Shown: in pieces, positions 1-64,000 of the stretch
How positions within the stretch are numbered: position 1 is the stretch's first letter
Layout of the letters: the number at the start of each line of letters is the position of its first letter
Translations under genes and position numbers: made by a program
The notes under the pieces: generated by a model
What the model saw: the letters and a program-made list of their open reading frames with translations, nothing else
What the model was told of the DNA's origin: nothing
Database searches by the model: none
DNA from: an uncultured Methanomicrobiales archaeon
GTDB lineage: Archaea > Halobacteriota > Methanomicrobia > Methanomicrobiales > Methanospirillaceae
Reading direction: 5' to 3'
Length of the DNA: 64,000 nt
Assembly: GCA_963697895.1 (NCBI GenBank)
Contig: OY969100.1
Span: 64,001-128,000, forward strand

Positions 1-351
1 CATTGACTCCCGGCGTTCAACGGTCGAACCGGTTCCACGTGAAGATCATTTATCCGATCATTGAGTAAGAGAGCGGGGATAATATATGATAAGCAGTTCA
101 TCAAGGCGCCCGAACCATCGGCGGCTGACCTATAATCAGCGTATTTTGCAGGTTTCCATATGTATGCGGGGGTATAATTCACGAACGACACGGGGCCGGC
201 GGTGCGGTTATCATGACGATTTATAGGCGTTAATCCCCGGTTCATTTCCTATCCCGGTGTGCGTGAGAAGAAATCTTCCTCCTGTTCTTCCCTTCTCAAT
301 CCGCGTGACTATTTATACCACAACGCCAATTCCTCTCTGTAGAGGTATATC

Positions 352-1694
352 ATGCACATTTACTGGCTCTTTACCCGCGGCCTGGTCCTGATGCTCCTCG
401 CCTGCGGGCTCTTCGGGATCGCAGCCGCACAGATCGGCGGGGACACCGGGTACTTCGATATCACGTCGAACCCGTCGGGTGCGTCGGTCACCTTTGACGG
501 GTCGTACCGGGGAACGACCCCGGTCACCGTCCCGGTCCTGGTCACCGCCGATCCCTCCCACACGATCTCGCTGACCAAGTCGGGCTATCAGCCCTGGTCG
601 GATACCTACGAGGGGAACCCGGAGGCGGGAGATACGATCACGATCAACGCCGACCTGATCTTCATCCCGGTCACCCAGCCGACCACCCAGATCGGGGGCG
701 GTAAGGGGTACTATCAGATCTCCTCCTCGCCGCAGGGGGGGAACGTCTACTTTGACGGCGCGTACCAGGGGACCGCCCCGGTGACCGTCCAGGTCTCGTC
801 ATCGGGCACCCCGGGCCACACGATCCAGGTCACCCTCTCCGGGTACCAGAGCTGGTCCCAGAACTACCCGGGCAACCCGGCGGACGGCCAGACGGTGTAC
901 GTGACCGCCTACCTGACCCCGATCGCGACCTACGGGAGCATCTCGGTCTCTTCGAATCCTTCGCAGGCGACGGCTGTCCTTGACGGCAGCCAGTCCCTGC
1001 TGACCCCGGCGACCTTCAACAACGTCCTCCCCGGCACCCACACGATCATGGTGAGCAAGTCCGGGTACTCGACGTCCTCCCGGACGGTCTCGGTCTCGGC
1101 GGGAAGCAACACGCCGGTCTCGGTGACGCTCAGCCAGCTCCCCCGAACACGGGAAGTATCTACATGGTGACGAACCCCCAGGGGGCCGCGGCCTACGTGG
1201 ACGGGACGTACTACGGGATGACCCCGGCGCTTGCACCCGGCCTTTCGGCCGGCACCCACCAGGTCCGGCTCTCCCTCTCCGGTTTCCAGGACTACCTGGG
1301 GATTACCACTGTCGTGGGCGGCCAGACGACCACGGTGACGCAGACGCTCGTCGTCGCGCCGACCGGCACCCCGACCCCGACCCAGTCTCCGGGCACCGGA
1401 TCGATCGCGGTCTCCTCTGTCCCGGGCGGGGCCTCGGTCTTCCTCGATAACGCCTATGTCGGGATCAGCCCGCTCACCATCCCCTCGGTCCAGCCCGGCT
1501 CCCATGTCGTCACGATCACGCAGACCGGGTACCAGAACTACGAGATGACCGTGACGGTCCAGGGCGGCCAGACGGCCCAGGTCTCGGCAACGCTCACGCC
1601 GGTCACCTCGCCGACCCCCACCCAGGGGAGCCTGCCCGCGATCGTCGCGGTCATCGGGCTTCTCGCGGTCGCGGTGCTGGCGAGGAGAAAATAA
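352..1694 (+). CDS. PEGA-domain cell-surface protein, split by one frameshift near 1140-1150
   Basis: Signal peptide and repeated PEGA motifs (SNPSGASVTFDG..GTTP; TNPQGAAAYVDG; SVPGGASVFLDN). C-terminus is TPT linker + hydrophobic helix + RRK. ORFs 352-1170 and 1164-1694 join if one C is added to the C-run at ~1140. Confidence 0.85.
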
Positions 1695-1695
1695 C

Positions 1696-1703
1696 TTTTT
1701 TTT
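1696..1703 (+). terminator. Oligo-T archaeal terminator candidate
   Basis: T8 run immediately after the stop codon at 1694. Confidence 0.45.
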
Positions 1704-1826
1704 AACGATACCGGGGATATGTCTGCAATGAGGCTGTTCGTGTATCAGAAGTGAACAGCGGCATCATGCCTGGTTTATGGGAAATCTACTGGACTTAGTT
1801 CAATTATTTTAAAGAAGGGAGGCATT

Positions 1827-2060
1827 ATGAAAAATAAGAATACTATCAACGTATCGAAAGAGAAACGGGACGATATGGTCTCGGCAATACAGAATTATTT
1901 TTTAACGGAAAGAGAAGAAGAGATCGGTGATCTGGCTGCAGGCTTCATGTTAACATTTATCATGGAAGAACTGGCACCGGAATTTTACAATCAGGGGGTG
2001 TATGACTCGTATGTCTGTATGAGAGACATGACTGAAGATTTACTGTCGATCCAAAAATAA
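1827..2060 (+). CDS. DUF2164 family protein
   Basis: IQNYFLTEREEEIGDLAAGFML..I.EELAPEFYNQG matches my recollection of DUF2164; GGAGG RBS upstream. Confidence 0.8.
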   Translation: MKNKNTINVSKEKRDDMVSAIQNYFLTEREEEIGDLAAGFMLTFIMEELAPEFYNQGVYDSYVCMRDMTEDLLSIQK

Positions 2061-2292
2061 GTGGGTACTGCATAGTTTTCATGTTCCGATCTCAAGATCG
2101 AACCTTTTGTATCAGAGAGAAGCTTTCATCGGAACAGTCCGGTCCGATGCAACCGGGACACTCTCCTTTTCACAACGATTATGTGCGGTCACCGGGAAAT
2201 AATAAGACTATGCGGGGGGACTGTTCATATCTCCGGATATTATCCCCGGTCCGATCCGTTCCCGCGGGATGGAGATCGAATCAGGTGATACC

Positions 2293-3558
2293 ATGCAGAT
2301 TGCGGTGATTGGAACCGGGTATGTCGGAGCGGTAACCGGGGCGTGCCTGGCGGAACTCGGGCACGAGATCCTGTTCGTCGGACGGAATACGCAGAAACTC
2401 GACCTGATCCGTTCGGGAAAGAGCCCCATATTCGAACCGGGGCTGGAGCAGTTGTTAGAGAAGAACCGGCAGAGGATCAGGACAACGACGGATCTCTCCG
2501 AAGCGGTGAAGCAGTCCGAACTCACGTTCATCTGCGTGGGGACACCGTCGCAGGACGATGGATCGATCGATCTGTCGCAGGTACGGGAGGTGTCGGGGAC
2601 GATCGGGAAAAGCCTGGGCGAGGATGATACGCGCCATACGATCATTGTCAAAAGCACGGTGCTCCCCGGTACCACCGAGACGCTGGTGATCCCTGTTCTC
2701 GAGAAAGAATCCGGCAAAAAAGCGTACGTGGACTTTGGGATCGCCTCTAACCCGGAATTTTTAAAAGAGGGGACAGCGGTAGAGGATTTTTTCCATACCG
2801 ACCGGGTGGTGATCGGCGCCAACGACCAGAAGACGCGCGATGTAGTGGAAAAGGTGTACCGGCCCCTCCACGTGCCCATCTTTATCACGGCGATCCGCAC
2901 CTCGGAGATGATCAAGTACACGAGCAACGCGTTCCTCGCGACCAAGATCAGTTTTGCGAACGAGATCGGAAACCTCTGCAAGAAGATGGGGATCGACAGC
3001 TATGCGGTCTTCGCCGGGGTCGGCCTCGATACGCGGATCAGCCCGCATTTCTTCCGCTCCGGGATCGGGTTTGGCGGGTCGTGTTTCCCGAAAGACGTCC
3101 GTGCACTGATCGCCCATTCCCGGGCGCTCGGGGTGGAACCGCGGATCCTCGATGCGGTGATGGAAACGAACGAGGACCAGCCTGCCGCGATGATCGAACT
3201 CCTGAAGCGGCATATGGATCTCCCGGGAAAGACGATCGGGGTGCTCGGCCTGGCGTTCAAACCGGAGAGCGATGATATCCGGGAGAGCAGGGCGGTCCCG
3301 GTCATCGAGGCGCTCCTCGTGGAGGGGGCGGAGATCGTCGCCTACGATCCGGTCGCGATGGATAATTTCCGGCGGATCTTTCCCGGCATCCGGTATGCCG
3401 GAACCGCGGAGGAGGTCCTCCATGCGGATGCAATCCTTATCGTCACGGAGTGGAAGGAGTTTTCGTCCCTGGATTACCACGGGAAGATCGTGATCGATGG
3501 CCGGAGAATAGAAAAAGCCCAGAAGGAAGCGGCGGTGTACGAGGGGATCTGCTGGTGA
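2293..3558 (+). CDS. ugd: UDP-glucose/GDP-mannose 6-dehydrogenase family protein
   Basis: GTGYVG, ICVGTP, KSTV.PGT, NPEFLKEG, GFGGSCFPKD and LGLAFKP..DD.RES motifs. Confidence 0.93.
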   Translation: MQIAVIGTGYVGAVTGACLAELGHEILFVGRNTQKLDLIRSGKSPIFEPGLEQLLEKNRQRIRTTTDLSEAVKQSELTFICVGTPSQDDGSIDLSQVREVSGTIGKSLGEDDTRHTIIVKSTVLPGTTETLVIPVLEKESGKKAYVDFGIASNPEFLKEGTAVEDFFHTDRVVIGANDQKTRDVVEKVYRPLHVPIFITAIRTSEMIKYTSNAFLATKISFANEIGNLCKKMGIDSYAVFAGVGLDTRISPHFFRSGIGFGGSCFPKDVRALIAHSRALGVEPRILDAVMETNEDQPAAMIELLKRHMDLPGKTIGVLGLAFKPESDDIRESRAVPVIEALLVEGAEIVAYDPVAMDNFRRIFPGIRYAGTAEEVLHADAILIVTEWKEFSSLDYHGKIVIDGRRIEKAQKEAAVYEGICW

Positions 3559-3588
3559 TGAAGGTTTCCCCGAGGAGGAGGTCTGCCA

Positions 3589-3896
3589 AAATGAAGGTTC
3601 AGACGGCGGTATCCGAGGGGATGTTCCGGTGATGCGGTTTCCCCGCGGAGGGGGGTCTCTGAAATGAAGGTTCAGACGGCGGTATCCGAGGGGATGTTCC
3701 GGTGATGCGGTTTCCCCGCGGAGGGGGGTCTCTGAAATGAAGGTTCAGACGGCGGTATCCGAGGGGATGTTCCGGTGATGCGGTTTCCCCGCGGAGGGGG
3801 GTCTCTGAAATGAAGGTTCAGACGGCGGTATCCGAGGGGATGTTCCGGTGATGCGGTTTCCCCGCGGAGGGGGGTCTCTGAAATGAAGGTTCAGAC
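3589..3896 (+). repeat. 73-bp tandem repeat: 4 full copies plus a partial fifth that forms the galU start
   Basis: ATGAAGGTTCAGAC starts at 3591, 3664, 3737, 3810 and 3883; the units read as identical. Confidence 0.97.
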
Positions 3897-4755
3897 AGCG
3901 GTGATCCCGGCCGCCGGGCTCGGGACCCGGTTCCTTCCGGTGACGAAATCGATGCCGAAGGAGATGCTCCCGATCATCAGCAAACCGGTCATCCATTACG
4001 TGGTCGAGGAGGCGATACAGTCGGGGATCGAGGATATCATCATCATCACCGGCCGGGGGAAGCGGGCGATCGAGGACTATTTCGATGACGCCCCGGAGCT
4101 GGCGATGTACCTCCGGTCCCGGAAAAAGGATGAGATGCTCCGGTGCCTGGAAGATGTCTCGCAGTTCTGCGGCATCCATTACATCCGGCAGCGGGAGCCC
4201 CGGGGGCTCGGGGACGCGATCCTCTGTGCGGAACGGCACTGCGGCGGGGAACCCTTCGCGGTGCTCCTCGGCGACGACATCATGAAGGATACCACGCCGT
4301 GCATCGGGCAGATGATCCCGTACTTCGAGAGGCAGAAAGATTCGGTCATCGCGATCCAGGAGATCCCGGTCGAGAAACTGTCGCGGTACGGGATTGTGAA
4401 GGGGACGATGGTCGGGGAGAACCTCATGCAGCTGGAGGACATCGTCGAAAAACCCCGCCCCGAAGAGGCTCCTTCCCGCTGTGCCGCGATCGGGCGGTAC
4501 CTGTTCGTCCCTGAGTTGTTCGACTGCCTGAAGGATACGACACCGGGAGTCGGCGGGGAGATCCAGCTGACGGACGCGATCAAGCTGCTGATAAAACGGC
4601 ATCCGGTCTACGGGTACCTGTTCCGGGGACACCGGTTCGACACCGGCGATAAATGGGGATATATCGAGACGATCCTCCATTACGCCCGGGAGGATCCGCA
4701 GATCCGGCCGCTGCTGGAAGAATATCTGAAAAATATGTGCACAGATCTTCGTTGA
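3883..4755 (+). CDS. galU: UTP-glucose-1-phosphate uridylyltransferase
   Basis: AVIPAAGLGTRFLPVTKSMPKEMLP, RQREPRGLGDA, IVEKP, GEIQLTDA. Confidence 0.95.
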   Translation: MKVQTAVIPAAGLGTRFLPVTKSMPKEMLPIISKPVIHYVVEEAIQSGIEDIIIITGRGKRAIEDYFDDAPELAMYLRSRKKDEMLRCLEDVSQFCGIHYIRQREPRGLGDAILCAERHCGGEPFAVLLGDDIMKDTTPCIGQMIPYFERQKDSVIAIQEIPVEKLSRYGIVKGTMVGENLMQLEDIVEKPRPEEAPSRCAAIGRYLFVPELFDCLKDTTPGVGGEIQLTDAIKLLIKRHPVYGYLFRGHRFDTGDKWGYIETILHYAREDPQIRPLLEEYLKNMCTDLR

Positions 4756-4887
4756 CAGGGAAAGAGAGGGCAATCCTTCCTGGCACCATTTTCCAGAAAT
4801 CTCTCCCGGAATCCGGATACTGGCCTCTTATCCGGAAGTCGGGAAATCTGCGATATCCTGAAGAATCTCATCCGATGAGTCTTCCAG

Positions 4888-5178
4888 TCAAATCCTGCCG
4901 TATTTTTTATGGGCCTGCCCTATTGTCATGATATCATGGATCCGGACGAGATTGGCCCCGCTATCGATCGTATAAAAGGCGGTATAGCTTCTCCCGATAT
5001 GAAGCCGGTATACGGCTATCCCCTCTTTAAGCTGGAGTTTCTCTTTATCGCCACCTATACCGGGATAGGGGTTCTCCTCAAGGGTCATGAGTGCATCGTG
5101 AATTATTCGACGAGTTTTTTCCGGCAGCTCATTGATCGATTCGACCAGATGTCGTTTGATACATACACGGTATGTCAC
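4888..5178 (-). CDS. RelE/ParE-family toxin
   Basis: 96 aa with LEENPYPG..GDKEKL and YRLHIGRSYTAFYTID; 4-nt overlap with the upstream small gene. Confidence 0.8.
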   Translation of the reverse strand: MTYRVCIKRHLVESINELPEKTRRIIHDALMTLEENPYPGIGGDKEKLQLKEGIAVYRLHIGRSYTAFYTIDSGANLVRIHDIMTIGQAHKKYGRI

Positions 5179-5369
5179 ACCTTTATCTCCGACAGCGGTA
5201 CAAAATCGTTTTCATCCATCGAACGCTCGATGTCTTCCATGAGGCGATGTTTCTTTTTCTGGTCAATCATCTCGGCAAGAAGGTCGTTATAGGTCTGGCC
5301 CGCGGATCGCATCTCTGCGAGTTCCTTCCAGACCTGTTCGGTGACCGGTATTCTTTTGGGGAGATTCAT
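5175..5369 (-). CDS. Antitoxin of the RelE pair (small DNA-binding protein)
   Basis: 64 aa, KRIPVTEQVWKEL..GQTYNDLL, acidic C-terminus; coupled to the RelE gene. Confidence 0.75.
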   Translation of the reverse strand: MNLPKRIPVTEQVWKELAEMRSAGQTYNDLLAEMIDQKKKHRLMEDIERSMDENDFVPLSEIKV

Positions 5370-5494
5370 GGTACATATTGTAAACATGATACATATTTAA
5401 AACTTGTAACCAGGCACCCCTGCCGATATCCCGTTCGATGGGATAAGGTTCGGGTCGCGAAGGTGTCGACGATGCGATCGGGCGATAAAAAAAG

Positions 5495-6032
5495 TTAGCC
5501 CCCCGCGAGGGGAGCGGGGTTCGTCCCGCGGGAAGTCGCGGGTATTCGAGGTTCGTCCGGGGGTTCGTGGATTCCGGGTGCATCGAGTCCCGGACTCCCC
5601 GCAGCGTTGACACCCGGTTCGTCCTTATCCCCTGTTCGTACCGATCCACTATCAGGGATCGGTCCGGAGATCCCGTCTTCCGGATCTTCGCCTTCTTCTT
5701 CGACGATCTCTTCGATCGTTCCGGGATAAGATCCGGTACCGGTGCCATCCCCGGTGGGGTCCCCGGGCCCAGAGTTCTCTTGAGATCTCCGGGAATATCG
5801 CGATCCCCCGGAGTTCGGCGATCTCCGCTGCGCAGGAATAGAGGATCTCCTTCGGGTCGTACCGTGCATACCGGAGCCTCCGCACCCGGACGATGGTGGT
5901 TAAATGCCGGGAGGAGATGATGAAGTCGAATGCGGTATAATCCACCGCGAGCGGGATCACTTCGTACCCCCGGTCCCCGGCGGCGTGGATCGCTTCCTGG
6001 ATCGCCACCTGTGGCTGCCGCCCGCGGGTCAT
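5495..6032 (-). CDS. Hjc-like / restriction-endonuclease-fold protein (degenerate), frameshift near 5725
   Basis: MTRGRQP..EA...RGYEV..FDFIIS..TIVRVRR..ELWARGP..WHRYRIL; removing one base continues into PGTIEEI and an acidic tail ending at 5495. ATGA overlap with the upstream gene. Confidence 0.6.
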
Positions 6033-6997
6033 CCGGCCTCGCCGCGTGCGGTTCCGGGGACGGACTGCAGCTCCACCGGCGGTGTCTCCTTCCCGGTTTT
6101 CGGGACGGATTGGTAGAACGGCATCTCTGTTGATGGCTTCTCCTCTCCGGTTTTCGGGATGTTCCGCGGGAACGGTACCTCCACGGACGGCGTCTCCTCT
6201 CCGGTTTTCGGGATGTTCCGCGGGAACGGTACCTCCACGGACGGCGTCTCCTCTCCGGTTTTCGGGATGTTCCGCGGGAACGGTACCTCCACGGAAAGGG
6301 GTTCCGAACTCTCTTTTCGTCCCCATTCACGCCGGATACGCCGGATCCCGCCGGGGAGCACCTCGTAACAGTGGCACCCGTCAGGCGGGCAGAAGATCCA
6401 GGCCTCCTTCCGGACGACCGCGGGACTTCCGATATCCCTGAGGCAGGCGAGCCCGTCGCGGTACCGGAGGAAGACGGCGTGTGCATCGGGTACGGGCTGC
6501 TTCGAGCGGCGGACCATGACGAGGAGGATCTCGTCTGTCCGGACCGCGATGAGGTCCGGGGGAGACGGGTACCCCTGCCACCGGCTGACGATCCACCCGT
6601 CCTGCCTCAGGCGGTAGCACGCCTCGTACTCGCCGTCGCACCCCTTCCGGTAGCGGACACGGTCGGGCTCCGGGCCCGGGCGCCGTCCGCCAGGGAGGGC
6701 GAGGGGATCCTTATTCGGGTTCCGTACCGGATCCACCGGATCGGATACCTGGATTGAGAGGGGGTCGTGCGGTGGATTCTGCTCAGGGTCCTCCCTTCTC
6801 TCAGGACCGGATATCTGTGGGGAGAGCGGATCCTTCTCCGGGGAGAAAGTCGACTGCTCCGGGAGAATATTCTGTATTCGTTCCGGTTTCCGGTCCTGCA
6901 CAGGGAGGGGATCTGCAGAGCTCCCATTCGATGCGGGGGAGCCGGAGTCCTGGTCCGGTTTGACCAGCTCCGTTCGTTCTTCGATCTCGGTTGTCAT
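6029..6997 (-). CDS. Hjc-like PD-(D/E)xK-fold protein with disordered N-terminus and repeat tail
   Basis: YRKGCDGEYEACYRLRQDGWIVSR..PPDLIAV..ILLVMVRR aligns by eye with the archaeal Hjc N-terminus (YRKG..ERE....L...G..V.R....D..A......IEVK). Confidence 0.7.
   Translation of the reverse strand: MTTEIEERTELVKPDQDSGSPASNGSSADPLPVQDRKPERIQNILPEQSTFSPEKDPLSPQISGPERREDPEQNPPHDPLSIQVSDPVDPVRNPNKDPLALPGGRRPGPEPDRVRYRKGCDGEYEACYRLRQDGWIVSRWQGYPSPPDLIAVRTDEILLVMVRRSKQPVPDAHAVFLRYRDGLACLRDIGSPAVVRKEAWIFCPPDGCHCYEVLPGGIRRIRREWGRKESSEPLSVEVPFPRNIPKTGEETPSVEVPFPRNIPKTGEETPSVEVPFPRNIPKTGEEKPSTEMPFYQSVPKTGKETPPVELQSVPGTARGEAG
6087..6295 (-). repeat. 54-bp coding tandem repeat (18 aa SVEVPFPRNIPKTGEETP), 3 copies + 1 degenerate
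   Basis: TCCTCTCCGG starts at 6141, 6195 and 6249; a diverged copy starts near 6087. Confidence 0.95.
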
Positions 6998-7009
6998 CTC
7001 GATCACTTT

Positions 7010-7410
7010 TTTTCATTCGGTCTGTCTTCAACAACAATTCGGGAAATTGCAGAGCATTCGCTCACGGTTTCAACGATTGTGCCGGAGACAAAACCCGTGC
7101 ACGGCTCGCCGAATCAGACACGGGAGCGTTCAGGAGTTGTTGTCAGCGGGCACCCGGGGCGCCGGCCGTCATCGTTGGCGGAAAAAGAGGAGGGTACGGG
7201 GTGAAAAAATTCGAACAGGGAATGGGATCCTGTAGTGAGGCCCCATCCCCGTCTGCTGCATCGCCGGCCGGGGTCGGTACACCCCGGTCAGCAGGTCCAC
7301 CACGAGACAGGTCCGCTCGATGACGGTGACGATCGCCGTCTGAAAACGCGGCGATGGTACCACCGTTCGCACCGTCCTGACCAGTTTCGTGAGGAAATTC
7401 CGGATCATTG
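7010..7410 (-). other. Hairpin-rich leader: candidate structured RNA and/or 79-aa leader ORF (7169-7408)
   Basis: Several inverted repeats (see findings); promoter-like sequence at ~7430-7450. Confidence 0.4.
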
Positions 7411-7427
7411 CTGTGCATAAAAGTCAA

Positions 7428-7452
7428 TAATTTAAGGGATAAACCTTGCGGT
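7428..7452 (-). promoter_or_regulatory. Putative BRE/TATA promoter for the leader and Hjc-like genes
   Basis: Minus strand reads CGCAAGGTTTATCCCTTAAATTA, ~25-35 nt upstream of the ATG at 7408. Confidence 0.4.
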
Positions 7453-7709
7453 CTCACAGGGAAAAAAACGTGCAATGCGCCGGAAATTCTCGTATTGCGC
7501 GACGATCCATCGACCTTCAGGGGATCGCGCAGCGATGAGATGGGAAATCCCGGAAAGAACGGGGAAAATTAGGGGAAACAGGAAGCCTGGGCAGGAGGTG
7601 CGGCAGCGTGGAGCCCACGGGTACGGGTGCGTACCGCTGGAAACGGACTTCTCGGAAGGACGTACGGAATCCGCAAAATATATTATAATATATTCAAATA
7701 TGGTACACT

Positions 7710-7961
7710 ATGCCAAGGTCCGTTGAGCGGGAAACCACAACCATCGTCGTTCCGAGAGATTTAAAAACAGAGCTCGATCTCCTCAAGGTGCACCCACGGG
7801 AGACCTATGCAGAGATCATCAGGCGATTGATTGACTGTTCCTATGATACGGAACCTTTGAGCCCCGAGACCATTCAGGCGATCGAAGACGGTCTTGATGC
7901 GATCAAGCGGGGAGAAACCTACAGCCTCGATGAGGTGATGCGGGAGATCGGGGTGGAATGA
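7710..7961 (+). CDS. Antitoxin (archaeal small DNA-binding type)
   Basis: TTIVVP..LK.ELD.LK.HPRETYAEIIRRL...EPLS.ET..AIEDGL..IKRGETYSLDEV; ATGA overlap with RelE. Confidence 0.8.
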   Translation: MPRSVERETTTIVVPRDLKTELDLLKVHPRETYAEIIRRLIDCSYDTEPLSPETIQAIEDGLDAIKRGETYSLDEVMREIGVE

Positions 7962-8225
7962 GGTACCAGATTCGAATCCTCCCCCATGCCCGACGAGCCT
8001 CTTTCTTCTCTTCCGATCAATGCCGCTCGGAGAATCGGAGGAGCTCTCCAGGATCTTGCAGAGGAACAGGATCCTCAATCCTGCGTAAAGCGGTTACGGG
8101 GACACCCGGCCTTATTCAGTCTCAGGGTCGGGGAGTACCGGGTGATCCTCTCTATCGATCGGGGGATCCTGGTAATCTTCGTGATCGATGCCGGAGACCG
8201 GAGAACCGTATACCGAAAGCTTTGA
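7958..8225 (+). CDS. RelE/StbE-family toxin, frameshift near 8000
   Basis: MRYQIRILPHARRA then (other frame) LSSLP..AARRI..L..L...VKRLRG..LFSLRVGEYRVILSID. Confidence 0.8.
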
Positions 8226-8476
8226 TCCACTCATTTTTCATCCTGAATCAGATGATTCCCTCTGATATTTATCTAAGGATTATCCCCGGGGTGTTCCGGT
8301 TGCCGGGATCTTCGACGTATGAAGAGTGCTGAAACGAATGATGACATTTTTTTATGAATCATAGGACACCCGCGAACCCTCTCTTATTCTGCTCGCGTGA
8401 AACACATCCATGTTGCCGGGATCCGGCTGATTAACGCCCGATCCATTGATCTATCATGACGGGATCCCCTGCCCTG

Positions 8477-8977
8477 CCGGTTGGTTATGCCTCCTCGATC
8501 TGCCTCCCGGGTATTTCCTGCTATTAAGCACCTTTTTATCCGGATTATAACCCGTATTTTCGAAAAATATCCGATAAAACCGGTATTTTTCCGGTTCGTG
8601 TCCACGGGATCCCTGTTACCCGGAGAATGGGATCGTATTTCCCGGAAACGGAGTCCGGACAAGGGGTTATTCAGGTACGGGGGAGATGCATTCATTGTCC
8701 CGAAATACTCTCAGGACGGGGAAAAAACCGGCTCATATCGCCCGATCCCCTGGGGATTCCCGGCACGATCGGCTACCTGTCCGGCCGGTTGTGCCTCCCT
8801 GTTCTTCCTCCCGGGTATTTCCTGCCATTAAGCACCTTTTCATCCGGATAAAAACCGCTCTTTCCGGAGATAAAGGGATAATATTGCCTTTATTGAGTAC
8901 GGTGTTCAGGAATTCTTCCGGATGCGGAAAGTCATCCGGAATTCCGGGAAAATACGGCCGGTTCAGGGTTATTCAGG
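8477..8977. repeat. ~303-bp-period degenerate duplication with a 43-bp conserved core (8503-8545 / 8807-8849)
   Basis: CCTCCCGGGTATTTCCTGCyATTAAGCACCTTTTyATCCGGAT occurs twice (2 mismatches); GGGTTATTCAGG at 8664 and 8966. Confidence 0.85.
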
Positions 8978-9486
8978 CAATAAATACCTGCGATCTCTGG
9001 TTCCGGTATGGAGGAGCGGACCGTTCGGATCCTGTTCCCGTGTCTGCCCACCTGTCTGGCTGATATTCCCGTTTTTGCCATTTAACGGGTCGGCGCATAG
9101 GGATCATCCCGAAGACATTCCTTTCCGGAGTATATACCGTCGGGCGGGGAAGGGTCAGGGGAGGTATCAGCTCTCCTCCTGCCTGGAGGAAAGGATGCAT
9201 CTTCCTGGTGCGGTATGGATCAGAATACGCGTATTAACCAGCTGGTATAAATTCTGGGCGGGAACTACCTGATCAAGGAACGGCCTATCTCTGGGATCGG
9301 GCGAACCTCTTATCCGGAAGACCAGGAACCTGGGGCTCTTTCCGATCCAGCGGGGATATATCCCGCTATGGTCACGCGGGGAAAGCCGGTCGGGGAGATC
9401 AGCCCGAAGTGCCCTCCCGGCAAAGGTATCGACCGAAATACGCCGATCTATGGGTCAGCGAATTTTTCCACCCGTTGCGAGAGCCT

Positions 9487-10608
9487 ATGATTGCCATCAT
9501 CCTTGGTACACGCCCGGAGATCATCAAGATGTCACCGATCATCCGGGAATGCGAGCGGACGCATCGCGACTATTTCATCCTCCACACCGGCCAGCACTAC
9601 TCGTACGAGCTCGACAGGCTCAACTTCGACGAGCTCGAACTGCCCCACCCGAAGTACAACCTGGACGTCGAATCCGGGACCCACGCGTTCCAGACCGGCG
9701 CGATGCTGATCGGGACCGAGGTCTTCCTCTCGGAGGAGAAGCCCGACGTCGTCCTCGTCCAGGGAGACACGAACACCGCCCTCGCCGGGGCGCTCGCCGC
9801 AGCCAAGCTCCGGATCCCGGTCGGCCACGTGGAGGCCGGCCTCCGGAGCTTTGAGCCGAAGGTGCCCGAAGAGATCAACCGGGTGGTCGTCGACCACGTC
9901 TCCGACTACCTCTTCGCCCCGACCGCGATGGCATGCGCCAACCTCGAAAATGAAGGCATCCCGGTGGACCGGATCCGGCTCACCGGGAACACGATCGTCG
10001 ACGCCGTCCGCGAGAACCTGGCGATCGCGCAGAGACGGCCGAGTTTCCTCGCGACCCTCGGGCTCATCCCGCAGGAGTACATCCTCGCGACGGCCCACCG
10101 GGAGGAGAACGTCGACAACCCCGCCCGTCTCGCCGGGATCATCAGGGGTCTCCAGCTGATCGGGAAGAACGCCGACCTGCCGGTCATATCGCCGGTCCAT
10201 CCCCGGACCGCGAGGATCATCGCGGAGTCCCGGATCGACACGGACGGGATCACGCTGATCAAGCCGGTCGGCTTCCTGGAGTTTTTGCAGCTCGAGTCGC
10301 AGGCCCGCCTCGTCCTCACCGACTCGGGCGGCGTCCAGGAGGAGGCCTGCATCCTCGGCGTCCCCTGCGTCACGTTCCGGGAGCGGACCGAGCGGCCCGA
10401 GACGGTCCTCGCCGGCGCGAACGTGGTCGTCGGGACGAACCCCCAGGACATCTTTTACGGGGCGTACATGATGATGGACGCAAAGCCCGGGTGGGAACAG
10501 CCGTTCGGGGACGGGCATGCCGCAAGGAGGATCGTAAAGATCTGCGGGAACGTGAGGTACAACGACGAGCTGGAACGGGAGTGGGATAAGAGAGCGGGGG
10601 AAGGATAA
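9487..10608 (+). CDS. wecB: UDP-N-acetylglucosamine 2-epimerase (non-hydrolysing), copy 1
   Basis: GTRPEIIK, HTGQHY, VQGDT, HVEAGLRS, TAHREEN, TDSGGVQEE, TERPE. Confidence 0.93.
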   Translation: MIAIILGTRPEIIKMSPIIRECERTHRDYFILHTGQHYSYELDRLNFDELELPHPKYNLDVESGTHAFQTGAMLIGTEVFLSEEKPDVVLVQGDTNTALAGALAAAKLRIPVGHVEAGLRSFEPKVPEEINRVVVDHVSDYLFAPTAMACANLENEGIPVDRIRLTGNTIVDAVRENLAIAQRRPSFLATLGLIPQEYILATAHREENVDNPARLAGIIRGLQLIGKNADLPVISPVHPRTARIIAESRIDTDGITLIKPVGFLEFLQLESQARLVLTDSGGVQEEACILGVPCVTFRERTERPETVLAGANVVVGTNPQDIFYGAYMMMDAKPGWEQPFGDGHAARRIVKICGNVRYNDELEREWDKRAGEG

Positions 10609-10642
10609 GAGGGGAAGATCTCTCGCGAGAGGGTTTTTCCCT

Positions 10643-11263
10643 TCATGAGATCGCGGACCGTGCCCTGAAGAAGAGCGCCAGGACGAGCATCGACCCGGTC
10701 GCGGTGACGATCCAGGGCACCCCGAGGAGCAGGAGCCCTACCGAAAAGGCGGGATAAAAGTACACGAACGATATCAGCGGGGTGACGAGGCCGTTCGCGA
10801 GGAAGAACCAGCGGACCCACCGCTGCACCCCCTGCTTCGCAAACAGGGGGACGGCAAACAGGGTCGACAGCCCCAGCGCTATGTAGCCGAGGGCATCGGC
10901 CGTCCAGAACAGGGAGTGGGGCGTCTGCACGATCGCCGGGTCCGGGGCCGCATACGGGATCACCGCCGTCAACTGGACCACGTAGTTCAGCGACACGTAG
11001 GTGGCATACATCACGGCGAAGAGAACGGCCGCCATGCTCCAGAACCGCTTCTGTTCCGGGGTCACCGAGTGGAGGGCGACCATCGCGAGCAGAAAAGGCG
11101 TGGCGATGAAGAGCGAAAACCCGTAGATGAGGACCTCGTCCCAGGGCGTACCGAGCGTACCGATGATCTGCAGGACCTGGGCGATATCGAATCCGGCCGC
11201 GGCGACAAAGGCGACCAGGGCGAACCAGAAGCCGGCTTTATAGACAGTTTCGTTCATGCACAC
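10643..11263 (-). CDS. Hypothetical multi-pass membrane protein
   Basis: 206-aa ORF with about 6 hydrophobic helices and GC-rich third codon positions. Confidence 0.75.
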   Translation of the reverse strand: MCMNETVYKAGFWFALVAFVAAAGFDIAQVLQIIGTLGTPWDEVLIYGFSLFIATPFLLAMVALHSVTPEQKRFWSMAAVLFAVMYATYVSLNYVVQLTAVIPYAAPDPAIVQTPHSLFWTADALGYIALGLSTLFAVPLFAKQGVQRWVRWFFLANGLVTPLISFVYFYPAFSVGLLLLGVPWIVTATGSMLVLALFFRARSAIS

Positions 11264-11968
11264 TTCCCTCAGCGGATCTCAGACAAATCTTCTGGTTGTC
11301 CACAGCCGTTATAATACTACGGGCAGAGGGGCGGAGTGCCAGGGTGAATGCTCGGGGAAAGAAGGAACAGGAACTGGGATAGCATTTCCCGGACCTGAAA
11401 AATAGGAAAAGAGGGAAGATCCCGTCCAGGCAATATTCCGGTATTCTTTCATGAAAAAAACACGGTCGCATATTCATCGTCCCGGTATCTTTTCATCAGT
11501 ACCACCGGCTCATATTCATCGTCCCGGTGAACGTTCCTGTGAGAAATGTATAAGTGAGGGTGGGGAAGAATACCCTGTTGAAGATGGGTGGCACGCGGGG
11601 AAGGAGGAGCTGCACTCCCGCGTACGAATGGGGACCTCTTCCTGTCGTTGTGTCTGATGCATGCCATACGGGTACTCTCCGGGATAACCGGTGCAATCAA
11701 TACGCCCGGGCAATAACCATCCGGCATCACAGAGGGCATCTTCAGGTCGGCCGAACCGTATCCGGATCGTAATCTTCCGAAAATCTGCGGAAACCGTGCG
11801 GGTCTTGCCTGATCCGTTCGGGGATATCACCCGTGGTATACCCGCGAAAAAAGGCGGCCAGGGAGATCATCCTGAAGAACCCTCCCATAGGGAGGATCCC
11901 GGTTATCGAGTACGCCCATCGAAGGGATCCACCGTGATCCCTGTTAGTTCCATGGGTAGCGATACACT

Positions 11969-13087
11969 ATGATTGCAATCATTCTGGGAACACGCCCGGA
12001 GATCATCAAGATGTCCCCGATCATCCGGGAATGCGAGCGAAAGCATCGCGACTACTTCATCCTCCACACGGGCCAGCACTACTCGTACGACATGGATAAG
12101 ATCTTCTTCGACGAGCTCGAACTTCCCCACCCGAAATACAACCTCGACGTCGGCTCCGGGACCCACGCGGTCCAGACCGGCGCGATCATGGCCGGGACCG
12201 AGAAGGTCCTCGGAGACGAGAAGCCCGATATCGTCCTCGTCCAGGGGGACACGAACACGGTCGTCGCCGGGGCGCTCGCCGCCGCCAAGCTCCACATCAA
12301 GGTCGGGCACGTGGAGGCAGGCCTCCGGTCCTTCGACCGGACGATGCCCGAGGAGATCAACCGGGTCGTCGCCGACCACATTGCCGACTACCTCTTCGCG
12401 CCGACCGAGCTCGCCCGGCAGAACCTCGAGAAGGAAGGGATCCCCGAGAACCAGATCACGGTCACCGGGAACACGATCGTCGACGCCCTCCACGAGAACC
12501 TCACGATCGCCGGGAAGCGGAAGAGCATCCTCCAGGCCCTCGGCCTCAAACCGAAGGAGTACCTCCTCGCGACCGCCCACCGGCAGGAGAACGTCGACGA
12601 CCCCGCGCACCTCGCCGGGATCATCGCGGGCCTCAAGAAGGTACAGAAGTTTTCCGGCATGCCGCTCGTCTACCCGGTCCACCCCCGGGCAGAGAAGAAG
12701 ATCGCGGAGTTCGGCATCGACACCGACGGTCTCACAATGATCAAGCCGGTCGGGTTCCTAGAGTTTTTGCAGCTCGAGTCCCAGGCCCGGCTCGTCCTCA
12801 CCGACTCGGGCGGCGTCCAGGAGGAGACCTGCATCCTCGGCGTCCCCTGCGTCACCCTCCGCGAGAACACCGAGCGGCCCGAGACGGTCCAGGTCCGGGC
12901 AAACGTCCTCGTGGGGACGAACCCCGACGACATCTGCCAGGGGGCCGCCATGATGATGGACGCGGAGCCCGACTGGGAGAACCCGTTTGGCGACGGGTAC
13001 GCGGGAAGGATGATCGTCCAGATCAGCGAGAGTGTGAGGTATAACCGTGGGGCGTGTGGGAAGCGGGTTGGGGAAGAGGGAGGGTGA
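11969..13087 (+). CDS. wecB: UDP-N-acetylglucosamine 2-epimerase (non-hydrolysing), copy 2
   Basis: Same motifs as copy 1; close paralog. Confidence 0.95.
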   Translation: MIAIILGTRPEIIKMSPIIRECERKHRDYFILHTGQHYSYDMDKIFFDELELPHPKYNLDVGSGTHAVQTGAIMAGTEKVLGDEKPDIVLVQGDTNTVVAGALAAAKLHIKVGHVEAGLRSFDRTMPEEINRVVADHIADYLFAPTELARQNLEKEGIPENQITVTGNTIVDALHENLTIAGKRKSILQALGLKPKEYLLATAHRQENVDDPAHLAGIIAGLKKVQKFSGMPLVYPVHPRAEKKIAEFGIDTDGLTMIKPVGFLEFLQLESQARLVLTDSGGVQEETCILGVPCVTLRENTERPETVQVRANVLVGTNPDDICQGAAMMMDAEPDWENPFGDGYAGRMIVQISESVRYNRGACGKRVGEEGG

Positions 13088-13222
13088 TTTTTTTTCCGAA
13101 ATCCGATCACAAGAATCTGACGACGAATTAAAAGGCATTTTTAGTCCGTAATATATTTCGTCTTTCATCATTTATTTACTATATAATCCTCATAATGTCG
13201 AATAGAATTCAGGGGGGCGATT

Positions 13223-14165
13223 CTGAACGAAGTATGTTGTCACCGGAGGGGCAGGGTTTATTGGTTCGCATATATGCGGATCCTGGTCAACCAAGGTCAC
13301 GAAGTAATTATTTTGGACAATCTCTTTTCCGGGAAAGCAATAAACATCGACCAATCCTGAAAAATCCGAAGGTTGTTTTTGCAACAGACACAGTCACTTC
13401 CCCCGAAAGTCTTCAAAAAGCATTTGAAGGAGCTGATGGGGTCTTTCACCAGGCGGCCATTGCCTCAGTACCCCGTTCAGTGAAGAATCCACTTGCAACC
13501 AATGAAGCGAATATCACCGGCACCCTGAATGTATTGATCGCCGCCCGGGACTGTGGGGTGAAGAAAGTCCTCTATGCTTCATCATCCTCGGTCTATGGGG
13601 ACACTCCGACTCTTCCGAAACGGGAGGATATGAAACCTCTGCCCAAGTCACCCGTATGCAATCTCAAAATTGACCGGGGAATATTACTGCCAGGCCTTTT
13701 CTGAACTCTATGGGTTGAAGACGGTATCATTACGTTATTTTAATGTATTCGGTCCCCGTCAGGATCCGTCATCAGAATATGCAGCAGTGATCCCGAAATT
13801 CATCACCCGGATACTCAATAAGGAGCCTCCGATCATCTATGGAGATGGAAAACAAACAAGAGATTTTACCTATGTCAAAGATGTCGTCCAGGCAAATACT
13901 AAATCGATGACCAGCAATGCAGAAGGAATTTTTAATGTTGCATACAACAAACGGATTGATTTACTCGAGTCTTGGCTCCATTATAATGGATGAACTAGGT
14001 TCTCATTTCCCGCCACAATTTGAAGATTCCCGACCGGGAGACGTCAAAGATTCGTTGGCAGATATTACCGCAGCACAGAACGCGTTTGGATATTCCCCTG
14101 ATTATACCGTTCTTAAAGGATTACAGGAGACAATCGCATGGTACGAAAAGACATCACCAAACTGA
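13223..14165 (+). CDS. NAD-dependent nucleotide-sugar epimerase (WbpP/GalE-like), multiple frameshifts
   Basis: [55 protein letters not shown] and [12 protein letters not shown] spread over several frames; start approximate. Confidence 0.85.
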
Positions 14166-15386
14166 CCGTATGCGTCGTGGGCCTCGGTTATGTCGGCCTC
14201 CCCCTTGCGGAAGAATTTTCAAAGCATCTCAAAACAATCGGATACCGGAGAAATCAGGAAGCCGTTAATGAACTCAATAAGTTGAAGAAGGGCAATTTTT
14301 TTGCCACTACGGATTCCAGTCGTATCAGTGAGGCAGATGTCGTCATCATATGCGTCCCGACTCCCGTGACAAAGAACAAGATGCCTGACCTCGGTCCTAT
14401 TCTCGATGCGACATCAACGGTCGGAAAAAATCTCAAGCGAGGTGCGATCGTTGTCGGGGAATCCACCGTATGGCCAGGATTGACCGAGGAGTGATGGTGC
14501 CGATCTTGAGGGGAATCGGGTTGAAATGCGGCAAGGACTTTAAAATCGGTTACTCTCCCGAACGGGTAAATCCTGGCGATGACCTCCATACGATTGACCG
14601 GATCACGAAAATAGTCGTGGGAATGGATGCAGAAACTACGGAAATCCTTGCCGAGGCTCTATGGACTAATCACCAAGGTATTCATCGCAAAAGATATCCG
14701 GACTGCTGAAGGCGGCGAAGGTTATTGAAAATATTCAGCGGGATTTGAATATTGCTCTTTTCAACGAGCTGTCCATAATCTTCAACAGAATGGGGTTGGA
14801 TACGAAAGCAGTGGTTGACGCGGCATCTACAAAGTGGAACTTCATACGGTTTTCCCCTGGCATGGTTGGCGGGCATTGTATCCCGGTCGATCCCTATTAC
14901 CTTGTATACAAGGCCCAGGAACTCGGCTATCACCCGCAGGTCATCCTCGCTGGTCGGGCCATTAATGATTATATGCCTCAGTATATTGCAATGTTAACGG
15001 TAAAAGGATTGAATGAAGCGGGTAAGGTTATCAAGGATTCAAAAGTCCTAATTATGGGCCTTACCTACAAGGAAAATGTTCCAGATACCCGTGAAACACC
15101 TGTAGTTGAAGTGATTAAGTCACTTAAAGAATTTGGAGTAATTGTATATGGGTTTGATCCTCTTCTTTCCAAAGAGGAGGTGGAAAATTTTGGTATAGAG
15201 CCGCTGGAGGGTCTCTATAATGGAATGGATGCACTTATTATTGCCGTTGCCCATGATCAATTTAGGGATATTCCCCTGGAGAGAATCAAAGAATCAATGA
15301 CCATAAATCCCGTGATTGTTGATGTCCGGCGTTTGTATGATCGTATAAAGGCGGTTCAGATGGGAATGCACTATGTGACCTTGTAG
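14138..15386 (+). CDS. Nucleotide-sugar dehydrogenase (WbpO/TviB/WecC-like), frameshifted
   Basis: VVGLGYVGLPLA, ICVPTP, ESTV.PG, YSPERVNPG, GGHCIPVDP, GLTYKENVPD.RE. Confidence 0.88.
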
Positions 15387-15473
15387 ATCTCTAGGTACGT
15401 ATTATAGAGGACCATTCGAGAAGAATAAAAAATTGCTAACTTCATTACTAAAATTTCACAGAGGAATTGTAAA

Positions 15474-16517
<1,044 letters not shown>

Positions 16518-16580
16518 TAGTATCGATGATGGGAATAATACAGATCCTGATTCCAAAGGAAATTATGGGTTCGTGTATCC

Positions 16581-17533
<953 letters not shown>

Positions 17534-17700
17534 GATGAGCGGGGTTGTTCCGTAGTGACCGTGATGAATATTTTATTATCGTACTGGATGTGTGTGCGGC
17601 AGTACGTTTGCGTAAATTCCGAAACTCGAACCGCCGAATTGCAGCTATTTATATGAATAAAGAGGGAATCGAAAAATATGTCCACTATTACACCAATAGG

Positions 17701-18579
17701 ATGAACAGAGAATGACTTTTCCACATCCTCTTCCGATGCCCACCGATAGGAGATACACGGATACCCACGATCAAGATCCGCCCTCCAAAAAAATGGGTCC
17801 CCATCAACTTTTCCGAGCTCTGGCACTATCGTGAACTGCTCTATAGTTTTGTCGCACGGGATGTGAAGATCCGCTATAAGCAGACTGCACTCGGTTTTCT
17901 CTGGGCAATCATCCAGCCACTCTTCTTAATGGTGGTCTTCACCCTGTTTTTCGGCAATCTTGCAAAAATCCCCTCAGAAGGCATCCCCTATCCTCTCTTC
18001 AGTTTTGCCGCCCTCATCCCCTGGACACTCTTTGCGGAAGGGCTCACCCGTTCTACAACGAGCATGGTGAGCAATGCGAATATCATGACAAAAGTCTATT
18101 TCCCCCGGCTCATTATGCCACTATCCGGTATTCTCTCACCACTCGTCGACTTCGCAATTGCCTTTGTCATTCTTATCATCATGATGGCATACTACGGGTT
18201 TGTCCCGACTATTGCAATCGTTCTGCTGCCGGCATTCATCCTCCTCGCAGTTCATGACCTCGCTCGCGGTCGGGCTCTGGCTCTCTGCACTCAACGTCAA
18301 ATACCGTGATTTCCAGTACACAATTCCATTTCTCATCCAGCTCTGGCTCTTTGCGTCTCCGGTTGTGTATCCGGGCAGTATGCTCCTTCCCCAGCAATGG
18401 CAATTTCTCTATGCTCTGAATCCCATGGTCGGTGTGATCGAAGGGTTCCGCTGGGCGCTCCTTGGCACAAATCCCCCGGAGGCGATGATCCTTGTCTCTG
18501 TTGTGTTGTTGTTCTTCTCCTTATCGGAGGCTTGTTTTACTTCAAGAGGATGGAGCAGTACTTTGCGGATGTGGTATGA
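17701..18579 (+). CDS. wzm: ABC-2 polysaccharide exporter permease (Wzm-like), frameshifted
   Basis: ELWHYRELL, RDVKIRYKQT.LG.LWA, KVYFPR, LNPM..VIEGFR, FKRME..FADVV; start approximate. Confidence 0.88.
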
Positions 18580-18614
18580 GATGAGAACACGGTTCTTTTT
18601 ATCTGGTGATCCTG

Positions 18615-19915
18615 ATGTCTGATGATATTGCCATCCGTGTCCGAGGGCTCGGGAAGAAATACACTATCGGTGGACCGCAGGAAAAATACCTCACATTCCG
18701 GGATGCCATCGTCAATTCGGTGAAGGCACCATTCAGGAGGTTGACCCAGAAGGGTGCTGACCAATCCACGAATGAGTTCTGGGCACTCAAAGATGTTTCG
18801 TTCGATGTGCATCAAGGGGAGGTTATCGGAATCATCGGTAGGAATGGTGCGGGGAAGTCGACTCTCCTTAAGATTCTCTCTCAAATTACTACGCCAACCG
18901 AGGGTGAAGTGGATATTTATGGGCGTGTTGGATCGCTTCTTGAGGTAGGGACGGGTTTTCATCCGGAACTGACCGGGCGGGAGAATATTTTTCTTTCCGG
19001 TTCGATTCTCGGGATGAAGAAACGCGAGATTGAGCGAAAAATTTGATGAGATTGTGAAGTTTTCCGAAATTGAGAAATTTATTGATACACCGGTGAAACG
19101 GTATTCGAGCGGGATGTATGTGCGACTTGCGTTTGCGGTGGCGGCACATCTGGATCCGGAGATTCTTGATAGTTGATGAAGTACTTGCGGTTGGAGATGC
19201 AGCATTCCAGAAGAAGTGTCTTGGGAAGATGGGGGATGTGGCAAAAGAGGGAAGAACGTACTTGTTTGTGAGTCATAATATGGCAGCAGTTCAACATTAT
19301 GTAAACGGGTATTATTAATTGATGGAGGCAATTTAATCGATGAAGGTCTACCGAGAACGGTAATTTCTAAATATCTCGGATTAAATATACAAAAAAAATC
19401 CATCCATATAGAAAATATGCTGCGAATTGTTGGGGGTGACAATATTCGAATTACCGATATCGGAATATTAAATGAAAATGGAGAAACCTGCAAGACTTTT
19501 AAGTATAACGATAAAATGATTTTGAGATTTTGTTTTAAAGTGAAGATAAAAAAAATTAATTATTTTGCAATTGAGTGGACAATTATTTCAAACGATGATA
19601 CTAAAGTCATCTATTGCTCGTCAAGTCCTCAAGGACATCTTTTAATCGTTCCTGAAAAAGAATATGGACATGTTGAATGTCATATAACCCACCTTCCGCT
19701 TACTTCAGGAACATATTTTATAAATTGTTTATTATCAATACCTCATCAAGAGCGACTTGACCAAATAGAAAGAAGTGATAGAATTTGAAATTATTTCTTG
19801 TGATATGAATAATACGGGTTTTGATGTTAACAGAAAGCTTGCATATACAACACTTAATACTGAATGGTTAAATTTTCAAAATGCAAGATCATATCTATCA
19901 ACGGACGATCATTAA
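18615..19915 (+). CDS. wzt: ABC exporter ATPase with Wzt C-terminal domain, frameshifted
   Basis: [48 protein letters not shown]; AT-rich C-terminal domain. Confidence 0.88.
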
Positions 19916-19954
19916 GTTAGATTTACATCCAATTAATTAAAGGGGATTATAATT

Positions 19955-20626
19955 ATGATTAAAAAAATATTGCGACATATTGGATATGCTTTGATTAAAT
20001 TTTGTGACAAAAATCAGGTCTGTCCAAACCTACTCGGAGATCGTGATATTGAATGTTCATTTATTGCGGTAAAGATGCCAATAGGTCCGGGTTTTGCCTT
20101 TGATTTTGGCACTGGTGGGAGTAACCTGGGATTAATTGCAGCCCGGAATAATTATTATGTTACTTCCCTAGACCTCAATAAAATCAATTGGCCTTATGTC
20201 CATCCCCATTTGGAATTTATTCAGGGCGATCTTTTAGAAATTCCCCTTCCTGAACAAAAATTTGATTTAATTATCAGTTGTTCGACTATTGAGCATGTTG
20301 GTCTGTCGGGGAGATATAATATATCCTCCAATAAACCAGATGGCGATATTGAAGCGATGGGATATCTAAAAAAATTGATGAAATCAGATGGATGTATGCT
20401 CATTACAATTCCGGTTGGTAAAGATGCGGTTTTTACACCACTTCACAGAGTATATGGGATCGAGCGGTTACCTTCACTTTTCAATGGTTACACAATTGAA
20501 CATGAAGAATTTTGGGTAAAAAACGAACAAAATCAATGGGTTGTGACTGATAAGTCAGATGCTTTGATGAAAGAATCTCAACCACATCTCTATGGTTTGG
20601 GGTGTTTCGTTCTTCGCATTGCTTAA
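19955..20626 (+). CDS. SAM-dependent methyltransferase-fold protein (DUF268-like)
   Basis: DFGTG, FDLIISCSTIEHVGL.GRY, ITIPVG, HRVY. Confidence 0.7.
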   Translation: MIKKILRHIGYALIKFCDKNQVCPNLLGDRDIECSFIAVKMPIGPGFAFDFGTGGSNLGLIAARNNYYVTSLDLNKINWPYVHPHLEFIQGDLLEIPLPEQKFDLIISCSTIEHVGLSGRYNISSNKPDGDIEAMGYLKKLMKSDGCMLITIPVGKDAVFTPLHRVYGIERLPSLFNGYTIEHEEFWVKNEQNQWVVTDKSDALMKESQPHLYGLGCFVLRIA

Positions 20627-20644
20627 AGTATATGGATTGATTAA

Positions 20645-21482
20645 ATGATAACCATTTTTTCCTGTCCAAAACCCTTCAGAGGGCATACCGACATAATCCA
20701 ACGAAACGCAATTATGAGTTGGAGATTGTTGGATCCGTCTATCGAAATCGTTCTTTTTGGGGAGGAGGAAGGGAACCGCAGAAGTTGCACAAATCATGGC
20801 TGCAAAACATATCCCAACTGTTGAAACGACAGAGTATGGAACTCCATTAATAAGCGATATATTCGATCAAATAAATAACGTGGCACGAAATCAGTACCTT
20901 TGCTATGTGAATTCCGACATTATATTTTTAAAAGATTGTTTACTTACATTTTTACAAATACAAGAACGAAGAGAGAAATTTTTGATAGTTGGACAGCGAT
21001 TAGATTTCGAACAAAATACTGGCATAGATTTTTCCGAAGATTGGGAAATTAAGTTTGCAAAACAGGTTAAAAAAAGGGGAATTCTTCATTCAAAGGAAGG
21101 AATTGATTATTTTATTTTTAAAAAAGGAGAAATCAAAGATATGCCCCCATTTATTATTGGAAGACCCGGATGGGATAACTGGATGATCTATCATTGTAGA
21201 ATGAATGATATAGATGTAATCGATGCAACATCGTCAATCACTGCAGTTCACCAGAATCATGATTATCTTCATGTTCCCAGCGGAACTGGGCATTCATATG
21301 ATGGCCCGGAAGCAGATCAAAACCGTTCATTGATAAATAATGATATGATATATACAATCGAAAGTGCGAATTTGTATTTCCGGGAGGGTAAAATATCGCA
21401 TTCGATAAAAAATTGCATTACAAATAAATTTCTTATTTTTTTTAATAAGATGAAAGCCAGATTCAGAAAATGGGTTGATTAA
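20645..21482 (+). CDS. Putative glycosyltransferase (GT-A-like), frameshift near 20760
   Basis: MITIFSCPKPF.G....QRNAI.SW then YVNSDII, GIDYFIF, GRPGWDNW, HQNHDY. Confidence 0.7.
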
Positions 21483-21569
21483 TTAAAGAGTTGTATCAAT
21501 AAAATTGCACATTATCAATCAGACAATTATGTGGTTCTTGCGGACTATCTACCCGCACTTGGATTAATT

Positions 21570-21810
21570 AATATCATTAGACCATGAAGCAGACTGATTG
21601 TGACGTGCAATGGAATATAAAAAAACCGAGAAATCCGTTCATTGATGATAAAGGAATAGCCCGATACAGACTGGTTGATTGTTTGTGATAGTTACAACAC
21701 ACGAAATAGGATCTTATTCAGGGCATTTGGACTAAAGAAGCATCTGAAATTCTTTGACGTTCTATCTACTCCTAAACATGGAAGTTATCTAAAAGAGCCA
21801 AAAAATAAAA
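21570..21810 (+). mobile_element. Highly decayed IS630-family transposase remnant
   Basis: PDTDWLIVCDSYNT (~21660-21700) and TPKHGSYL (21768-21791) resemble the IS630 motifs YPDA..I.LV.DNLNTH and YTPKHGSWLN. Confidence 0.55.
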
Positions 21811-21862
21811 CTTTTTCCTTTCTCTAAAATTTTAAGCATAAGAAGAGCAGAGGATATAAAGG

Positions 21863-22769
21863 ATGAATTTGACTCCAATAATTATTTTCACCTATAACCG
21901 GCCTTGGCATACCCAACAGACTATAACGGCCCTAAAAGAAAATGCACTTGCTACGGGAAGTGAGTTATTTATCTATTCCGATGGGGCAAAAGGTGAAAAT
22001 GAAAGAAGAAAAGTCGAAGATGTGAGAGATTATCTAAAAACCATTAGCGGATTTAAACAAGTAACCATATTTGAGCGAGAAAAGAATTATGGTCTTGCCA
22101 GAAATATCATTGAAGGAGTCACTGAAGTTGTGAATCAATCGGGAAAAGTCATAGTGTTGGAAGATGACATTGTTGTAAATCTCAATTTTCTTACTTTTAT
22201 GAAAACTCTGGATTTTTACGAGAATACAAAAAAAGTCTGGCATATCAGTGCTTGGACATTTCCGTTTAAATCGGATCGTTTGCAGGAAACCTTTCTATGG
22301 CGAGTTATGAATTGTTCAGGAGGATGGGCAACTTCGGCGGATCGCTGGAAGTATTTCGAACGTAATCCGGAAAAACTTATTGAAGAGTTTTCCAAAGAAG
22401 ATATTTATCACTTTAATCTAGAGGGGGCATATGATTTTTGGAACCAGGTACAGCAAAATATTAGACAGAAAGCTATTTACATGGGCTATCTTCTGGTATG
22501 CGACAATTTTCAAAAATGACGGTCTCTGCCTGAACCCGGTGCACTCATTAGTTCAAAATATTGGTCATGATGGGAGTGGATGCCATTGTGCGAAAGGTGT
22601 ATATAAAGAGAGCATGCCACTCAATCACATACCAAATAAGTTTCAAGAAGAATTAGTTGAATGTGAAAGATGTGTAGAACAGATTAAAGTCTATCTTAAT
22701 GGGCAAAAACCTCAGTTATCTTTGCATATTCAGATTGCAAGAATAGTTAAACGATGGATGATCAAATGA
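21863..22769 (+). CDS. Glycosyltransferase family 2, frameshift near 22460
   Basis: IIIFTYNRPWH, SDG, GLARNIIEGV, IVLEDD, then WAIFWYA..P..SLVQNIGHDGSG.H. Confidence 0.85.
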
Positions 22770-22810
22770 AAATTCTCTACGATCACCAGATATTCTCTCT
22801 TCAAAATACG
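22766..22810 (+). pseudogene. Truncated N-terminal stub of a GT4 glycosyltransferase
   Basis: MKILYDHQIFSLQ is a typical GT4 N-terminus; ATGA-coupled to the previous gene; similarity ends after ~14 codons. Confidence 0.6.
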
Positions 22811-23021
22811 TGTCGCATTCTAGTTTCATGCTCTGGAGGTTCCCTATCTTCATATCTTAATGTTTTTTCATCACCTTTATAAGGTTTGGAATTTAGTCTA
22901 ACTCTCGGCCCGGCAAAGTCTTATCTGAAGTTATGTTAAGATCAATAGACAAAAAAATAAAAAGTAAAAAAAATTAGTACTAGAAACTTATTGATCCCAC
23001 CTGTATAAGGGAGATTAAATT

Positions 23022-23846
23022 ATGAAATTACTTAATGTTGCTTGTGGTAACAGATTTCATAAAGATTGGATAAATATTGATTTTCATGCGTTTCCACGCG
23101 AAGTTAACGCAATAAACGTACTAAATGGTCTACCTTATTCTGATAATTCGTTTGATGTTGTTTATTCGAGCCACTTTTTTCGAACATTTGACGAAAACAC
23201 AGGCAGATTTTGTATTACGAGAAATTTTTAGAGTTTTAAAGGTGGGGGGTATAGTCAGGATTGTGGTCCCAGATTTAGAAAATATATGCCGAGAATATTT
23301 GGAGATTTTGTCTGATATTCAAAATAGCAACAATAAAATAAAATATGAGTGGATTATAGTCGAGATTTCGGATCAAATGGTTCGGACTGATTCCGGAGGT
23401 GAAATGTTAAAAATTTTTAGAGATGCCAAAACCGTAAATGATGATTTTTTGAAAGAATATATTTTTAGAAGAGTTGGAGAAAAATTACATAACTCAAGCA
23501 ATTTACCGGTTAGTTCTACTTATAAAGACAAGTTAGGAAAGTTAAATCTGAAAACGATAAAAGAATTGATATTTTATGTGTATATCACTACTATAAAAGA
23601 CTATTTCCACGGTCTATTAAAGACAGTTTGATCTTAAACACTTCCATCGGGGAAAGACATCTCTGGATGTATGATAAATATTCTTTGAGCGAAAATATTA
23701 GTAAACATGGATTTATACACGTGAGATTCTTCTCACACGATAAAAGTCAGATCCCAAAATTCTCTGATTACCATCTTGATACAAATAAGGATGGAACCCC
23801 CTAGAAAGGGGTCTCTTCATTATATTGCGAAGCGATAAAACCATGA
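23022..23846 (+). CDS. Class I SAM-dependent methyltransferase, frameshifts and one in-frame TAG (~23802)
   Basis: LLNVACG, W.NID, DVVYSSHF.EH, RVLK.GG..RIVVPDLE, GERHLWMYD, SLYCEAIKP. Confidence 0.78.
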
Positions 23847-25094
23847 AAATACTTATTGTAAATACCCACGATATCCAAGGCGGTGCGGCCCGGGCTGCGT
23901 ATCGTTTGCATAACGCATTACAGTGTGAGGGTATTAATTCTCAAATGCTGGTCAATCCAAAACCAGCGAGATCCCACAGTTTTAGGGCCACGAACCCGAT
24001 TGCAAAAAGCCCGTAGTATTTATCGTCCAATCTTGGATGCATTGCCGGTCAACCATTACAAGAACAAAATCAAAACCCACTTCTCACCTGCATGGCTGCC
24101 CTCTAGTAGTATGGTAGAAAAAATAAACACCAGTGATGTGGATTTAGTTCACCTTCACTGGATTGGTGACGGCATGATGCGGATAGAAGATATCGCTAGC
24201 ATTAAAAAACCCATTGTTTGGTCTTTGCATGATATGTGGGCTTTTACAGGGGGTTGTCATTATGATTTTGAGTGTGGCAAGTTTACCACACATTGCGGGG
24301 CTTGTCCTGTTACTCGGTTCAAAAAAGAGATAATAATCTGAGTTATAGCATTTTTAACCGTAAAGCAAAAACCTTTGCCAAAATACCTAATATCAATATT
24401 GTAGGTATCAGTCGTTGGCTTGCATGCTGTGCGAAGAATAGCGCAATACTCGCAGAGAAATGCATAGTTAATTTACCAAATCCAATAGACACACACACCT
24501 TCCGGCCACTTGATAGAGAAACTGCCAGAGATCTCTTGGATTTGCCACTGAACAAGAAGTTGATATTATTCGGGGCTGCTAATGCCACGAGAGACCCGCG
24601 CAAAGGCTTTGCGGAACTATCAAAGGCAATGAACAAATTAAAATCAGGGAATGTGGAACTAGTTGTGTTTGGTTCCGGTCATCCCGTAATAAATGTCCCA
24701 GACTTTGGCTTCCCATCTCATTACTTGGGACATTTGCCTGGTGACCTCTCGCTTCGTATACTTTACTCTGCAGCAGATGTGATGGTAGTGCCAAGTTTAC
24801 AAGAGGCGTTTGGCCAAACTGCAAGCGAATCAATGGCCTGCGGTACATCCCGTTGTGGCCTTTAGGGCAACAGGGCTATTAGATATTGTAGATCATCAAA
24901 AAAATGGCTTTCTGGCAGCACCCTATGACCCAACTAGTCTGGCCGAAGGTATTGATTGGGTTTTAAATCATTCCACATCAGATGATCTTTCCCAAAATGC
25001 TCGGCAGAAAGTGATAGATAAATTTGAAGCGACCCGTGTACATCGGCAATATATGGAACTATATGAGGGGATATTGAAAACTGCCCAGAGTTAA
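23843..25094 (+). CDS. Glycosyltransferase family 4 (WcaC-like), frameshifted
   Basis: GGAARAAYRLH, DLVHLHW, WSLHDMWAFTGGCHY, DPRKG, VPSLQEAFGQTASESMACG. Confidence 0.88.
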
Positions 25095-25249
25095 TAAGTC
25101 CCCAAATACTTACCAATTGAATAGGGATTATTGGATTTATGGGAGTATATTTCAGTTAAAACGACCAGTTATACCCAAAGATCATACACTTCATCTGTAG
25201 AAACGAACATAAGTCAAGACTCAAGCATATAATGTGAAAAATGCTTTTA

Positions 25250-25920
25250 TCCTACTTTTTTGAATATTCTCGTGGTGAGGAAAGGTTGCAGGATTTCGGG
25301 TCACGAACCCGTTGTAGACTAACCAATAGTCCATCAAGAAGCATACATTGTCTTTGAACGCGAATAGGGAAATACATCAGGATGCATTTCCAAATTCAAA
25401 TATAGTTTCTGAAGGTTTTAGATACTCATAAACATTTGTTGTTTACAAAATCTTCGGCATCCTGAATACTTTCATCAATGTAAAACTCCGCCGCGAAATT
25501 GACGATATAACCGGGATTAAAACCTTTAAAGGATTGGAAAAATTTTTATTATATGATATCTTTGGAATAAAATAATTTCTTAATTTTTGGTACATCTTTC
25601 TGATTGAGCAGATTACCAGGCATCGGAAATTTATTTTCATGCAGCTTGTGTTGTTATATATCCAAATGTCATTCTTGAACTCTTTTATCCTGTGGGGTAT
25701 CAGTGTTTGCGAGCATTTGGAGGAATTCCCGAACAAATTAAAGAGGGGATACCCTGGATTTTTCATCTCACTTGTAGATTTACATGCCATGGCAACGAAA
25801 TACTGGATTTGATTTTAATAAAAGACTATTCAAAAATGGGAGAAAATGCTCGAATGATGCAATGAAAGATTTGGATCAGAACTACAAGTTGAAGAATACT
25901 TAAAATCGTATAAAAATACA
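25250..25920 (+). pseudogene. Decayed GT4 glycosyltransferase remnant
   Basis: Fragments PNVILE..SCG and GGIPEQIKEG..GF with many stops; boundaries approximate. Confidence 0.55.
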
Positions 25921-25989
25921 TTAAAAGAATAATTTTACGATGCAGTTTGAATAAAATTGGAATAATTTTGTGAGTTCCTTAAGAATTTT

Positions 25990-27911
25990 TTAAAGAGAGA
26001 TATAACCTGAAACAGATTTACTATTAAAAATTTCCGAGAACTGATGCATCTCGAATTCATTTTTTGGATTATAATCAATCTTATCTAAACCAAATCCCGA
26101 TTGAAATGGGTAATGAATAATGTAGTCCCTTAATAAAATCAGATTTTGACGATTCTTATCAAATTTTTTGAAAAAGATATAGTTATCTATTGAAACTAAA
26201 GTATTCATAGTATATTTTTGGGTGTCAAACCTGTATAGAATTGAATAATAATTATCACTTACATAATAACCCTCCAAAAAGGGATTCAATGTATTTATCG
26301 CGCTTAATTCTGAATCAATAAATGTGTACCTGATGTTTGTCGTTGAATGAAATGCAGGATTATCAATTGAGGAAATAATTATACTAAAGAATGAGAAACT
26401 AAAAACAATGACAAAAATGGCGAAATATTTTATTTTATCATTACGGATATTCATGAAAAGTATGAATAGCCCAAGTGCTGCAAAAACGGGAAACAATAAT
26501 TGAATATAAAGAATCCATCTTTCTGATTCAATTCCGAGATTAAAAAATATCCAACAAGGCCTATACAAAATGCTAATGCTGAAGATGACAATAGAATAAA
26601 AATTTTCTTATCCCTTATTTTTTCTGATAGAAGGAAAAAAATCCCCAATAATGACAATCCATAATATACATCTAAAATGAACATATCACACAATTGATCA
26701 AAAAAAGGTTTCATAGGTATATGTGAAACATTGTTATACGTCCCTAAATCTCTAAAGGTATATGTGCCAAAATTTGTATCAAATAATCGTAAGATACTTT
26801 CAGATAAATTTGTAAAATCCAGCCAATATATTAAAGTTCCAATTGTAAAAAGAACAAAAAAATAAATAAATAATTTTTGTTTTAGATCATCTTGAAATTG
26901 AGAGAGATTTAGTTTTTTCGAGATAACTAATAAAATAACATTAATAAATAATATAAATTCCATCAATAATGTCGGAAATGGATGGCATAAAATAAGGGCG
27001 CACAATTCAATAATAATAATTATTTGAATATAGAATGATTTTAATCGATCCAAATTAAGCAATAAATAAACTATAATCAAAATGTAATTAAATGCAAAAA
27101 CAAAAGGCACTAAATGAACCGAATAAAAATTAAAATTTAGAGCCCCGATTAAAATAAACAATCCCGCTATCAACCCTAATTTTTTGGATGTTTCGGTCCC
27201 AATCTTGTCTTTTAACAAACTATTAACAATGAGGTAAATGAATAAAATTAAAATTATTGTATTAAGAATCATAACGGACAATAAAGTGGATAGTTTAAAG
27301 TTTTCATTCGCTAGAATTGAAGTAGACGAGATAATGAGAGGATAAATGGGAATTTTGTCATATAAAGAAATAAGATTTGGAATGTGACCGGAACTAATCA
27401 ATTCTTGGGCAAATAGTTGGTGGAACCAAGGGTCAATACCAAGAAGGCTTGGAAATATCAAATTTTCTGAATAATTCGCCAATAAGACAACAAAAATAAT
27501 TTTTAGAAAAGTTATCCAGGTCCAGAATTTTTCTTTCACGGGTAAGAAAATTTCAAAAAAAATGATTGATACCATAATTGACCAAATTACGAAAAATCCT
27601 ATGGGTCTTTGGTATGAATCGCCAGATGTATATATCAATAGAATCGAAAAAACGTAAAGAAATATAAAAAAAATATTTGTGATATAGTGTGTTGTTTTTG
27701 TGATCTTCAATTTTGATGAATACTTAATATTATGTTTTTTAACAATTAACCAAAATACACAACACAGTAACGCGACTATAGAAGCAATGAAAATTTCGAA
27801 AGTAACATAAATTTTTAAAAAAAACATAAAAATTAAGATTATTGAAGCAACTGCCACAAAAAGGACCGGCAATGGGATAAAATTGTCTGAAAAAATATCA
27901 TGTAATTTCAT
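25990..27911 (-). CDS. Large polytopic membrane protein (DUF2206-like, possibly GT-C fold), frameshift near 26550
   Basis: Many hydrophobic helices, GIDPWFH, LCHPF, and a soluble C-terminal part with SELSA; two overlapping ORFs. Confidence 0.65.
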
Positions 27912-28235
27912 AATTCACCGGTTGTATATTTTATTTTGTCGCTTTGCAGTAAAGTTATTTTCTAAATTGAAGGCGATGCTAAATATTAACGCGGCAAATT
28001 TTGCATCGAGCTTTCAATCGGATCAATTTCAACGAAGATATGATAAAATTTCCAGTCGTTTTTGCCATGTCAATCAGGTTTATGAATTTATGGAGAATAT
28101 TCTGGCTCATTAAGGCAAAGGAAGAAATTGGAACACCATAATTTCATGCAGGATAAGATCCATCTTTTCCGATTTTCTTTGAATATACTTTCAGCTATCG
28201 TTTTGAAGTACACCTAAAAAATATCAAAAAATTTA

Positions 28236-29045
28236 TTGAATAACACCATAGTATATGCTGTGAAATCCGAAAAAATTAAGGTATCAATAATTACGGTATG
28301 CCGAAATTCAGAAGAATCTATTGAAGCTACGATTCAAAGTGTAATTAATCAAACATATCCCAATATAGAGTATATTATCATTGACGGAAAATCAACGGAT
28401 GGAACATTAAATATCGTCCGAAAATATGAAGAAAAGATCAGTAAAATTGTGTCAGAAAAAGATGAGGGAATTTATGACGCAATGAATAAAGGAATACGAG
28501 TGGCGAATGGGGAAATAATTCATTTTTTAAATTGTGGAGATTATTTTTGCGATAACCAAGTTATAGAAAAAATTGTTGAAGTATTCATTAATAATAGAGA
28601 TTGCGCCTTTATTTACGGAGATTACTATTTGTATAACGAGAACAAAACTGAATTTATTGTTGGGTACCGGAAAAATATCACCCACATTATATCCCAAGGA
28701 ATTAACCACCAATCGACATTTGTCAGGAGAGCAGTGTTCGATTATGGACTATTTGATACTAGCTATCCAATTTATTCAGATTTTGACTGGTTATTGAATT
28801 TACTGATAAAACATCAGGTACATATTCTGTATATTAATATCCGAACAATCTATTACCTGATAGGAGGAGTTAGCGATCAGAATCGCAAAGATTTTGTATT
28901 GGAGAGAATTAAAATCATCAGAAAATATTCCAATTTCAAACAAACTTTAAAATTAGGAATGTATTATCCAAAACAGTCAATTTATTTTTTCCTTTTCCCG
29001 TTGTATTATATGGTAAAACGAAATATGGAGCGTAAAGCGCAATAA
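28236..29045 (+). CDS. Glycosyltransferase family 2 (WcaE-like)
   Basis: VSIITVCRN, EYIIIDG.STDGT, DEGIYDAMNKG, FLNCGD. Confidence 0.9.
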   Translation: MNNTIVYAVKSEKIKVSIITVCRNSEESIEATIQSVINQTYPNIEYIIIDGKSTDGTLNIVRKYEEKISKIVSEKDEGIYDAMNKGIRVANGEIIHFLNCGDYFCDNQVIEKIVEVFINNRDCAFIYGDYYLYNENKTEFIVGYRKNITHIISQGINHQSTFVRRAVFDYGLFDTSYPIYSDFDWLLNLLIKHQVHILYINIRTIYYLIGGVSDQNRKDFVLERIKIIRKYSNFKQTLKLGMYYPKQSIYFFLFPLYYMVKRNMERKAQ

Positions 29046-29058
29046 TATTTTGAATTCT

Positions 29059-30186
29059 TCAATCAATCATTTTAAATAAATTTGTTTTTATTTTATTCCA
29101 ATCGAACTCGCTCTCTGCTAATGTCCTTGAATTATCTCCCATTTTGGAAAGCAGGGAATCAGGTATTTCTCTAATAGTTTGAATTCCTTCAACTAGACTC
29201 TCTGAATCGTAACCATCAATTACATATCCGCAATGATATTTTCTTACTAATTCTGCAGCATCACCAACATTAGTAGTTAATATTGGTTTTCCCATCGATG
29301 CATATTCAGCAAATTTTGTGGGTGCGGCGATTTCTGTAGCAGTGCTTTTGAACCTTGGTAGCACAAAAATATCTGCAATCGAATGGTACTTAATTATTTC
29401 ATGTCGTGGAACGTTGGGAATGCAGACGATATTTCTTTTTTTATATTGGATGTTCCCCCCAACAAATAAAAATACTAAGTTCTCATCGTGAATATGTTCT
29501 GCAGCATGGATTAAATTTTCCACACCTTGCCATTTTTGAAAACCTCCAATATATGCAAATATTTGTTTATCTTCGATTTTTAAATCTTCCCGAAGTTTTT
29601 CACGTTCTTTCTCACTCACATTATTAAAAAAATTTAGATCAACACCATTAGGAACATAGTATATTTTTTCAAGGGGAACTTTTTTTTGATGTATATAATG
29701 TATCATTTTTTTTGATACACAGACTATTTTGTTCGAAAATTTAATTGAACTCAAATTTATAATTATATTCTGAAAATATTTTAGCAAATAACTTGGGCTG
29801 TATTGGAATGGGTTTGAAATTAAAAACTCCTCAAAGCCGTCCCCATGGAAATCAAGAATCAAAGGAACCTTGATAAGTTTTCCGAGAAGAGAGACAAAAC
29901 AATACGGGGTAGCATTGCCATAGACTAAATCATACCTATTGTTAAGTAAAAAATTTAAATGTTTAATTGGTATTAAATATCGTGACGAAGATAAAAAATA
30001 ATGCGTAGAACCAATTTCATCAATGAATTCTCGTTTTACGAAATTCTTATTTAATATACCAGGTGCAAGTGGATAATGGATATAATCCACACGATGCCCC
30101 AGTGACGATAATAATCTCCCGATATTTGTTACCCGCAAATAATATGCAGAACAATCGGGTTCACCGCAAACAGATAAAATCCGCAT
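29059..30186 (-). CDS. Glycosyltransferase family 4
   Basis: VPNGVD, YIGGFQKWQG, PTKFAEYASMGKPI. Confidence 0.9.
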   Translation of the reverse strand: MRILSVCGEPDCSAYYLRVTNIGRLLSSLGHRVDYIHYPLAPGILNKNFVKREFIDEIGSTHYFLSSSRYLIPIKHLNFLLNNRYDLVYGNATPYCFVSLLGKLIKVPLILDFHGDGFEEFLISNPFQYSPSYLLKYFQNIIINLSSIKFSNKIVCVSKKMIHYIHQKKVPLEKIYYVPNGVDLNFFNNVSEKEREKLREDLKIEDKQIFAYIGGFQKWQGVENLIHAAEHIHDENLVFLFVGGNIQYKKRNIVCIPNVPRHEIIKYHSIADIFVLPRFKSTATEIAAPTKFAEYASMGKPILTTNVGDAAELVRKYHCGYVIDGYDSESLVEGIQTIREIPDSLLSKMGDNSRTLAESEFDWNKIKTNLFKMID

Positions 30187-30190
30187 TTTT

Positions 30191-31412
30191 TCACCAAATC
30201 ATACGATTTTTGTTGATTTTTCGATATAAGAAAGCAATATTTTCGGGAATTGCAAATAAAATATCTCTTTTTGTAATTGGTGAATGGTTAATAGATTGTA
30301 TCTTAAAATTTTCTTCTTCAATTATATCCAAATTTAATTGGTGAAAACCTGCATTTATCGATAATTCTTTGCACATTATCGGGCGCATTTTTTTATTTAT
30401 TTTTACATACCTGATTAATCTCTCAAAATTCTCTATTTGCTGTAAATTCCCCTCTCTGAAGGGATGACATAATATTGTTATATGGTTTTCATTTTCTTTA
30501 TGAATTTGAAAGGTTGTATCAATCATGTTTTTTATAGTAAACCAAGGTTTATTGTAAGTTTCCACATTAATCGGTATCGATATGATCTTACCTCTATTCG
30601 ATGTAATTGAAGTGGGATATGAATGATATTTCAGATAGCTCGAATAACCTGTAATGGTTCAAGGCCGGATAAACAAAATAACCAATATTATTTTCAATCA
30701 AACTTGATACAGTGTCTTTGTTCATCCTCCCGATGAAATTTGCTCCAAAAATTTTTACATTTATATCTTTAATCATCATATCAATCAAATGTCTTTGTCC
30801 AAATTGGTCAAATGTGGAAATATATTCATGGAAATTTCCATGTATTGCAATTTCATGTTCCTCAGTGAAAATTACATCCAAAAATTGAGGATATATTTTT
30901 TTCATTAGATTTGTGATGAAAAAAGTTGCTTTAATATCATATCTTTTTAATAGCGGTAAAATCCTTGTGAGACCGTATCGAACACATCCAAATTGTTCCA
31001 CGTCAAAAATTAATGAAAAAGTTCCCGAATAATTTCTTAAATCCTCATTGGGCAAAATATTTTCGGAGATATCGAAATTAATGTCATTGTTAAAATTAAA
31101 AAAATCTTCATATAATGTTTGCATTTCAAGAGTTCTGAACTGTTGATCTATACCACTAAATGAGGAATAACCAATCCTTAATCTATTCGTCACGGAACCG
31201 ATATTAATTCTATTTTCGACCTGGTCATTTCTTGAATATAATACAAAATCAATATCGTTCATTAACACATTTTCCCGTAAACGTTCGATACTATCAGATA
31301 ACTTTGAGTAATCCAGTACTTCCCAATAAATATTCCAATCTGCAGAAAGTCGACTCGTGTTTAAATATTGGATATCTTCCGGATCGGCAATGATAAGGAC
31401 GTTATTTTTCAT
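30191..31412 (-). CDS. Polysaccharide deacetylase (NodB-like) domain protein, frameshift near 30630
   Basis: FDVE, KATFF, HEIAIHG..H, later ILCHP. Confidence 0.72.
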
Positions 31413-31619
31413 TATAAAAATCTTCCTTTCTCGATGGCGATAATCTGCAAATTGGAATTGAATATTTAATAATCTTTGCAGAAAAACAATTTAAATATGG
31501 TGGAATATCAAAATCAATAACAACAAATAAACCGAAATAATAAGTTACCATCCTTTTTATTTACTAATCCTGGGGGTTCTATCATATCATATAGGGAAAA
31601 TCAATGGCGGAAAACATAT

Positions 31620-32348
31620 TTGAAGCATGTATTTTTAAGGATTGCAGGATATCCAAGTCTAATCCGCCGATTGCAGGCCCCTGTGCTAATAAGGATGTTA
31701 GCCCCAAAAAATAATGAATCAATATTAGATTTAGGATGTGGCAATGGAATTTTTACGTATGAATTTTCGGAAAAATGTGATAATATTTGTGGATTAGATC
31801 AATCAATAAACAATGATTTAGCATTGGCTGCACATTTCTCTCCGTCAATTTCATTGATAAAAGGAAATGTGCAATATCTCCCCTTTAAAGAGCGCACATT
31901 TGACAAGATCCTCTTATCAAGCATTCTTCAGATGATTGATGATGATAAAAAATTATTATATGAATGTCTTAGAGTACTGAAAGATGACGGATTGTTAATA
32001 GTATCAGTCCCACTCGATTATGTTTATATTAAAAATCTTAACAAAATAAAATCGGATTTAAATATAAAATTTGGTTCAACTGGAAAAGGATTTTATAGAA
32101 AACAGGATATCGGTTTTTTATTGGAAACTACAGGATTTGAAATAATCGAAGTTGAATATGCTCCAAAAAGATGGGGATCATTTGTTTATGAATTATGGTT
32201 ATATCTTTGTTATCGGTCTGGATTTCCCTTATTTCACTCTGCCTATTTTTTTTTGCTATATCCGATAGCATACTGTGATCGTTTTGAAAAAAAAGATAAA
32301 ACGGGATGTGAAATTATAATTAAAGCAAAAAGAATTACTATTCCTTAA
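31620..32348 (+). CDS. Class I SAM-dependent methyltransferase
   Basis: ILDLGCGNG, LPF...FD, RVLK.DG.LIVSVP. Confidence 0.85.
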   Translation: MKHVFLRIAGYPSLIRRLQAPVLIRMLAPKNNESILDLGCGNGIFTYEFSEKCDNICGLDQSINNDLALAAHFSPSISLIKGNVQYLPFKERTFDKILLSSILQMIDDDKKLLYECLRVLKDDGLLIVSVPLDYVYIKNLNKIKSDLNIKFGSTGKGFYRKQDIGFLLETTGFEIIEVEYAPKRWGSFVYELWLYLCYRSGFPLFHSAYFFLLYPIAYCDRFEKKDKTGCEIIIKAKRITIP

Positions 32349-33511
32349 ATATTTTTCAATACCAATTCATTAAATAAAATTGCATAATTTGAAGAAATTA
32401 TTTTCCAATCATAATGTTGTTGAACCAATGAATAATTTAATTGAGCAAAATTTTTAATTAATTCCTCATTTTCAAACGAATAAATCATTAATTCGGAGAG
32501 TTGTTTATAATTCCCCACTTCGAATAAAAAACCATTCTCCCCATTTTTAATTAAATCCTTAGGTCCCCCGTTAATGTTTGTGGCAATTATTGGGATTTTG
32601 AAAAGCATGGCCTCCAATATCGTAATGGGGAATGATTCTTGGTAGGATGTCAGAATGAATAAATCGCATGACTTGTAATATTGATAAACTTCCGGGGGAT
32701 TTACAAATCCTTCAAATTTGATATAATCAAAAATCCCCAATTCTTTTGATAATTGTTCTAAGTTCTCCCTTTCCGGACCTTCTCCGATAATATATAAACG
32801 AGATAATGGATATTTTTTTATGAAAATCCCAAATGCTTGTAATATTTGTTCAATTCCCTTAATTTTCACTAATCTGCCAACAAATAGAATTTTGGGGGAA
32901 CCAGTTAATTGAATATATTTAATATTCTTTTCAATATCAATATCAATACCGTTTGGAATAATTTTAATTATTGATTTTTTAAAACCAAAATGCTCAGGGA
33001 TAACCAAAGAATACTTACTTGAAACAATAACTCTATCAAAAAAATTTCTTTGTAATTTAACCAAGAATCGACCAAATCGATGGAATAAATTCTTGCTATC
33101 GTATATACCTCCATATCCATGAAAAATTAAGACTTGTTTCACTCCCATAATTTTATAGCACAATGGTGACAGTAGAGTAATATCAATAGGAGGAGAATTA
33201 TAAAAAATAATATCAACTTTTTCATGAACAATCATTTTTGTTAATAATATAATCTTAAACAAAATTTGAGGGAAATTCAAAAACAAATTTTTATCATAAT
33301 TGATCATAATTGGAATTATTTTGATATTATTTATTTTAAATTCCTGATTATTCTGAATTTGTAAAAGTTGTTTTCTATTCATTACACGAACAAAAAGAAT
33401 TACTTCACACTTTTCTTTTATTAGCCCTTTTGCCAAAAAATATCCAACATTGGCCGGACCACCTATTTCAATGGGGTAAATGCCAGATGTCGCAATAATT
33501 CCTACTTTCAT
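32345..33511 (-). CDS. Glycosyltransferase family 4
   Basis: IPNGID, FVGRL..KG, GEGPER, ESFPITILEAM. Confidence 0.92.
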   Translation of the reverse strand: MKVGIIATSGIYPIEIGGPANVGYFLAKGLIKEKCEVILFVRVMNRKQLLQIQNNQEFKINNIKIIPIMINYDKNLFLNFPQILFKIILLTKMIVHEKVDIIFYNSPPIDITLLSPLCYKIMGVKQVLIFHGYGGIYDSKNLFHRFGRFLVKLQRNFFDRVIVSSKYSLVIPEHFGFKKSIIKIIPNGIDIDIEKNIKYIQLTGSPKILFVGRLVKIKGIEQILQAFGIFIKKYPLSRLYIIGEGPERENLEQLSKELGIFDYIKFEGFVNPPEVYQYYKSCDLFILTSYQESFPITILEAMLFKIPIIATNINGGPKDLIKNGENGFLFEVGNYKQLSELMIYSFENEELIKNFAQLNYSLVQQHYDWKIISSNYAILFNELVLKNI

Positions 33512-33559
33512 ATAAAATCTTCTTCCTCTTACCGAGAATTCATTGATTTTTTTTAGATT

Positions 33560-34609
33560 TTATTTTTTATCAATATTCAACCCGTGACGATCTCCACGTT
33601 TGTTTCTGACATAATATCCAAATGAATTATACAGATTCCGACAGACCTGTGAAGTCAAGAAAAATTCATAAAACCGGCTTTTCATTAGTTCGTGAGTTAT
33701 CCTATCTATATCTAAGGAGATATTAAAAAAAATTCTCTCTTTCGTTGTCATTTTAATATCATCAATTGAATTGATTCCTTGAAGCATGAATTCTCGGTCA
33801 AACAGATGGGGAAATTCAACAGGCTTGCCGTCGATATAAATCATTTTTTTGATTGCTAATAATCGTTCAAGACCCAGATTGAACAAATCTCCCCACCCCA
33901 TTCTTTCGGCATATTTCTTACATGTATCAATATCTATTGTATTCATAAGAGATTTAAATTGCAAAAAATCCAATAAAGTCATCCTCCTATGGCCAAATAT
34001 ACTATGAACAAGAAGAATTAAAAAATTTGCTTCATCATTGAGACTCCGATAATTAATTCCGAATACATTGTCCCGTTCTGAACATTTCCACAAAAATTCG
34101 GGTTCAATAAATTCTTTTGAGAGGTAACTAATTTTACAATAAATATCTAATTTTAAACACCCTGATTTTCTGAAGGAGCTTTCTACTTCATTTGAATATA
34201 TAATCTGCATATTTTCACTTTTAAGGATATGAAATATTTTTTCTTTTTCATTTTCATGAACGAAAATATCAATATCTCGAGGGATATGCGAAATTTTGTT
34301 ACAGCTTTTAATTACGAAAAAGTCTATTCCATATTGGTTTTCGAGATAATTTAAAAAATTTAAGGAATTTTTAAAATTTTCGAATCTTTTGTTTTCGATT
34401 GCCCAACGATTTTTATTATGTGGTTGAAAATGAAAATCTTCAGAAAGTCTGTTCATTAATCCAAAGTATAATCCATTAATATCGGAAAATTTGATAATTT
34501 CATTCAACAATTTTCTATCTCCGATAATCATTCCTGGATCAATTTTTTTAGAATAGTCATAATCTAATATTGACAAGACAAAATCAGTTAAACTGAATTT
34601 ATTTGTCAT
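33560..34609 (-). CDS. Uncharacterised nucleotidyltransferase-superfamily protein (NTP_transf_5-like)
   Basis: VIKS....PRDIDIFV (DxD), KLDIY, L.H....H, LLD. Confidence 0.6.
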   Translation of the reverse strand: MTNKFSLTDFVLSILDYDYSKKIDPGMIIGDRKLLNEIIKFSDINGLYFGLMNRLSEDFHFQPHNKNRWAIENKRFENFKNSLNFLNYLENQYGIDFFVIKSCNKISHIPRDIDIFVHENEKEKIFHILKSENMQIIYSNEVESSFRKSGCLKLDIYCKISYLSKEFIEPEFLWKCSERDNVFGINYRSLNDEANFLILLVHSIFGHRRMTLLDFLQFKSLMNTIDIDTCKKYAERMGWGDLFNLGLERLLAIKKMIYIDGKPVEFPHLFDREFMLQGINSIDDIKMTTKERIFFNISLDIDRITHELMKSRFYEFFLTSQVCRNLYNSFGYYVRNKRGDRHGLNIDKK

Positions 34610-34613
34610 ACAA

Positions 34614-35235
34614 TCACATTTTCTTGTAACTTTGGATACTATACTGATATATTATATCATGGATTTCGTCTTTGTTAAGACTTGCCTCAATTTTAATGAA
34701 TTTCTGCGTTTCTGCAATGATCTTATAATAATTCATTATTTTAATATAATATGTCATAGAAATTGCTTTATCCTCTGAATTCGTCATTCTTGAATAGAAT
34801 AAATCTATATCCCCTTCCAAAAAAAAAGTCAAATCAGGTTTTGGAAAAAATCTAACGATTCTTATAAGCTCTATCATCGAAAATATCAAAAAAAAATTGA
34901 TAAAAATATCTATCACAAACAACGATTTTGTTCTGGAATGCTATTTTTATGAAAATAAATGTAGTTATTCCATAAGAAAAACCTATTAAACCAAACACCA
35001 TTTTACTAAATCGAGAAATTGTTTTTTTTTGAAATTTTTCATTTGTTTTCTGTCTTCTCGGACTCATATTATTGGAAATCAGATTACTCAAGTTGAATAA
35101 ATCAGACAAAAAATAAATTGGTCTCACATATTCAACGGAATAGCCTGCTTTTTTTAACCGATCATATAATCTTTGTGATTGAGTAGTTTTTCCACAACCA
35201 TCAATGCCTTCAATGGCGATAATAATTTGAGATCT
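34614..35235 (-). CDS. Thymidylate-kinase-like P-loop kinase, frameshift near 34860
   Basis: IAIEGIDGCGKTTQ, VVCDRYFY, PKPDLTFFL; start uncertain. Confidence 0.75.
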
Positions 35236-36436
35236 CCTCCTGATATAATTTCGCAAATTTTCTCGCAAGATAATTTATACTATTATTTTCAGAGATAAAG
35301 CATGAACCATTTATTCCCATAATTTTTGCCTCATTCTGATGTTCAATAAGATATTTCAAAGCATGTCTAATTTCTTCAACATTATTCGGTGCGATCAGTA
35401 TTCCATTATGCTTATTAAAAATTATCTCCGGGATGCCGCCTACCGATGTCGCAATAATAGGTTTTCCGCAAGACATGGCTTCTAAAATCGACAACGGTTG
35501 ATCAGCAACACCATCTGTGTTTCGGAAGGGAGCTACAAATACATCACAAGCCGCCATTAAAAAATTAATATCCTTAATAATTCCTAATTCGATAACATAT
35601 TCCGTTAGATTAAGATTTTGAATTGCGTTCGAAATCTTGCACTTTTCTTCATCGTACCAATTATACGGTTCTCCCCAAGCTAGGATCAATTTTATGTTTT
35701 TGTGATTTTGAATTAATTGCGCAACTGCTGAAATTAATAGATCAACTCCCTTCCATGTCGCCCAGTTTCCGCAATAAAGAATAATAAATAAATCATTACC
35801 CAATTTTAATTTATTTTTACAACGATCTTTTGATAAGTCCAGATTAAAGACACGACTATCAACGATGGGTGGAGTGTATTCAATAAAATTATTGTCTAAT
35901 CCAATTTTTTTTAGGGAAGATAGTATGTTCTTACTCAAAACTGTAATTTTTCCTGCATTGGAAATCAGAATCTTTGAAAGAAAAACTGACGAAAATAATT
36001 GATACATCCCTTTTCTATCCCTCAATGGTGTAATTTGGATGGGGGAATATAAGGTAAAAAAAAAAGGGACATCTAAAAATAGTTTTAATAAGGCAGGTAT
36101 AATCCCAAAAATAGAGTATCCCGAGTGAAAATGAATGATCTCAAAATCACTTTTATTTTGTTCTGAAATAATTTTTGGTATGATCTTTAACAAGAATTCA
36201 ATATTATTAATAAAAGATCCATATCTAAAATGTATACGGATTGGAATAATAATAATACCATTATAGGTATAGTGTTTTCCTTGTAAATTATTATTGACAT
36301 CCGAAGTAATTATCGTTATCTGATGACCATTTTCAAATAACCCCTGTGCTAGTCTTATCGTATTATTAACCAAACCTCCAGTAAATGCACCACCTTGTGA
36401 AGGAACAATTTCAGTACCAACAATGCATATTCTCAA
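35210..36436 (-). CDS. Glycosyltransferase family 4
   Basis: WKGVD, ACDVFVAP, PLSILEAMSCGKPIIATSVGGIPE. Confidence 0.92.
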   Translation of the reverse strand: MRICIVGTEIVPSQGGAFTGGLVNNTIRLAQGLFENGHQITIITSDVNNNLQGKHYTYNGIIIIPIRIHFRYGSFINNIEFLLKIIPKIISEQNKSDFEIIHFHSGYSIFGIIPALLKLFLDVPFFFTLYSPIQITPLRDRKGMYQLFSSVFLSKILISNAGKITVLSKNILSSLKKIGLDNNFIEYTPPIVDSRVFNLDLSKDRCKNKLKLGNDLFIILYCGNWATWKGVDLLISAVAQLIQNHKNIKLILAWGEPYNWYDEEKCKISNAIQNLNLTEYVIELGIIKDINFLMAACDVFVAPFRNTDGVADQPLSILEAMSCGKPIIATSVGGIPEIIFNKHNGILIAPNNVEEIRHALKYLIEHQNEAKIMGINGSCFISENNSINYLARKFAKLYQEEISNYYRH

Positions 36437-37382
36437 GCAAAATTCCCCGAATGATTCTTAAAAATTTTTCACATATCCCCCTCCAAAATCCAAGTGCATA
36501 TGCAGAATGTTCTATCAGATATACAATTGGAATTGTAATTAAAAATCTTAAATCACGTTTCACTACGACTCCATGAATTCCCATTATAAAAATCAAAAAT
36601 AGATATAGTATAAAAAATGCAACAAAGATAATAGGTGATACAATCAAGGATAAAACCAAAAAAAGAATCAATATTGGAGGGACAATCTGAAAATTTAGTG
36701 TATTGACATTTGCTCTTCCCTGTCCATATTGATACATTCTTTTACAAAAGTCACTCAATCCTCTTTGATGTTTATGAAAAATAATTGCATGAGGAGTATA
36801 CAACAATTTTCCGAGAGCCAATAATCTTTTATTTAATTCCGTATCTTCTGCTGTCTTTAAATAAACATTAAATTTTCCCACTTTGATGAGATCTCTTTTT
36901 CTATAGATACTATTGCTACCGCTGATACTGCTAACAAATTTTTTATTTTCAAAAATTCGACCTTGAACAGAATTTGCACTACCAAGAAACGTATTATAAA
37001 CAAAATTTATGGAATTCTCCCAAATTCCGTAGCCAATATTAATCACCCTTCCACCAACACCAACTATTTCTTCATTGAATTCTTTAATCAGATTCTGCAG
37101 CCAATTTTTATCAGGTATGCAATCAGCATCGGTAAATGCAATTAATTCTCCTCGTGCATTTTCAATTCCAATATTATTTGCTCCTGCTCTTGTATGATAT
37201 TCTTCAAAAAAAAGATTAATCGGATATTTCTTCGCATTAGCAACAGTATTATCCGTTGAATGACCATCAACTACAATTATTTCAATTGGTAAAACGCTTT
37301 GACATAAAATCGCTTCAAGACATGTACAAATCTTTGATTCTTCATTTCTCACTGGAATGATCACAGAAATTGACGAATTCAT
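36411..37382 (-). CDS. Glycosyltransferase family 2 with C-terminal membrane helices
   Basis: ISVIIPVRNE, VVDGHSTD, AFTDADC, AEDTEL. Confidence 0.92.
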   Translation of the reverse strand: MNSSISVIIPVRNEESKICTCLEAILCQSVLPIEIIVVDGHSTDNTVANAKKYPINLFFEEYHTRAGANNIGIENARGELIAFTDADCIPDKNWLQNLIKEFNEEIVGVGGRVINIGYGIWENSINFVYNTFLGSANSVQGRIFENKKFVSSISGSNSIYRKRDLIKVGKFNVYLKTAEDTELNKRLLALGKLLYTPHAIIFHKHQRGLSDFCKRMYQYGQGRANVNTLNFQIVPPILILFLVLSLIVSPIIFVAFFILYLFLIFIMGIHGVVVKRDLRFLITIPIVYLIEHSAYALGFWRGICEKFLRIIRGILLENMHCWY

Positions 37383-37389
37383 TTTAATG

Positions 37390-37873
37390 CCTCACATTCG
37401 GTACTCCTGTGAAGGGACCTCCTAAAACATCTGCATCATCCCGATTCCAGCACTTAGCAACCCATATTAATAACACGGTTGATCTCATCAGTCATGCTCC
37501 GGTCAAAATAATGGAACAACCCTCCTTCAACATGGCCGAAAGTGCTTATGAAGTATTACTGCCTCAAGGGCACCGACCATGACTGTGTTGGTGTCGCCCT
37601 TGATCAACACCATATCGGTATGTTCCTTTTCCAGGACCCGCTCGACACCCATCATGATCTTTCCTGTCTGCTCAGTATGAGTCCCGGACCCGACATCGAT
37701 TTTATATTGGGCTCCTGGGAGCGCAAGTTCATCAAAGAATACCCGATGCATCTCGTAGAAATAGTGCTGACCAGTAGGAATATGATACTAAGGGATATCC
37801 CGGTCCTTACACCGGATGATTGGAAACGGGTTTTAATGATCTCGGGTCGAGTCCCATGGACAATTGCAATCAA
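37390..37873 (-). pseudogene. wecB: Third, truncated and decayed wecB
   Basis: MIAIVHGTRPEIIK, MHRVFFDELALPG..Y.IDVGSGTH.EQTG, GDTNTV; frameshifts and loss of the C-terminal half. Confidence 0.85.
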
Positions 37874-37877
37874 TGCA

Positions 37878-39116
37878 CTACCCCTCTCTTCGTCTCTCCA
37901 TCTTTATTATATGCACCAGCGAATTCAGGATCAACCCGGTAGTCACCAGCAGTAGTCCCAATATTAGGCAAATGAGACCCCCGAAAAAGATGATATAATG
38001 GAAACTCCCGTCCACGTAATATTCTGATAGAGTCCCAATTCCAGTCAGGACACCGAAAAGGGTTAGAATTATTCCTGGGATTCCAAATGACAGAAGCGGT
38101 CTCCGGTAACTCACCAGCCCAACAATTTTGGATAATACTCCTATCCCATGAGATACCGGGTTCTGTGTGGACGTATGTTCAAGATCATAACGGACGGTTA
38201 TGGGAACCTCGGCAACCTTCAGTTCGTTATCGATGTATTTGAAATCAGTCGGATTCGATCGGAACCCGCCGACATGCCATTCCCGGATACTTTGATCTTT
38301 TCGATTGCTCTTTTCCCGTATGCACGATAACCGCTCTGGGAATCTGAAACGTTATGATCTCCTGCAAGATTTGTCGCGGCGTCGAGGACCTTCATGGCCC
38401 GACATCACGGTAACCGGGATAATATTCTTCTTGTTTCCGGAGATGAAGCGGGAACCGATCACAACGTCCACACCATCATCCGAGGCGGTTTTAATACATC
38501 CGGGATCAATCTCGGGTCATGCTGACCGTCGGCATCAAGGATGACGAGGGCATCGACATCTAATGCTCGTGGCAGTAATGCAAATCGTCTGAGAGGTGCA
38601 CCTCCGTATCCCTTGTTCTGCGTATGTTTTACGACGTATGCACCGAGGGCCTCGGCAATCTGCTACTGTGGCGTCGGTCGAACCATCATCGACAACGATG
38701 ACTTTGTCGACATAGTTCTGGGCTTTAGGACAATGGTCCGTGGCGATCTGCTTCTCTTCGTTGAAGGCGGGCATGATGCTGCAAGGGTTACTATCTGGGG
38801 ATCCTTTTGGGATCCCGGAAAGAAGAACAGGAACATTGGAAACAATATCGCTATGGGGTCCGACCTTTTGCAGGGGTATCTGATCGGGGGACTGGGATCT
38901 TTTCCGGACGACCGGCTCCACCATGCCGACCGCCGAGTTCGCCTTCAGGGTCTCGCTGAATGCCGCGTACTGCTTGATCAGCGATAACGTGCCGGATGAA
39001 AAGCCGCGGGTATCCGGGACCGCCAGCTGGTCTTCGTCGATCTGGTCTGTCTCAGCGATATCTTCGAATTCGCCGGTGTCGTCGGTGTCGTCGTAGATTT
39101 CCGTAAGAGCTGCCAC
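37878..39116 (-). CDS. GT2 (dolichol-phosphate glycosyltransferase-like) with acidic N-terminal extension, many frameshifts
   Basis: MPAFNEE, VIVVDDGSTD, LDADGQH, VVIGSRF, DSQSGYRAY, SYRRPLLSFGIPG and a C-terminal TM pair. Confidence 0.78.
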
Positions 39117-39656
39117 CTCGGGAATGTGCACGGGAATGAGCGGAAGGTGAAAAGAAGATACCCCAAATATCCTCCCCACCAAATATATATATGACGATAT
39201 TCGGCTCAGGGAATATAAAAGGTTCCGTTTCGCAGGGAGATGGTAAAGAATCGTTGACATTCGTTGGTGAACGGAAACGCGGTCATGATAGTTTTTTGGG
39301 AACCGGGATCGTCATTGTCGCTCCACAATTCTCATCGCGATCCGGGGTAAAAATGCATCAGACCCGGCGCACCCGGACGGGAGAGTTCACCATGGTGCCC
39401 CGGATCGACTCAGAAACCATCAGGAGGCTGAAAAACTACCGTGACCTTCGCTTCTTTCCTCCTTTCCCCGTCCGTCCCCCCGCTCTACCCGGGGGGTTCA
39501 CAGATGGAACATTGCGTACCGGATATTGTCACCTGGCATAGGGAGTTTTGTCATTGCCGCGACGAGCAGCGAGTAGTAAGGTTGCCGGCGGATGAACCCC
39601 CTGTCAAGTGTCCCCCTCCCACATGAATATCGGCGAGACCAAACGATTTGATCCTT

Positions 39657-39902
39657 TTGGTAAGCACTTACGTTATCTGTGTCATGGACTGGAGACTCCG
39701 CCTTCACCGGTCAAGAAGGGGATGGAGCACCTGCGTGACCGGGTGAACTGGAACGAAGAGAATCCGGCAGTTCATCGGGAGAAAGATCGAGGAGGAGCGA
39801 AAACGGGACCTCCTCCAGAAACTGGAAGCCCGTATCACGCACTCCCCAGCCCCCAGAGGGACTGCATCCCGACTGGTGAGGGAGGATCGTGACCGTCATT
39901 GA
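39657..39902 (+). pseudogene. Decayed VapB-type antitoxin
   Basis: KKGMEHLRDRVNWNEE / IRQFIGRKIEEE...GTASRLVREDRDRH across frames; typical archaeal antitoxin ending. Confidence 0.65.
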
Positions 39903-40345
39903 CGGCGCGGCATACATCGCATTTCTGATTGGTGAAGAAGGCGGGGAGGCTGTCCGGCCCTGGCTTGATCCGGAGAGGGCTCCCCGTTCGGTTTTCCCTC
40001 CTCCTGACAGAAAGCGGCAACGTTCTCTGGAAATACTTCCGTGCAGGTGCTATTCCGGAGGAACGGGCGATTGACGGCTCTATACCATGACAGGGGATAT
40101 CTGCCGTGAGGTAACGAGTGATCAATCGCAGATCGAACCGCTGACGAGAGAATTATCAGACATGGCGGCAGCTCTGGATGACATTAAATGCGGCGGACGT
40201 CTCGCAGCATAAAACACGCCCATCCCTTCTATGATCATGCTGTTTGTCGCTCAGGCGATGGAAACGCATGAAGGGCTGGTAACGGGAGATACCCTGCAGG
40301 CTCCGCAGGTTGGACCGACAAAAAAGTGTGAAATTGACGTCTTTT
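39889..40345 (+). pseudogene. Decayed VapC (PIN) toxin
   Basis: VTVIDGAAYIAFLIGEEG at the start; FYD..LFVAQAMETHEGLVTGDTLQA near 40225-40300. Confidence 0.65.
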
Positions 40346-40436
40346 TTATCGGATGGAGAGGCATCCCGGGCAATCCAGGATACCGGATCATCGTATCGCC
40401 AACCTGACGGAAACACACCGCGTCTCTCCGGCGGTA

Positions 40437-40520
40437 CCCCGATCACGACCGCCCCGGCGAATCATCCACGATCGAAACGTGATCGATCCGTGCATAATAT
40501 ATTGTTCATCGAGCCGGAGG
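40437..40520 (-). repeat. Decayed copy (R4) of the eamA 3' end
   Basis: CCCGATCACGACCGCCCCGGCGAATCATCCACGATCG vs eamA CCCGATCACCACCGCCCCGGCGATCATCACGATCG (43174-43208). Confidence 0.75.
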
Positions 40521-40542
40521 AAACGCAATCTGGTCGGAAGCA

Positions 40543-40650
40543 CCCATCCTCACCCCGCGACCGGTCACACCGCACCGGTCATCCGGGCACGGATGTGTTG
40601 TTCATGGAGGAGGAGCCGGCCGAAGAAAACGCGAAGAAGATCATCTGGCG
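40543..40650 (-). repeat. Decayed copy (R3) of the eamA 3' end including the stop codon
   Basis: Minus strand reads IFFA.FFGRLLLHEQHIRARMTGAV..AG* vs eamA IFFAVLFGWLILHERHISARMTGAIV...VG*. Confidence 0.85.
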
Positions 40651-40663
40651 GGGAAATAATCGG

Positions 40664-41044
40664 TCAGTACGGAAGGACCGTCAACCCCGGGACAGCAGTG
40701 AAATGGGTGTCCCGGGAGACGATCGCATCGTTCTGCCGGAGTGCAATGGCGGCGATCAGCTCGTCGAACGATGAGACCCTGTTTCGACTTTGCCTGAGCT
40801 CCGCTGCTATATCTGCGTAGATCATCGCCGATTCGGTATCGAAAGGAAGGATAGGAAAATGGGCGAGAAATGTCCGGGCGGCATCGAAGAGACCGGGCCG
40901 GGTACTGATCCGTGCGCCATAGAGGAATTCAGCGGCTGAAACCGAGGTCGTTCTTAACAAGGGCTCATTTTCCGCAAACCGGATCGCTCCCGGATCTTCC
41001 CGGATCAGGTCGATCAGAAAGCAGGTATCGACGATGCTCACCAT
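40664..41044 (-). CDS. vapC: VapC PIN-domain toxin
   Basis: IVDTCFLID, SAAEF..G, FDELIAAIA, IVSRDTHF..VPGL. Confidence 0.9.
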   Translation of the reverse strand: MVSIVDTCFLIDLIREDPGAIRFAENEPLLRTTSVSAAEFLYGARISTRPGLFDAARTFLAHFPILPFDTESAMIYADIAAELRQSRNRVSSFDELIAAIALRQNDAIVSRDTHFTAVPGLTVLPY

Positions 41045-41271
41045 CCCACCTCCCGCGGCCGGGCCTCGTCGAGCTCCTTCTTTACTCTGGTGACCGAGAG
41101 AGCCAGCTCTTCCCGGAGGTCGGGGGAGAGCGACCGGACAAATTCGGTCACCGATTTCCGTTCTCCCTGGGATAGACGGAGGATAACGTCAGAGAAACTT
41201 TCCCCCTCATGCTTCATTGATTTCAAAGCCTGGTATGCGGATTCCTTTATGTTGATCGTCTTCGTTGCCAT
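41038..41271 (-). CDS. vapB: VapB antitoxin (DUF217-type)
   Basis: MATKTINIKESAYQALKSMKHEGESFSDVILRL; overlaps vapC. Confidence 0.88.
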   Translation of the reverse strand: MATKTINIKESAYQALKSMKHEGESFSDVILRLSQGERKSVTEFVRSLSPDLREELALSVTRVKKELDEARPREVGW

Positions 41272-41523
41272 ATACTGTGTATACACAGTATGTGAGGAAA
41301 GAACATAGAGATTACGTATAGGCGAGGAGGAAGCCGGTTCAGGTAACTCACGGAGTCACCCCGCAGATAGATCCATCCCCCCATGAAAAGCAGGAGAACG
41401 TTTTAGTAGTTTTTGCAGGATAATACCGAGCACCTGAGAAGATTTCCGTTTCCCCCACCTGCCACCACCGGTTGCGATGCCCCGGGAATACCTCTTGCTT
41501 ATTCTCACATTCCCGTTAAAACC

Positions 41524-41650
41524 CCCATCCCTCACCCCGCGAGCCCGGTCACCACCGCCCCGCCGATCATCACCACCGCACCGGTCTCCCGGGCCCGGAT
41601 GTGGAGGAGGAGCCGGGCGAAGAGGACGGCGAAGAAGATCGCCAGACCCG
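41524..41650 (-). repeat. Diverged copy (R2) of the eamA 3' end including the stop codon
   Basis: Minus strand reads LAIFFAVLFARLLLH---IRARETGAVVMIGGAVVTGLAG* vs eamA LSIFFAVLFGWLILHERHISARMTGAIVMIAGAVVIGLVG*. Confidence 0.92.
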
Positions 41651-41725
41651 GTACCGTTCACACCGGTGTTATTCAAAACCGGCATAGGTAATTTTTATCT
41701 GGTGATTTACCCAATGTCTGGTCAT

Positions 41726-42028
41726 ATGAGGCTTGCAGGAGGTCGAATCCGGGCTCTCCGGGATAACCGGGAGGAGATCCTCCGGATTGCAGCGGCGCAT
41801 GGGGCGCGAAACATCCGTCTCTTTGGATCGGTCGGCAGAGGCGAGGACTCGGAAGAGAGTGACATCGATTTCCTGGTGGAGTTTGATCCGGGGAGAAGCC
41901 TCCTCGAGCATGTCGGGTTGATCCAGGACCTTGAGGATCTGCTCGGGTGCCCGGTGGACGTGGTCACAGAACGTGGCCTGCACTGGTATATCAGGGACCG
42001 GGTGGTGAAGGAGGCTATGCCGCTGTGA
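41726..42028 (+). CDS. Minimal nucleotidyltransferase (MNT) antitoxin
   Basis: LFGSVGRGEDSEESDIDFLV (GSx10DxD) and LEDLLG.PVDVVT. Confidence 0.9.
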   Translation: MRLAGGRIRALRDNREEILRIAAAHGARNIRLFGSVGRGEDSEESDIDFLVEFDPGRSLLEHVGLIQDLEDLLGCPVDVVTERGLHWYIRDRVVKEAMPL

Positions 42029-42360
42029 AAGATGACCGGCTCTACCTGATTCATATCAGGGAATGCATCCGGAAAATTGAATCATACACCTCCGGAGGCC
42101 GCGAGTCATTCATGACATCACCGATCCAGCAGGATGCGGTGATCAGGAACCCTGAGATCATCGGTGAAGCGGTTAAAAATATCTCCGGACATACATTGGC
42201 ATCCTACCCGGAGATACCCTGGCGGAGGGTCTCCGGACTCCGTGATCTGCTTATCCACCGGTATATGGGAGTCGACCCGGAGGAGGTCTGGAGCATTGTC
42301 GTACAGGATATACCTGCCCTGAAAGAGGTTGTTCTTCAGATGTGTGACGCACAGGAATGA
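42025..42360 (+). CDS. HepT-like HEPN RNase toxin (DUF86)
   Basis: GTG start; DAVIRN.EIIGEA, PEIPW, RDLLIHRY (Rx4H). Confidence 0.9.
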   Translation: MKDDRLYLIHIRECIRKIESYTSGGRESFMTSPIQQDAVIRNPEIIGEAVKNISGHTLASYPEIPWRRVSGLRDLLIHRYMGVDPEEVWSIVVQDIPALKEVVLQMCDAQE

Positions 42361-42500
42361 ACCTGATTATCTGGAGTGACCGGATGATCTCCGGGACCAG
42401 GATAATCCTATATCTATGCATCCCAGACACGATAGCCCCGGAACCGAACCGCCTCTGACTGAAGAAGAATATAAAACCGCAGTCTTTACTGCTGAATCTG

Positions 42501-42713
42501 TTATTGAGTGGGCGGAAAGGATCGCTCACACCCCGATAGCGCAGGCGATAAACCCGTTCGTGCGGTAAATATCCGGCTGTATCGTATGGGCTTTCCGCTT
42601 AGGGGGTCGTTGACGATCTTCGCAATCTGTTTTTTTACCCGTTCCCTGAGTCTGGCATCCTTGATCTTCCGGATGGTCTCTTCAAACTGCTCGCCGCAGG
42701 GGACGGTCACCAT
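42501..42713 (-). pseudogene. RelE-family toxin, decayed C-terminus
   Basis: FEETIRKIKDARLRERVKKQIAKIVNDPLSGKPIRYSR, after which similarity is lost. Confidence 0.7.
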
Positions 42714-42870
42714 ACTGCCAGCTCTTCAAGAAAGTCGCTCCCGCTTTTTGTGGAATATGTTCCCGATTTATATTCTGCAAATGCTTTTTCGGTCTGTTCC
42801 GCGAAGAGAATATCTTCACGCAGGGCCGGTTCCCGTTCATCGAGAGGTTTGAGCATAAATCGTTCTATCA
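42708..42870 (-). pseudogene. C-terminal half of the antitoxin belonging to the RelE remnant
   Basis: FMLKPLDEREPALREDILFAEQTEKAFAEYKSGTYSTKSGSDFLEELAVW*; stop overlaps the RelE ATG; N-terminus missing. Confidence 0.6.
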
Positions 42871-43110
42871 ATACGCAGGGGCGGTCTGCTCATCCCGCAC
42901 CTCTTCATCATGCTCTTCATGGATCCGGTTGAGGTCCAGCTCAGGTATGGTACCAAAAAGGTCGGAGAGCGGCTTTATCGGCCGAAGTTCTATCCGGTTT
43001 TCATCCGCATCAAGGGTGAAGAGGGCGGAAAAGCGTTTCCGGATCTTACCCCGGATCCTCCCATTTTTATCCATTTTTACTAACTCTGCCATATTGATCA
43101 ACATATGGCA
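42868..43110 (-). CDS. AbrB/MazE-like antitoxin whose toxin is reduced to a stub
   Basis: MAELVKMDKNGRI...IRKRF....IELRPIKPLSDLFG; overlapping ATG reads MSRPPLRID. Start approximate (ATG 43092 or slightly upstream). Confidence 0.6.
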   Translation of the reverse strand, partial: CHMLINMAELVKMDKNGRIRGKIRKRFSALFTLDADENRIELRPIKPLSDLFGTIPELDLNRIHEEHDEEVRDEQTAPAY

Positions 43111-43161
43111 TAATACTAATTCAGGAAGACCACAGCGATTCGACGGATACACTCCTCTCCC

Positions 43162-44256
43162 TCACCCCACGAGCCCGATCACCACCGCCCCGGCGATCAT
43201 CACGATCGCCCCGGTCATCCGGGCGCTGATGTGCCGTTCGTGGAGGATGAGCCAGCCGAAGAGGACGGCGAAGAAGATGGAGAGGCGCTTCACGGTGATC
43301 ACGTAGGGGACGATCGAGAGGGTGTACGCGGTGTTGATCGAGATCCCCTCGAGGGCGAGCATCGCCCCGACGGCCGCGAACGCGAGGGGGGCGGGATAGG
43401 GGAACGGGGTATCGGGCTGGTTCCGTGTTATGGATGAGTCCTGGCTGTCCGGTGTGCTCCGCGGATCCGCCGGTGAGATCTCCCGTTCAGGCTTCAGTTC
43501 GTCCGGTGTGCTCCGCGGATCCGCCGGTGAGATCTCCCGTTCAGGCTTCAGTTCGTCCGGTGCGTTCCGCGGATCCGCCGGTGAAGTGATCTCCGGTTTC
43601 GGTTCGTCCCGTGCCCCGCCTCCCCGTGACAGGAATGTGCCTTTCCTCCCGGCAACGACCGCGATGAGGAGGAAGGAGACGGCGAGGAAGAGGGACGTCA
43701 GCCCGGCGCCGAAGATCGGGCCCGAGTTGGTCACCACCTCCTTGTCGTAGTTGACCGAGATGCTGTAGAGGAACGCGACGAGGATCATGAGCTGTACCCC
43801 GCGTTCGGAGCGGAGCGTGTGGAACGGGGTGAGCAGGGAGGCGTCCCCGGGTACCCGGGCGAGGAGGAAGGCCCCGGCGGTGACGAGGAGGATCCCCGCG
43901 GCGCCGGCCGCGGAGGGGAGCTCCCCGAGGATGACGAACGAGGTGAGGATGAGGAAGACCGGGGTGAAGGCGAGCATCGGCACGCAGAGGGAGAGGTCGG
44001 TGGTGGAGAGTGCCCGGAGGAAGAGGATCGTTGCCGCGATGTTGATCGCGACGGTGACCGCCAGGGCCGGAAAGAGCCCCGGGCCGAGGGGCGGGATGCC
44101 GGAGAAGAAGGCGACGAGGAGGAGGATCGCGGAGGCGGCGAGGTACGAGAACCCGGCGAGCACGTAGGGGGAGAACCAGCGGAGGAGGACCTTGAAGGAG
44201 AGGCTTTCCGCCGCCTGGCTTACGGCACCGATCAGCGCGAGGGGGAACCAGAGCAT
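43162..44256 (-). CDS. EamA/DMT-family transporter with a repeat insertion in a loop
   Basis: About 10 hydrophobic helices, DLSL..P.LAFTP.F, LGE.PS..G..GI, YVITVKRLSIFF. Confidence 0.9.
   Translation of the reverse strand: MLWFPLALIGAVSQAAESLSFKVLLRWFSPYVLAGFSYLAASAILLLVAFFSGIPPLGPGLFPALAVTVAINIAATILFLRALSTTDLSLCVPMLAFTPVFLILTSFVILGELPSAAGAAGILLVTAGAFLLARVPGDASLLTPFHTLRSERGVQLMILVAFLYSISVNYDKEVVTNSGPIFGAGLTSLFLAVSFLLIAVVAGRKGTFLSRGGGARDEPKPEITSPADPRNAPDELKPEREISPADPRSTPDELKPEREISPADPRSTPDSQDSSITRNQPDTPFPYPAPLAFAAVGAMLALEGISINTAYTLSIVPYVITVKRLSIFFAVLFGWLILHERHISARMTGAIVMIAGAVVIGLVG
43449..43610 (-). repeat. 54-bp coding tandem repeat (18 aa PDELKPEREISPADPRST), about 3 copies
   Basis: CCGGTG.G.TCCGCGGATCCGCCGGTGA recurs at 43449, 43503 and 43557. 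Confidence 0.93.
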
Positions 44257-44421
44257 GTGCACCGGAAGGTAGGGAGGACGGGTGGATAAGGGTGCGGCCT
44301 CCTCCGGACATTCGCGCTCTTCGCATACATGAGTATGATGGACGGGGTTCCCAAACACCGCCTATTCCTGCCGGAGAGAACATTTTTCAGGAGAAAGCAC
44401 GATATAGTCTCACGAGGGTAT

Positions 44422-44646
44422 ATGCAGATCCTACGATTTTCTGTCGTTATCGAGAAAGATGCCGACGGCTATGTCGCATTCGTTCCCGACCTCCCGGGAT
44501 GTTATACCCAGGGCGACACCTATGAAGAGGTCGTTCTCCAGATACGTGACGCCATCAGGCTCCACATCGAGGACCGGATGAGCAGGGATGAGCAGATCCC
44601 ACAGCCCGAACTGGTGAGCTTCACCACGGTGGAAATTCCGGTATGA
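44422..44646 (+). CDS. hicB: HicB-family antitoxin
   Basis: FSVVIEKDADGYVAFVPDLPGCYTQGDTYEE...IRDAI. Confidence 0.9.
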   Translation: MQILRFSVVIEKDADGYVAFVPDLPGCYTQGDTYEEVVLQIRDAIRLHIEDRMSRDEQIPQPELVSFTTVEIPV

Positions 44647-44858
44647 AAGAGAAGCTGCCACGGGTTGAGGCGGTGGTGGTGATATCAGCCCTCGAAAGGA
44701 AGGGTTTTGTCCTTGTCCGCCAGAGCGGAAGCCATAAGATATTCCGGAATGAGCAGGGTATACGGGTTACCGTACCCTGTCACGCGGGAAAGATCCTGCA
44801 TCCGAAAATTCTTCGTGCGATCCTCACTGACGCAGATCTTTCCCCCGAAGATCTCTAA
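44643..44858 (+). CDS. hicA: HicA-family toxin
   Basis: LERKGF..VRQSGSHKIF...RVTVP.H...L.P..LRAIL. Confidence 0.9.
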   Translation: MKEKLPRVEAVVVISALERKGFVLVRQSGSHKIFRNEQGIRVTVPCHAGKILHPKILRAILTDADLSPEDL

Positions 44859-45126
44859 AAAAAAACATCAGTAACCGGCGCCCGATTCGTGACCCGATCC
44901 AAGACTGCACCCCCCCTTCGCAGACATTCCTCCTTCCCGCCGTCTGGCCACCCCGCTACCCACCCCGGTCCACTGGCGGGAGAAAGGTCGCCGGTTTCTG
45001 CGGGAACCCCGGTGATGCACCTGCACGATGCGGATCCGGGTCCCGATTCACGGTGAGCCTGCCTGTTTCCTTCGGTGGATCTCTCTCATGAGAAAATAGC
45101 AGACGGACCGGGACCGGTGCCGACGT

Positions 45127-45558
45127 TCATCCCCGACCGGGATACGACTCCCCTGCCTGCTGCTCCGCATACGCCATCGAGAAATGGACCATCCCGAAGC
45201 GCCACCGGTCATCGGTCTTTTGGAGCACGGCGGTCACCCGGCCGGCAAGGGTATGCCGTTCTTCCCCGATCATTACCGCGAAGGTGGCGCCGGCCATGAT
45301 CCAGGCGACCGGCATCGCACCGTGGATCCGGATGTCCGTAAAACGAAGTGCGATCTGGTCGGCCTGGACAAAGTCCCGGGTAACCTGGGCGACGAACGCG
45401 TCGTAGCCGGTGATCACCTCGTCCGGGCCGCTCCCGAACCCGCAGATATCCGGCGAGACCAGGGAACAGATCCCCCCCAAATCTTTCTCCGCGTAAGCGC
45501 GTGCGTAGCTCTCGAGCATCTCCTGGATCTCCGCGTTCACCGGTGAACTAAGTGCCAT
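45127..45558 (-). CDS. NTF2/SnoaL-like protein
   Basis: AYAEKDL, FGSGPDE..G, GRVTAVL....WRF..VHFS. Confidence 0.8.
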   Translation of the reverse strand: MALSSPVNAEIQEMLESYARAYAEKDLGGICSLVSPDICGFGSGPDEVITGYDAFVAQVTRDFVQADQIALRFTDIRIHGAMPVAWIMAGATFAVMIGEERHTLAGRVTAVLQKTDDRWRFGMVHFSMAYAEQQAGESYPGRG

Positions 45559-45783
45559 GGAGATGAGTGGATGCGCCGGGGTATAGAGAATGTGGTCCGG
45601 TTCGTGATGGCCCGAATCGGGGTCAAACATGGATGGGATCTCCGTGGGACCCGGTGCCGGGGATCCCTTTGTTTAAGCGATCATCCCGAGTGGACGATTC
45701 CCGGTACGATAACGATAACGAAACTAATTATAAAAGAAACCCGTGAATCCGGTTGCAGGTTTTAAAAAAGAGGTTGTTATTTC

Positions 45784-46896
45784 CTAGAGATAGGGGAACG
45801 GGATATTCTTCGGGATAAGATTGTTGGGGTTCACGATCGAGGTCGGATATATGCCGCCGCCCGCGTACGGGGACAAAGGAATACTATAGGTAAGTGGTAC
45901 GTTCACCGGGAGGTTCACTGGGGCGGAGTATGCATTCGGGAACGGGATATAGGGAGACAGGGGGGTGAATACACCGGGAGTAGTCCCGGAACCGCCGGTA
46001 CCGGGCGCGGGGAAATTCGAAGGCGCGGTATAGCCGAGCGGCGCGAGGATCAGCTCGGCATAGACCGGGAAGACGAGGCCCGGGGTGGAGCCGATCGTCA
46101 GCTGCCGGGTGTACGGGTAGAACCCGGTCTTCTGGATGGTGATCACGCGGGTGCCCGTGGGGATCTTTGCGTACAGAGGCGTCTGGCCCGCGTAGACCCC
46201 GTCGACAAAGACCGATGCGCCGGCAGGAATCGACGTGGCGTGGATGTTCGCATCGGCAAATGCCGGGTTCCCGACCGTCAGGGTCTTTGCGGTAACCAGC
46301 TGGCCGTTCACAAAGACGGCGACCCGGATGACTCCGGTGTCGATGCCGGAGACGTACACGGGGATCTCGAAGTTCGGTGCGCCGACCGACTCCACCTTGA
46401 TAGTGACGGTGGCGATGACGCTCGTCGCGTCGCCGGCCGCAGTGCCGGAGAACAATGCAGCATGTTCCTGTCCCGGCTCGATATCGGTGCCCGTTTCAAG
46501 CCCGTCGATCTCCCGGGAGAAGACGCCTCCTTCGGAGATCCCTTCGACGATATAACTCAGGTCGGACTCCGTGAGGACGATCCGGTTGGTCGCCGTGTGT
46601 TCGAGCGTGACGGTGGCATTGCTCTTCGTGAACTCTATCGGCCAGGTCATGTTCGTCAGGTTGAAGGCGAACTCCCCTCCCGGCAGGACGCCGAACTCTC
46701 CCTGGACCTGGAGGGAGATCGGGGTGTTGTTCGGAAGACCGGTCACGTCGACCGTGAACATGCCGCCGGGTGCGATGGAATCCGGCTGGACGGTGACCGT
46801 GGTCGCCATGCCGATACCCACAAAGATGCTTGCAAAAAGGATCAGGACACCCCATATCCTGAGATGTACAAATGGGTTTCCCCGCTTTGATCTCAT
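45784..46896 (-). CDS. Secreted protein with beta-rich N-domain, PEGA domain and Pro/aromatic-rich tail
   Basis: Signal peptide; SIPAGASVFVDG.Y.GQTP (PEGA). Confidence 0.8.
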   Translation of the reverse strand: MRSKRGNPFVHLRIWGVLILFASIFVGIGMATTVTVQPDSIAPGGMFTVDVTGLPNNTPISLQVQGEFGVLPGGEFAFNLTNMTWPIEFTKSNATVTLEHTATNRIVLTESDLSYIVEGISEGGVFSREIDGLETGTDIEPGQEHAALFSGTAAGDATSVIATVTIKVESVGAPNFEIPVYVSGIDTGVIRVAVFVNGQLVTAKTLTVGNPAFADANIHATSIPAGASVFVDGVYAGQTPLYAKIPTGTRVITIQKTGFYPYTRQLTIGSTPGLVFPVYAELILAPLGYTAPSNFPAPGTGGSGTTPGVFTPLSPYIPFPNAYSAPVNLPVNVPLTYSIPLSPYAGGGIYPTSIVNPNNLIPKNIPFPYL

Positions 46897-47105
46897 GTGT
46901 TAAGGATGTGTGATTCTTCATATGAATCTTTGGGCAGGGAAACGGGGGATCAATCGCTCCGGATTATGCTCTTTTTGGAAAATAAAGGGAAATGGCCGGT
47001 TTTCTCCAGAAATATACAACGGGTTGGATAAAAAGGCGGAATATAATCGGGGGAATAGTGGTGCGCCGTTATCCCCTGTTCCAAAAAAAGGTTGAATGTT
47101 CCCGG

Positions 47106-47417
47106 TCAGAACAGGGACGGAATGGTCACCGGGAGAATGTCGTTCGGGTTCACGACATGCCCGGCGGACGGGGAGAGGATGGGAATCGCGTTGATGATCG
47201 GCTGGATGAAGAAGTTCCACAGGATCGCGTCGAGGATCGGGATGTTCACCTGGACGGCATTGCTGTCGCTGCCCGGGAGACCGCTCACGTCCACCGGGAG
47301 AATGTCGCCGGGAGCGACGATCTCCGCGGTACCGGCAGCCACAAATATGCTTGCAAAAAGGATCAGGACAATCCATACCCTGAGATGTGCAAATGGGTTT
47401 CCCCTGTTTGATCTCAT
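47106..47417 (-). CDS. 103-aa miniature paralog of the 45784-46896 protein
   Basis: Near-identical signal peptide, similar first strands and similar extreme C-terminus; upstream DNA also duplicated. Confidence 0.7.
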   Translation of the reverse strand: MRSNRGNPFAHLRVWIVLILFASIFVAAGTAEIVAPGDILPVDVSGLPGSDSNAVQVNIPILDAILWNFFIQPIINAIPILSPSAGHVVNPNDILPVTIPSLF

Positions 47418-47926
47418 ACGTAAGGATATCGTGATTCGTCTTATGAATCTTTGGACAGAACACCAAAGATTAATCGCTCCGGCTTCTGCTCCATCGGGTG
47501 AATGGTGGGAAATGGTTGGTTTTTGCATACCCGGTGCCCGTCTGATGACGGGATCGGGGTGAGGATCGGCGGAATTGCCGTGCGCTAGCTCTCCGGAAAT
47601 TCTCCGGGCGATTTTTGATGAAGCGGGGATGTCAGGGGTTTTCCCGGGCGGCCTTGGGGATTCCGAGAACGGGGACGCATCCCGGTTGACAACCGTTGCC
47701 GGAGTGCAGAAAATTCCGGAGAACCGGGAGAACATTGCATGCAGCGGAGAACCGGGGGATGCAGGGGAACGGAAATGCTGCAGGGGAAAGCGGGGAAATT
47801 CCGGAGCACGGGAGAACATACGCCGGATGGTCAGATCGGTGAAGAGGAGATCGGAGGAACATTCCGTCTGATCGGGTACCGGTGAATACTTCTCCCTTCA
47901 GCAAGAACGGGTACTGTACCTGAGGG

Positions 47927-48844
47927 ATGGGAATGAAGAAGGGATTGAAGAGCATCATCGGCAGCCTGATCCTCGCAGCGATCTGCTGTCTCTGTGTTGC
48001 AGGCGGAGCAGCGGTCGCGGTCACCGCACCGGACCAGATCCAGCGGGGGGACACGGTCTCGATCACCCTGCAGAGCCTTCCGGATAATGCGACTTTTGCG
48101 CTCCGGATCACCGGCACGTTCGCCGTGACACCCGGAGGGGAGTTCAATTTCGAGGCGGATGACTTCCAGATGCCGTTCTCCCTGGTGGACAGCCAGATCA
48201 GCGCGACGATCCAGAACTCGGCCACGAACGTCCTTGCCGTGAAGAAGGGGGACGTCACGGTGCAGAAGTCAGGCAGTTCGACCAACGGACAGTACTCGAC
48301 CGCGCAGTCCGTCACGATCTCGAACGGGACTTATGATTATATGCGGCTCTCCGGGACCGCGTCACCGGATGCAACCACGGTGATCACGAACCTGGAACTT
48401 ACCGGGAAGAAGTCCGGGCCGGATACCGGCGTGATATCGTTCGTCGTGCAGGGGATCGACGCGGGGACCGTGGACGTGACCGCATCCGTTGACGGGTCGA
48501 CCGTGCTGACAAAGACCGTGACCGTCGGTACCGGGGTCACCGTCGTCCCGACGACCAGCATCCCGGCAACCACGTACTCGCAGCCGTCCACGGGAGGGGG
48601 CGGCGGTGGCGGTTCATCGGCAGCGACCACGACCACGGTGCCGACCGCGACGGTAAATGAATCCGCAAACGTTACCGCGACGGGAACACCCGGGCCGGTC
48701 TTCACCACGGAGACGATCACCCCGGAGCAGACCCCGAGCCCGACGACACCGGTCTCCACCCCCACCCAGACGGCGCTCGGGGTCCTGCCCCTGCTCGGTC
48801 TCGTGATCGCGTCGCTGCTCATGTACAACCGGTCCCAGAGATAA
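47927..48844 (+). CDS. Cell-surface protein with Thr-rich linker and C-terminal membrane anchor
   Basis: Signal peptide; N-domain similar to the 45784-46896 protein; poly-Gly/Thr linker; TPTQ + hydrophobic helix + basic tail. Confidence 0.82.
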   Translation: MGMKKGLKSIIGSLILAAICCLCVAGGAAVAVTAPDQIQRGDTVSITLQSLPDNATFALRITGTFAVTPGGEFNFEADDFQMPFSLVDSQISATIQNSATNVLAVKKGDVTVQKSGSSTNGQYSTAQSVTISNGTYDYMRLSGTASPDATTVITNLELTGKKSGPDTGVISFVVQGIDAGTVDVTASVDGSTVLTKTVTVGTGVTVVPTTSIPATTYSQPSTGGGGGGGSSAATTTTVPTATVNESANVTATGTPGPVFTTETITPEQTPSPTTPVSTPTQTALGVLPLLGLVIASLLMYNRSQR

Positions 48845-49097
48845 CCGCATTTTTTTTTCGAATGAAAAATTCAGGGATAGTAGCCACGATCCGGATGAGG
48901 AATTACCCCGGAATCGGCCTTGGTCTCCTCCTGCTCTTTCATCCATATGCCCGATCGTGGCAGAATGATTCCCCCGGTTTCATCGATTCGGACGACCGGG
49001 AAACGATAGGACGAACCTGATGAACCGCTTTACCGCTCCCGGACTGCCCCCTCCCCCTCCCTTATAATCCCAGAAAATAACCTTTCTGTCAGTTGAC

Positions 49098-50090
49098 ATG
49101 AGCACCGATCCCGATACCCCGGCAGACCGTATCATCGGTGCATTTTCCGGGAAGAATTTTCCCACGGATCTGAAGATCGTCTATGTCTGGCTCTTCCTGG
49201 CGGTCGCCGGGATTTACGTGCCGGTCCTGAACGAGAGCCCGCTCCGGGTCGTTTTTGCGCTCCCCGTTGTCCTGTTCATCCCCGGGTACTGCCTGATCGC
49301 GGCGCTCTTCCCGGGGAACGGGGATATCGACGGGATCGAACGGGTCGCCCTCTCCTTCGGCCTCTCGATCGCGGTCGTTCCCCTGATCGGCCTCGCGCTG
49401 AACTATACCCCGTGGGGGATCCGGCTCGACCCGATCGTCGTCTCGCTCGTCATCTTCACCGTGGTGATGGCCCTCATCGCCCAGTACCGGCGATTCCTGC
49501 TCCCGGAGGAGGCCCGGTTCCGGGTGCCGTTCCGGTCGATGGCGGACGGGGTCAGGGAAGAGTTCTTCACAAAACAAGGGACCCGCCTGGACCGGGCACT
49601 CAGTATCATCCTCCTCGTCGCGATCGTCGCGGCGGTCGGTACCACCATCTTCGTGATCGCGGTCCCGAAGGAAGGCGAGAAGTTCACGGAGTTCTACATC
49701 CTCGGGGCGGAAGGGAAGGCGGCCGACTACCCGGAGGACCTCTTTGTCGGCCGGCCGGACCAGGTTATCATCGGCATCGGCAACCACGAGTACCGGAATG
49801 TCACCTACGTGACCGAGATCTGGCTGACGAACACGAGCTTCGATACCACGACCAATACGACCCTCGTGGACCGGATGGTGCTCCTCGACCGGTTCAACGC
49901 GACCCTGCCCCACAACGAGACCTACCAGGAGCCGCACCCGTTTACGGCACCGGCGACCGGGTACAACCAGCTCACCTTCCTCCTGTTCATGGATGCAGCC
50001 CCGCCGGATTCACTCACCGGCTACGAGCGGATCAACAGCAGCTACCGGGACCTCCACCTCTGGGTGACCGTCCGGCCGCCGAGAGCGTGA
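49098..50090 (+). CDS. DUF1616 family membrane protein
   Basis: LFIPGY..IAALFP, ER.ALSFGLSIA..PL.GL.LN, E.FTEFYILG..GKA.DYP, N.E, YRDLHLW. Confidence 0.88.
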   Translation: MSTDPDTPADRIIGAFSGKNFPTDLKIVYVWLFLAVAGIYVPVLNESPLRVVFALPVVLFIPGYCLIAALFPGNGDIDGIERVALSFGLSIAVVPLIGLALNYTPWGIRLDPIVVSLVIFTVVMALIAQYRRFLLPEEARFRVPFRSMADGVREEFFTKQGTRLDRALSIILLVAIVAAVGTTIFVIAVPKEGEKFTEFYILGAEGKAADYPEDLFVGRPDQVIIGIGNHEYRNVTYVTEIWLTNTSFDTTTNTTLVDRMVLLDRFNATLPHNETYQEPHPFTAPATGYNQLTFLLFMDAAPPDSLTGYERINSSYRDLHLWVTVRPPRA

Positions 50091-50130
50091 GGGGAGTTTT
50101 CAACGAATTCACAGGAACCCAGGATCTCTA

Positions 50131-50359
50131 TGGGAGGGGGACACCACCTCCCCGTCCCTCCCCCGAATGGGATAGGACTGGATAGGGATATGATTCAATA
50201 AAGTTTTTTTTTCAACTGGTATCCTGGCTTTACCTCTGGTACTGTATCAGAATATCGTTGGATGGATTTGGGGTTCTTTTGAAAATTGATTATATTCCGG
50301 ATCAACCTCCTATCCCATTTGGGGCGCCGCAGCGGCGGGGCGAAGCCCCGGGAGCGTCA
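50131..50359. repeat. REP-like composite: purine/pyrimidine hairpin ending ATGGGATAGG (50131-50176) and GC-rich unit starting CCTATCCCAT (50309-50359)
   Basis: 10-bp inverted ends; the right unit recurs at 57731 and 57820. Confidence 0.75.
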
Positions 50360-50406
50360 GAAATATACGAAACATTCAGCAATCGTTTCGAACCTAAAAA
50401 AAAAAT

Positions 50407-51222
50407 TTAATCCGGGAATTCCCCGCCCGCACCCGGAGGAACCGTTTCCCCTTCCTTCTTCCCCGGTATCGTCGGCTTCAGGAAGATCTTCACGTCCTTC
50501 TTCCCGACACTGACCCGTGATATCGTCACGGGTTGGTTCGTCCCCTTCGCGTACATGCACGCGATCAGGCTGCAGACCGGGCAGGGATGCATTGTGCAAC
50601 ACTTCGGGGACTCCTGCATCACCGTTTTGCAGCCGGATATGAGCCGGTATCCCTGGAGATCGACGATGACTGCATCCCCCTCGGCGGTTGTCTGCACCGT
50701 ATCGGCGATCTCGAGGACATCCGTGCAGACCTCACCGATCGCAGCGAGGAGTGCGTCGGGTTCGGAGGGGAGGCGGAGCCCATGGGTCTTTTCCAGGAAG
50801 GTGAGCAGGGGTATGCCGGCCGGGGTGACTATGACCCCGTTCCCCGTCTCCCCGGTGAGGTAGCTCCCGTTCTCCGGGAGTTCCTGCGGGATCGTGTCGG
50901 AGACCGGGATCACCTCTTTCACCGTGCCGTTGACCGGGACGAAGCAGGCATCCCCTCCGGCCCCGAGGTCCGCACACATCCGGGAGACGTTGATCGTCCC
51001 CGCGACCGGGAGAAGGCTCACCATCCGGGTATCGAGGGGCTCTCCCTTGGAGAGGGTCAGGAGGAAGATCCCGGCGATAAAACAGGACGTCCCGGCGAGG
51101 ACGATCGTCGCGGTCGTCAGGTCGCCCCGGCCGGAGAAGACCGTGATCACGAGGAGGACTGCTGCCGTGACGATGAGCACGCTCCCCCCCAGGAAGTAAT
51201 CGTTGAACGGTCTCGGTTTCAT
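50407..51222 (-). CDS. Conserved archaeal membrane-anchored protein with Cys-rich C-terminus
   Basis: Two N-terminal TM helices; C....SPKCC..PCPVCS..AC motif; co-directional with the MoxR operon. Confidence 0.7.
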   Translation of the reverse strand: MKPRPFNDYFLGGSVLIVTAAVLLVITVFSGRGDLTTATIVLAGTSCFIAGIFLLTLSKGEPLDTRMVSLLPVAGTINVSRMCADLGAGGDACFVPVNGTVKEVIPVSDTIPQELPENGSYLTGETGNGVIVTPAGIPLLTFLEKTHGLRLPSEPDALLAAIGEVCTDVLEIADTVQTTAEGDAVIVDLQGYRLISGCKTVMQESPKCCTMHPCPVCSLIACMYAKGTNQPVTISRVSVGKKDVKIFLKPTIPGKKEGETVPPGAGGEFPD

Positions 51223-51352
51223 GGATCCTCCACTCTGATGCCGGGAAGTAACCCTACATCGATATCTCCCCGGACAGGAATCGTGGTGCACTCCGTTTTC
51301 ACCGGGCGATCCCCGGTTCCGCCGAATGGGTTCACGGGGCAGGACAGGAATT

Positions 51353-51868
51353 TCATGTGACGTCCCTCCGGAAACGGGCGGTATACTGGTGCTCGGCGAG
51401 GAGACAGATCCCCACCACGGCCAGGCCTGCAATGACCAGCACGAAGAGCGGGGTGGACACATGCCGGAAAGCCAGGACAAAGCCTGTAACCGCAGCGGCG
51501 GCAAGGCAGAAGATACCGAAGACCGCCCCGTCCCGCACCGAGCGGAGGGACCCCGTTCCCTCGAGGAGAAGCGCGAGGAGGAGGAGCTGGAGCACGAGGG
51601 CCGCCCAGGGGCTGACCGCACCCGCCGCGACGACCGCCGGTTCCCCGGCGCAGAGGACGTAGAACCGGTTTATCTCCCGGATCAGCGCATAGAAGGCGAC
51701 GAGAAGGAAAATTCCGCATACGAGGGTCTGGATGTACCAGTATGGGGAGATCGGGACCAGGAGGATATTCCCGGCACCGAACAGGATGACAAGGATAACC
51801 GGCAGTGCCCGCACTCAGATCACCCCGGCACGAGGATCCGGTATAAGACACAAACTCCCGCGGATCAT
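51353..51868 (-). CDS. Hypothetical membrane protein, possible 5' frameshift
   Basis: Hydrophobic ORF 51353-51814; an ATG at ~51868 follows the corrected DUF58 stop. Confidence 0.6.
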
Positions 51869-51869
51869 T

Positions 51870-53155
51870 TCAGATCACCTCGATATCGGTCGCGCCGTAC
51901 CGGGTGACCGTACGTCGCACGTCCGGGTCGCTGAGGCGGCCGTTGTCCGTGCATGGACCAGCATCCCGCGTTTTCGTGCGGGAAGGATCAGCTTCCGGAT
52001 ATGGCTCTGGTCGCCGGAGAATCCGCTGAAGAGGTACAGATCGGTGGTCGGCAGGGCATGAAACACCCGGGCGACCTGGGCCTCGAACGTGGTCGGCTTC
52101 ATCGAGGCGGGAAAGGTCTGGTAAATACCGGTAAGTCCGGAGAGAAACTCCCGGTCCCGCGGGCCTGCCGCCGGGACCCCGTCGATCCGGCGGGCCAGGG
52201 ACCGGGCGGTGGCCGCATCCATGCTCCGGTAGAGGTGGACGAGCCGTTCGCCCGGTGTCAGGGAGGTGAGCAGGGCCCGCACCGGGGCGGTCTGCCGCCC
52301 GAAGGGAAGGTACCGGATGACATTTGCGCCCGAGATCACGAGCAGGTGCCCGGCGCCATGCCGGGCGGCGGCCTGTTCCACGAGGCCCGAGACCGCACCC
52401 TTCAGTGCATCGCCGGTCCCGTGCGGGGCGGAGGGATCCGGCATGTCGAGGACGATCAGCGGGGGGCTTCCCGCGATCCCCGTATATTCCCGCACGAAGA
52501 GGCGGTCGTGTTTTGCCGAGAGCTTCCAGTCGATATGCCGCGGGTCATCCCCGGTGATGTACGCCCGGAACGATCGGATCCCGTACCCGGGAAGCAGGTA
52601 CGGCCGCTCGTGCTCCGTCTCCCCTTCGAGGCGTGCGGACTCCGACAGCGCAAAGAGGGAGAACGGTTCGACATGCATGACCGGGCCCCGGAACCGGGCG
52701 GCCCGGCAGGGAATGGCGGTCCGGAAGAAGGCGTCCTTCAATGTGAGCGAGACACCCCCGAACCGGACTGCCCCGGTTTCCAGGAGAGTGATCTCGTAAG
52801 ACAGGGTGATCTCATCCCGGATTCGGCCCTGGGTCTCTCCGGTCGTGACACTCGCCCCCACCGGCACGAGGTCTTTTACCTGTGCAACCATCCGGACCGG
52901 GATACGCGTTCGCACGACCGTGGTAACTGCTACCGTCCTGCCCTGCCGGACGATCGTCTTGTCCGTCTCCCGGTGGACCGCGAGAGCGTCCCCGGCGATG
53001 CGGAGCCCCCGGAAGAAGAGCACGAACCGGAAGAGCAGGAAGACGAGCAGACCTGCGGCGAGCGAAAGGAGGAGGAGGTCGTCGAAGAGCCAGGATGCGA
53101 GGACCAGGGCAAGGGCGAGGACGGCAAGACCGGATGAGCATCGCGTCGTGTGCAC
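51870..53155 (-). CDS. DUF58 domain protein, probable frameshift near 51940
   Basis: RSFRAYITGDDPRHIDWKLSAK...LFVREY; the alternative frame ends RYGATDIEVI*. Confidence 0.88.
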
Positions 53156-53158
53156 GCC

Positions 53159-54133
53159 TTATGGCACCTCGGTCGCGTCCAGGATCTCGCGGACGACCTG
53201 CCCGGTCGTCACCCCGGCGATCTCCGCCTCCTTCTCGAGGATCAACCGGTGCGTGAAGGTGGCGGGGACAAGCTTCTTCACGTCGTCGGGGATGACGAAC
53301 CCCCGCTCCTGTAACGCCGCCACGACCCGGCTCCCCCGAACGAGCGCGATCGAGGCACGGGAGTTCGCGCCGACGCGCACGTCGCCGTGCTTCCGCGTCG
53401 CGATCACGAGGTCGCGGATGTACCGGAGCACCGGCTCCTCCACATGGACCTGGTCCATGAGCCGGATGAAGGACTCGATCGTCCCGCGGGTCATCGCCGG
53501 CTTCAGCGTGCATGAATATGCCTCCCAGTCGAGCCCGCCTTCGTATTCCCGCCGGATCAGGTCGAGCTCGTGGTCCGCGTCCAGGTGCCCCATCCGGATG
53601 CTGAACATGAACCGGTCCTTCTGCGCCTCGATCAGGGGAAAGACCCCCTCGAACTCGAAGGGGTTCTGGGTCGCGATCACGATGAACGGCGACTCGAGCG
53701 GCACCGTCTCCCCGTCGATCGTGACCTGGCGCTCGCTCATCGACTCGATGAATGCGCTCTGGGTCTTCGGGGAGAGCCGGTTGATCTCGTCGATCAGCAT
53801 GAAGTTCGCAAAGATCGGTCCCTTCCGGAGCGCAAACTCGCGCCGCTCGGGATCGAAGATCCGGACCCCGATGATATCGGCCGGCTGGCTGTCCACCGCA
53901 CACTGGAACCGGGAGAAGCGGCTCCCGGTGATCTGGGCGAGCGCCTTGACCATGGAGGTCTTCGCCGTCCCGGGGTACCCTTCTATGAGGAGATGTCCCC
54001 GGGAGAGGAGCCCGATCATCGCGAGCTCCTTCAATTCCCCGTACCCGACGATAAATTCCCCGATACGGTCCTGTATGGTCTGGTATATCGACGAAAGGTT
54101 TGAGAAATCAATGTCGGGATGCTCGCCGGTCAT
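53159..54133 (-). CDS. MoxR-family AAA+ ATPase
   Basis: GHLLIEGYPGTAKT, GPIFAN..LIDEINR, TQSA, ATQNP.E.EG.FPL.EAQ.DRF. Confidence 0.95.
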   Translation of the reverse strand: MTGEHPDIDFSNLSSIYQTIQDRIGEFIVGYGELKELAMIGLLSRGHLLIEGYPGTAKTSMVKALAQITGSRFSRFQCAVDSQPADIIGVRIFDPERREFALRKGPIFANFMLIDEINRLSPKTQSAFIESMSERQVTIDGETVPLESPFIVIATQNPFEFEGVFPLIEAQKDRFMFSIRMGHLDADHELDLIRREYEGGLDWEAYSCTLKPAMTRGTIESFIRLMDQVHVEEPVLRYIRDLVIATRKHGDVRVGANSRASIALVRGSRVVAALQERGFVIPDDVKKLVPATFTHRLILEKEAEIAGVTTGQVVREILDATEVP

Positions 54134-55014
54134 GCACGGTCTCCGCTGGTCTTTCCTCTCCTGAACAGGTATGCGACGATGACGATGAGAATACTTACGA
54201 TAAGAATCCGGGCCGGGAGCGACTCCGCAATCGCCCGGGAGATCCGGATGGAGAAGTCATCCGTGCTCGTCCGCCCGTGTGTCTGGTCGATCGCGATCCC
54301 TCCCGGACCGGGGACGAGTCGGTCCAGGAACACCCGGTTGTCCCCGCTCTCCTCCGCCATCGCATTGATGAAGATGCTCGGGTCGGAGAGGACGTACAGC
54401 GTCCCCCTTCCGATCTGCTCCCGGGACAGCACGGCATAACGGCCGAGTTCCTCATCGGGACCCGCCCGGCCGTCCCCGTCGGTATCCAGCCAGGAGAGGA
54501 GGGAGGTGGTGACGAGCTCCTCTCCTCCCTCCACCGCGGCCGGGTGGTTCAGGACCAGGGTGGAGACGTTCTCAATAAGGGTATCATTTACGACCGGATA
54601 CGTGATGACCGAAGAGGAGTCGGCATACTCGCGGTTGATGCTCGTAAGGTTTCCCGGCAGGATCCGGATACTGCTGCCGAGGCCGGAGAGGAGCTGGTTC
54701 CCGGTGCCGTAATCGTCGGCGAGGACCAGGGTATGCCCCTGTTCTAAAAATGCCCGGTACCGGGCGATATCTTCCCCAGTAAAATTACGGTACGGGGCGA
54801 TCACGAGCAGGCGCGATGCATGTGTCGTATCGAGAGCGGGAAGCTCCGTGATCTCGGTCCCCCCGGCCGCCTCGAAGCCGTCGAAGAATGCCGACGTCCC
54901 GTTCCACTGGATATTGTACCGGCTGAACTCCTCGTCCGTCGTCGAGAAGTGGACAGAGACGAGGACGACGACGAGCACGAGCAGGGCGCCGGTGAGCCAG
55001 AGTATCCGTCTCAT
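54130..55014 (-). CDS. DUF4350 domain protein
   Basis: FSRYN..WNGTS, LVLADDYG.GN.LL, G.G....SDPSIFINAM, N..FL. Confidence 0.8.
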   Translation of the reverse strand: MRRILWLTGALLVLVVVLVSVHFSTTDEEFSRYNIQWNGTSAFFDGFEAAGGTEITELPALDTTHASRLLVIAPYRNFTGEDIARYRAFLEQGHTLVLADDYGTGNQLLSGLGSSIRILPGNLTSINREYADSSSVITYPVVNDTLIENVSTLVLNHPAAVEGGEELVTTSLLSWLDTDGDGRAGPDEELGRYAVLSREQIGRGTLYVLSDPSIFINAMAEESGDNRVFLDRLVPGPGGIAIDQTHGRTSTDDFSIRISRAIAESLPARILIVSILIVIVAYLFRRGKTSGDRA

Positions 55015-56774
55015 GCCTGCTCCTCCCGCTCGACCGCATCGGATGCCGCCGAGAACCGGGCCAGGATCGCATCCGCCCGTTCGGTATCCGGTACCCTTCC
55101 CCCGTACCGCACCGGCTCGTACGGGAGGATGAACGAGCGGACCGCATCGAAGAACGATCGCCCCCGGCTCTGCCGGCAGAGCTCCCGGGGGGTCAGGGAC
55201 CGGGGATTCCGGAGGGGGATCCGTTCCTGGCAGAGCGCGAGGAGGTGGAGGAAGAGCTGGCGGACCGCTTCCCGGGCGTCCTCCCCGACCGTCTCCCGGT
55301 ATGACGCGATCACCTGCTCCCGGCTCGGGGCGACCGGCGCTTCCGGGGCCAATTCCGCTTCGGGTACCTCGGGTATGGGAGCCGGCTGGTCCGTCGCGGG
55401 GTATTCTTCTCCCCGGGGAGAAGCGGGAGCCGGCCATACCCTTCGGCGGAGGTACCAGACCGCGGCGCCGATGAACGCGGCGATGATGAGGGCGGCGACG
55501 AGGAAAGACCCGGTGCCGGCGTCCGTCCCGGTGATCCCCGGGGATACATGGAACACAAACTCTTCCGATTCGGACGGCAGCAGGGGGTACCCCTCGCCGC
55601 TGAACACTGCCCGGAGCCGGGTGGTACCCGGAGAGAGGGCGATGACTGCGGAATAATGGCCGTCGTCGCCCGTCTCGATCATTTCCGTTCTTCCCGTCCC
55701 GCCTTCGTCGAGGCGGATCGACACCGGCGCCCGGGTGACCGGGATGTGGCCGCCCGCCACGAGCGTTCCCGAGACAGTGACCCGGTTCCCGTTCTGATCG
55801 GGAGCGAGCGTCAGCATGGTCGGGAGTTCATCGACCCGGAACAGCACGGGTGTGGAGAATGTCGCTGCCCCCGACTGGGCGAATGCGGTATGGTTCCCCG
55901 CACGGATCCGATCGATGAGGTACCCGTACCGGAATGCGCCGTCCGGCTGGACCGGGACGGACCGGGTTTCCTCCCCCCCGATCACGATCCGGAGATCCGG
56001 TGACAAGAGTGAGGGGCCCTTCAGCACCCCCGACATCGTGAGGGTGTCGTGGTAGACTCCGCGGTCGGGAATGACTGCGAGCGTCAGGTCGGGCCCCGAC
56101 GGCAGGAACTCCTGCTCGCGGGCGGCCTGCTCCGCGGTGAACTCGTCCACGATCGCGGCGAAGTCCGCGACACTCCCTTCGTACCGGGTCGTGTTCAGGT
56201 CGTATTTTTTGCTGATCCTGACCATCGGGTCCTCGTTCGCCTTGTAGTCCTGGTAGAGCTGCTGCAGTTTCTGTTTCAGCGCCCTCCCCTGTATCGTCAC
56301 CGCGTAGAGCTCCCCGGAATTCCCTTCGCTCCGGTACCGGATCTCCAGGGACCGGAGCTCCGAGAGGGCGGTCGTGCTGTTCACCAGTTCAGAGAGGATC
56401 GAAAGGTCGTCCTGGTTCAGCCGGCGCCACTCCTCGATATCGCTCTCCGACATGTCGAGGTTGATCACCAGGTTGTCGAGGTGGCCGCCCATCTGGATGA
56501 ACTCGCGGAGGTCCCGGGCGGCGATGTCGTAGTCCTCGAGCCGCACGTTCAGCGTGAGGGAACCGTGCTGGTCGAGGAGATCCCCCATGAGGGGCAGGAG
56601 GGAGGCGGCGTTCTCCGGGGATATCTCGGTGAGCACCCCGTTATTGGTATGAAACGGCGTGACCGCATCGTCCTTTGCGGAGTAGAGGAGGGGGGACGTG
56701 GCATGGAGGGCGAGGAGGATGACGACGGTCGCCGCTGCTGCGACGATGATCCCGTACCCATAGATGCGTTTCAT
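55011..56774 (-). CDS. Membrane-anchored protein with Ig-like domains and DUF4129-like C-terminus
   Basis: N-terminal TM, coiled segment, beta domains, TM, then SLTPRE...YEPVRYGG. Confidence 0.78.
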   Translation of the reverse strand: MKRIYGYGIIVAAAATVVILLALHATSPLLYSAKDDAVTPFHTNNGVLTEISPENAASLLPLMGDLLDQHGSLTLNVRLEDYDIAARDLREFIQMGGHLDNLVINLDMSESDIEEWRRLNQDDLSILSELVNSTTALSELRSLEIRYRSEGNSGELYAVTIQGRALKQKLQQLYQDYKANEDPMVRISKKYDLNTTRYEGSVADFAAIVDEFTAEQAAREQEFLPSGPDLTLAVIPDRGVYHDTLTMSGVLKGPSLLSPDLRIVIGGEETRSVPVQPDGAFRYGYLIDRIRAGNHTAFAQSGAATFSTPVLFRVDELPTMLTLAPDQNGNRVTVSGTLVAGGHIPVTRAPVSIRLDEGGTGRTEMIETGDDGHYSAVIALSPGTTRLRAVFSGEGYPLLPSESEEFVFHVSPGITGTDAGTGSFLVAALIIAAFIGAAVWYLRRRVWPAPASPRGEEYPATDQPAPIPEVPEAELAPEAPVAPSREQVIASYRETVGEDAREAVRQLFLHLLALCQERIPLRNPRSLTPRELCRQSRGRSFFDAVRSFILPYEPVRYGGRVPDTERADAILARFSAASDAVEREEQA

Positions 56775-57031
56775 TGGCTGAGGATCTCCAGGACCTTGGT
56801 CGCGACGATCCAGCCGAAGATGACGACCCCGACCGCGATGATGTACCGGAGGTGCGAGAGGTACCGCGGGGTGGCCGATATCGTGTCGATCAGCTCGACG
56901 ACGATCAAAAGACCGATCAGGAAGAGGACAAAGTAGATTTCAAGATCGATAGACTGGGCGAGGATCATAAAACCCGTGACCGTAAGCACCCATGCGGCGA
57001 GTGCGACCGCGGCCACCTGTTTCTTCTTCAT
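56771..57031 (-). CDS. Small membrane protein, first gene of the MoxR operon
   Basis: 86 aa, 3 TM helices, DLEIYFVL..IGLL...EL; ATGA coupling. Confidence 0.75.
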   Translation of the reverse strand: MKKKQVAAVALAAWVLTVTGFMILAQSIDLEIYFVLFLIGLLIVVELIDTISATPRYLSHLRYIIAVGVVIFGWIVATKVLEILSQ

Positions 57032-57118
57032 GGATAAGAGATGATGGGGCTCTTTCGTTATGATGGTTATGGAATTCCCGCCGGAAAGGATTTATAGAGC
57101 CATTCCGTCATTCTAGCT

Positions 57119-57616
57119 ATGAAATGGTGCTACGGGCTGGCCGCCCTGCTCCTCCTCGTCGCGCTCAGCATGCCGGTGCAGGCATTCACCGCCGACCGGC
57201 TGGATATCAGCGTCCGGGAGAACGGGGATGCGAATATCACCTTCGACTATACCTTAAACTGGCTGGAATACCTCGCGGTCTTCCTCCACGTGGCAGACCC
57301 GGCGGCCGAGCTGCAGAAGGCAGTACAAAGTAACACATACGCGAACGTGACGGTGAATTCCGTAACGCCCCGGGAAGTCTCCCTCGGCGTGGAGAAATTT
57401 GCGGTCGTCCAGGATCAGGCAATGGGACCGACACTAACAACCCCGACGATCTCCTTTGCACAGGCAGAACAGGTTCTGCAGCAGTACTGGTTCTCCCGGT
57501 ATATATCACCCGATTTCTCCCCGGCGACCACGGTGATCCAGTTCCCGGACGGGTATTCGCAGACCTTTTATGACCAGATCACCATCCCGTCGGTATCCCA
57601 TACCATCGGGCAATAA
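57119..57616 (+). CDS. Hypothetical secreted protein
   Basis: Signal peptide ending VQA-F; 165 aa. Confidence 0.75.
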   Translation: MKWCYGLAALLLLVALSMPVQAFTADRLDISVRENGDANITFDYTLNWLEYLAVFLHVADPAAELQKAVQSNTYANVTVNSVTPREVSLGVEKFAVVQDQAMGPTLTTPTISFAQAEQVLQQYWFSRYISPDFSPATTVIQFPDGYSQTFYDQITIPSVSHTIGQ

Positions 57617-57716
57617 TAATTTTTCAATTATCGGTATTATCCCGGATTTTTTGCATTTCTTTTTGTTGATTTGGCCTTCTTGGTCGTTTTTGTGGGGGGA
57701 AAGATAAGGACCCGTT

Positions 57717-57869
57717 TGAGAATGAACACTCCTATCCCATCCGGGCGCCGCAGCGGCAGGGCGAAGCCCCGGGAGCGTCATCGGTTTTGATGAACCTCAA
57801 TAAGAATGAGAATGAACCCCTTATCCCATTGGGGACGCCGCAGCGGCGGGGCGAAGCCCCGGGAGCGTC
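57717..57869. repeat. Two tandem REP-like units (90-bp period)
   Basis: TGAGAATGAAC..C.TATCCCAT...GCCGCAGCGGC.GGGCGAAGCCCCGGGAGCGTC at 57717 and 57807. Confidence 0.9.
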
Positions 57870-57904
57870 TCCAAAATACTAAACCTATCTAGTCCGAAGA
57901 GCCA

Positions 57905-59350
57905 TTATCCTGAGAACAGGTGGGAGAACGACCCGAGGATACCGGATATCAGTTCCTCGATCCATGAATGGGGAGTTCCTGTATCGGGAGAAGGTGTTGT
58001 ATCCCCGTTGGTAGGGGTTGGGGTGTTGTCTGTTGTTCCCGTCCCGGTCGGGGTCACGGTGGGTACGGAGGCATTCGGTTTGGCCGCATTCGTTGAAGTC
58101 TTATTCGGCTTCGTGGCGTTAGTTCCTGTCCCTGTCGGGGTCACGGTGGGGACGGTGGTATTCGGTTTGGCCGCATTCGTCACCGTACTATTCGTTTTCG
58201 TGGTATTGGCGGGGCTGGCATTGCCCGGCAGGATCGTTTCCTCACGGACACCCGTGGAGAAATAATAGAGGGAGTGATCGGTTGCCGCGACCAGGCGGGT
58301 GCCATCGGCCGAGATCTTCATGCCTGCAATCCTTTCCGGTACGAAGCCCGGGACCTGGTAGTTCCAGAGTTCCGAGCCGTTCCGGTACCGGAACGATACC
58401 GATCCGTCTTCTGCACCGGTGGCAAGAAACGACCCGTTTTTGCTCATCGCAACACTCGTAAGCGGTGAATCGGAAGGAACGATCTGAGTCTGGTCCGGGG
58501 TCTGGTTCACCAGATAGAGACCGCTTCCCGATGCCCCGGCGATAAGGGAACCGTCGGCCGATATGGCCACGGCAGAGATCGCATCCGTCCGGTTCGTCCA
58601 GAGTTTTTTCCCGTTCCTGTCGAGGAGCGTGAGGCTTCCTGCCTTCCCTTCACCAAACCCGACAGCAATTTTCGATGCGTTTCCGGATATGGCAAGGACG
58701 CCTGCGGGGAGTTCGACGGTTATTTTGCTCCGGGTCTTCAGGTTCACAAGGACCACCGTCGGTTTGAAGTCGTTACAGGGGATATATGCCCCGGTGCTCC
58801 CGTCCGGGGACATGACGAACTCCAGCGCCATGATGGCGTCGAAGGGTCCCGGGGCGATTGTCACGTTCGACCCGGCGAGATCGGTGATGTACACCTGACC
58901 GTTCACGATCCCGGCCGCCACCCGTTTGGTATCGGAGGAGATCGCGATATCATTCACCGAACCGGTGATGATCTTCCACCCGTTCGTCCCGTTCCGGTAG
59001 TACAGCCGGGCCGCACCCTTGTTATTGAACCGGTCCTCCTGCGTCCCGGAAACCACCGACATGCCGTCGGGGGAGAGTGCGACGACGACCTCGCCGGGAT
59101 TGTCCCGGGTCCAGAGGGGGTCACCGGTTGTCTCGTTCAGGAGCACGAGGTGTCCTTCCTTCGTCCCGGCGGCGACGACCGATCCGTTTTCGGAGAGTGC
59201 CATGCTCGAGATACGCTCTACCCCGGCCGTATATTCCCAGCGGGGATCCATGGCATGGACGGATGAAATACAGGATATACAGCAGATAAGGAGCAGCAGG
59301 AAGACCCGGAGACCGATGGAACGCGATCCCGGCCCCGACCGCAGCCCCAT
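57905..59350 (-). CDS. Secreted WD40/PQQ-like beta-propeller protein with Thr/Asn-rich tail
   Basis: Repeated VAISxDG..A.G and G..LW motifs; tail with an 87-bp internal duplication (58041/58128); start uncertain. Confidence 0.82.
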   Translation of the reverse strand: MGLRSGPGSRSIGLRVFLLLLICCISCISSVHAMDPRWEYTAGVERISSMALSENGSVVAAGTKEGHLVLLNETTGDPLWTRDNPGEVVVALSPDGMSVVSGTQEDRFNNKGAARLYYRNGTNGWKIITGSVNDIAISSDTKRVAAGIVNGQVYITDLAGSNVTIAPGPFDAIMALEFVMSPDGSTGAYIPCNDFKPTVVLVNLKTRSKITVELPAGVLAISGNASKIAVGFGEGKAGSLTLLDRNGKKLWTNRTDAISAVAISADGSLIAGASGSGLYLVNQTPDQTQIVPSDSPLTSVAMSKNGSFLATGAEDGSVSFRYRNGSELWNYQVPGFVPERIAGMKISADGTRLVAATDHSLYYFSTGVREETILPGNASPANTTKTNSTVTNAAKPNTTVPTVTPTGTGTNATKPNKTSTNAAKPNASVPTVTPTGTGTTDNTPTPTNGDTTPSPDTGTPHSWIEELISGILGSFSHLFSG

Positions 59351-59530
59351 CCGGATCCCGGGTCCCATGAAGGAGAGCTGGGGCCGGCGCCACCATAAAG
59401 GTTGAGTTATCATCGGGCCGGGAGAGGGAGCAGGAGTATCCGGTTTCCCTGTCGGGGAGAGTCCCCGTCCGGAACACACCGGGCCCGGCTGGCATCACCT
59501 TTATCTCCCCCCGGGCGACAATGACGCACC

Positions 59531-60676
59531 ATGGACTGGAAGGCATGGCTGATCCTGGGAGTGGGACTGGTGATCATCGTCGCCTTCGCCCTGACGAACA
59601 TCCCCCTCATCTTCCCGCCCGGTGAGAATAACACGGGCGGCCTTCCGCTCTCGACGATCCGGCTCCCGCCCGGGTTCCATATCGCGGTCTACAGCGGGGA
59701 GGTCCCCGGGGCCCGCTCCCTGACCATCTCCCCGGACGGTACCGTGTACGTGGGGACCATGACGGCAGGGAAGGTATACGCACTCACCAACCGGCCGGGA
59801 AGTTACGACCACCCCACGGACGTCTTTACCATTGCGGAGCGGCTGAACGAGCCCAACGGGGTGGCCTTCCGGAATGGATCTCTGTATGTGGCAGAGATCA
59901 GCCGCATCATCCGGTATGACGGCATCGAGGCGAATCTCTCCTCCCCGCCTGAGCCCGTCGTGGTGAAAGCCGGCTATCCGCCCGGGGGCGAACATGGCTG
60001 GAAGTTTATCGCCTTCGGGCCGGACGGGAAACTCTATGTCCCGATCGCGTCTCCCTGCAACATCTGCACTCCCCCGGACCCGCTCGACCAGACGATCACC
60101 CGGATGAACCCCGACGGTACCGGCCTCGAGGTGTATGCGGAAGGGATCCGGAACAGCGTCGGGTTCGACTGGGACCCGAATACCGGGATCCTCTGGTTCA
60201 CCGACAACGGGAGGGACTTCCTCGGTGAGGACATTCCCCCCGACGAGCTGAACCGTGCCCCGGAACCCGGGATGAACTTCGGGTTCCCGTACTGCTATGA
60301 CGACAACGTGACCGACCCTGCCTTCACCGGCCATTCCTGTGCCGGGTACGTCCCGCCGGCGGTGGAACTGCAGGCCCACGTGGCACCGCTCGGGATGCGG
60401 TTCTATACAGGGACCATGTTCCCCCCCGAATATAAGGACCAGATCTTCATCGCCGAGCACGGCTCCTGGAACCGGGTGGTGCCGATCGGGTACCGGGTCG
60501 CGCTGGTCCGGCTGGAGAACGGGACCCCGGTGGGAACGGAGGTCTTTGCCGACGGATGGCTCCAGGGAACCGCGGCGTGGGGCCGGCCGGTGGACCTCCA
60601 GGTGATGCCCGACGGGTCCCTTCTCGTCAGCGACGACAAAGCGGGGGCTGTCTACCGGATTACCTACCAGGCGTAA
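59531..60676 (+). CDS. PQQ-dependent glucose/sorbosone dehydrogenase family protein
   Basis: LPPGF.I, FGPDGKLYV, GIRNSVGFDW, DNGRD, PPDELN, AEHGSWNR, GRPVD..PDGSLLVSDD. Confidence 0.9.
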   Translation: MDWKAWLILGVGLVIIVAFALTNIPLIFPPGENNTGGLPLSTIRLPPGFHIAVYSGEVPGARSLTISPDGTVYVGTMTAGKVYALTNRPGSYDHPTDVFTIAERLNEPNGVAFRNGSLYVAEISRIIRYDGIEANLSSPPEPVVVKAGYPPGGEHGWKFIAFGPDGKLYVPIASPCNICTPPDPLDQTITRMNPDGTGLEVYAEGIRNSVGFDWDPNTGILWFTDNGRDFLGEDIPPDELNRAPEPGMNFGFPYCYDDNVTDPAFTGHSCAGYVPPAVELQAHVAPLGMRFYTGTMFPPEYKDQIFIAEHGSWNRVVPIGYRVALVRLENGTPVGTEVFADGWLQGTAAWGRPVDLQVMPDGSLLVSDDKAGAVYRITYQA

Positions 60677-61088
60677 GGGCGGCGACAAGCGGGGACTTTC
60701 AGATGAATTGCCAAGCAGGAGATGATCCATCGATCAAACGGTGCGACGATAATGCGTGTACCTGCTGGATAACCGAGGCTCCCTCAGATCATATGGTGCG
60801 ACAATACAGCATATCCATCAACCGTGTCCGATGCATGCGGGGCCGGTCTCCGTGATACGCATCGGGCACATACTCGTGATGAAAAGAACAACCCAATCTT
60901 CCGGATAGCCTGCCTTGACTTGATTTCGTTTTCACCCGTTCATTCAAAGAGATCCCTGTTGTGGTGATTAGGAAACACCGGGTCCCGGATATGGTGCAGC
61001 CTGGTGGGAAGATCCGGTCACGGAACATTTTTATGAGTTTATTGACGACGGTACTACCATTAGGTCTCTCCCAGGCAGGAATTTTCCC

Positions 61089-61559
61089 ATGACGATCGAC
61101 GGTGTCCAGATCAAACAGTTGAAAGTAGTCCCCGATGAACGCGGCTGGCTCATGGAGATCCTCCGCTGTGACGATCCCCTCTTCGAGCAGTTCGGACAGG
61201 TGTACGTGACCACCGCGTACCCGGGGGTGGTGAAAGCCTGGCACTACCATAAGATACAGACCGACAACTTCACCTGTATCCAGGGGATGATGAAGGTCGC
61301 CCTCTTCGATGCCCGGCCGGATTCGCCCACCCATCAATCCCTGATGGAGCTCTTCATCGGCGTCCGGAACCCCGTCCTCGTCCATGTCCCCCCGGGGGTA
61401 TACCACGGGTTCAAGGCGATCGGGACCGAAACGGCCTTCTTCCTGAGTATCCCGACGCATCCCTACAATCCTGCAGAACCGGACGAGTTCCGTATCCCGC
61501 CGAATGCACTGGAGATCCCGTACGACTGGGGTCTTGCACCCGGCCTGAAGCACGGCTGA
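61089..61559 (+). CDS. rmlC: dTDP-4-dehydrorhamnose 3,5-epimerase family (cupin)
   Basis: DERGWLME, KAWHYH..QTD, D.R..SPT, PPGVYHGF. Confidence 0.85.
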   Translation: MTIDGVQIKQLKVVPDERGWLMEILRCDDPLFEQFGQVYVTTAYPGVVKAWHYHKIQTDNFTCIQGMMKVALFDARPDSPTHQSLMELFIGVRNPVLVHVPPGVYHGFKAIGTETAFFLSIPTHPYNPAEPDEFRIPPNALEIPYDWGLAPGLKHG

Positions 61560-61573
61560 GGAGAATTCGACAC

Positions 61574-62536
61574 ATGGCAGTTCTGGTAACCGGAGGATGC
61601 GGGTTCATCGGGAGCAACTTCGTCCGTGCACTGCTCGCAGGCGATCCCGGGACCGCAGTGGTCAACCTGGATAAGCTCACCTATGCGGGGAACCCGGCCA
61701 ACCTGCAGGATATGCAGGACATCCCCGGATATTCCTTCATACACGGCGACATCTGCGACACGACCGTGGTGAACGATATCTTTCGCACCTGCGGTATCGA
61801 CACCGTCGTGCATTTTGCCGCGGAGAGCCATGTCGACCGGTCCATCGAAGACGCCTCGGTCTTCGCACGGACGAACGTCCTCGGCACGCAGACCCTCCTC
61901 GACGCCGCGCATAAATACGGGGTGGAGAGGTTCATCCACGTCTCGACCGACGAGGTGTACGGGAGCATCGCGACGGGTTCGTTCACCGAGGACGACACAT
62001 TAAACCCTTCGAGCCCGTACTCCGCGAGCAAGGCGGGATCCGACCTTCTCGCCCGTTCCTATTTCATCACCCACCGGCTCCCGGTGATCGTCACCCGGTG
62101 CACGAACAACTTCGGGCCGTACCAGCATCCGGAGAAGCTGATCCCGCGGTTCATCACGAACCTTCTCTCGGGCGAGAAAGTCCCCCTCTATGGCACCGGC
62201 CGGAACGTCCGGGACTGGATCTACGTGACTGACCATTGCGACGCGATCCGCCACCTGATCGGGCACGGACAACCGGGCGGGATCTACAACATCGCGGGGG
62301 ATGCCGAGAGGTCCAACCAGGAGATCACCAAAACCCTCCTCCGCCTCCTCGGAAAGGACGAGTCGTGGATCGAGTATGTCCCGGACCGGCCGGGCCACGA
62401 CTTCCGGTACTCGCTCGACGCCGGGAAGCTTCACTGCCTCGGGTGGCAGCCGCGGCACTCGTTCGAGGAGGCGCTGGAGGCGACGGTCCGCTGGTACGAG
62501 GAGAATCCCTCGTGGTGGAGGCCGCTCCGGCAATGA
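61574..62536 (+). CDS. rmlB: dTDP-glucose 4,6-dehydratase
   Basis: TGGCGFIGSNF, DKLTYAGN, HFAAESHVDRSI, STDEVYG, PYSASKA, DRPGHD.RY. Confidence 0.95.
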   Translation: MAVLVTGGCGFIGSNFVRALLAGDPGTAVVNLDKLTYAGNPANLQDMQDIPGYSFIHGDICDTTVVNDIFRTCGIDTVVHFAAESHVDRSIEDASVFARTNVLGTQTLLDAAHKYGVERFIHVSTDEVYGSIATGSFTEDDTLNPSSPYSASKAGSDLLARSYFITHRLPVIVTRCTNNFGPYQHPEKLIPRFITNLLSGEKVPLYGTGRNVRDWIYVTDHCDAIRHLIGHGQPGGIYNIAGDAERSNQEITKTLLRLLGKDESWIEYVPDRPGHDFRYSLDAGKLHCLGWQPRHSFEEALEATVRWYEENPSWWRPLRQ

Positions 62537-63333
62537 CGCGGCCGGTGGTGGTCCTCGGCGCTTCCGGGATGCTCGGGCATGCGCTGGTGGACGCGTTCCC
62601 GGGGGCGATCGCCCCGGGGCGGGACCTGGATATCACCGATGCCGTGTCGGTCCACACGTTTATCCTCGAGGCAGCCCCCGGCCTCGTGATCAATGCCGCC
62701 GCATATACCGACGTGGACGGGTGCGAGGATCACCCGGACCTCGCGATGGCGGTGAACGGGGAAGCGCCGGGATTCCTCGCCCGGGCATGCCGGGAGGCGG
62801 GAGCAGTCCTGGTCCATTACAGCACCGATTATGTCTTCGACGGATCCCGAGCCGGGTATCGCGAGGAGGATACCCCTGCCCCGATCAACCGGTACGGCAT
62901 ATCCAAGCTTCGCGGGGAGGAGCGGGTCCGGGAGGAGACGGACGACTACCGGATCATCCGGACCTCGTGGCTCTTCGGAAAACACGGGAAGAACTTTGTC
63001 GATACCGTGACCCGCCTCTCCCGGCAGCAGCGCCATGTCCCGGTCGTCGACGACCAGTACGGGAAGCCGACCTACACGGTCGACCTCGCCGGAAGGACGG
63101 CGGATGTGGTGAAGGCCCCGCCGGGGATCTACCACCTCACGAACGAAGGTGCATGTTCCTGGTTCGAGTTCGCCTCTGCAGCAATCCCGAATGCAGTACC
63201 CTGCACCTCGGACGAGTTCCCCCGGAAGGCACGCCGCCCGCGGTACTCGATCCTGGAAAATACCAAATTGCCCCCCATGCGCCACTGGCGGCTCGCACTG
63301 GCCGAGTATCTCGACGAACGGGAGACGGTATGA
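62533..63333 (+). CDS. rmlD: dTDP-4-dehydrorhamnose reductase
   Basis: GASGMLG, NAAAYTDVD, HYSTDYVFDG, YG.SKL.GE, RTSWLFG. Confidence 0.93.
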   Translation: MTRPVVVLGASGMLGHALVDAFPGAIAPGRDLDITDAVSVHTFILEAAPGLVINAAAYTDVDGCEDHPDLAMAVNGEAPGFLARACREAGAVLVHYSTDYVFDGSRAGYREEDTPAPINRYGISKLRGEERVREETDDYRIIRTSWLFGKHGKNFVDTVTRLSRQQRHVPVVDDQYGKPTYTVDLAGRTADVVKAPPGIYHLTNEGACSWFEFASAAIPNAVPCTSDEFPRKARRPRYSILENTKLPPMRHWRLALAEYLDERETV

Positions 63334-63639
63334 TATGGAGCCACGGGAGATCGCGAAGAGAGGGAGAGAGCATTGACAGGGGCGGTCGATCGGAAGGAAG
63401 AGGAGAGACCATGATATGCCTGCTCGGTAAATATCATAAATAACCAGTGAGACCATGACAATCTGGCAGACAAACGGGGGAGATGGGAAGATCCTCATGA
63501 TACCTGTTCTGAAATTCCGGAATGACTTTCCGGTGGCACCTGTTCTCAGGATGTACGGAGTGAGCGTCCGATCCTGGCCATCCCCATACAGATATGGTGA
63601 CCACAGTATACCGGAGAACCGTAGCGGGGTGAACGATCC

Positions 63640-64000
63640 ATGAAAGGAATCGTCCTCGCGGGCGGGACCGGGTCCCGGCTCTACCCGCTCACCAAGGTGA
63701 CGAACAAGCACCTCCTGCCGGTGTACAACCAGCCGATGATCTTCTACCCGATCAATACGCTGATCGATGCGGGGATCACGGATATCCTGATCGTCTCCGG
63801 CCGCGGCCACGCCGGGCACTTCCTCGAGCTCCTCGGTTCGGGGTCGGACTGGGGTGCGAAATTCACCTACGAGATCCAGGAGCAGGCCGGCGGGATCGCA
63901 CAGGCGCTCGGCCTCGCGGAGTCATGGGCGGACGACGACCCGGTCTGCGTCATCCTCGGGGACAACATCTTCGAGGACCCGATCCGGGATGCGGTGACCG
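63640..64000 (+). CDS. rmlA: Glucose-1-phosphate thymidylyltransferase family (RmlA/SpsI-like), truncated by the window end
   Basis: MKGIVLAGGTGSRLYPLTK..NKHLLPVY, Q..AGGIAQAL, ILGDN. Confidence 0.88.
   Translation, partial: MKGIVLAGGTGSRLYPLTKVTNKHLLPVYNQPMIFYPINTLIDAGITDILIVSGRGHAGHFLELLGSGSDWGAKFTYEIQEQAGGIAQALGLAESWADDDPVCVILGDNIFEDPIRDAVT

Follow-up and report, generated by a model that had tools for sequence, protein, structure and literature searches.

Hjc, a junction resolvase of archaea, is encoded by a single housekeeping gene. Within the same superfamily, ERCC1 (with XPF), Eme1 (with Mus81), and the structural subunits of archaeal splicing endonuclease are catalytically dead partners of junction nucleases, in which the nuclease fold was retained for the binding of branched nucleic acid after the active site was lost. 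In pRN1 and similar small cryptic plasmids of archaea, a small DNA-binding or copy-control gene is co-transcribed with a primase-helicase replicase. The window studied here, a 64,000-nucleotide stretch of DNA from an uncultured Methanomicrobiales archaeon, carries two neighboring Hjc-like genes, A and B (Table 1). From sequence comparisons and structure models, we consider it slightly better than an even chance that their locus derives from a small plasmid-like cassette encoding Hjc-derived DNA binders that do not cut, in a variant that has no replicase and has partly decayed. The DNA binding and the tie to replication are inferred solely from the fold of the proteins and the order of the genes.

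Table 1. Features of the A/B locus, in positions of the window
Feature	Position	Strand	Remarks
Imperfect direct repeat, 27 nt, left copy	4824..4850	.	81% identical to 9306-9332
ParE/RelE-fold toxin gene	4888..5178	-	ParE_toxin (PF05016) 23.5 bits, cut-off 23
Antitoxin-like gene, VapB/DUF7557-like	5175..5387	-	Downstream of B; below Pfam cut-offs
Terminator-like GC hairpin and T-run	5488..5515	-	Overlaps stop codon of full-length B frame; consensus match only
Original continuation of B, +1 frame (PGTIEEIVEEEGEDPEDG...APLAGG)	5495..5727	-	Last fold strand and acidic tail
Gene B as sequenced	5652..6032	-	126 aa; Hjc-fold core, then out-of-frame Arg-rich end
Net +1-base frameshift in B	5720..5728	-	ORF frames; comparison with homologs and metagenome contigs
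Gene A	6029..7006	-	ORF; GTG 7006 or ATG 6997; 325/322 aa
Gene A, repeat-rich tail	6032-6328	-
Tandem repeat, 54 nt, perfect, 2.9 copies	6139..6295	-	Codes SVEVPFPRNIPKTGEETP units in gene A tail
Gene A, Hjc-fold core	6329-6658	-
Gene A, N-terminal disordered part	6659-7006	-
Spacer between S and A	7007..7168	-	Short predicted hairpin directly after S stop codon
S, small conserved ORF	7169..7408	-	79 aa (MIRNF...FFRQR); ORF and HMM of S
TATA-like A/T-rich box (TTAAATTA)	7428..7435	-	~23 nt before S ATG; read from sequence
DUF7557 antitoxin-like gene	7710..7961	+	29.7 bits, cut-off 25
ParE-like toxin gene	7986..8225	+	ParE_toxin 20.5 bits, below cut-off 23
Imperfect direct repeat, 27 nt, right copy	9306..9332	.	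Brackets 4.5-kb islet

An earlier, sequence-only reading assigned both products to the Hjc fold, and a family profile together with AF2 and Foldseek upheld this assignment with a likeness far beyond chance. Both ORFs were also confirmed: A on the minus strand with the peptides it quoted, and B (containing EA..RGYEV..FDFII..IVRVRR) coupled to A through ATGA at 6029-6032, where the TGA of A overlaps the ATG of B. By themselves A and B had no Pfam match at E<=1, and A', the product of a paralog elsewhere in the genome, scored 18.2 bits against Pfam Hjc (PF01870), below the cut-off of 21.1. The homology is visible only via the family profile and via remote family representatives, 37 of 148 of which reach the cut-off (44 of 148 at E<=0.001). 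The profile, built from 104 members, matched P. furiosus Hjc (1gef) at E 9.6e-13 over residues 2-94, and eight of its nine PDB matches were Hjc, Hje, or ST1444, the ninth being a UPF0102 protein; NCBIfam PRK14676 (UPF0102) reached E 0.085 against A. Fold and profile homology to Hjc/Hje (1gef, 1hh1, 2wcw, 1ob8) extends over the whole domain of ~100 residues, from the YRKG..E helix at the N terminus through the PD strand to the last strands with the E.W...G.H.Y motif. The AF2 model of the A core (pLDDT 92.2) found archaeal junction resolvases (Hjc, Hje, ST1444) at all of Foldseek ranks 1-12 (E 3.9e-5 to 1.1e-4, TM 0.51-0.65), with splicing endonucleases (3ajv, 5x89) among the weaker matches. A and B are about 24-28% identical, and their HMM profiles cross-match (B against the A profile in hhalign, probability 90%, E 1.5e-6).

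The active site departs from that of Hjc, for which E9, D33, E46, and K48 are reported as essential to catalysis (PMC10956419; PMC1913061). Aligned to 1gef, A retains the equivalents of E9 and D33 (E126 and D151) and places M164 and R166 on E46 and K48. B retains only the Asp (D36) and has lost the other three of the four catalytic positions, with I11 as the E9 equivalent by hhalign, followed by R49 and R51. Because ExK has become MVR in A and RVR in B, an alteration that the sequence-only reading had recognized, neither protein carries the E...PD...ExK motif by which Hjc membership is tested. Across the 104-row family alignment, the E46 column holds Q in 53 rows, R in 14, M in 13, and E in 1, and ExK is absent from all 14 members linked to a replicase. 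Three queries found no ExK-type Hjc elsewhere in the genome. The dN/dS of family cores (0.14-0.60, 13 pairs) indicates that the proteins are under selection. By alignment and model, A and B are Hjc-fold proteins without the cutting residues of Hjc, and a non-canonical active site composed of the remaining Glu, Asp, Lys, and Arg is conceivable. By analogy with the dead partners of junction nucleases, A and B may bind branched nucleic acid; unlike those partners, which act beside an active paralog, both neighbors here lack the motif. A and B further differ from Hjc/Hje in their long disordered or repeat extensions, in scores below Pfam thresholds, and in belonging to a multi-copy, lineage-restricted, cassette-borne family.

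A word-index search initially gave the impression of a tiny family (4 proteins for A, 12 for B), which exhaustive HMMER and genome searches overturned. With up to 10 matches scored per genome, the B profile found at least 873 matches in total and up to at least 10 in a single genome; it matched 171 of the 220 genomes sampled from the family to which the window belongs, 1 of 20 from a second family, and 0 of 160 from four further families of the order. The window's genome has only three members. Collection scans with the A profile returned two metagenome loci, one genome locus, and no viral locus. Source records name every family member "hypothetical protein" and assign it to Methanoregulaceae, Methanoregula, Methanolinea, or Methanomicrobiales. 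Pfam, NCBIfam, PHROGs, and PADLOC hold no model for the family, with nothing above noise for A, B, or S, and the open-access literature searched, including passages of PMC5862659, does not mention it. By these searches, the A/B family is specific to this methanogen lineage, unannotated, and expanded.

Gene order connects one branch of the family to a replicase. In 14 of 68 distinct places, the gene directly downstream of the Hjc-like gene encodes a homolog of a 1241-aa protein, P0007, with D5_N (E 1.1e-33) and DUF5906 (E 2.2e-10) domains in locus L107 and D5_N (E 1.2e-18) in L055. P0007 itself touched PDB entries only at Walker A, and a language-model look-up likened its N terminus to RepB/AEP primases, which we take as a lead only; two IMG/VR contigs carry relatives. 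After an A-type gene the replicase gene normally comes next, with overlapping stop and start codons, whereas B-type genes stand alone: a replicase lay within the 1.5-kb flanks of none of 29 B-type places, and for these cassettes the replicon reading draws on shared architecture, namely S upstream, rather than on a replicase. The order S', N', A', replicase occurs at the genome's own paralog locus (L005) and in L007 and L106; N' corresponds to the N-terminal part of gene A, which in the paralog and in L008 is an ORF of its own overlapping the core gene. The first 12 kb of the window contain no P0007 homolog, in contrast to the 14 other places, and we therefore regard the window copy as a replicase-less variant. 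Around the elements examined, we found no integrase (by Pfam), tRNA target, or clear att site.

As in pRN1-type plasmids, a small gene immediately precedes a large primase-helicase gene and is coupled to it in translation, on an element of 6-8 kb. The layout differs in that the upstream protein has a nuclease fold instead of a ribbon-helix-helix fold, in that the elements are chromosomal with no integrase seen, and in that the window copy has no replicase. A further parallel is an IMG/VR contig (L094) on which an ERCC4-nuclease gene, of the same superfamily, overlaps the start of a gene for a related D5-type primase-helicase; ERCC4 is, however, a different family, the contig is tailed-virus-like, and no A/B family member is present there.

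We propose that A and B are diverged members of an Hjc-derived family that kept the fold and lost the catalytic motif, and that this family would be the signature gene of small cassettes in which S (about 80 aa) comes first, then a small or disordered protein, and then the Hjc-like gene. In the A-type branch, the large D5-type primase-helicase gene that comes next would give the whole the organization of a small replicon, plasmid- or virus-like, that has integrated. In the window, B would occupy the position of the replicase, with a ParE-type toxin-antitoxin (TA) pair after it on the same strand and B itself apparently truncated by a frameshift. The proteins would most likely bind DNA without cutting it, either in a structure-specific way or as double-stranded DNA, and would serve to control or initiate the replication or expression of the element and not to resolve junctions. 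A more specific version, which we advance tentatively and think less likely to hold, is that the A/B family marks a hitherto undescribed group of small, integrative, plasmid-like elements in Methanoregulaceae-type methanogens, with a nuclease-dead Hjc dimer as the DNA-recognition partner of the D5-type primase-helicase. Such a dimer could take the place of a helix-turn-helix or ribbon-helix-helix protein and bind a cruciform or branched origin, perhaps with S as a third component, and replicase-less S-x-Hjc-like cassettes would then be non-autonomous or domesticated derivatives.

The repeat stretch in the tail of gene A varies among relatives (join 6051-6322). Tandem repeats in the coding tail were considered as possible iterons, an idea set aside as not general, with repeats of period >=12 in just 8 of 61 loci.

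Gene B bears on how far the window copy has decayed. The sequence-only reading saw a shared C-terminal motif in A and B, and disordered acidic/Pro-rich extensions in both; in B, the LPG.I part of the motif and the extension lie in the +1 frame, outside the protein as sequenced, and were credited to B because the reading crossed the frameshift. A +1-frame ORF spanning 5495-5869 holds the last conserved strand and acidic tail of B, and this continuation is near-identical to the tail of a homolog, P0009. Seven of 11 B homologs, the closest ones included, read on in frame (159-182 aa). In ~90%-identical contigs from three metagenome runs, a G is inserted behind 5720 and two bases are absent at 5726, for a net of one base fewer than in the window. 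Among metagenome runs for the window strain the best word share was 0.19, and the two short contigs that are 100% identical miss the frameshift site; for 5450-7450 the listing of runs included no RNA sample. B is probably impaired in this genome, while the frameshifts in B and in the paralog's replicase could be assembly errors.

Taken further, such decay would make the locus a dead remnant, that is, relic genes of an integrated element that no longer function in this genome. We judge this unlikely, although several observations point toward it: the frameshifted B loses its last fold strand, the first 12 kb lack a replicase, the replicase of the genome's only other copy is also frameshifted (at its N terminus), family members in the genome are few, and the dN/dS of S in A-type copies is about 1. 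Against it, the A core has no lesion and evolves under purifying selection (dN/dS 0.31-0.38 against relatives), other samples keep S-A-B at ~90% identity, and the frameshift may be an assembly error.

The setting of the locus bears on another alternative. As the sequence-only reading had noted, A and B lie in an accessory islet with a ParE/RelE-type toxin gene and a small antitoxin gene on each side, an arrangement borne out by Pfam; the toxin gene downstream of B exceeds its cut-off and is immediately preceded, on its own strand, by an antitoxin-like gene, and in L031 a B-type gene is likewise followed by a homolog of that antitoxin-like gene (E 2.2e-31). The direct repeats that bracket the islet may be a chance match. 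In the flanking gene, the nearest relatives sought for an empty-site comparison of the islet show only ~72% identity. Family cassettes neighbor TA, PIN, HicB, and TIR-STAND genes in variable islands. This company, the many copies per genome, and the Glu, Asp, and Lys or Arg that persist in most of the family (Asp in 86 of 104 rows, Glu in 74 of 104, with E-D-QxK the commonest pattern at 42 of 104) would suit nucleases that remain active through a non-canonical site (E-D-QxK and derivatives) in an S-x-Hjc-like defense or addiction module. We give this explanation a low probability, lower than that of a dead remnant. The B type is short of three of the four catalytic positions and the A type has no E46 equivalent and an Arg for K48; small neighbor genes were scanned with Pfam, PHROGs, and PADLOC, and PADLOC models matched none of the 10 proteins tested (S, A, B, and neighbors); and, with a primase-helicase so tightly coupled in 14 places, a replicon is a better fit than a defense system.

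The region upstream of A, described in the sequence-only reading as a long structured leader, turned out to carry S. By an HMM, S is present at 16 of the 68 distinct places, each time ahead of the Hjc-like gene, with lengths of 76-88 aa in the 12 ORFs compared. S is under purifying selection in B-type cassettes (dN/dS 0.10-0.45); among four A-type copies no such selection was seen (0.7-1.3). Its AF2 model is a helical hairpin of low confidence (pLDDT 62.5). Three other A-type loci have A/T-rich stretches at an equal distance upstream of S in the alignment, and the position of the TATA-like box suggests a leaderless S transcript. As RNA, the 446-nt stretch 7007-7452 gave a weak folding signal (z-score -1.99; 1 of 100 shuffles folds as well), and Rfam had no match at E<=1 across 4500-9500 on both strands. 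A hairpin (GUGCUGACCGGG...CCGG.CGGCA) is conserved in four of four A-type upstream regions, with an RNAalifold covariation term of -2.06 on four sequences, too few to test covariation. The expected conservation upstream was thus found, as a small ORF and not as a demonstrated RNA.

The pairing itself did not generalize. Tandem genes occur in 2 of 68 distinct places, the window and L047, where the two are B-type genes 35% identical to each other, and the A-B junction is kept only in the ~90%-identical metagenome contigs. Homologs were thus mostly single, as the sequence-only reading had said would count against its two-protein module, while a conserved upstream element, whose lack would also have counted, does exist. 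A dedicated, non-catalytic module in which A and B would bind branched nucleic acid as a heteromer, possibly the upstream ~400-nt structured RNA, is the least probable of the explanations considered and in our view very unlikely: the overlapping genes, the junction kept in close relatives, the dimeric nature of Hjc-fold proteins, and the upstream hairpin and folding signal speak for it, but the only other pair is B+B, A-type genes normally precede a replicase while B-type genes stand alone, the upstream stretch carries a conserved ORF and has no Rfam match, and B is frameshifted here. A complex prediction for the two cores, run without controls, scored 0.07 (mark 0.32), which weighs neither for nor against a complex.

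If the reading of the locus as a replicase-less cassette with Hjc-derived, non-cutting DNA binders is true, a junction-resolvase fold became a DNA binder present in ten or more copies per genome within one methanogen family. The family would offer a handle on an uncharted methanogen mobilome through a marker gene, an operon order, and a linked primase-helicase, and its natural set of active-site variants (QxK, MxR, RxR, KxE) would trace the Hjc fold after the loss of cutting. For annotation, it would account for hundreds of "hypothetical proteins" and would mark as element remnants the small islets of glycosylation and TA regions.

Genes A and B, adjacent on the minus strand, are well supported as encoding Hjc-fold proteins without the Hjc motif, members of a family that is lineage-specific, carried in cassettes and linked to a primase-helicase. 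Profile comparisons, an AlphaFold2 model of the A core searched with Foldseek, and homology between the two proteins agree on the Hjc-like fold that the sequence-only reading had proposed for both, while no Pfam, NCBIfam, PHROG or PADLOC model matched either one. With a profile of five A-type cores, Hjc structures filled PDB ranks 1 to 4 (1gef, E = 0.01). An exhaustive HMMER search returned 237 cluster representatives at E <= 0.001, and the resulting 104-row family profile matched residues 2-94 of P. furiosus Hjc (1gef, E = 9.6e-13), with Hjc, Hje or ST1444 as eight of its nine PDB matches. Pfam Hjc matched 44 of the 148 representatives scanned (E <= 0.001), and its cut-off was reached by 37. 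The A-core model had a pLDDT of 92.2, and its Foldseek ranks 1 to 12 were all archaeal junction resolvases (E ~4e-5 to 1e-4, TM 0.51-0.65). B aligns with A at an hhalign probability of 90% (E = 1.5e-6), each profile matches proteins of the other type at 1e-5 to 1e-20, and the C-terminal motif they share corresponds, by profile alignment, to the last strands of the fold.

Hjc residues E9, D33, E46 and K48 are reported essential for catalysis (PMC10956419; PMC1913061). Their counterparts are E126, D151, M164 and R166 in A and I11, D36, R49 and R51 in B, bearing out the early suspicion of an altered ExK. With the E46 and K48 equivalents replaced, both proteins have the fold of Hjc but not its defining catalytic feature. 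The E46 column of the 104-row alignment holds Q in 53 rows, R in 14, M in 13 and E in 1, and none of 14 replicase-linked members has ExK. The cores are nevertheless under purifying selection (dN/dS 0.14-0.60, 13 pairs), so the proteins do something. Searches of the whole genome with PF01870 and two ExK-type Hjc-like queries from related genomes found no ExK-type Hjc; the sole PF01870 match was the paralog A' (18.2 bits), and across the order sample the Pfam Hjc cut-off was reached in only 21 of 61 genomes.

The link to replication comes from gene order. At the paralog locus in the same genome (L005), small ORF S' is followed by N', a separate ORF resembling the disordered N-terminus of A, then by A' and a 1241-aa protein. 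The order S, N, Hjc-like gene, large gene recurs in a sediment contig (L007) and a complete genome (L106); in both, the stop codon of the Hjc-like gene overlaps the start codon of the large gene, and L106 has the same kind of overlap between N and the Hjc-like gene. In 14 of the 68 distinct places with a family member, the Hjc-like gene is followed by a large-protein homolog (12 of 29 A-profile places versus 0 of 29 B-profile places, with flanks mostly of 1.5 kb). Large proteins at two loci match D5_N (L107, E = 1.1e-33, with DUF5906 at E = 2.2e-10; L055, E = 1.2e-18); the 1241-aa protein had no Pfam match. A language-model look-up offers, as a lead, an N-terminus of RepB/AEP primase type, and in our reading the large protein is a primase-helicase replicase. 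Relatives on two IMG/VR contigs have their start overlapped by an ERCC4 nuclease gene. On one of these, L094, an ERCC4-family gene (7528-8067) overlaps a D5-type primase-helicase gene (8031-10562), paralleling the methanogen order of nuclease fold, then replicase, and the two replicases are related.

The second cassette of the genome (L005 5804-11388; G000:C1, ~1,069.8-1,075.4 kb) adjoins an island of low GC (30-40%) that carries EcoRII-C and a C5-cytosine methylase. Its A' carries 48-nt tandem repeats, and the true N-terminus of its 1241-aa gene (ORF 9234-9572) lies in another frame, so that gene is also frameshifted. By eye, three low-GC-looking opposite-strand genes stand beside the L007 cassette (3-3007), one Dam-type adenine methylase-like and one a P-loop ATPase. 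The intact L106 element adjoins a low-GC stretch encoding a 900-aa TIR and STAND-NTPase protein (727-3426). In two genomes of one genus, arrays of seven to eight 46-nt tandem repeats (L057 297-684; L059 2616-2942), which might be iterons, lie ~0.8-1.1 kb from Hjc-like genes.

Features of the A-B locus (window coordinates)
Feature	Position	Strand	Remark
S	7169-7408	minus	79-codon ORF, first in order
Gene A	6029-7006	minus	GTG start; ATG at 6997
Gene B	from 6032	minus	ATG overlaps A TGA as ATGA
Antitoxin-like gene	5175-5387	minus	after B
ParE-type toxin gene	4888-5178	minus	after antitoxin-like gene
Second TA pair	7710-8225	plus	DUF7557 antitoxin and ParE-like toxin

The peptides first quoted are all present in the A and B translations, and TA pairs do stand on both sides (4888-5387 and 7710-8225). 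The 4.5-kb islet lies between ORFs resembling, by eye from translations, UTP-glucose-1-phosphate uridylyltransferase and UDP-GlcNAc 2-epimerase. An imperfect 27-nt direct repeat (4824-4850 and 9306-9332, first 15 nt identical) encloses it and could be an insertion scar or a chance match. Two 146-nt direct repeats, 72% identical (8432-8577 and 8736-8881), occupy a 1.1-kb stretch that separates the epimerase gene from the second TA pair and shows no convincing ORF; part of this stretch has a 69%-identical copy at G000:C1:1485514-1485765. The epimerase-like gene (9409-10608) has a second copy at ~11948-13045 (82% identical DNA), and its surroundings are a duplicated glycan-gene region. Family cassettes form short islets between housekeeping or sugar-nucleotide genes, beside PIN, HicB, ParE and nucleotidyltransferase genes. 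At L031 and L043 a B-type gene is followed, in the same orientation, by genes for proteins homologous to the TA proteins of the window. Around the elements examined, searches turned up neither a tRNA nor an integrase nor any clear att site. One rival reading is that the proteins do cut, through an unusual active site, as part of a defence or addiction module.

Of 401 genomes sampled from the order, 173 had matches to the B profile, at least 873 in all and at least 10 per genome in many. They include 171 of the 220 genomes from the window's family and 1 of 20 from a second family; the 160 from four further families gave no match. At E <= 1e-15 the A profile matched 46 of 228 genomes of the window's family. 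The window's genome holds only three family members (A, B and A'), along with two S genes. Source records, from Methanoregulaceae, Methanoregula, Methanolinea or Methanomicrobiales, all say "hypothetical protein," and the open-access literature searched, including passages from a paper on MGE primases, gave no account of the A/B family.

The upstream region (7007-7452), first taken for a structured leader, had no Rfam match and a fold z-score of -1.99; one hairpin is common to the four A-type copies, with a covariation term of only -2.06 from too few sequences to decide. The conserved upstream element is instead ORF S. An HMM recovers it at 16 of the 68 places, in every case ahead of the Hjc-like gene, at a constant length of about 80 aa and with conserved ends (MIR.F, FF..R). 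In B-type cassettes its dN/dS is 0.10-0.45 with third-position changes in excess; among four A-type copies it is 0.7-1.3, with blockwise conservation at the DNA level. A TATA-like box ~23 nt upstream of its ATG suggests a putative leaderless mRNA, and AlphaFold2 models S, at low confidence, as a helical hairpin.

The proposed two-protein module did not hold up as a conserved unit. Family genes stand in tandem in only 2 of 68 places, the window and L047 (where both genes are B-type and 35% identical), and the A-B junction, with the S-A link, is retained in ~90%-identical metagenome contigs, so the pair is a young, local arrangement. A dedicated A-B heteromer acting on upstream RNA is still a standing alternative.

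As sequenced, B has 126 aa and stops at 5652 behind an Arg-rich end. The LPG motif and acidic, Pro-rich tail ascribed to it exist, but in the +1 frame (ORF 5495-5869, with the last conserved strand, LPG.IE..). Seven of 11 B homologs found continue in frame (159-182 aa), one with a tail nearly identical to this +1 frame, and ~90%-identical contigs from three marsh-metagenome runs gain one base behind 5720 and lose two at 5726, one fewer than the window; the frameshift is therefore specific to this genome, as either a true truncation or an assembly error. A GC hairpin and T-run coincide with the end of the full-length frame. That the locus is a dead relic here also remains a contender.

Judging from fold and gene order only, we favor a role in replication of the element: these Hjc-fold proteins would bind DNA without cutting it, and, so bound, may serve to control or initiate that replication.

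Follow-up and report, generated by a model that had tools for sequence, protein, structure and literature searches.

Chromosomal integrons, such as the superintegrons of Vibrio, are arrays of small cassettes with many toxin–antitoxin (TA) pairs, a recurring separator and one growing end. In integrase islands at the 3′ ends of tRNA or protein genes, a surrogate end restores the gene, and the ends it replaces move outward, where they can accumulate. Insertion with long target duplication was reportedly described by Nobusato et al. in 2000 for restriction-modification (R-M) systems; Jackson et al. are said to have described, in 2009, C-terminal displacement that leaves arrays of orphan modules. 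Homology-facilitated illegitimate recombination (HFIR) has, to our knowledge, been demonstrated in bacteria only.

Insertion of R-M genes with long target duplication is treated by Furuta, Abe and Kobayashi 2010 (PMC2853133), where the passages on their screen report no surviving archaeal case; Mruk and Kobayashi 2013 (PMC3874152), in the passages on this process, ascribe it to R-M systems only. An HFIR model for arrays formed by sequential displacement is set out in the relevant part of Kirchberger 2017 (PMC5361080), and interchromatid integration that yields duplications in that of Johnston 2013 (PMC3784515).

Here we describe a locus in a 64,000-nt window of the genome of an uncultured Methanomicrobiales archaeon, in which TA modules alternate with copies of the 3′ end of eamA, a transporter gene. 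As far as the R-M papers describe their case, the two are alike in having a small 'addiction' unit with no transposase or integrase and direct repeats whose length, tens to hundreds of base pairs, is long and variable; these repeats often overlap a gene 3′ end and are single-copy in genomes lacking the unit. An R-M example is present in this genome itself, as a type I R-M island (L043) between 245-nt repeats. Unlike the R-M case, the cargo here is TA pairs, the host is an archaeon, several events appear stacked at one gene end to give an array, and the copy pairs look mosaic, pointing to the mechanism that those papers, in the parts concerned, leave open. The effector–immunity arrays of Rhs, CDI and T6SS loci, as outlined in PMC5361080, are similar in that each module that arrives in turn is anchored, through homology, in a conserved upstream region and pushes the resident 3′ end downstream, leaving strings of orphaned ends for which HFIR is proposed. 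Their displaced ends are variable toxin domains with immunity genes, according to the same outline, whereas those displaced here are the conserved terminus of an unrelated transporter gene, with a separate TA operon as the cargo. With integrons the array shares its small cassettes, TA pairs, recurring intervening sequence and growth at one end; unlike them it has no IntI, attI or attC-type imperfect palindromes, its cassettes bring their own leader, and what recurs is the end of the host gene itself. With integrase islands it has in common the gene restored by an incoming end and the outward stacking of former ends. Unlike such islands, the units measure only 0.8–1.5 kb, their breakpoints vary, and neither the TA cassettes nor the genome contains an integrase.

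Copies of the eamA end and the modules around them

Three further copies of the final ~120 nt of eamA lie downstream of the gene and share its orientation (R2, R3 and R4; Table 1). A BLAST search with window positions 43140–43320 against the whole 2,091,725-nt genome and an nhmmer profile of the ends of 14 eamA orthologues recover the same three copies, at coordinates within a few bases of those first proposed. Neither search finds a copy outside this locus in the 2.09-Mb genome; the remaining BLAST matches all have E ≥ 0.0145 and span at most 47 nt. R2, read by the initial annotation as in frame to a stop codon, indeed stays open despite a 9-nt deletion. R3 has a frameshift and a 24-nt deletion and still encodes an orthologue-like LLLHEQHIR stretch. 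R4, ~20 nt behind R3, is the most decayed, and its 3′ half aligns with the resident end together with ~20 nt beyond the former stop codon, which match the flank of the resident gene. The copies are thus displaced eamA ends, as had been supposed. The direction of change is the reverse of that supposed: LLLH and IR-R, taken as derived states common to R2 and R3, are the state of most orthologues (43–73% identical), and it is the resident end (LILHERHIS) that deviates at these positions. The gene itself, whose start we set at ATG 44256 in a frame open to 44358, contains an inserted linker made up of 54-nt repeats.

Table 1. Features of the eamA locus (window positions)
Feature	Position	Strand	Evidence
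hicB–hicA pair, upstream of eamA	44423..44858	plus	HicB_lk_antitox E 3.1e-14; HicA_toxin E 6.8e-18
eamA, two-domain EamA/DMT transporter gene	43162..44256	minus	Pfam PF00892 E 2.3e-19
Resident eamA 3′ end (reference copy)	43162..43290	minus	BLAST, nhmmer, alignments
Candidate AbrB/MazE-like small gene directly behind eamA	42868..43089	minus	ORF
relB-like ORF (part of 42501..42856)	42707–42856	minus	
Truncated relE/ParE-like ORF, N-terminal fragment	42501–42713	minus	ParE-like_toxin E 0.01, profile 5–37 of 87; weak
HEPN-like C-terminal fragment	42416..42568	plus	Pfam HEPN E 0.092, profile 92–116 of 117; weak
HepT of MNT–HepT pair	42025–42360	plus (opposite to eamA)	Pfam HepT-like E 1e-28
MNT of MNT–HepT pair	41726–42028	plus (opposite to eamA)	Pfam NTP_transf_2 E 8.2e-15
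R2, displaced eamA 3′ end	41524..41650	minus	BLAST 41528–41639, 82% identity, E 3.6e-29; nhmmer 41526–41646, E 3.7e-17; alignments
vapBC cassette between R2 and R3	40651..41523	minus	Pfam
vapB	41038–41286	minus	Pfam VAPB_antitox E 1.1e-14
vapC	40664–41044	minus	Pfam PIN E 2.7e-17; NCBIfam VapC family matches under cut-offs
R3, displaced eamA 3′ end	40543..40650	minus	BLAST 40571–40641, 85% identity, E 1.3e-15; nhmmer 40570–40641, E 4.8e-13; alignments
R4, most decayed copy	40436..40520	minus	BLAST 40438–40474, 92% identity, E 2.2e-6; nhmmer 40436–40519, E 2.6e-4; alignment
Ruined vapBC beyond R4	39747..40404	plus	VapB remnant 39747–39899 (NCBIfam NF050799, E 3.8e-11, profile 23–69 of 69), then frameshifted PIN-like pieces

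The initial annotation placed almost nothing but TA modules between and beyond the copies. This holds for MNT–HepT (~70% identical in nucleotides to a pair of relative G009) and for vapBC, and in part for the ruined vapBC, whose PIN-like pieces are visible by eye in translation only, with no match in Pfam or NCBIfam; the relE and HEPN assignments are weak. The AbrB/MazE identity of the small gene behind eamA is a lead only: Pfam and NCBIfam searches give no match, and its nearest protein-atlas clusters, of AbrB/MazE type, score 0.83–0.86, under the atlas's counting level of 0.9. The intact vapBC has a palindrome-bearing 237-nt leader before vapB, and its vapC stop codon is separated from R3 by 13 nt. 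It is 74% identical in nucleotides to a vapBC upstream of eamA in G009, with similarity confined to the coding region, and 96.5% identical to one in a contig from a related population (X1), where the upstream junction differs. The interval nearest eamA is scrambled, with MNT–HepT inverted and relE truncated, so that additional deletions or inversions must be assumed. On the other side of eamA, the hicB–hicA pair is a further member of this TA-rich neighbourhood; flank tests found no long repeat around it.

The same layout elsewhere

Two further cassettes of this genome share the layout of vapBC at eamA. An MNT–HepT pair (L048) is flanked on both sides by the final 210 nt of lon, in copies that are 96% identical, and an MNT–HEPN pair (L046) lies between two 159-nt copies of the end of a DUF4336 gene that are 84% identical; neither gene end is related in sequence to that of eamA. 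In all three cases a gene-end copy is followed by a 163–237-nt leader, antitoxin, toxin, 6–14 nt and a second gene-end copy, with every part co-oriented with the host gene and no pseudogene debris. The lon gene of relatives has one end and no cassette (11 of 11 examined), and in one of them (G014) the SIMPL gene downstream is also conserved, which identifies an empty site there. Genome-wide, long direct repeats flank 4 of the 10 TA modules, versus 6 of 400 random 900-nt segments.

Related populations, read from Logan contigs (88–99% identity; 4 runs of 3 studies), show further arrangements at eamA, and with the three displaced ends in the window these bear out the proposal of recurrent insertion behind this gene. 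In contigs of runs X1 and X2 the AbrB-like gene forms a separate cassette with its own eamA-end copy from ~43224/43238 (joints 43224/43238 to 42868/42865); the window has no such copy between this gene and relB. X2 and X7 continue from 42865 to 42572 (relBE), the point at which homology to the window ends, then through 120–123 other letters into an eamA segment from ~43376/43379, and X1 and X2 hold another copy starting at ~43314/43340. A common 5′ breakpoint, for which the initial annotation proposed to look, would fit R2 and R3, whose starts differ by only ~7–10 nt; across populations at least four different breakpoints occur. In G009, eamA is immediately followed by at least six TA modules and preceded by the vapBC, and searches that included nhmmer detect no eamA-end copies in the array behind the gene, so that such arrays can form or persist without them. 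The eamA neighbourhood thus appears, from its gene content, to be an old TA hot spot, and donors with eamA-linked cassettes are plausible.

Origin of the array

Each pair of copies is near-identical in its 5′ part and diverged in its 3′ part. The two parts have 1 mismatch in 147 and 6 in 62 at lon (permutation p 0.0245), 1 in 43 and 21 in 114 at DUF4336 (p 0.063), and 0 in 22 and 13 in 90 for eamA and R2 (p 0.18); individually these tests are weak, with p < 0.05 reached by lon alone. The two lon copies are equidistant from the orthologues. The polarity suggests that the gene end arriving with each cassette was of foreign origin, and that one side was anchored by homology while the other was joined illegitimately.

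On these grounds we consider it moderately probable that the array reflects several independent insertions of TA cassettes behind eamA, each duplicating the last ~75–220 nt and none involving a dedicated recombinase; capture driven by homology, the fallback of the initial annotation, fits best. A cell would take in DNA from a relative whose orthologous gene is already followed by a TA cassette, and homologous recombination within the conserved 3′ portion of the gene would anchor this DNA. An illegitimate join would then link the cassette's far end to another chromosome copy, upstream of the anchor, which assumes that this organism is polyploid. The donor's end would complete the gene and the recipient's own end would be shifted behind the cassette. 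Repeats of the process at eamA would leave a row of displaced ends, running outward from R2 through R3 to R4.

Alternatively, circles consisting of a cassette and its own eamA-end copy could be looped out through recombination between flanking copies and passed on, to re-integrate by one homologous crossover. Such Campbell-type capture, which would amount to an integron-like cassette system driven by host homologous recombination with any eamA end as target, seems unlikely to us. It would account for the characteristic eamA-end copy that each cassette carries in related populations, as if the two travelled together, and some contig joints that go back are also compatible with tandem amplification; invasion, repeat-mediated amplification and release are proposed for R-M units in the corresponding passages of Furuta 2010 (PMC2853133). 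A single crossover, however, predicts differences across the whole repeat, in contrast to the near-identical 5′ block and diverged 3′ arm that are seen, and the first circle to hold a gene piece would still require an illegitimate event.

The initial annotation preferred an integron-like array with the eamA 3′ end as a recurrent integration site, and we find this improbable. In its fullest form the end would be an attB for an integrase of the tyrosine or serine type, either supplied in trans or no longer present, and would have accreted elements with surrogate ends; these elements would then have decayed to their TA genes, which typically outlast the rest of such elements. The same polarity would be expected from an att-type core with a surrogate gene end, as in the classical picture of attL and attR, and the near-equal starts of R2 and R3 would fit a fixed site, or equally common descent of both copies. 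However, XerA (NF040815, 267.6 bits) is the sole tyrosine recombinase of the genome, which has no match to serine (Resolvase) or SSV-type recombinases; inverted repeats, inverted core sites and a shared core were not found, nor was a motif common to the cassette ends. The identity blocks of 43 and 147 nt at DUF4336 and lon are also long for a crossover core, the debris-free cassettes fit tightly around the TA operon at three unrelated targets, and the breakpoints at eamA vary. Ordinary tandem duplication of eamA or its end with downstream DNA, followed by decay and gene replacement with no insertion process, or an assembly artefact, is very improbable and largely refuted: unequal crossing-over can yield direct repeats and R3 and R4 are almost adjacent, yet the first ~200 residues of EamA have no downstream remnant (tblastn matches all E > 0.1), the DNA between copies differs from interval to interval, no second copy was seen at the orthologous loci examined (7 + 8 genome loci, with at least one record common to both sets, and 24 metagenome loci), relatives have no tandem eamA, and similar structures occur in independent contigs of other runs, while copies only 82–92% identical are too different for an assembler to collapse or duplicate.

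Under the independent insertion of cassettes that we favour, gene ends would be the sites seen because insertions are retained only where the host gene stays intact, and the TA modules would persist because they are addictive. Relative to the R-M precedent, the TA cargo, the archaeal host and the serial array appear to be new. Insertion with long target duplication of this kind looks like recombinase-free gene gain with duplication of a gene end, a process that the literature cited here, in the parts bearing on it, has until now described mainly for bacterial restriction-modification genes.

Copies of the eamA end and the modules between them

When the last 181 nt of eamA, an EamA/DMT transporter gene, were searched by BLAST against the genome that they come from (2,091,725 nt in one contig), the search returned three displaced copies of the gene's 3′ end downstream, R2, R3 and R4, and no further copy below E 0.0145 anywhere. 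An nhmmer profile of 14 orthologous eamA ends gave the same three only (E 3.7e-17, 4.8e-13 and 2.6e-4), so that the repeated, co-oriented gene ends described in the initial annotation are borne out by both searches. In alignment, R2 lacks 9 nt but keeps its reading frame as far as a stop codon; R3 is frameshifted and has lost 24 nt, and R4 is the most decayed. R2 and R3 had been thought to share derived states; the residues that they have in common, LLLH and IR-R, are instead those of most orthologues, and the resident eamA end, LILHERHIS, is the altered version. Their mismatches are spread evenly over codon positions (5, 5, 3 for R2 and 6, 2, 6 for R3), which would point either to an uninformative test of selection or to neutral decay. 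Within eamA itself, three tandem 54-nt units code for a linker, rich in Pro, Asp and Glu, that joins the two EamA domains, and one contig from a related population lacks 108 nt at this place, equal to two units.

The intervals of the array, 0.02–1.5 kb long, contain TA genes or TA fragments only. Of the module content proposed at first, the MNT–HepT and VapB–PIN pairs are upheld by Pfam and the VapB remnant by NCBIfam. In both pairs, and in HicB–HicA upstream of eamA, small genes from known antitoxin and toxin families lie side by side in Pfam, and the pairs are accordingly predicted to be type II or type VII TA modules. The 'abrB' gene and the ruined PIN gene match no family at permissive thresholds in Pfam or NCBIfam, the former having only a weak protein-atlas lead, and the relE and HEPN fragments are weak matches. 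At the border of the TA region, a low-G+C block is probably a foreign surface-glycosylation island, and a pair of direct repeats lies elsewhere in the window (see table).

Features of the eamA array, of related loci and of related populations (plain coordinates are those of the window; G000, the source organism's own genome; G008 and G009, relatives of other genera; X1, X2 and X7, sequencing runs of related populations)
Feature	Position	Strand or orientation	Basis or content
eamA	43162-44256	minus	Pfam EamA, E 2.3e-19
54-nt units in eamA	43447-43608		three tandem units, two identical, third diverged (61%, ungapped register)
R2	41528-41639	as eamA	82%, E 3.6e-29 (own-genome search); ~120 nt repeat
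R3	40571-40641	as eamA	85%, E 1.3e-15 (own-genome search); ~100 nt repeat
R4	40438-40474	as eamA	92%, E 2.2e-6 (own-genome search); ~85 nt repeat
MNT + HepT	41726-42360	plus	Pfam NTP_transf_2 + HepT-like
VapB + PIN	40664-41286	minus	Pfam VAPB_antitox + PIN
VapB remnant	beyond R4		NCBIfam E 3.8e-11; PIN-like pieces after it by eye only
relE/ParE fragment			E 0.01, weak
HEPN fragment			E 0.09, weak
hicBA pair (HicB + HicA)	upstream of eamA		Pfam
Low-G+C block	~30000-37400		26-35% G+C, adjoining 52-68% G+C region
ORF in low-G+C block	36411-37382		resembles family-2 glycosyltransferase, by eye
Direct repeats, 53-73 nt	50301-50373 and 57717-57884 (G000 114301-114373 and 121717-121884)	direct	86-92% identity, 7.4-7.5 kb apart; extra local tandem copy at second site
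lon cassette (L048)	G000:1195500-1198700, 995-2249	as lon	MNT-HepT between two copies of last 210 nt of lon, 96% identity
DUF4336 cassette (L046)	G000:1082500-1085800, 855-2377	as DUF4336 gene	MNT-HEPN between two 159-nt copies of DUF4336 gene end, 84% identity
R-M island (L043)	G000:1165500-1180500, 1425-13556	direct repeats	11.6-kb block between 245-nt repeats, 86% identity
Fused MNT-HepT candidate (L049)	2474-3133		219-aa ORF; HepT-like match G000:1752994-1753278, E 2.0e-14
G009 eamA locus (L023)	G009:C43:2100-16100, 4590-11435		downstream of eamA: VapBC, HEPN-MNT, VapB-like antitoxin + ParE, MNT-HepT (truncated), MNT-HEPN; upstream: vapBC
G008 TA array (L129)	G008:C185:3000-9208, 2100-5600		MNT-HepT, HepT-MNT, antitoxin + RelE-like toxin, separated by four ~130-nt repeat copies, 82-83% identity
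X1, X2 contigs	copy from ~43224/43238		AbrB-like gene, then directly eamA-end copy
X2, X7 contigs	segment from 43379/43376		relBE, then 120-123 other letters, then eamA segment
X1, X2 contigs	segment from 43314/43340		another eamA segment, preceded by piece like 40152-40194
X1 contig			vapBC 96.5% identical, upstream junction different

Gene-end duplications elsewhere in the genome, and comparison with relatives

Self-comparison of the genome for local direct repeats, followed by Pfam analysis of the content, revealed two further TA modules between duplicated gene ends, at lon and at a DUF4336 gene. Together with the vapBC cassette between R2 and R3, they have one layout: a gene-end copy, a 163–237-nt leader, antitoxin, toxin, 6–14 nt and a second gene-end copy, in the orientation of the host gene in all three. 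At lon, all of the 11 relatives compared have one gene end only and no cassette; in one of them, G014, lon, 348 nt and a SIMPL gene follow in succession, and because this downstream SIMPL gene is kept there too, the lon site of G014 is empty. A genome-wide count of TA families placed 4 of 10 modules between long direct repeats, compared with flanking repeats at the same threshold in 6 of 400 random 900-nt control segments. The other six, which have no long flanking repeats, are three of hicAB type, two of ParE type and one fused MNT–HepT. This last candidate lies between aspartyl-tRNA-synthetase-like and CofD-like genes, identified by eye; its N-terminal half is MNT-like by eye, with no Pfam NTP_transf_2 match there.

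Duplications of this kind also surround other cargo. One block, L043, which carries an aldehyde dehydrogenase, an ABC transporter and the genes of a type I R-M system (Pfam), is enclosed by copies of a calcineurin-like phosphoesterase gene's 5′ end. Five of five relatives have this repeat once, but no right-flank homology, and hence no empty site, was found in them. At four more loci of the genome (L041, L047, L044 and L042), gene-end or gene-start duplications of 117–304 nt (79–94% identity) enclose 2–9 kb of unrelated cargo, among it a flavodoxin-like gene, a glycosyltransferase and other genes; the bracketed block of L041 lies behind a CxxCxxCC gene, and L047 holds a giant surface-protein gene (1896-aa RCC1/PKD/NosD).

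At orthologous eamA loci, a second eamA-end copy was found in none of 7 relatives' genomes, 8 genome-contig records (at least one of which duplicates one of the 7) and 24 metagenome contigs. Every locus examined has a single eamA end, the downstream flank is common to none, and no true empty site was found among them. The closest loci reach 68% identity (best of 15 genome-contig loci) and 73% (best of 35 metagenome-contig loci), none near enough to represent a closer relative with an alternative array. One relative of another genus in the family, G009, has six or more TA modules directly behind eamA and vapBC in front. The vapBC of G009 and that of the window share 74% nucleotide identity, with homology confined to the coding region, and blastn, tblastn and the nhmmer profile all detected no eamA-end copies in the TA array of G009.

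Additional variants came from four sequencing runs of three studies, with contigs aligned at ≥88% likeness; the runs cover 0.06–0.10 of the stretch's sampled words, and stretches without contig cover carry no meaning. In these contigs, the modules of the window recur in different arrangements (see table), and the 120–123 letters behind relBE are enough to complete relE. Because the contigs belong to relatives and not to the source strain, what they show, at the level of assembled sequence, is structural polymorphism among relatives and not ongoing excision.

A different repeat-bounded array occurs in G008 (L129), where three TA modules are separated by a repeat that is not a host gene end and is absent from G000. 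The ~60-nt core of this repeat matches at 31 places on at least 20 contigs, often close to a contig end, and 7 of the 9 HepT matches in G008 have a copy within ~1.2 kb; two tyrosine recombinase matches occur in that genome, neither on the contig of L129. The array is a hint that TA cassette arrays bounded by repeats may be common to the family as a whole. Across relatives, 5 of 29 HepT loci have a flanking direct repeat, a count that is no proof of gene-end duplication, only L107 and L126 (both G008) having been inspected.

Proposed mode of insertion

Differences between paired gene ends are clustered in the 3′ part in all three pairs. In the lon pair, there is 1 mismatch in the first 147 aligned nt versus 6 plus one indel in the last 62 (permutation p 0.0245); in the DUF4336 pair, 1 in 43 versus 21 in 114 (p 0.063); and in the eamA/R2 pair, 0 in 22 versus 13 in 90 (p 0.18). 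Since an unselected distal copy cannot keep its 5′ identity while its 3′ part diverges by 10–20%, the copies look mosaic, a common block being followed by an arm that stems from another version of that end.

An att-type site gives the same polarity, and the polarity test alone does not separate it from an anchor model. Such a site had been proposed in the initial annotation, which read the array as integron-like with the eamA 3′ end as a recurrent integration site, and R2 and R3 do start within ~10 nt of each other, at about 43280–43290 in eamA coordinates. Three results speak against that reading. First, the proposed search for Xer/tyrosine recombinases found one, a single PF00589 match in a one-contig genome estimated to be 93.85% complete; it lies ~72 kb from the array and is XerA (267.6 bits against a cut-off of 220 for the archaeal XerA model). 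Neither a Resolvase nor an SSV-type integrase match occurs in the genome, which thus offers no IntI with attI beside the array and no integrase, in an island or elsewhere, of the kind associated with tandem accretion. Second, no inverted repeats bound the eamA-end copies or the cassettes, in answer to the check for inverted core sites suggested earlier, and no motif or microhomology is common to the ends of the four cassettes, leaving no attC at each cassette; the array boundary sequence is the eamA coding end. Third, copies in related populations start at ~43230, 43330 and 43378, which, taken with R2 and R3, brings the number of distinct 5′ breakpoints at this gene end to four or more and speaks against one fixed recombination site. 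A 22-nt block at the 5′ boundary, in which eamA and R2 agree completely, was considered as an att core and rejected, a run of this length being not unusual at the mismatch rate observed (~0.08 by estimate; change-point p 0.18).

A single crossover with a diverged circle would not yield the observed polarity. Decayed eamA paralogues are rejected as the source of the copies, as the first ~200 residues of EamA leave no trace downstream of eamA.

The array is genuine and owes its growth to repeated insertion. On balance, recombinase-free insertions stacked one upon another, each with long target duplication, probably account for it better than an integron-like site does, and for these insertions we infer an anchor on one side. 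A cassette would arrive attached to a donor's gene end; homologous recombination would anchor one of its sides, and an illegitimate join would link the other to a different copy of the chromosome at a point upstream of the anchor, the net result being homology-facilitated illegitimate recombination (HFIR) that yields a duplication. This anchor model would account for eamA as a hot spot through the eamA-linked TA cassettes of G009, whose modules behind and in front of eamA suggest that donors of such cassettes exist in the family.

Relation to known insertions and meaning

Nobusato et al. (2000) are reported to have described insertion with long target duplication in R-M systems. The eamA, lon and DUF4336 loci share several of the features by which a later survey recognizes such events (Furuta et al. 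2010, PMC2853133). The repeats exceed 30 bp (eamA copies ~85–120 nt, lon 210, DUF4336 159), and the inserts are below 20 kb with no other mobility genes, consisting of TA genes and fragments only in a genome with XerA alone. A single-copy repeat in an insert-free relative with both flanks kept is found for lon (G014), whereas the orthologous eamA loci examined are single-ended and none has the downstream flank of the window. Unlike the R and M genes of the survey, the cargo is VapBC, MNT–HepT and similar; because it consists of TA pairs, we file the array as a variant of insertion with long target duplication. The L043 island in the same genome does carry HsdR, HsdS and HsdM.

In the survey, no archaeal case survived the screen and the mechanism was left open (Furuta et al. 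2010, PMC2853133), and a passage of a 2013 review ascribes the process to R-M systems only (PMC3874152). A search of a full-text library, assessed from titles and abstracts, yielded no paper on TA cassettes inserted with target duplication, which is not proof of absence. The closest mechanistic analogue is provided by the sequential displacement arrays of T6SS, Rhs and CDI, for which HFIR is the proposed route (Kirchberger 2017, PMC5361080). Arrays formed by HFIR would have a mosaic proximal copy, recipient up to the anchor and donor beyond; in three of three pairs here the differences cluster in the 3′ part. A donor fragment can also integrate across sister chromatids and thereby create duplications (Johnston 2013, PMC3784515). 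The TA cargo, the archaeal host and the serial accretion are new elements of a known, little-studied process.

The movement of chromosomal TA and defence-type genes without a nearby transposase or integrase is poorly understood, and insertion with long target duplication has been known for R-M genes since 2000 without a mechanism. The eamA locus offers the signature of this process for TA cassettes in an archaeon, with several stacked events at one site and natural variants in related populations, and the mosaic pattern of its copies gives a mechanism open to testing, in which homology anchors one side and the other is joined illegitimately. Should this mechanism hold, it would explain why such cassettes lie at the 3′ ends of genes and why certain genes become hot spots. 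It is conceivable, if rather unlikely, that addiction modules of these methanogens spread as recombinase-free cassettes attached to conserved host genes at their 3′ ends, through a one-sided homologous anchor and an illegitimate join across polyploid chromosome copies without gene loss, and that the anchor, used repeatedly, gives rise to integron-like arrays, which would vary among strains living together.
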